Below, piece by piece: positions 1-21,541 of a stretch of 21,541 bases of DNA. Each line of letters starts with the position of its first letter. The first letter of the stretch is position 1. This DNA comes from a bacterium. GTDB taxonomy: Bacteria; Sysuimicrobiota; Sysuimicrobiia; Sysuimicrobiales; Humicultoraceae. The stretch lies in contig JBGQGY010000060.1 of assembly GCA_041497675.1 (NCBI GenBank), forward strand, positions 1 through 21,541, in the 5' to 3' direction. The translations under genes and the position numbers were made by a program. The notes below the pieces were generated by a model. That model was not told where the DNA came from. It searched no databases and worked only from the letters and a program-made list of their open reading frames with translations.

Positions 1-503
1 ACCATGGCTAGACAGGTCTCGGTAAACCCGCCGTGGTCGGGACCCAACTTCCACTCGGGCATCAAGGCGATCGCCAGACGATACCAGAGCGGAAACGCGA
101 AGAGCATCCCCAGTTCCTCGCGCAACTGGACCGCCACGCGGTTCATGACCGCCAGGTTCGTGCCGTGCCCCGTCAGCATGACGACGCGGCGGATACCCCA
201 CTTGTGCAGACAGCGCACGACGTCCTCGACGACGTGCCGGAGCGTCTCGTGGCCGATGGAAATCGTCCCCGGGAAATCCATCATGCCGTGAGCCCAGCCG
301 TAGGGCATGACCGGCGCCAGGATTACCCGGGCCTGCTCCGCAACTCTGCGGCTTACCTCCCATGCGGCCATCCAGTCGGTACCCAGCGGATTGTGGGGAC
401 CGTGGCTCTCGACCGCACCAAGCGGCAGAATGGCCGTGTCGGTTTCTTTGAATGCCGCCTCGGCCTCTTTCCAGCTCAGGGCGGCAAGCTCGCTCGTGCG
501 CAA
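1..503 (-). CDS. Creatininase / creatinine amidohydrolase family protein (partial, runs off the window start)
   Basis: Not in the ORF track because there is no stop in the window. Manual translation from TTG at 503, with SD GGAGGT at 514-509, gives MRTSELAALSWKEAEAAFKETDTAILPLGAVESHGPHNPLGTDWM...PYG...FPGTIS...LTGHGTN...DHGGFTETCLAM. This matches the family motifs GxxExHGPHxPxxTD, FPGTIS, (N)GHGxN and HxGxxET. Confidence 0.9.
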   Translation of the reverse strand, partial: MRTSELAALSWKEAEAAFKETDTAILPLGAVESHGPHNPLGTDWMAAWEVSRRVAEQARVILAPVMPYGWAHGMMDFPGTISIGHETLRHVVEDVVRCLHKWGIRRVVMLTGHGTNLAVMNRVAVQLREELGMLFAFPLWYRLAIALMPEWKLGPDHGGFTETCLAM

Positions 504-537
504 TCGACACCTCCATTGAAATGTTGTCAGCGACACT

Positions 538-1692
538 CTACCGGGAAATGCGTCGTTGCGCGAAGAACTCCACGACCCCGTCCGCCACCCGCTCCAGCAT
601 CTCAGACGTCATGTGTGGGCCGCCGGGCAGCGACAGGTTCTCCCGGCAGAGCCGCTCCGCCGTGGGGAATTGGCCGACCTTCGTGCCGTACCGCTCCCGC
701 ACGGGCTGCATGAGGTGGAGTGGCGCCGGGTAGTGGATGCTCGTCTCGATGCCGCGCCCACTCAGGTGCGCGCGCAGCGCGTCGCGATCAGGCGTCCAGA
801 CGACGTAGTGCAGGTACGACGGGTTCGCCCAGGGGCGCGCCGGCGGCAACTGAAGCGGTAGCCCGGCATCGCGGAAGCGCGCCGTGTAATAGGCGGCCGC
901 CGCCCGCCGCTTGGTCAGGAACTCGCCCAGCATCCGCAGCTGAATCCGCCCCAGGGCCGCGCAGATCTCGGTCAGGTGCATGTTGTATCCGATCCACTTC
1001 TGGTCGTACCACGACGCGTCGCGTCGCCGGATGAAACTGATGTCCTCGTCCCGCATCCGCCCTTGGTCGCGCAGGCTGGCAATGTCTTCGGCCAGCGCGC
1101 GATCGCTCGTCAACGCCGCGCCGCCGGGGCCAAAGACCGTGATCATCTTGCCGGAGAAGCTCAAGAATCCGACCAGCCCCAACCCGCCGACCGGGCGCCC
1201 TTTGTATTCGGCGCCCAGCGCGTGCGCCGCATCTTCGACCACTGCCAGCTTGCGCGTCGCCGCCGCCTCGTTGACCGCGTCCATGTCGCAGGGGAAGCCG
1301 TACGCGTGCATCGGGACCACCGCGCGGGTCCGCGGGGTCACCGCAGCCGATACGGCCGCCGGGATCAGGTTCGCCGTATCCGGCTCGGCCTCGACGAAGA
1401 CCGGTGTGGCTCCGGCCTTGACGACAGCGGCCAGGACACCGACGTACGCGTTGGCCGCCATGATGACCTCGTCGCCCTGCCCAACCCCGAGCGCGTCGAG
1501 CGCCAGCAGCATCGCGGACGTCCCCGAGTTGGTGGTGACCCCATACCGTGTTCCACACCATTGGGCGAGTTCGATCTCAAAGCGCTGTGTATCCTCGCCG
1601 CCGTATGAGATGCCGGTGTTGAGGACGGCGATGGCCTTCTCACGGATCTCGTCGGTGGCAATCATGGCGCGGTACGGAATCTTGGTCAGCAT
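538..1692 (-). CDS. DegT/DnrJ/EryC1/StrS family PLP-dependent aminotransferase
   Basis: 384 aa with motifs NSGTSA, GDEVI, GATPVFVE, HAYG, VEDAAHALGA, Schiff-base Lys in SFSGK, GYN, HYPxPLH and LSLP. Confidence 0.93.
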   Translation of the reverse strand: MLTKIPYRAMIATDEIREKAIAVLNTGISYGGEDTQRFEIELAQWCGTRYGVTTNSGTSAMLLALDALGVGQGDEVIMAANAYVGVLAAVVKAGATPVFVEAEPDTANLIPAAVSAAVTPRTRAVVPMHAYGFPCDMDAVNEAAATRKLAVVEDAAHALGAEYKGRPVGGLGLVGFLSFSGKMITVFGPGGAALTSDRALAEDIASLRDQGRMRDEDISFIRRRDASWYDQKWIGYNMHLTEICAALGRIQLRMLGEFLTKRRAAAAYYTARFRDAGLPLQLPPARPWANPSYLHYVVWTPDRDALRAHLSGRGIETSIHYPAPLHLMQPVRERYGTKVGQFPTAERLCRENLSLPGGPHMTSEMLERVADGVVEFFAQRRISR

Positions 1693-1812
1693 GTGGAGGC
1701 CTCAGCAGGGGGTCGACGACGACGAACCGAAATCAGTCGGTCGATTCCTTCTCTCAAATTCGTCGGGGCCGAAAACGCCTCCTCCACCACCCTCTATGAA
1801 GGGGCGCAGTTG

Positions 1813-2805
1813 ATGAACATCCTCGTGACCGGCGCGTGCGGGCGTATTGGATCGCATGTCGTCCGGCAACTGCTGGCGCGCGGGATCGATGTCGTGGGCA
1901 TCGACAGCGTCGTGCACGCAGGACACCTGGGCGAACTCAGCGGGCGCCTACCGCTGCGGACCGTGGACGTCCAGGATCTTGCCGGATTGCTGCGCGCCGT
2001 CACCGCCGAAAAGGTCCACCGCATCATCCATCTCGCGGCGGCCATCGGTGATCAGTACGACACGCAGCCTTGGGGGTCGTACCAGGTCAACTTGGGCGGC
2101 ACCCTCAACGTACTCGAGGCCGCCCGTCTTGCGGCCGTCGAGCGCGTCGTCGCGGCCAGTACGCACAACATCTACCCGAGGGCGTATGGCGTCTATGGCC
2201 CGCCAGAGTGGCGCCCGATCTCGGAGGATCATCCACCGGATCCCAGGCGGCCGTACGCCGTCATGAAGCTCGCCGGCGAGTACATGGGTCGGATCTATGC
2301 GGAGCAGATGAACGTCGATTTCGCCGCGGTGCGTTTTGCCAGCTACTACGGCGCCGAGCGCGCGATCCGGCGAGGGAACAAGTTCCCGGACCTGCTGAAC
2401 CGGTTCATCCTCGACGCCGTCGAAGGCGTGCCAACCGTCGTGGACCGCGGGGGCGACCAGGTCTTCGATCCCGTCTATATCAAGGACTGCGCCCACGGTG
2501 TGATCTGCGCGACGCTCGCCCCCGAACCTCGCGAAGGGCGTGTGTACAACATCGGCGGGGGCCGGCCCGTCTCGCTCCGCGCCTCCGCCGACGCAGTGGG
2601 GCGGGTGCTGCCGTCGGCGCGCATCCAGGTTGGCCCAGGTGTGGACGGTGCGCCCGGCGGCCAGGCCCACCATCCGCCGCTCGACATCACCCGCGCCAAA
2701 ACGGAGATCGGGTACGCGCCTCAATTCACGCTCGAACAGGGCATCGCCGATTGTGCCCGTGAGTTGACGGCGCTCCTGCGGGATCGCTCCGGCAAGTACG
2801 GGTAA
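1813..2805 (+). CDS. NAD-dependent epimerase/dehydratase family protein (extended SDR)
   Basis: Start moved to ATG 1813, which has a purine-rich SD GAAGGGG at 1798-1804 and begins MNILVTGACGRIG (GxxGxxG). Also IIHLAA, VNLGGTLNVLEAA, catalytic Ser in AAST, YAVMK (YxxxK), VYIKDCA and VYNIGGG. Confidence 0.92.
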   Translation: MNILVTGACGRIGSHVVRQLLARGIDVVGIDSVVHAGHLGELSGRLPLRTVDVQDLAGLLRAVTAEKVHRIIHLAAAIGDQYDTQPWGSYQVNLGGTLNVLEAARLAAVERVVAASTHNIYPRAYGVYGPPEWRPISEDHPPDPRRPYAVMKLAGEYMGRIYAEQMNVDFAAVRFASYYGAERAIRRGNKFPDLLNRFILDAVEGVPTVVDRGGDQVFDPVYIKDCAHGVICATLAPEPREGRVYNIGGGRPVSLRASADAVGRVLPSARIQVGPGVDGAPGGQAHHPPLDITRAKTEIGYAPQFTLEQGIADCARELTALLRDRSGKYG

Positions 2806-2819
2806 GCGGCGACTCGCCC

Positions 2820-3917
2820 TCAAACCCGAAAGAAGGCTGCGATCTGTTCGATGACGTAGTCCACTTCGGCGTCACCCAGCCCGGGATGGCAGGGAAGCGA
2901 AAGACACTCGCCACTCAGTGCCTCAGTAATCGGGAAGGCGCCCTGTCGGTAGGTCAGGCGATCGCGAAACGCCCGGTGAAGATACGCGGGCGGGTCGTAG
3001 TGGACGCGCGCGTCCACCCCGCGGTCCACCAGATGCTGGCGAAGCGCGTCACGATCAGACAACCGGACCACAAAGTGCAAATAGGAATGATTGGCGTACG
3101 GCCGCACCGCCTGCACGCGGACCGGCAGTCCCCGATTCGCGATGTGCTGCCGGTACCGCGCAGCGTTGGCGCGCCGACGGGCGTTCCAGCCTTCGAGCAG
3201 ACCCAACTGGAAATTCGCGACCGCGGCCACGAACTCGGTCAGCCGAAAATTGTAACCGAGCGCGTGGGTCTCGTATGAGCCCTGGCGGCCGTGGTACCGG
3301 CGGAGCGCGATGTCGGCGGCCATGTCCGCGTCGCGCGTGACCACGGCACCACCCACTCCACAGGCAGAGATTCCCTTGTTGCTGAAGGCGAAGATCCCAA
3401 TGTCTCCAAGGCCCCCAGCCGCGCGCGCATTGTAGTGCGCGCCGAGCGCGTGCGCTGCATCTTCGATGACCCGGACTCCGTGCCGGCCTGCCAGGCTTAG
3501 GAGCGGGTCCATGTCCACGGGATGACCGTACGTATGCTGTACGACCAGGGCGCGCGTCCGCGGGCTGATGCCCTCTTCCACCCGGCCGACGTCGATGTTG
3601 CCCGTGTCCTCCTCGACGTCGATCATGATGGGGATCCCGCCGAGCAACAGGACGGCCTCGGGTACCGCCGCATAGACGTTCGCCGGCATGACGATCTCGT
3701 CACCGGCGTTGATGCCGCACGCGTGCAGGGCAAGGAGGATGCCGGAACTCCCCGAACTGACCGCCACCGCATGGGGCACCTGGCAGAGGTTCGCAAGTTT
3801 GGCTTCCAGGGCCTTCGTGTACGGGCCAAAGTAGTGGATGCGGCCCTCGACGACGTCCTGGACGTCGCGCAGCAGCTCCGCGGGTACTGGATACGGAAAC
3901 ATATAGGAGATCTTCAT
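2820..3917 (-). CDS. DegT/DnrJ/EryC1/StrS family PLP-dependent aminotransferase
   Basis: Start moved to ATG 3917 (SD-like GAGGGG, avoids overlap with the permease), 365 aa. Motifs SSGSSG, GDEIVMP, HTYG, IEDAAHALGA, Lys in AFSNK, GYNFRL, HY and LSLP. Confidence 0.93.
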   Translation of the reverse strand: MKISYMFPYPVPAELLRDVQDVVEGRIHYFGPYTKALEAKLANLCQVPHAVAVSSGSSGILLALHACGINAGDEIVMPANVYAAVPEAVLLLGGIPIMIDVEEDTGNIDVGRVEEGISPRTRALVVQHTYGHPVDMDPLLSLAGRHGVRVIEDAAHALGAHYNARAAGGLGDIGIFAFSNKGISACGVGGAVVTRDADMAADIALRRYHGRQGSYETHALGYNFRLTEFVAAVANFQLGLLEGWNARRRANAARYRQHIANRGLPVRVQAVRPYANHSYLHFVVRLSDRDALRQHLVDRGVDARVHYDPPAYLHRAFRDRLTYRQGAFPITEALSGECLSLPCHPGLGDAEVDYVIEQIAAFFRV

Positions 3918-3921
3918 GCGC

Positions 3922-4773
3922 TCACGTCCCCTCAGCCCGGAGCCGAGGATCGAGCGCGTCCCGAAGCCCGTCACCAAAAAGGTTCAGGCCCAACACCAGC
4001 GCCATGATCGCAAGCCCCGGCACCAGCGACATCCAGGGCGCCAGCAGGAGGAACTTCTGGCCCTCCGCCACCATGCTGCCCCACGATGGAGCCGGTGGGC
4101 GGATGCCCAGGCCGAGGAAGCTCAGGCTCGCCTCCGACAGGATCGCGACGGAGACCCGCAATGACATCAGCACGATGAGCGCGGGCCAAACGTTTGGGAG
4201 CAGATGCCGCACGATGATCCTGAGATGGGAAGCACCCAGGCCGCGCGCGGCGTCGACGTAGTCGAACAGTTTGATCCGCAAGACCTCGCCACGGACGATG
4301 CGGCCAAACTGCGGGATATTGGCCACCCCAATGGCCACGACCAGATTGCCCACCCCCCGACCCAGCACCGCGACAAGTGTAATTGCCAGCAGGAGCGTGG
4401 GAAACGCCATCATGATGTCCATCGCGCGCATGAGGGCGTGGTCTGGCGCGCCGCCCGAATACCCGGCCGCAAACCCCACCAGCGAGCCGATCAGAGCGCC
4501 GATCACGATCGACGCCGCCGCAACGCCCAGCGAGACCCGGCTGCCCCAGACGATCCGGCTCAAGATATCCCGGCCAAAGTCGTCGGTTCCCAGCAGGTAC
4601 GGCTGGCCTGGCGGTTTCATGCGCCGGCTCAAGTCCTGATCCACGGGATCATGCGGCGCGAGCATGGGAGCCAGCAGGGCGACGGCGAGCACCCCAAACA
4701 CGACGGCGCCACCACACGCCGCGCTCCGGCGCCGCAGCAGGCCTCTGACGGCGCGGCCCCAGTCTCCGCGCAT
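3922..4773 (-). CDS. Peptide/nickel-type ABC transporter permease, DppC/OppC-like
   Basis: LGTDDFGRDILSR, GSRVSL, EAA-loop variant YVDAARGLGAS, RHLLPN, EASLSFLGLG, PSWG and GDGLRDALDPR. Confidence 0.95.
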   Translation of the reverse strand: MRGDWGRAVRGLLRRRSAACGGAVVFGVLAVALLAPMLAPHDPVDQDLSRRMKPPGQPYLLGTDDFGRDILSRIVWGSRVSLGVAAASIVIGALIGSLVGFAAGYSGGAPDHALMRAMDIMMAFPTLLLAITLVAVLGRGVGNLVVAIGVANIPQFGRIVRGEVLRIKLFDYVDAARGLGASHLRIIVRHLLPNVWPALIVLMSLRVSVAILSEASLSFLGLGIRPPAPSWGSMVAEGQKFLLLAPWMSLVPGLAIMALVLGLNLFGDGLRDALDPRLRAEGT

Positions 4774-4775
4774 CT

Positions 4776-5726
4776 CTAGCTGAACTTCATACGCGGGTCG
4801 ATCGCCGCGTACGCCAGGTCGGTCAGAAAGTTGACGAAGATGACACCGGCCGCAAAAAGCATGACGCAGCCCTGCACCACAGGGTAGTCACGGTTGAAGA
4901 CCGCGTCGATCATCGTCTTCCCTAGGCCGGGCCGAGCGAACACCGTTTCGATGATCACCGTCCCGCCGACCAGATAGGCGAGATCGAGCCCGATCACGGT
5001 CACGATCGGCATCGCGGCGTTGCGGAGGCCGTGCCGGTACACCACCAGCCGCTCCGAAAGACCCTTGGCGCGGGCTGTCCGAATGTAGTCCTGACCCAAC
5101 ACTTCCAGCGTCGCCGATCGGCTCATGCGGGCCAGCAGCGCAGCGGAGCGTGCGCCGATAGCAACGGACGGCAGGATCAGGTAATAGAGTTCGACCGGCA
5201 GGTTGCCTGGAGGTCCGCCCCCAAACATGGGCAGGACCGGCACCTTGTAGGCCAGCAGGTAGATCAGCAGGATGCTGAACCAAAAGCTCGGCGCGGACAG
5301 CCAGACCACGGCCAGCGTCATCACACCGTAGTCGAGCGACGTGTTGCGGTGCAGTGCCGCTGCGACGCCCGCCGGCACGCCGATGAGCACGGCCAGGCTC
5401 ACACCGCAGGCCGCCAGCATCAGTGTCGGCCGAAGATGCGGTGTGATCACACTGACAACCGGACGGTTGTTCAGCAGCGAGAAGCCAAGGTCGCCCTGAA
5501 GGATCTTGCGAAGATAGTACAGGTATTGAACGGCGATCGGCTTATCGAGCCCGTAGTCACGCTTGATGGCCTCGATCGTCGCCTTGGGGGTGATATCCTT
5601 GAAGTCGCCGAGAATAATGTCGATGGGTGTTCCCGGGGCCAGGCGGATGACAACAAACACCAGGGTGACCGCGCCCACGAGCGCGGGCGCTACCAAGAAG
5701 AACCGTTTGATCAGGAAGGCGAGCAA
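4776..5726 (-). CDS. Peptide/nickel-type ABC transporter permease, DppB/OppB-like
   Basis: GLDKP..VQY, GDLGFS, PSFW, DYIRTARAKGL, HGLRNA, ETVFARPGLG, RDYPVVQG and DPR. TTG start. Confidence 0.95.
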   Translation of the reverse strand: MLAFLIKRFFLVAPALVGAVTLVFVVIRLAPGTPIDIILGDFKDITPKATIEAIKRDYGLDKPIAVQYLYYLRKILQGDLGFSLLNNRPVVSVITPHLRPTLMLAACGVSLAVLIGVPAGVAAALHRNTSLDYGVMTLAVVWLSAPSFWFSILLIYLLAYKVPVLPMFGGGPPGNLPVELYYLILPSVAIGARSAALLARMSRSATLEVLGQDYIRTARAKGLSERLVVYRHGLRNAAMPIVTVIGLDLAYLVGGTVIIETVFARPGLGKTMIDAVFNRDYPVVQGCVMLFAAGVIFVNFLTDLAYAAIDPRMKFS

Positions 5727-5738
5727 TATCCGCAGCGC

Positions 5739-7292
5739 CTACTGGGTGATATCCATCAGCTCCCAGTACCACAGCCAATAGTGCGTGTTTGGCACGTCCC
5801 CCGTCACACCTTTGCGGAACGCGGTCACGTAGTAGGGCCGGTAGACCGGGATGATGGGCAGCTCGCTCGAGATCCGCAGCTGGATCTGCCGCAGGATGGT
5901 CTTCCGCTTCTCAGGGTCGACTTCCCGGCGCTGGGCACGGATGAGACTGTCGATACGGCCGTAGAAATTGGGCACCGAGTCCGACTGCAGCGGGAGCAGG
6001 AACTGGTCAGGCGCGATGCGGGTCGGTCCGGTGATGAGGAAATCAAAGTCCCCTGAGTCGCGCCGCGCTCCGTAGGGCGCGTTGCCAAGTTCGTCGAGGG
6101 TCACCGGTATGCCGGCCTTGGTCCAGTATCCTCGGACGGCCTGGGCGAACGACCGGTCTACCGCCCGGAACACGAGCACCAGCGGCCGCATGCCGCCGGC
6201 GAGCCCGGCCTCGGCCAGCAACGCCCGGGCGCGTTCTGGATTGTACGGGAACGACGGCGCGTCATCGATGTGGCCAAACACGCCGGGCGGGATTTCGCTC
6301 CACATCCCCTCGACCGTGCCCATCCCCTCCTCGACGGTGTCGACGAGCTCCTTTTGATTGATGGCATGCGAGAGCGCGCGGCGCAACCGCACGTCGGTGA
6401 GCGGGGGGCGCTGCGTATTGGCCCACAGGCTTCGCCGACCCAGGGTCGGCGTCGCCGTATACGCGAGCCGGGGGTCGTTGCGAATCAACTTGAAGGCCTC
6501 TGCCGTACGAATCGGAGCGTAGTCCAGTTCGCCCTTGCTCATGGCGAGCGCGATCACGGTCTCTTCGGGGATAATCTTGAAGACGACGCGGTCGATATGC
6601 GAACGGCTGCCCGCCCGGCGCGCACCGGCCCGGAACGTCCCGAAGTACTCGGGGTGCGTCGCAAAGACGATCTCCTGCCGCGGAGAGAACCGATCCAGCA
6701 TGTATGGCCCGGTGCCGATCGCCGCGGTGGCGCCAAACTGCGCACCAAACTGATCCACCGCCTTCTGGCTAACGATGTAGCCCGGCCTGAACGCCAGGAC
6801 GGCCGGCAGAAAGTCGGCGTAGGGCTCGATCAAGTGTAGCCGGACCTGGTAATCGTCGACGATCTCGATCTCGCGGATCAACTTCATCAGGGGCGCGTAT
6901 GGCGAGCGCAGCCGTGGATCTGCTACGCGTTCGAACGAGAACTTCACATCGCGCGCGGTGAAATCGCCAAACCCCTTGTGGAACTTGACGCCTTTCCGCA
7001 GCCAGAAGGTGTACGTCAGTCCGTCTTTGGACACGTCGTAGCGCTCGGCCAGATCGGGCTCGACCTCTAGCCCGTTGGGCTTGTACCGGACCAGGCCGTT
7101 GTACATGTTCATGGCCAGCGGATAGTCGGGCATCTGGGTGATCCTGGGCGGGTCTAGCGTCGTGAAGTCCGCCGTGTAGCCCATCCTAAGAATCTTCTCG
7201 CCGGTGGTTTGCGCCAGCGGAGCGCCGGCCGGCACCAACACCAGCAGAACAACGGCCACCAGGCTCAATCGGCGCCGGAGATCGTTCCGCAT
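5739..7292 (-). CDS. ABC transporter substrate-binding protein, family 5 (DppA/OppA-like)
   Basis: ATG 7292 is preceded by SD GAGGGAGG at 7308-7301 (alternative start 7310). Sec-type signal peptide ending APLA-Q, TLDP, PDLAE, YTFWLRKGVKFH, FTARDVKFSF, GTGPY, DVRLRRALSHAI and YNPERARALLAEAG. Confidence 0.95.
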   Translation of the reverse strand: MRNDLRRRLSLVAVVLLVLVPAGAPLAQTTGEKILRMGYTADFTTLDPPRITQMPDYPLAMNMYNGLVRYKPNGLEVEPDLAERYDVSKDGLTYTFWLRKGVKFHKGFGDFTARDVKFSFERVADPRLRSPYAPLMKLIREIEIVDDYQVRLHLIEPYADFLPAVLAFRPGYIVSQKAVDQFGAQFGATAAIGTGPYMLDRFSPRQEIVFATHPEYFGTFRAGARRAGSRSHIDRVVFKIIPEETVIALAMSKGELDYAPIRTAEAFKLIRNDPRLAYTATPTLGRRSLWANTQRPPLTDVRLRRALSHAINQKELVDTVEEGMGTVEGMWSEIPPGVFGHIDDAPSFPYNPERARALLAEAGLAGGMRPLVLVFRAVDRSFAQAVRGYWTKAGIPVTLDELGNAPYGARRDSGDFDFLITGPTRIAPDQFLLPLQSDSVPNFYGRIDSLIRAQRREVDPEKRKTILRQIQLRISSELPIIPVYRPYYVTAFRKGVTGDVPNTHYWLWYWELMDITQ

Positions 7293-7321
7293 CCGTCCCG
7301 CCTCCCTCATGCTTGGGCCTC

Positions 7322-7713
7322 CTATTGCGCGCGCACGACCGCGGCGCCAAAGAACGTCCTGATGTGTCCCGCAACCCGGTGGATGTCGTCCTCGGACACG
7401 TGCGGGGCAACAGGCAGAGAAAGCACCCGCTCGCAGAACCGCTCGGCCGAAGGCGCCGTGCCCCGTTTGAACCCGAACCGACTCGCGAAAGCGGCGTGAA
7501 GGTGGATCGGCAGCGGGTAGTGCATTTTCGCCTCAACGCCCTTGCTCACCAGATAGTCCCGAAGGCTCTCGCGCGCATCGGTGCGGATGCGAGCCCTACT
7601 TCGAGCGCGCGCGTATGCGGCCCAAGGTAGTGAATGTTGTCATCCATCACCTGCAGGGCCTGTTGTTTGACGTTGTCAGGAACGACGTACCGGTGGAAAT
7701 ACTGCAACCACAT
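7322..7713 (-). pseudogene. DegT-family aminotransferase pseudogene with a large out-of-frame internal deletion
   Basis: ATG 7713 reads MWLQYFHRYVVPDNVKQQALQVMDDNIHYLGPHTRALEVGLA, colinear with residues 1-42 of the 2820-3917 paralogue. At about 7588-7590 the sequence continues in another frame as IRTDARESLRDYLVSKGVEAKMHYPLPIHLH...LSLP...FF, matching paralogue residues ~284 to the end. The first frame stops at TGA 7548-7546. Confidence 0.88.
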
Positions 7714-7815
7714 CCAGGTCACCCGTCACGGATCGTTGGTGGACCCGTGCAACGGCGGCATTCCATTTGCGCCAAGTGATTCCTGCTACATCTCGTGGCA
7801 AGCTAAAAGGGATTC

Positions 7816-7831
7816 TCGAACGGGTTTTCGA
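7816..7831. promoter_or_regulatory. Imperfect palindrome TCGAACGGGTTTTCGA in a divergent intergenic region (candidate operator, LexA-box-like)
   Basis: Inverted repeat TCGAA-N6-TTCGA between the divergent starts at 7713 and 7876. It is one mismatch from TCGAAC-N4-GTTCGA. Confidence 0.3.
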
Positions 7832-7875
7832 AATTGTTCACTGCCGTGTCTTCGTGGAAGAAACGTCAGGAGCGC

Positions 7876-9138
7876 ATGCGTGCGTCGGCGGCCTCGCCGT
7901 GGCTTTCCGAGTGGGCCCGGCGCTCGCTCCTCCTCGATTATGAGAATGAAGACCTTCCCAGCCCAGTCCTGAACTCGCACCGGATGGCCGACATCGGCGC
8001 CGGGTTGGACGGCGTCGTGAACCTGTCGGCCGGCGGGCAGATTCACCGCCAGCCGCCCGGCTTTGTCGTCGACGCCGTGCGCCGTGCCGTCGACGAAGGA
8101 CGCTTTCACTACCCCGGGGTCCGGGGCGACGCGGATCTGCGCGCGGCGCTGGCCGAAAAGCTCGCGCGCGACAACGGCATCATCGCCGACCCCGCCTCCG
8201 ACATCCTGCCGACCATCGGCGCGCAATTCCCGATCGACGGGACGCTGCGCATTTTGGTGAACCCCGGTGACGACGTGTTGCTGATCGATCCCGAGTACGC
8301 GTCGCTGGAACCGGTCATCAGGCTGTACGGCGGCCACGTGATCCCGGTGCCCCTCCACGACACTCCGTCGGGCTGGGTGTTCGATCCCGACGACCTGCGG
8401 CGCCGCATCACCCGCCGGACGAAGCTCTTCTGCTTCTCCAACGGCAACAACCCCACCGGGTATCTGTACACGCGCGGCGACCTTGACGCGATCGCCGGTC
8501 TGGCCCGCGAGCACGACTTCTTCGTCTTCTCCGACGAAGAGTACGAAAAGCTCGTGTTCGACGGGCGGCCGCACCACAGCATGGCGGCCGTGCCGGGGAT
8601 GGCTGAGCGCACCGTGACGGCGTTTTCGTTCTCAAAAGCGTACTGTCTGTCCGGGCTGCGCATCGGATACATGGTGGGCCCGGCGGCGATTATGGACCAC
8701 ATGTACAATGTGATCCGCTTCAGCATCCAGGCAGTCGGGGCGCTGGGGATGCGCGCGGCGCTCGCGACGCTGCGCGGCCCGTCGGAGCCCTGGCTGCGCG
8801 AGACCGTAGCTGACCTCCAGGCCGACCGCGACTATGCCGCCGCCCGGCTGAACGCCATGCCTGGCGTGCGGGTCCATCCTCCGATCGGATGTTACTTCCT
8901 CTATTGCCGCGTCGACGCGGGTGGCCTGCCCTCGTGGAAACTGGCGGAGTACCTGCTCACGGAGGCACGCATCTCGGTCATCAGCGGGCACCAGTTTGGG
9001 CGGTCGGGACGATCGTATCTTCGGATCAGTGGGTGTGTGGGACGGGAGCGGCTGGAGGAAGGACTGAATCGGATGGAGCAAGCGCTGGCGCGCCTGTCCA
9101 CACAGGCGCCGGCGCCATCAACGGCACGGTCCAGTTGA
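7876..9138 (+). CDS. PLP-dependent aminotransferase class I/II (AspC-like)
   Basis: LRAALAEKL, NPGDDVL, NNPTG, SDEEY, SFSKAYCLSGLRIG (PLP Lys) and YLRIS. ATG 7876 follows AGGAG with only a 3-nt spacer, so the start is uncertain. Confidence 0.92.
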   Translation: MRASAASPWLSEWARRSLLLDYENEDLPSPVLNSHRMADIGAGLDGVVNLSAGGQIHRQPPGFVVDAVRRAVDEGRFHYPGVRGDADLRAALAEKLARDNGIIADPASDILPTIGAQFPIDGTLRILVNPGDDVLLIDPEYASLEPVIRLYGGHVIPVPLHDTPSGWVFDPDDLRRRITRRTKLFCFSNGNNPTGYLYTRGDLDAIAGLAREHDFFVFSDEEYEKLVFDGRPHHSMAAVPGMAERTVTAFSFSKAYCLSGLRIGYMVGPAAIMDHMYNVIRFSIQAVGALGMRAALATLRGPSEPWLRETVADLQADRDYAAARLNAMPGVRVHPPIGCYFLYCRVDAGGLPSWKLAEYLLTEARISVISGHQFGRSGRSYLRISGCVGRERLEEGLNRMEQALARLSTQAPAPSTARSS

Positions 9139-9159
9139 CAACAGGTGACAGGAGGCGCA

Positions 9160-9894
9160 ATGGCTGAACAGGAACGAGTGTTGGTCGTGAGCGCGCACGC
9201 GGCAGATTTCTGCATCCGCGCGGGGGGGACGTTGTCGCGTTACGTGGCGGCGAAAGCGCCTGTCAGGGTCCTGGTGCTGAGCCCGGGCGCGCGCGGCGAG
9301 TCGAACGAACTGTGGCGCGCCAAGGGCGGCAAGACGACCGAAGCCGAAGTCGCCGCCGTGCGGCATAAAGAGGCCGAGGCCGCCGCCGCGATCCTGGGCG
9401 TCGAGGTGGCCTTCTTCGGGATTCCGGACCAGCCCCTGACGATCAATCGCGAGCGCCTGATGGGTCTCGTCAGACAGTTGCGCCAGTTCAGACCCACGAT
9501 CGTGCTGACACACCCGCGCAAGGAACCGTACAACCCCGATCACAGCGCCGCGTGTCTCGCCGCCATCGACGCCGCCTACTACGCGACGCTCGCCGGGGTC
9601 GAACCCGACCTGCCGGTCGTGCCGCCGGTGCAAATCCTGGCGTTCGAGCCGACGCAGCCGATGGCCGAGGTGGCGGAGTTCGTGCCCGACACCTACGTCG
9701 ACATCACCGACGTCATGGACACCAAGATGCGCGCGGTCGCCGAGTACAAGACCCAGCCGTACCACGTCGATCGCTACCGCGCCCGGGCCGTCGCCCGCGG
9801 AACGCAGGCCGCGTATCTCACGGGGAATACCGCCATCCAGTATGCTGAGGCGTTTCAACGCTACACCCCGTGGATTGGCAGGAACCTGCCGTGA
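9160..9894 (+). CDS. PIG-L/LmbE-family metalloenzyme, GalB (4-oxalomesaconate hydratase)-like subgroup
   Basis: SD GGAGG at 9151-9155 and ATG at 9160. Motifs LVVSAHAADF (HxxD), RAGG, GARGES..LW, EAEAAAAILG, PYNPDH, FEPTQP, PDTYVDIT and YAEAF. It resembles GalB-type proteins as I recall them rather than canonical HPDD deacetylases. Confidence 0.88.
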   Translation: MAEQERVLVVSAHAADFCIRAGGTLSRYVAAKAPVRVLVLSPGARGESNELWRAKGGKTTEAEVAAVRHKEAEAAAAILGVEVAFFGIPDQPLTINRERLMGLVRQLRQFRPTIVLTHPRKEPYNPDHSAACLAAIDAAYYATLAGVEPDLPVVPPVQILAFEPTQPMAEVAEFVPDTYVDITDVMDTKMRAVAEYKTQPYHVDRYRARAVARGTQAAYLTGNTAIQYAEAFQRYTPWIGRNLP

Positions 9895-11099
9895 GCCTGT
9901 CAGACCATTTTATCCCCACGCGTCTTCGGGATTTCAGACCGCGCGACAGCGGCGGCGGCGAGCGGGTCAGGCTGCAGAATCTGGCACGGGGATTGAAGGA
10001 CGTCATCAATCTGAACTCCGGGGATCCGGACCTCACCGCGGCGCCCGTCGCCGTCGAAGCCGCCGTCGATGCGCTGCGCGCGGGTAAGACGCACTACGCG
10101 CACGGCGGCCTCCCGGAGCTGCGCGCGGCGATCGCCCGCAAGTGCGCCTCGGAGAACGGCTATCTCGTCGATCCCGAGACGCAGCTCATCATCACCAACG
10201 GCAGCGCCGAGGCCGCGTCGGCGATCTTCCAGACACTACTCGAAGCCGGCGATGAAGTCCTCACCACCGATCCCTACTACAGCGGGCACGTCTCGGCCAT
10301 CATCGCCGCCCGCGGGGTGCCGGTGTTCGTGCCGACGCGAGGCGAGGACCTGTGGGAACCCGATCCGGCGGAGGTCGAGCGACGCATCACGCCGCGCACG
10401 AAGGCGTTCATCTTCGCCAACCCAGGCAATCCCACGGCGGTGGTGTGCCGCCGCGAGACCCTCGAGGCGCTGGTGGACATCGCCAACCGCAGGAATATTC
10501 TGATGATTCCGGATGAGTTGTTCGAACGATACGTCTACGACGGCCGGCGTCACGTGAGCATGGCGTCGCTGCCGGGCGCCCAGGATCGAGTCATCACGGT
10601 CAACGGTTTCTCCAAATCCTACTGCATGACCGGGTGGCGTCTGGGGTGGATCGCCGCGCCGGCGTGGCTGGCCGAGCCGGTGGCGAACATGCGCTACGCG
10701 CTGTCGATGGTCGCCGGGACGCCGAACCAGTGGGGCGCGATCGCGGCGCTGTCTGACGCCGCGCGCCCCTACTACGACGAGGTGTACCGGACGTACGGCG
10801 AGCGCCGCGCGTACTTCTACAACGCGCTCACGCAGATGGGATTGCCGCAGCGTCCCACGCCGGGCGCGTTCGTGGGGATGGTGGACATCCGCCCGACACG
10901 GCGAAGCGGGTCAGAGGTGTCCGAACGGTTCTTGCGCGACGCCCGCGTATTCATCTGGCCCGGCACGGCCTTCGGCTCGTGCGGCGAAGGCTACCTGCGC
11001 GTCGGTCTGATCAAGCCGATCGAGGTCTTGAAGGACATGATGCGGCGGATCGAACCGGTGGTCGCCGGTCTGCTCGCGAGCGTCCCCAGCCCCAGGTAG
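9891..11099 (+). CDS. PLP-dependent aminotransferase class I/II (AspC-like)
   Basis: GTG start overlaps the upstream TGA (GTGA, 9891-9894). INLNSGDPD, THY..GLPELRAAIA, NPGNPT, DELF, NGFSKSYCMTGWRLG, PGTAFG and GEGYLR. Confidence 0.93.
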   Translation: MSLSDHFIPTRLRDFRPRDSGGGERVRLQNLARGLKDVINLNSGDPDLTAAPVAVEAAVDALRAGKTHYAHGGLPELRAAIARKCASENGYLVDPETQLIITNGSAEAASAIFQTLLEAGDEVLTTDPYYSGHVSAIIAARGVPVFVPTRGEDLWEPDPAEVERRITPRTKAFIFANPGNPTAVVCRRETLEALVDIANRRNILMIPDELFERYVYDGRRHVSMASLPGAQDRVITVNGFSKSYCMTGWRLGWIAAPAWLAEPVANMRYALSMVAGTPNQWGAIAALSDAARPYYDEVYRTYGERRAYFYNALTQMGLPQRPTPGAFVGMVDIRPTRRSGSEVSERFLRDARVFIWPGTAFGSCGEGYLRVGLIKPIEVLKDMMRRIEPVVAGLLASVPSPR

Positions 11100-11102
11100 C
11101 AG

Positions 11103-12476
11103 ATGCAGGATATCTATCGATACATCGACGAGCACCGCGATGAGATCCTCGCCGACTTCTTCACGTTTCTGCGCCAACCCAGCATCTCGGCGCAGAAGAT
11201 CGGGCTTGACGAGTGCTGCGACCTGCTGGTGCGTCTCATGGCCAAAGATGGGCTGCCGGTGCGGAAGATGCCGGTCGAGGGCGGCCCGCCCATCGTCTTT
11301 TCGGACATCCGGGCGAAGCGCAGCGCGAAGACGCTGTTGTGCTACGCGCACTACGACGTCCAGCCGGTCGAGCCGCTCGATCTGTGGGTGTCGCCGCCGT
11401 TTGAGCCCACGATCCGCGATGGGGTCATCTTTGCCCGCGGGGCCACCGACAACAAGTCGGGGGCGCTCGCCTTTTGGAAGGCCGCGCAGGCGTTCAAGGC
11501 CGTCCGCGGCGACGTGCCCTGCCACCTCAAGTTCGTCATCGAAGGCGAGGAGGAGATGGGGAGCCCCCACTTCCTCCCCTGGGTCGAGCAGAACGCGGCG
11601 ATGCTGGCCTGCGACGCATCGACCTGTCTGGACGGGCCGGCCGACCACTCGAACAAACTGCCGGCCATCAAGTTGGGGGTCAAAGCGATCCTCTACGTCG
11701 AGTTGCGGCTGAGGATGAACGAGAAAGACGTCTGGTCGGGCTACGCCGGCTGGGTGCCCAGCCCCGTGTGGCGGATGCACAAGCTGCTGTCGACGATGCT
11801 CGATCCCGAGACCGGCCGCATCCTGATCGACGGGTGGTACGATGACCTGCTGCCGATCGAGCCCGACGATGAGGAACTGCTCCGTCAATCGTTTCCCAGG
11901 TTCGATGAGGCCGAAACCAAACGCGAACTCGGTATCACACAGTTTGCCTGGGGCATGGACGCGTGGGAGGCCGTGAAGCGACGACACTACGGGCCGACCG
12001 CAAACATCTGCGGGATCGTGGCCGGCTACACGGGCGAGGGCGGGAAGACGATCATCCCCAACGAGATCAAGGTCAAGATGGACTTCCGTTGCCCGCCGAA
12101 TCTCGAACCCGCCAAGCAGTTGGAGAAACTCCGCGCGCACCTCGGAAAGCATGGTTTCGATGAGGTCGAATTGATCGTGCACACCGCGCGGGCCAACCCG
12201 TACAAGACGTCGCCGCGCGAGCCGATCGCTCAGGCCGTCATCCGCGCCGCCGACCAAGTCTTTGGGGGCATGCCAACGGTCTACGGTATCTCGACGAACG
12301 GGCTGATCAAGGTGCACGTGCCGCATCCCGCAGTGCTCGCGGGGTTCGCGGACCCCGACTGCCGGCTACACGCGCCGAACGAGAACATGCCGGTGGACCG
12401 GCTCTTCAAGGGGATCAAGTTCGCGGCGACAATCATGGAAGAGTACGCGAAGACGGTCGGGCAGGCCGGACCATGA
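11103..12476 (+). CDS. M20/M25/M40 family metallo-hydrolase (dipeptidase/deacylase-like), metal ligands intact
   Basis: YAHYDVQP, W.SPPFEP, ARGATDNK, EGEEEMGSP, CLDG and LHAPNEN. Confidence 0.94.
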   Translation: MQDIYRYIDEHRDEILADFFTFLRQPSISAQKIGLDECCDLLVRLMAKDGLPVRKMPVEGGPPIVFSDIRAKRSAKTLLCYAHYDVQPVEPLDLWVSPPFEPTIRDGVIFARGATDNKSGALAFWKAAQAFKAVRGDVPCHLKFVIEGEEEMGSPHFLPWVEQNAAMLACDASTCLDGPADHSNKLPAIKLGVKAILYVELRLRMNEKDVWSGYAGWVPSPVWRMHKLLSTMLDPETGRILIDGWYDDLLPIEPDDEELLRQSFPRFDEAETKRELGITQFAWGMDAWEAVKRRHYGPTANICGIVAGYTGEGGKTIIPNEIKVKMDFRCPPNLEPAKQLEKLRAHLGKHGFDEVELIVHTARANPYKTSPREPIAQAVIRAADQVFGGMPTVYGISTNGLIKVHVPHPAVLAGFADPDCRLHAPNENMPVDRLFKGIKFAATIMEEYAKTVGQAGP

Positions 12477-12793
12477 TCCTCGGTGTGCTGGTCGGCTTCG
12501 TTGTCATCGGCGTGCTGAGCCCGCTTCCGGTCCTCGGTCCGATCCTCGGTGGGTTCGTGGCGGGGTACATCGTCAGAGGCGGCGCTGGGCGGGGTGCGAT
12601 CGCCGGGTTGATCAGCGGGCTCCTTGGCAGTCTCCTGATCTGGCTGCTCCTCTCCCTAGTGGGGGCAGCCCTGGCCGGTATCTACGGGGGGCTGATCGGC
12701 ACGGTGATCGGAGCAGGGTTCGTCCTGCTCTCGCTATACACCGGCGTGCTCGGGCTCATCGGCGGCGCGATCGGCGGCGCCGTCCGATCGTGA
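12473..12793 (+). CDS. Small Gly-rich membrane protein (resembles DUF5518)
   Basis: ATGA overlap with the M20 stop. 106 aa, almost entirely hydrophobic, with GxxxG repeats (GPILGGFVAGY; GLIGGAIGG). The DUF assignment is from recall. Confidence 0.75.
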   Translation: MILGVLVGFVVIGVLSPLPVLGPILGGFVAGYIVRGGAGRGAIAGLISGLLGSLLIWLLLSLVGAALAGIYGGLIGTVIGAGFVLLSLYTGVLGLIGGAIGGAVRS

Positions 12794-13693
12794 GGCGTGC
12801 GCGAGCCACAATCCGAGCACGACGCACGCGAGACCCAGGACGGCCATCGCCGACAGGGTCTCCCCGAGCAGTAGCGTGCCCAACACGGCCGCCGTCAGGG
12901 GGCCAAGCGCCAGAAACGCCGCCACTCTCGTCGGCGTCGTGTGATTCAAGGCCCACAGCCAGAGAAAGTACCCGACACCGCTGCTCGCGCCGATGAACAC
13001 GACCGCGAGCCAGCCGGTCCGGGTGAAGTGCGGCCACGCGGTGAAGAACCCTTCGCCGGCGGCGAGCACGGCGAGAAACCCCAGCGAGGCGAGCATCGCC
13101 AGCGCGCTCACGGCCAGCGTCGGGTACTTCCGGAGATAGGGCCGGTAGAGAACGCTGCAGACGGCGCCGCTCAAGACGCTGCCGAGCACGGCCAGCTCGC
13201 CAATCCATTGATGAGGTGCGCCGCCTCGTTCGAAAGCCTTCTCTCCGAGCGCACACCCCACACCAACGATCGTCAGCAGCACGCCAAGCGTTGTCGCCAC
13301 GCTGAGCCGCTCGCGCCCGAGCGCCGCCGCCACGATCATCGTCAAGAGGGGGAACGTGCCGAAGATCAGCGCGGCGTGGACCGCTGAGATCGACTGCAGC
13401 CCGTAGTTCAACAAGCCGATCAGGATGCCGAATTGCGCGATCCCCAGCAACCCGATCGGCGCCAGATCGCGCCGCTCGAACCGCACGCGCGGTGAGGCCA
13501 GCACGACCGGCAGCAGGAAACACAGGGCGATCGCATACCGCAGCAGCGCGAGCGACGCCGGGGCGCTTTGGCCGATGACGAATCGGGTCGCCACGATCGC
13601 CGAACCCACCTGGACGCCGGTGACGGCCGCCGCGGCCACGGGCAAGGCTCGGATGAGCGAGGTCGGCGCGCGCGTCAGAGCGTCAGTTCCCAT
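12734..13693 (-). CDS. DMT superfamily / EamA transporter
   Basis: About 10 hydrophobic segments in two repeats, with P..LALLRY, LGRERLS, GVLLTIVGV, YFLWLWAL and LLLGETLS. The exact start is uncertain because it overlaps the end of the upstream gene by 19 nt. Confidence 0.9.
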   Translation of the reverse strand: MGTDALTRAPTSLIRALPVAAAAVTGVQVGSAIVATRFVIGQSAPASLALLRYAIALCFLLPVVLASPRVRFERRDLAPIGLLGIAQFGILIGLLNYGLQSISAVHAALIFGTFPLLTMIVAAALGRERLSVATTLGVLLTIVGVGCALGEKAFERGGAPHQWIGELAVLGSVLSGAVCSVLYRPYLRKYPTLAVSALAMLASLGFLAVLAAGEGFFTAWPHFTRTGWLAVVFIGASSGVGYFLWLWALNHTTPTRVAAFLALGPLTAAVLGTLLLGETLSAMAVLGLACVVLGLWLAHASRSDGAADRAADEPEHAGV

Positions 13694-14604
13694 GTCTCCT
13701 CGACGAGATCGTGACCGAAGCTGTGGTGCGGCCCGCGGTGAACCACTTGGAAACCGGCCTTCTCATAGATGTGGCGGGCCGCGCGGAGGACGTCGTTGGT
13801 CCACAGGGTGATCTTCCGGTAGCCCACCTGGCGGGCAAAGCGGATACACTCGTCAACCAGGCGTGTCCCCAGCCCGAGCCCGCGCGCCTTCGGCTCGACG
13901 AGCAGCAAACGTAGTTTGGCGACCGTCTTGGACTTCTTGACGAAAAACACGCAGCCGAGAATCTGGCCATCCTGCTCGGCGATCCAGCAGCGCTCGTGCT
14001 TTGGGTCGAAGTGCTCGATGAATGTCGCCACGATGCCCGCGACCAGAGCCTCAAACCGCTCGTCCCATCCGTATTCCTGCGCGTAGAGCGCGCCGTGCCG
14101 GTGCACGACCCAACCCATGTCACCGGGGCCGTGCGGCCGGAGCACGTATGGAGCCCGTGGCTCAGCGCGTACGGCCACCAGTCCCTCGATGGCGCTCATC
14201 GCTTCGACCAGACGGCGCTGTTCGTCGGGGCCCAGGCGCTTCAGGATCGCCCCAATCTGCCGGCGCGCGCGTGTCTCGAGGGGGCCGACGACCCTCCGCC
14301 CCTGGGCGGTCAGCGAGAGCACTCTCTGTCGGCCGTCACCCTCGGCGGTAGTCTTCCCGATGAGACCGCGCGTCTCGAACCCCTGCAGGATGCGGCTCAG
14401 GTAGCCTTTGTCGAGACCGAGATCGTCGGCCAGTTCGCTGGCTGTGGGTTTCTCGCGGTGCGCCAGCTCGTAGAGTACGCGCACCTGGGTCAGCGAGAAC
14501 GGGCTGTCGAGATAGCCCCGGTTGAGTACGCCGATCTGCCGGGTGTAGAAGCGGTTGAAGCGCCGCACGGCATCGACGCGCCGGCCAAAATCAGTTTGGA
14601 CCAT
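13675..14604 (-). CDS. Bifunctional MarR-family HTH regulator / GNAT acetyltransferase
   Basis: N-terminal winged HTH: VRRFNRFYTRQIGVL, SLTQVRVLYEL, LGLDKGYLSRIL, DGRQRVLSLT. C-terminal GNAT: PGDMGWVVHRHG.LYAQEYGWD, ARGLGLG.RL (acetyl-CoA motif A), LWTND.L.AARHIYEKAGF. ATG 14604 was preferred because TTG 14619 lies inside the operator. Confidence 0.94.
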   Translation of the reverse strand: MVQTDFGRRVDAVRRFNRFYTRQIGVLNRGYLDSPFSLTQVRVLYELAHREKPTASELADDLGLDKGYLSRILQGFETRGLIGKTTAEGDGRQRVLSLTAQGRRVVGPLETRARRQIGAILKRLGPDEQRRLVEAMSAIEGLVAVRAEPRAPYVLRPHGPGDMGWVVHRHGALYAQEYGWDERFEALVAGIVATFIEHFDPKHERCWIAEQDGQILGCVFFVKKSKTVAKLRLLLVEPKARGLGLGTRLVDECIRFARQVGYRKITLWTNDVLRAARHIYEKAGFQVVHRGPHHSFGHDLVEETWELTL

Positions 14605-14605
14605 G

Positions 14606-14641
14606 GTTGACACTGTCAACTATTTAGTTGACTCTGTCAAC
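14606..14641 (-). promoter_or_regulatory. Tandem palindromic operators GTTGAC-N3-GTCAAC overlapping a probable sigma70 promoter of the MarR-GNAT gene
   Basis: GTTGACactGTCAAC at 14606-14620 and GTTGACtctGTCAAC at 14627-14641. On the minus strand: TTGACA (14640-14635), 17 nt, GACAGT (14617-14612), 7 nt, then ATG 14604. Confidence 0.85.
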
Positions 14642-14646
14642 TGATC

Positions 14647-15549
14647 CTACGATAGATTTCGAAGACGGGGGTCGAGCGTGTCCCGCAGCGCGTCCCCCAA
14701 CACGTTGATCGACAGCACCGTCAGCATCAGGGCCAGCCCGGGAAACGTGACCAGCCACCAGGCGCGCTCGATGTACGTCCGTCCCTCGCTCAGCATGCCC
14801 CCCCACGACGGCACGGAGGGCGGGATCCCCAAGCCTAAGAACGACAACGACGCCTCGGCAATGATCACGCCGGCCACCGAGAAGCTGGCGATGACGATCA
14901 CCGGCGCCATGGCATTGGGCAGGATGTGCCGCACCAGGATGCGCGGCGTCGACGCGCCGATCGTCCGCGCCGCTTCAACGAACTCGGTCTCACGCAACCC
15001 CAGCACCTGCGCGCGGGTGAGCCGGCAGTACTGCGCCCAACCTGTGAGACCGAGCACCAGGATGACCTTGCTCAACCCCGGCCCGAGCACGGCCAGGATG
15101 GCGATGGCCAATAAGATGAAGGGAAACGCCAGCTCGAAGTCGGCCAGCCGCATGATCACGTCGTCGACGAGCCCGCCGTAGTAGCCCGCGACGAGCCCCA
15201 GGCTGACGCCCACGACGCCTGAGACGGCCACGGCCGAGACACCGACTAGCAGGGACACCCGCGCGCCATACGCCAGACGGCTCAGCAGATCGCGCCCCAG
15301 GTGATCCGTGCCGAGCATGTGCTCGGCGCTCCCACCGGCCGCCCACACGGGCGGTAGGAGGCGATTCTTGATATCGAGTCCCGCCGGGCTCTGGTGGGTG
15401 ATCAGCGGCGCCCCCACCGCGATCACGACAACCAGCGTGAGGATGCCCGCGCCGAGAAGCGCGCCGGCGGCGCGGGCACCGGTGACCGGGCCGAGGCGCA
15501 GGCGGTGCCGCTGGGGGAGCGCCGATGCCGAGGCCGAGGCCGCCGCCAC
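14647..15549 (-). CDS. Peptide/nickel-type ABC transporter permease, DppC/OppC-like
   Basis: HMLGTDHLGRDLLSRL.YGARVSL, EFVEAARTIGAS, RHILPN, EASLSFLGLG, PSWG and GDALRDTLDPR. Confidence 0.95.
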   Translation of the reverse strand: MAAASASASALPQRHRLRLGPVTGARAAGALLGAGILTLVVVIAVGAPLITHQSPAGLDIKNRLLPPVWAAGGSAEHMLGTDHLGRDLLSRLAYGARVSLLVGVSAVAVSGVVGVSLGLVAGYYGGLVDDVIMRLADFELAFPFILLAIAILAVLGPGLSKVILVLGLTGWAQYCRLTRAQVLGLRETEFVEAARTIGASTPRILVRHILPNAMAPVIVIASFSVAGVIIAEASLSFLGLGIPPSVPSWGGMLSEGRTYIERAWWLVTFPGLALMLTVLSINVLGDALRDTLDPRLRNLS

Positions 15550-15558
15550 CCGTCGTCT

Positions 15559-16485
15559 CTACTGGTACCGGATTCTCGGGTTCAACGTCGCGTAGAGCAG
15601 GTCGACCAGCAGGTTCACGCCCACGAAGGTCACGGCCAGCATCGTCACGCCGGCCTGCACCACCGGAAAGTCCTTGTTGCCGATGGCCTGGATCAGCGCG
15701 CGGCCCACGCCGGGCCAGGCGAAGATCGTCTCCACGATCACCGACCCGCCGAGCAAGAATCCCAACTGCAACCCGATCACCGTCACGACGGGGATCAACG
15801 CGTTGCGCAGCGCATGCCGGTAGACGACGCCGAGCTCGGGGACCCCCTTCGCGCGGGCAGTGCGGACGTACTCCTGGTGCATCACTTCGAGCACGGATGA
15901 ACGCGTCAGCCGTGCGTTGCGTGCCATCGGAAACGCCGCGAGCGTGATGCCGGGGAGCACCAGGTGGAGCCACGTCCCGCGCCCCGAGATCGGCAGCAGG
16001 TGCAGGTAGACGCCGAAGAGCATGATGAGGACGATCCCCAGCCAGAAACTGGGCACCGACTGTCCCAAGAGCGCAAGCAGCATCGCGCCGGCGTCGACCA
16101 CGCTGCCGCGGCGTGTCGCCGAGATCACGCCGAGCGGCACGCCGAGCCCCACGGAGAGCGCGAAGGCCACCGCGCCGAGCTGCACGGTGGCCGGGACGCG
16201 CTCCCAGATGACTTCAAACGCCGGACGGTGGTGCCGGAGCGATTCGCCGAAGTCGCCGCGCGCGGCGTGGGTGAGAAACCCCAGATACTGCACCAGCCAG
16301 GGACGGTCGAACCCCCGCGCCCGCCGGAACTCCTCGATCTGCTGTTGGCTCATGACGTCGGCGGCCGAACCCAGCAGCAGTTCGGTCGGATCGCCGGTGA
16401 GAAACAGCAGCGCAAAGGACGCTACGCTCACCATCAGCACGACGACCAGCATCTGTGCGAGTCGCCGGGTCAGATACGCGGGCAT
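15559..16485 (-). CDS. Peptide/nickel-type ABC transporter permease, DppB/OppB-like
   Basis: GDP, GFDRP..VQY, GDFGES, PSFWLG, EYVRTARAKG, HALRNALIPV, ETIFAWPGVG and DFPVVQ. Confidence 0.95.
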   Translation of the reverse strand: MPAYLTRRLAQMLVVVLMVSVASFALLFLTGDPTELLLGSAADVMSQQQIEEFRRARGFDRPWLVQYLGFLTHAARGDFGESLRHHRPAFEVIWERVPATVQLGAVAFALSVGLGVPLGVISATRRGSVVDAGAMLLALLGQSVPSFWLGIVLIMLFGVYLHLLPISGRGTWLHLVLPGITLAAFPMARNARLTRSSVLEVMHQEYVRTARAKGVPELGVVYRHALRNALIPVVTVIGLQLGFLLGGSVIVETIFAWPGVGRALIQAIGNKDFPVVQAGVTMLAVTFVGVNLLVDLLYATLNPRIRYQ

Positions 16486-16523
16486 GGCACCGTGCGATCA
16501 TGCCGTGCCGACGCGCGGCCGGA

Positions 16524-18116
16524 TTATCGGAACCGCGCGCTGTGGAGCCGGATGCGCTCGTCGGCCCTTGGCTTCCAGTCGAGGCGCTGGCTCACACCGT
16601 AGAGATCGGTCTGGAACCAGATGAAAATCACGGGCGCCTCATCGTAGATGACTTCCTGCATCTTGAAGCAGACATCGCGGCGCTTCTTGACGTCGAACGT
16701 CACGGACATGTCATCCCACAACGCCTCGAACCGCGGCATGTCGGTCAGGCTCCGGTTCGACCCCGAGTCCTTCTGCACCAGCGCGAGATCGGCCTGACAC
16801 TCAAAGCCAGGCCCCGAGCCGATCAGATAGATGTCGCGGAACCCGGCGCCCCGGCGCGCCGACTTGCCCACGAACACCGACCAATCGAACACCTGGACGT
16901 CGGTTTTCACGCCGACTTTGGCCAGGTCAGACGCGATCACCTGGCAGATCTCCGCGTCCTTGATGTACCGGCCGCGCGGGCAGTCGAAGCCAAACTCCAA
17001 CGCCCGCCCGCCCTGCTCGCGCACGCCGGTACGGGTGTTCATGCGCCAGCCGGCCTCGTCGAGCAGCGCCGCGGCCCGCTGCACCTCAAAGGGATAGGCC
17101 TTCACCGCCGGGTTCTGATCGGGGACGTTGGCGACCGTCCCGGTGCACTCGCCCTTGTTCGCCAGCAGGTTGCGCATCATCGTGCGGCAGTCGAATGCAA
17201 AGTTCAGCGCCTGGCGCACGCGTTTATCGCGCAGCGCAGGGTGACGATCCTGACGCAGACCGATGATGATCCGACGCAGCCCGGCGACGGTCTCCACTCG
17301 GGAGCTGCGGGTGCGCTCGACCTGCGGGATGAGATCGGGGGGCACGTTGACGATGATGTCGGCGTTGCCCGCTGTCAACTCGGCAATCCGGGTGGCATCC
17401 TCGGGCACGGGACGGAAGAGTAGCCGGCGGATGCGGGGCCGATCCGGGTGGTCGGCCCACGCTTCCAACACGACACGCTCGTTGGGCACGAACTCGACGA
17501 CACGGTACGGCCCGGACCCAATCGGCTTTCGCTGGAGATCGTTGACCGAGGTCTGGCTCGTGTACCGCGGCGGCATCGGCGCGGTCTGCGTGTGCGCCAT
17601 GTGCAGCGGGATCAGGGGGTTGGGGTTCTTCGACCTGACGCGAAGGGTCACATCGTCAATGGCGTCAACCGTATCCAGGTCCAGCAGGTTGTACTCGTAC
17701 TGGACGTCGGCAATCTTCTTCTCGTAGAACTCCTTGCCGCGCAGCAGCGTGTACCGGACGGCCGCGGCGTTCAGCGGCTCGCCGTTTTGGAATCGCCGGC
17801 CGGCAACAAGCTTGAACTCCCAGGTGCGCGAATCGAGCAGCCGCCACGACTCGGCGAGCCCCGGCAGCAGTTGCAGGTTGTCGCCGAACCGCGTGAGCGT
17901 CTCGAACATGTGGATGATCGCGTTCGTGTCGGGCAGCGACTGCGAGTAGTACGGTTCGAGGGTGACGATGTCAGCCCCCTGGAGGATCACCGCCGTGTCT
18001 TGCGCCGGCGCAGCGCTCCCGCCGGTGTACGGCGCGCTGATGAGGGCGAGTGCCATCACACCGACGGCCGCCCTCCTGAGCCACGACCACGCACCATGTT
18101 TCGTTACTCGACGCAT
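16524..18116 (-). CDS. ABC transporter substrate-binding protein, family 5
   Basis: Start moved to ATG 18116, which has SD GGAGGGAG just upstream. Signal peptide, then PGLAESW, TWEFKL, FQNGEPLNA, PIGSGPY, VPEDATRIAEL and DKRVRQALNFA. Confidence 0.95.
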   Translation of the reverse strand: MRRVTKHGAWSWLRRAAVGVMALALISAPYTGGSAAPAQDTAVILQGADIVTLEPYYSQSLPDTNAIIHMFETLTRFGDNLQLLPGLAESWRLLDSRTWEFKLVAGRRFQNGEPLNAAAVRYTLLRGKEFYEKKIADVQYEYNLLDLDTVDAIDDVTLRVRSKNPNPLIPLHMAHTQTAPMPPRYTSQTSVNDLQRKPIGSGPYRVVEFVPNERVVLEAWADHPDRPRIRRLLFRPVPEDATRIAELTAGNADIIVNVPPDLIPQVERTRSSRVETVAGLRRIIIGLRQDRHPALRDKRVRQALNFAFDCRTMMRNLLANKGECTGTVANVPDQNPAVKAYPFEVQRAAALLDEAGWRMNTRTGVREQGGRALEFGFDCPRGRYIKDAEICQVIASDLAKVGVKTDVQVFDWSVFVGKSARRGAGFRDIYLIGSGPGFECQADLALVQKDSGSNRSLTDMPRFEALWDDMSVTFDVKKRRDVCFKMQEVIYDEAPVIFIWFQTDLYGVSQRLDWKPRADERIRLHSARFR

Positions 18117-18150
18117 GGGGTCTCCCTCCAATTCACGCTTTGGGGGGAGT

Positions 18151-19035
18151 TCACGGCCGGGCGGGCAAACCCTGCAGGTGCACGCGCACGGCGTCGGCCA
18201 CGTAGAGCAATTCGTCCAAACCCAGGTCGGGATGACAAGGCAACGCGACGGTGCGCGAGTAGAACCTCCGAGCCCCCGGCCAGGCGGTGTCTGGGCCCGC
18301 CTCCAACGCGTTCGAAAGTCGCGTGTCAAGCGCCCGGCGAGCTTCGACGCCCTTTTGCGCGAGGGCATGGATCAGCGCCCCCGCATCCTGCGTCTGCACC
18401 AGATACGTCGAATACGTCGGCGAGGTCTCGGGGAACGGCGCCACCACCGACATCGGCAGACCCAGCGGCCGGAAGGCGCTGTCGTAGACACCGGCCGCGG
18501 TGCGGCAGGCGTCGATGCGATCGTCGAGGTCGGTCGCGTCGGCTTCGAGTGCTCCCCAGGGTGCGACCGCAACGCCATCACGCGTGGGGCCCTCCGGCGC
18601 GAGCGGTACGAGACCGGCGGTCTGCAGCCGCGCGGCCACGTCGGCGCTATCGGTGGACACCAACGCGCCGCGGGTACGGTCAAACGGCCACGCGCCCAGC
18701 ACCATCACGGCCGCGCGTCCCAACGATCCGACGGCGCGCCCCCTCACGGCGCCGCCAACCGCGCCGGTGGTGTCTTCGAGGACGATCCATCCGTTCGAGG
18801 TCCGCGGCGGCGGCATCGGCCGGCCAAAGCGGTGATCGAGAATGCACACGGTCCGAGTGTCTCGAGAAGATGCGAGATCCTCGGGCCAGATCGGGGCGCC
18901 GCTGACGGGGTCGAGATCGATCGCGACGAGTCGCGCGCCGGCGGTCAGGATCGCGCGTTCCAGATGTTCCGGCGCTCCAACGGGGACGTGGACGAGATCG
19001 CGGGGGCCGATATCAAGGACTTCCAACACGGCCAC
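18151..19035 (-). CDS. Degenerate DegT/DnrJ/EryC1/StrS-family protein lacking the Schiff-base lysine
   Basis: IGPRDLVHVP, AGARLVAID, HRFG, VLED, GRAVGSLG, G.LVSTD and VALPCHPDL align with the DegT paralogues in the window, but there is no Lys in the active-site loop. Similarity extends in frame upstream of GTG 19035 to about 19113. Confidence 0.8.
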   Translation of the reverse strand: MAVLEVLDIGPRDLVHVPVGAPEHLERAILTAGARLVAIDLDPVSGAPIWPEDLASSRDTRTVCILDHRFGRPMPPPRTSNGWIVLEDTTGAVGGAVRGRAVGSLGRAAVMVLGAWPFDRTRGALVSTDSADVAARLQTAGLVPLAPEGPTRDGVAVAPWGALEADATDLDDRIDACRTAAGVYDSAFRPLGLPMSVVAPFPETSPTYSTYLVQTQDAGALIHALAQKGVEARRALDTRLSNALEAGPDTAWPGARRFYSRTVALPCHPDLGLDELLYVADAVRVHLQGLPARP

Positions 19036-19118
19036 CCAGGCGTCTTTGGCGGCCGAAGCCCACCAGATCCACCGACAGCCAAAGACGGCGTTAAGGCGAC
19101 GGCTCAGTTCGATGCGGG

Positions 19119-20582
19119 CTACCCTCTGCCGGTCCCCCAGATGCCGGGGTCGGCTAAACGCAGCATGAACTCGGCGTGCGACGCGGCCATATCCCCTATG
19201 CCCCCGACCCGACCGCCGCCGTCGATGACCAGATACTCGTCGGTGGCGGACCCCCGGCCATGCCCCAGACCCACGTCACGCAGCACCGGGATCCCAAACT
19301 CCTCCGCGAAGATCGACCAGGGCCCGCCGCCCCCCGTGGCCGGCCACCACACCACATCGTGACAGCCGTGCGCGGCAAATAGCGCCGCGGCTTCGCGCAC
19401 GACGGGCGCGTGCTTCGAGACGCGCGAACCGTTGAACGCTCCGTGCACGTCCATCTCGACGTCTGCGAACCCTGCGCCGTCGAGCCGCGTCCTGATCGCG
19501 CGGAGGACTTCGCGCACGTCCCACGTGCGCGGGACGCGGATGTCCAATACCGCTTCGGCGAGGTGCGGGATCGTGAACGTCGCCGTCCCCGGACCCAGGA
19601 ACCCGCTGCGCAGACCGTTGAGGTTCACGCTTGGACCGAACAAGAGCCGCCGGTAGATGTCGGCCTCGTCCGGATCGCCGATGGCCCGGACATCGGCGCC
19701 CTGCACGCCCGGCAGCACGCGTTGCCACGGCACGCCTGAATAGCGCGTCATGATCGCCTGCATTTCCTCCGCCTCGTCTGCGGTTGCAGGCTGCGCGTCA
19801 CGATCAAATCCGTCGATGAGTACGGTATTCCCATCGGGCCCCGTCAGCGTGGCGAGGGCGTGCACGAGCCGCCAGGCCGGGCTGTCCACCACGGCTTTCG
19901 CCATGCCGTGGATCGGTCTGTCCTTGGGGCCGCGCCCCCAGCGTGCGCCCGACGCCCGCAGCGTCATGTAGATCATGCCCTTGTAGCCGAGCGTCAGATG
20001 GGGCGTGCCGTCCGCTTCCTGTGAGGCGCCTGGGGTCCAGCACGCGTTGGCCCTGCGCAGCCGATCGTGATACCGGTCGATCATGACCCGGTAGTGGGGA
20101 CTCCCCAGAATTTCGTCGCCTTCGGCCACGAGCATCAGGTTGACAGGTGGCCCGCCCCAGGTCGCGCGGCAGGCCTCCACCGCGTTGAGCCATACCCCAA
20201 GCGGTCCCTTCACGGCGCGCGCCCCCCGCGCCATCACCACGCGAGGGAACGGCGGCATCTCGACGATCTCGGCACCGAAGGGATGGGCGCGCCAGCCGCG
20301 CGGGTCGGCGCTACGGACATCGAACATCCCGTAGACGGCCAGCGTGATCGGCGCCCCGACGTCGTAGGCGGCCCAGACGCCCGGGTATCCGGGCGTGGAG
20401 ATCAACTCGACTTCGGGGAAGCCCGCGTCGCGGCAGAGTTCCGCCAGCAGCCGGGCGCAGTCCTCGATGCCCTCGCCATCGACCGACACGCTTGGCTGGC
20501 GGAGCAGCGCGCGCAGACGCGCCAGGTGCCGCTCCTGATGCTCGTCGAGATAGGCGGTGAGGCGCGCCAGCCTGTCGGTCAT
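19119..20582 (-). CDS. M20-family hydrolase homologue with substituted metal-binding motifs
   Basis: Colinear with the 11103-12476 M20 (LRQPSVS, W.AHPF, ARGA..KG, GSPH, LGYKGMIY, SPAWRL..L.TL, GPSVNLNG, T.IP), but the ligand motifs read YGMFDV, RGARAVK, EGDEILGS and GSATDE. Confidence 0.88.
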   Translation of the reverse strand: MTDRLARLTAYLDEHQERHLARLRALLRQPSVSVDGEGIEDCARLLAELCRDAGFPEVELISTPGYPGVWAAYDVGAPITLAVYGMFDVRSADPRGWRAHPFGAEIVEMPPFPRVVMARGARAVKGPLGVWLNAVEACRATWGGPPVNLMLVAEGDEILGSPHYRVMIDRYHDRLRRANACWTPGASQEADGTPHLTLGYKGMIYMTLRASGARWGRGPKDRPIHGMAKAVVDSPAWRLVHALATLTGPDGNTVLIDGFDRDAQPATADEAEEMQAIMTRYSGVPWQRVLPGVQGADVRAIGDPDEADIYRRLLFGPSVNLNGLRSGFLGPGTATFTIPHLAEAVLDIRVPRTWDVREVLRAIRTRLDGAGFADVEMDVHGAFNGSRVSKHAPVVREAAALFAAHGCHDVVWWPATGGGGPWSIFAEEFGIPVLRDVGLGHGRGSATDEYLVIDGGGRVGGIGDMAASHAEFMLRLADPGIWGTGRG

Positions 20583-20605
20583 CCCGTCAGGCGCACCCGC
20601 CGACG

Positions 20606-21541
20606 CTATCGCTTTTCTTTCCAGGCGTACTTCGCGGGCCAGTTGTTGCTGGCGCTCTCCAGGTAGACGCCGTGCACGGTGTCTTTCATGGCGATCTGCT
20701 GTGTGACGTCAAAGAGCATGATAATGGGCGCGTCGCGATACACCTGCTTGATGATCTGCGCGTAGTAGATCTTGTTGCGCCCCGGGGTCGTCGTGGCCTT
20801 CAGCGACTGTTCGATCAGTTCGTCGACGACCGGGTTCGAATAGTACGCGCGGTTGAAGTATCGTGGCGCGGCCGAGTTCGTGTGATAGAACGTGAGCATC
20901 GTGTATTCGGCGTCGCCGGTGAATGTGCCGACCGCGAGGTTCACCAGGTCGTACGTGGCCCGATCGGGTGGCAGCGTGACGCGGGGAATGAAGCTCGCCG
21001 ACTCGAGCACCAGCAGCCGGGCATCGACCCCCACCGCTTTCAGCATCGCCTGCACCAGCTCGGCGGTCTCGAAGTCGCCGGGGCTCCCGCCCTTCCGGGT
21101 GATCAGCTCCAGGGTCAGCGGCCGGCCCTCACGCTGCCGCACCCCGCCGGGGCCGACGGTGAACCCGGCCTCATCGAGGAACTTCCGTGCCTTCTCCGGA
21201 TCGTACGGATAGGTGCCCGCCGGCACGTAGCCGTCTACGGTGGTATTGATGTAGACCGCGGTCGCGATCCTGGCGGTCCCCAGAAACGCGGTCTTGATGA
21301 TGCCTTCCTTGTCGACGGCGTGGTTGAGCGCCCAGCGGACCCTGACGTCGTTGAGCGGAGGCTTGCGGTTGTTGATGGTGATGTAGTACTGCTGCGATCC
21401 CAGCGCCGCCTGGACTTTCATGCCCTGCCGCTTCTTGAGCCGGTCGAGGTCCGGGATCGACAGACCCAGCGCCATGTCGGCGTCACCGGCCTCGAGCATC
21501 GTGGCCCGGGTATTGATGTCGGGGACGACGCGGAAGACGAT
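20606..21541 (-). CDS. ABC transporter substrate-binding protein, family 5 (partial, 5' end outside the window)
   Basis: The frame is open to the window edge (IVFRVVPDINTRATMLEAGDAD...). DVRVRWALNHAVDK, YPYDPEKARKFLDEAG, YSNPVVDELI and DAPII. Confidence 0.93.
   Translation of the reverse strand: MVFRVVPDINTRATMLEAGDADMALGLSIPDLDRLKKRQGMKVQAALGSQQYYITINNRKPPLNDVRVRWALNHAVDKEGIIKTAFLGTARIATAVYINTTVDGYVPAGTYPYDPEKARKFLDEAGFTVGPGGVRQREGRPLTLELITRKGGSPGDFETAELVQAMLKAVGVDARLLVLESASFIPRVTLPPDRATYDLVNLAVGTFTGDAEYTMLTFYHTNSAAPRYFNRAYYSNPVVDELIEQSLKATTTPGRNKIYYAQIIKQVYRDAPIIMLFDVTQQIAMKDTVHGVYLESASNNWPAKYAWKEKR

Follow-up and report, generated by a model that had tools for sequence, protein, structure and literature searches.

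The window analysed here is a stretch of 21,541 nucleotides (positions 1-21,541) that makes up the entire contig JBGQGY010000060.1 of assembly GCA_041497675.1. For this reason the left end of the gene island is open, and no joining contig was found for it. A first-pass annotation had described positions 1-12,476 as one cluster. Every gene that it listed was found where claimed, and so were both divergent intergenic regions (Table 1). Its count of three DegT genes, one of them broken, also holds: DegT1 and DegT2 are whole, and DegT3 is a remnant. DegT2 and this remnant flank the importer genes on the same strand, as described. The cluster boundary had to be abandoned, as the island continues on other contigs and probably also in the right half of the window.

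Table 1. Genes and other features of the window.
Feature	Position	Strand	Basis and remarks
Creatininase-family metallo-amidohydrolase	3..503	-	PF02633 E=3e-48; truncated at the 3' end by the contig boundary; start could also be at 536
DegT1, PLP aminotransferase	538..1692	-	PF01041 E=1e-99; short loop SFSGK(182)
Divergent intergenic region DegT1/SDR	1693..1812	.	Sequence
Extended SDR	1813..2805	+	PF01370
DegT2	2820..3917	-	PF01041 E=3e-96; short loop AFSNK
OppC-type permease	3922..4773	-	PF00528/PF12911
OppB-type permease	4776..5726	-	PF00528/PF19300
Family-5 solute-binding protein SBP1	5739..7292	-	PF00496 E=1e-80
DegT3 pseudogene remnant	7322..7713	-	N- and C-terminal pieces in different frames; deletion at 7588/7589
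Divergent gap DegT3 remnant/AT1	7714..7875	.	Sequence
24-bp conserved element ahead of AT1 (candidate operator or promoter element)	7809..7832	+	Conservation and matrix
Class I aminotransferase AT1	7876..9138	+	PF00155
PIG-L-fold Zn enzyme, GalB-hydratase-like	9160..9894	+	5cgz match, motifs
Class I aminotransferase AT2	9891..11099	+	PF00155
M20 dipeptidase-like amidohydrolase	11103..12476	+	PF01546; metal ligands intact
Second family-5 importer: SBP2 and two permeases	14647..18116	-	SBP2 orthologue distribution
DegT4, lysine-less degenerate DegT-fold protein	18151..19035	-	PF01041, C-terminal part only
M20-fold protein without the usual His/Asp metal ligands, conserved (M20b)	19119..20582	-	

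The first importer is of the family-5 (Opp/Dpp) type, with a binding protein and two permeases. No ABC ATPase gene was found in the window. The genome carries 99 full-length family-5 binding proteins against 11 OppD/F-like genes, all of the latter lying elsewhere. The solved relatives of SBP1 in the PDB are only distant (HbpA/DppA, 6tfq, AapF, and AgaA), and family-5 opine binding proteins are among these matches.

Compared with the intact gene of the related genome G001, the DegT3 remnant is shorter by approximately 739 nt, a loss that covers codons ~43-288 and with them Lys181. The deletion is bridged by contigs of runs X2 and X13, and one X20 contig carries 733 extra letters there. This indicates that the break is real and strain-level.

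The 24-bp element upstream of AT1 was kept in five genomes of the family. With a leave-own-out matrix it ranked first in the genome at 30.6 bits, against 20.1 for the next site and maxima of 17-23 for column-shuffled matrices. The remaining island promoters of the genome lack it, and no conserved motif was found between DegT1 and the SDR gene. When an operator common to the whole island was sought by Gibbs sampling, the score was 13.5, only slightly above the shuffles (11.2-11.6), and sigma-70 and terminator scans stayed at chance level.

DegT paralogues and the extended SDR

DegT1 and DegT2 scored 334 and 323 bits on the PF01041 family HMM, for which the gathering score is 19.8. The AF2 model of DegT1 had a pLDDT of 93. 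K182 (catalytic Lys), D154 (pyridine-binding Asp), and G57-T58 and S178 (phosphate-binding SG[TS]/Ser) form its PLP site. The catalytic Lys is invariant across 15 aligned paralogues. It is missing from the DegT3 remnant and from DegT4, where none of the six aligned copies or pieces has it. The SerTA pair Ser4/Ser5 offers a precedent for a lysine-less partner subunit (PMC11726168).

In the tree, the island DegTs group as a single clade (47 of 90 rows, SH-aLRT 98). In 38 of the 47 clade rows the specificity loop ahead of the catalytic Lys has lost one residue, a deletion that none of the 124 domains outside the clade shows. The loop reads S-x3-K in DegT1, 2, 3, B, C, and D, and the canonical S-x4-K is found only in A1/A2. 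The acidic residue of G-[DE]-G-G is also lost in most island paralogues. C3 enzymes are told from C4 enzymes by this loop (bioRxiv 10.1101/2021.09.04.459008), and in Pcryo_0638 the loop touches the sugar (PMC8040287).

The nearest solved relatives are NDP-sugar C3 enzymes, which rank far above the free-substrate enzymes BtrR/RbmB/NtdA. DesV (2oga), QdtB (3frk), WbpE, and the Archaeoglobus sugar transaminase 7b0d share the fold (TM about 0.9; in Foldseek, DegT1 to DesV/7b0d), the PLP ligands, and the catalytic Lys with the island DegTs at 30-40% identity. The island proteins differ from the C3 enzymes in the shorter loop, the lack of a glycosyltransferase or NTP-transferase context, and the presence of 5-7 paralogues per locus. 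On the equivalog models of NDP-sugar aminotransferases (PseC, ArnB, WecE, LegC, DesI), the best score was 226 bits against cut-offs of 375-650. The polysaccharide DegTs of the same genome (contigs C13 and C2) lie among glycosyltransferases and fall outside the island clade. The free-substrate enzymes BtrR/RbmB (2c7t, 5w70), NtdA/KabA (4k2b), and Fic25/Vzb9 (8gyh) matched with E-values of 1e-40 to 1e-32, compared with 1e-67 for DesV. Such enzymes set a precedent for non-nucleotide and non-sugar substrates (PMC11726168; bioRxiv 10.1101/2021.09.04.459008), and the substrate of Fic25/Vzb9 is an open-chain amino acid (PMC11726168). BtrR, RbmB, NtdA/KabA, Fic25/Vzb9, and Ser4/Ser5 are biosynthetic, and their pathway partners are absent from the island; the aminocyclitol/kanosamine partners (DOI synthase, glycosyltransferases, phosphatase) were found in none of the island versions.

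In one clade member the DegT part is joined to a C-N hydrolase whose annotation is N-carbamoylputrescine amidase/beta-ureidopropionase (48-member cluster), and the gene lies behind an importer. A 54% orthologue of AT1, whose closest solved relatives are archaeal aromatic/aspartate aminotransferases, adjoins this fusion. The C-N hydrolase domain was not found in 94 genomes of the phylum with this query. No close relative in a cultured organism came up when plasmids were searched with DegT_A1, AT1, SBP1, and the fusion protein.

The Arg (xRD), Asn, and RxGD of NDP-sugar epimerases and dehydratases bind the NDP phosphates. The extended SDR keeps YxxxK, and in comparison with solved epimerases and island paralogues all 14 aligned copies lack these NDP-binding residues. 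It scored 93 bits on the GalE model (cut-off 262). It is one of 1-4 island paralogues. For the island's SDRc, the highest-scoring model was one for gluconate 5-dehydrogenase, at a score below its cut-off. All four plasmid relatives that were checked lie in contexts other than glycosyltransferase clusters. A 58% orthologue is named from Truepera.

Conservation across the phylum

DegT1 orthologues were found in 20 of 94 phylum genomes and in 5 of 7 families, and the PIG-L-fold gene in 23 genomes, including all 20 with DegT1; in these counts related genomes are not independent, and the lineage is rich in such cassettes. DegT_A was present in 19 of the 20 DegT1-positive genomes. Among the 31 genomes with at least 50 binding-protein candidates, 19 had both DegT1 and the PIG-L gene, two had the PIG-L gene alone, ten had neither, and none had DegT1 alone. 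All 12 window genes occur in G001 in the same order, and 10 of the 12 occur in G011. In family f4 and in G034, DegT1 is a direct or near neighbour of the PIG-L gene despite reshuffling. Orthologue-level synteny across families is not chance-like.

On 19 relative stretches (orthologues at 52% or more), the most frequent genes were those for 2-hydroxyacid dehydrogenase and DegT_A1 (15 each), the PIG-L-fold protein, HydA, and HydB (14 each), amidase (13), the asparaginase-like protein (11), and IclR and DegT2 (10 each). The SBP1 orthologue (2), the creatininase-family gene (3), and AT1 (4) are variable members, and gene order varies too. The relatives carry their 5-7 DegT paralogues beside family-5 importers and genes for hydantoinase A/B, amidase, asparaginase-like protein, and 2-hydroxyacid dehydrogenase. 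A family-5 binding protein was present on all 16 longer stretches. The linkage of DegT, importer, and amide hydrolase seen in the window recurs in relatives. In this genome, 14% of 3,684 non-importer genes lie within three genes of an importer gene, so importer neighbourhood alone is weak evidence.

The cluster had been placed outside a polysaccharide context, and the relatives bear this out: no conserved glycosyltransferase or nucleotidyltransferase was found across the 16 longer stretches, and no Wzx-Wzy genes are conserved beside the DegTs. The exceptions are isolated, namely a DegT_C copy in G026 that has a nucleotidyl- and a sugar transferase approximately 5 kb away, and lone glycosyltransferases 5 and 18 kb outside two islands.

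The second importer of the window is a probable satellite of the island. The SBP2 orthologue was found in eight of 94 genomes, seven of them DegT1-positive, and in G012 its importer adjoins the AT1-PIG-L-AT2-M20 block. DegT4 was found in six of 94 genomes, all DegT1-positive, and its position between M20b and SBP2 is conserved. Because SBP2 and DegT4 are nested within DegT1-positive genomes, they cannot serve as co-occurrence controls.

The PIG-L-fold protein and the amide hydrolases

The Asp of H-P-D-D is the general base of PIG-L/LmbE de-N-acetylases. The PIG-L-fold protein had been taken for a de-acylase, a role that we reject: it lacks the deacetylase base, and by alignment to 5cgz it is closest to the hydratase GalB. 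The match to 5cgz had E=2e-42, compared with 2e-15 or weaker for deacetylases. The motif was HAAD in 22 and HPAD in one of 23 full copies (overlapping loci counted twice), and the H-P-D-D of deacetylases was found in none of them. In GalB, His164 acts as the acid, Ala stands at the base position, and a Glu is catalytic. This enzyme, the 4-oxalomesaconate (CHM) hydratase of Pseudomonas putida, shares the PIG-L fold, the H-x-A-D + H Zn ligands, and the conserved Glu with the island protein at about 40% identity, and the Ala at the base position is likewise kept. The island version differs in having Thr at the His164 position, and EPTQP is present in 27 of 27 copies. The island proteins form a clade of their own at 59% or more, followed by a gap to 49% or less. 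The two plasmid GalB contexts that were checked have a dioxygenase or a GalC/RraA aldolase, and the island versions have neither.

The creatininase-family protein keeps its metal ligands and is 86-90% identical to those of G001, G011, and G042. The truncated protein scored 90, 100, and 56 bits on the creatininase, MftE, and IolN equivalogs (cut-offs 235, 172, and 245), and a full-length orthologue was also far below the creatininase and MftE cut-offs. IolN is the creatininase-family member of the Thermotoga IolG/M/N/O inositol pathway. Streptamine deaminated twice would give a diketocyclitol, and IolN-type ring hydrolysis of such a dione was considered and rejected, as the creatininase-family gene is present on only 3 of the 19 stretches. 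It was not taken as core for the same reason. The Thermotoga pathway, the rhizopine moc system, and the Agrobacterium agropinic/mannopinic acid systems combine an importer with catabolism of cyclitols or sugar-amino-acid conjugates. To our knowledge, none of them uses DegT enzymes, and the conserved island core differs from them in having no Gfo/Idh/MocA protein or TIM-barrel isomerase.

Proposed role and alternative explanations

A role of the island in uptake and catabolism is well supported, and we infer a sugar-like substrate. Of the first-pass reading, the linkage of DegT, importer, and amide hydrolase and the catabolic direction stand, given the absence of a conserved glycosyltransferase or NTP transferase on the relative stretches; its de-acylation step by the PIG-L enzyme does not. 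We give an even chance to the island serving uptake and catabolism of amide- or ureide-linked amino compounds with an amino-polyol unit, which could be an amino sugar, an aminocyclitol, or an amino alcohol of open-chain form. This best explains the observed gene content, conservation, clade structure, and motif changes, from which direction, substrate class, and each chemical step are read. The conjugate would be imported by family-5 binding proteins, with ATPases borrowed from elsewhere in the genome. Its amide, lactam, and carbamoyl bonds would be cut by the creatininase-family, M20, amidase, hydantoinase A/B, isochorismatase, and asparaginase-like enzymes. The DegT panel, each member tuned to a different position or stereoisomer, may deaminate free (non-nucleotide) substrates, and the extended SDRs may act on the keto/hydroxy centres so formed, by reduction or oxidation. 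AT1, the GalB-like Zn enzyme, AT2, the 2-hydroxyacid dehydrogenase, and sometimes an HpcH aldolase would make up a second arm. In this arm the released amino-acid-like part would become a 2-oxo acid, be hydrated, and then be reduced or cleaved. The island core has no kinase, glycosidase, or conserved aldolase, which leaves the carbon route of a sugar unexplained. The NDP-sugar C3 enzymes as nearest solved DegTs, the merely distant solved relatives of SBP1, the variable gene order and importer identity, and the PIG-L genes without DegT1 also speak against this reading. At this stage the island is a strong lead rather than a pathway.

The absence of kinase and glycosidase also fits a catabolic island without sugar, in which the DegT clade became adapted to ureides, hydroxy-diamino acids (DADH-like), or N-heterocycles after ring opening, and a lactam or ureide nitrogen compound is degraded. 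Lactam, carbamoyl, and amide hydrolases dominate, the GalB-like and asparaginase-like enzymes have altered catalytic residues, and the open-chain substrate of Fic25/Vzb9 shows a similar departure. We consider this possible, yet clearly short of probable, since the DegTs retain an overall C3-aminotransferase-like sequence and fold, and the parallel DegT and extended-SDR paralogues would better fit a set of polyhydroxy stereoisomers. The region could also be a mosaic of at least two independent cassettes (DegT/SDR and AT-hydratase-M20) with different substrates, gathered in a transporter-rich region. The genome holds 17 creatininase-like and 18 M20-like genes besides its 99 binding proteins, other cassettes are inserted in G001 and beside the G000 piece on C70, order is reshuffled between families, and three of the 23 PIG-L-bearing genomes lack DegT1; one genome, G047, has the PIG-L gene with two aminotransferases, a deacylase, and an aldolase and no DegT. 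However, DegT1 never occurs without the PIG-L gene, both are neighbours in f4 and G034, and the core set recurs in five families, which makes a mosaic unlikely.

As far as we know, all characterised DegTs are biosynthetic, and aminoglycoside clusters can include proteins of the creatininase and PIG-L families. The island might then make a small aminated metabolite (aminocyclitol/aminopolyol), with importers for precursor or product re-uptake and DegTs as hetero-oligomers; an MFS gene in some versions and the Ser4/Ser5 precedent agree with this. We believe this to be very unlikely, because a cyclase, transketolase/AmCP set, radical SAM enzyme, methyltransferase, ligase, or glycosyltransferase is conserved in no version, hydrolases dominate, and IclR/GntR regulators with binding-protein importers fit uptake. 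That the DegT and epimerase genes are displaced polysaccharide-sugar genes, with NDP-sugar substrates destined for glycans that other loci of the genome make, is suggested by Pfam families and automatic names of NDP-sugar enzymes and by the DegT_C copy of G026. It is hardly credible: every NDP-sugar equivalog model scored far below its cut-off, the loop deletion is confined to the clade, the SDR lacks the NDP-binding residues, and separate canonical DegTs lie in the glycosyltransferase clusters of this genome.

A bolder form of the amino-polyol reading is tentative and rather doubtful. Here a DegT subfamily would be reversed for catabolism, as a position- and stereo-specific deaminase panel, possibly in hetero-oligomers with lysine-less partners, that dismantles amino-sugar or aminocyclitol conjugates without glycosidase or kinase. 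Deamination would give a keto group, elimination would break the linkage, and the GalB-like Zn enzyme with its new active site would hydrate or cleave the enone. Glycan-derived N-acyl amino sugars and aminoglycoside/streptothricin-like products are example substrates. No description of a catabolic DegT cluster was found in the literature, searched mostly at listing level and with thin coverage of subscription journals. In two published descriptions of the lineage, the main text contains no 'aminotransferase' or 'amino sugar'; their supplements may bear on the question. If the uptake-and-catabolism reading is right, it would give DegT-family enzymes the first catabolic role that we could find for them, in a distinct subfamily whose database name, dTDP-amino-sugar transaminases, is wrong. 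It would also give a testable gene set for organic-nitrogen mining from unusual amino compounds by an abundant uncultured lineage of soil, sediment, and hot springs. In that case a natural set of amino-polyol transaminases with free substrates and diverse stereochemistry would also be a useful lead for biocatalysts, as would the GalB-like enzyme with its altered active site.

Gene content of the window and conservation of the island

The window, contig C60, is one of 272 contigs in a genome of 3.97 Mb (66% GC). Gene starts were refined with a purpose-built hexamer gene caller, which was applied to all compared loci. The ORF listing, Pfam and NCBIfam showed that every gene named in the first-pass annotation is present, and no ABC ATPase gene was found within the window. 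The third DegT gene is indeed broken. Compared with the intact gene of the relative G001, its remnant (DegT3) misses ~739 nt, covering codons ~43-288 and Lys181, and the retained parts share 77-79% DNA identity. Among four sequencing runs, X2 and X13 have contigs that read through the site in its deleted form, one X20 contig has 733 letters at the site, and the X5 contig ends there. This indicates a recent strain-level loss and excludes an assembly error.

Family-5 binding-protein matches number 115 in this genome (99 of at least 400 aa), with 17 creatininase-like and 18 M20-like genes, and 14% of 3,684 non-importer genes are no more than three genes away from an importer gene. With a genome so full of importer and hydrolase parts, adjacency alone is little evidence. 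Nine of its 13 near-full-length DegTs have an importer at a distance of four genes or fewer; three of the remaining four lie among glycosyltransferases (contigs C13 and C2) and served as internal controls. Orthologue-level conservation decides against chance clustering. DegT1 orthologues (65-80% identity) occurred in 20 of 94 phylum genomes and five of seven families, and a pattern-based GTDB scan gave 17 DegT1-type loci before matches fell to 40% or less. The PIG-L gene was found in 23 of the 94 genomes, including all 20 DegT1-positive ones, and the paralogue DegT_A in 20, 19 of them shared with DegT1. When the comparison was confined to the 31 genomes that have 50 or more candidate binding proteins, 19 had DegT1 and PIG-L, two PIG-L only, 10 neither and none DegT1 only; related genomes are not independent observations.

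Synteny, which the first-pass annotation had named as a test, is conserved: G001 has 12/12 window genes in the same order with DegT3 intact, and the relative G011 keeps 10 of the 12. The boundary proposed at 1..12476 did not hold. In G011 the island continues for ~31 kb with a 2-hydroxyacid dehydrogenase, hydantoinase A/B, an MFS transporter, an amidase, a further importer, three more DegTs, an alpha/beta hydrolase and DegT_D. The own-genome copies of these genes lie on the contig chain C206-C261-C157-C117-C70, joined by end overlaps (141 bp exact, or ~300 bp at 95-99%) and linked to the window by synteny only.

Orthologues (at least 52%) were counted on stretches of 19 relatives, three of them shorter than 8 kb; several reference proteins came from these relatives, self-matches are included, and further copies lie on other contigs. 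Common genes were the 2-hydroxyacid dehydrogenase and DegT_A1 (15 each), PIG-L, HydA and HydB (14 each) and the amidase (13). DegT_C, DegT_A2 and an asparaginase-like gene (11 each) and IclR, a classical SDR and DegT2 (10 each) followed; the binding protein SBP1 (2), creatininase and M20 (3 each), and the aminotransferases AT1 and AT2 and the window's extended SDR (4 each) were rare. Well-assembled versions carry 5 to 7 DegTs. In the family f4 versions (L046-L054), the amidase gene is followed by a gene for a protein of 67-78 aa that matches no Pfam family, much as small subunits follow in GatCA/AtzEG-type amidases.

The DegT subfamily and its fusion to a C-N hydrolase

The island DegTs form one clade (47 of 90 rows, SH-aLRT 98; IQ-TREE quick search, limited outgroup), and each of the orthologous groups within it is represented in more than one family. 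The S-x4-K loop is canonical in A1/A2; the other 38 rows have one residue fewer before the catalytic lysine, and most of them lack the acidic residue of G-[DE]-G-G. When 1.84 billion representatives were searched with a profile, the best 150 proteins held 155 DegT domains. Of these, 31 grouped with the island proteins (FastTree 98), and the short loop occurred in 24 of the 31 and in 0/124 domains outside the group, in a set enriched by the query. Five matches (P0091, P0092, P0101, P0104 and P0106; 770-880 aa) each carry two tandem canonical DegT domains. According to bioRxiv 10.1101/2021.09.04.459008, C3 and C4 nucleotide-sugar aminotransferases differ at the loop before the lysine, and according to PMC8040287, Gln183 of Pcryo_0638, between Ser180 and Lys185, holds the sugar acetamido group. 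Among solved structures, DesV, 7b0d and QdtB are the closest. Since the PLP ligands and fold are intact and the loop is changed, the island DegTs are predicted to be PLP transaminases whose substrate pocket has been remodelled.

P0120 (683 aa, 48-member cluster) is a clade member fused to a C-N hydrolase, which its source annotation names N-carbamoylputrescine amidase or beta-ureidopropionase. The fusion would couple amide or carbamoyl removal to an island-type transaminase in one chain. Of 17 metagenome loci retrieved with P0120, 15 matched at > 60%. The longer loci run binding protein, two permeases, fusion, with a second DegT and an isochorismatase following in five; across the divergent gap lie a 54% AT1 orthologue and an AstE/AspA deacylase. 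These fusions in importer operons (L119-L133) are the smallest version of the system.

Partner enzymes and the proposed pathway

The PIG-L protein, previously regarded as a de-acylase, is far closer to the hydratase GalB (E=2e-42) than to any deacetylase (2e-15 at best), and forms a separate group (members at least 59%, the next proteins no higher than 49%). Ala occupies the position of the deacetylase base, and Thr stands in place of GalB His164. Mazurkewich in 2016 reportedly described the roles of the GalB and deacetylase residues at these positions. De-acylation is thus unlikely, and the protein would not be a plain GalB either. The relative G047 carries this gene without DegT1, together with two class I aminotransferases, a deacylase and an HpcH aldolase, which suggests an arm from amino acid to 2-oxo acid, then hydration and aldol cleavage or reduction. 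YxxxK is retained in the SDR and in its paralogues, but the NDP-binding Arg, Asn and RxGD of NDP-sugar epimerases are missing; the SDR's four plasmid relatives checked (33-35%) have no glycosyltransferase nearby, and three lie in importer operons. In 17/17 copies of the asparaginase-like protein (duplicates included), Gly or Ala replaces the Asp of HGTDT, which would fit an amide different from asparagine as the substrate.

We believe it highly probable that the island serves uptake and catabolism. The full reading, held with about even confidence, is that a substrate would be imported, its amide, lactam or carbamoyl bonds hydrolysed, free amino-polyol units deaminated by the DegT panel and redox adjusted by SDRs, while an amino-acid-like part would be disposed of via an aminotransferase, the GalB-like enzyme and the 2-hydroxyacid dehydrogenase. 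Candidate substrates are N-acyl amino sugars or glycopeptides that stem from glycans of the cell surface, products of the aminocyclitol or streptothricin-like type, and open-chain aminopolyols. Within uptake and catabolism, a carbohydrate-like substrate is only about twice as probable as a non-sugar one, because PMC11726168 describes Fic25 and Vzb9 as DegTs acting on open-chain amino acids and the island is without kinases and glycosidases. A non-sugar ureide or lactam pathway, which both points favour, is a tentative alternative.

A mosaic of cassettes is improbable, given the co-occurrence of DegT1 with PIG-L. Biosynthesis is very unlikely and displaced polysaccharide genes scarcely credible. 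Conserved glycosyltransferases, nucleotidyltransferases, flippases, kinases, glycosidases, radical SAM enzymes or cyclases were absent among the neighbours scanned (a single representative of each protein cluster, plus most of the longer ORFs left unassigned), so the biosynthetic partners that the first-pass annotation did not see in the window are not conserved in relatives either. Three isolated exceptions are a DegT_C copy in G026, ~5 kb from a nucleotidyltransferase and a sugar transferase, and two islands with a lone glycosyltransferase outside them, at 5 kb and 18 kb. The literature searched, whose coverage was limited, gave no account of a catabolic DegT cluster; the island would be an importer-hydrolase-transaminase catabolic cluster that relies on a distinct and expanded subfamily of enzymes.

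The right half of the window and related loci

The binding protein SBP2 (8/94 genomes) and the lysine-less DegT4 (6/94) are both nested in the DegT-positive set, and SBP2 lies next to the AT1-PIG-L-AT2-M20 block in G012; the right half is therefore probably a satellite. DegT4 and the second M20-fold protein, M20b, are both conserved degenerate enzymes, and PMC11726168 offers a precedent in Ser4, a DegT that lacks the lysine and acts as partner subunit.

Coordinates of window features and related loci
Feature	Location	Strand	Description
DegT3 remnant	window 7322-7713		broken third DegT gene
EamA transporter and MarR-GNAT fusion	window 12734-14604		after M20 gene; kept in G002, absent from other stretches; probably outside core
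Right half	window 14647-20582		probable satellite of the island in this bacterium's family
Degenerate pair	window 18151-20582		DegT-fold without catalytic Lys (37-48% to relatives) and M20-fold without His/Asp metal ligands (60-76% to 4 relatives); flanked by two family-5 binding-protein genes
M20b	window 19119-20582	-	second M20-fold protein
Lysine-less DegT-fold gene, second type	L046:14336-15478		directly after DegT_A2; one genome
Nitrile hydratase alpha/beta genes	L145:2509-3874 (G012)		between M20 gene and SBP2 permeases
DegT-free operon (L140/L141)	G047 C1:53200-62700		GalB-like gene, importer, AstE/AspA deacylase, two class I aminotransferases, HpcH aldolase
L112	G000 C22:22300-35700		convergent DegT pair by importer, with Gfo, SDR, M24, Ldh2, aminotransferases
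L113	G000 C12:28800-41350		DegT by importer, after two Mo-hydroxylase subunits, with AIR-synthase-like gene
L114	G000 C55:899-7038		LacI, TIM-barrel isomerase, two Gfo/Idh/MocA, canonical-loop DegT, family-5 binding protein

The DegT of the L114 operon falls outside the island clade and is another non-polysaccharide DegT.
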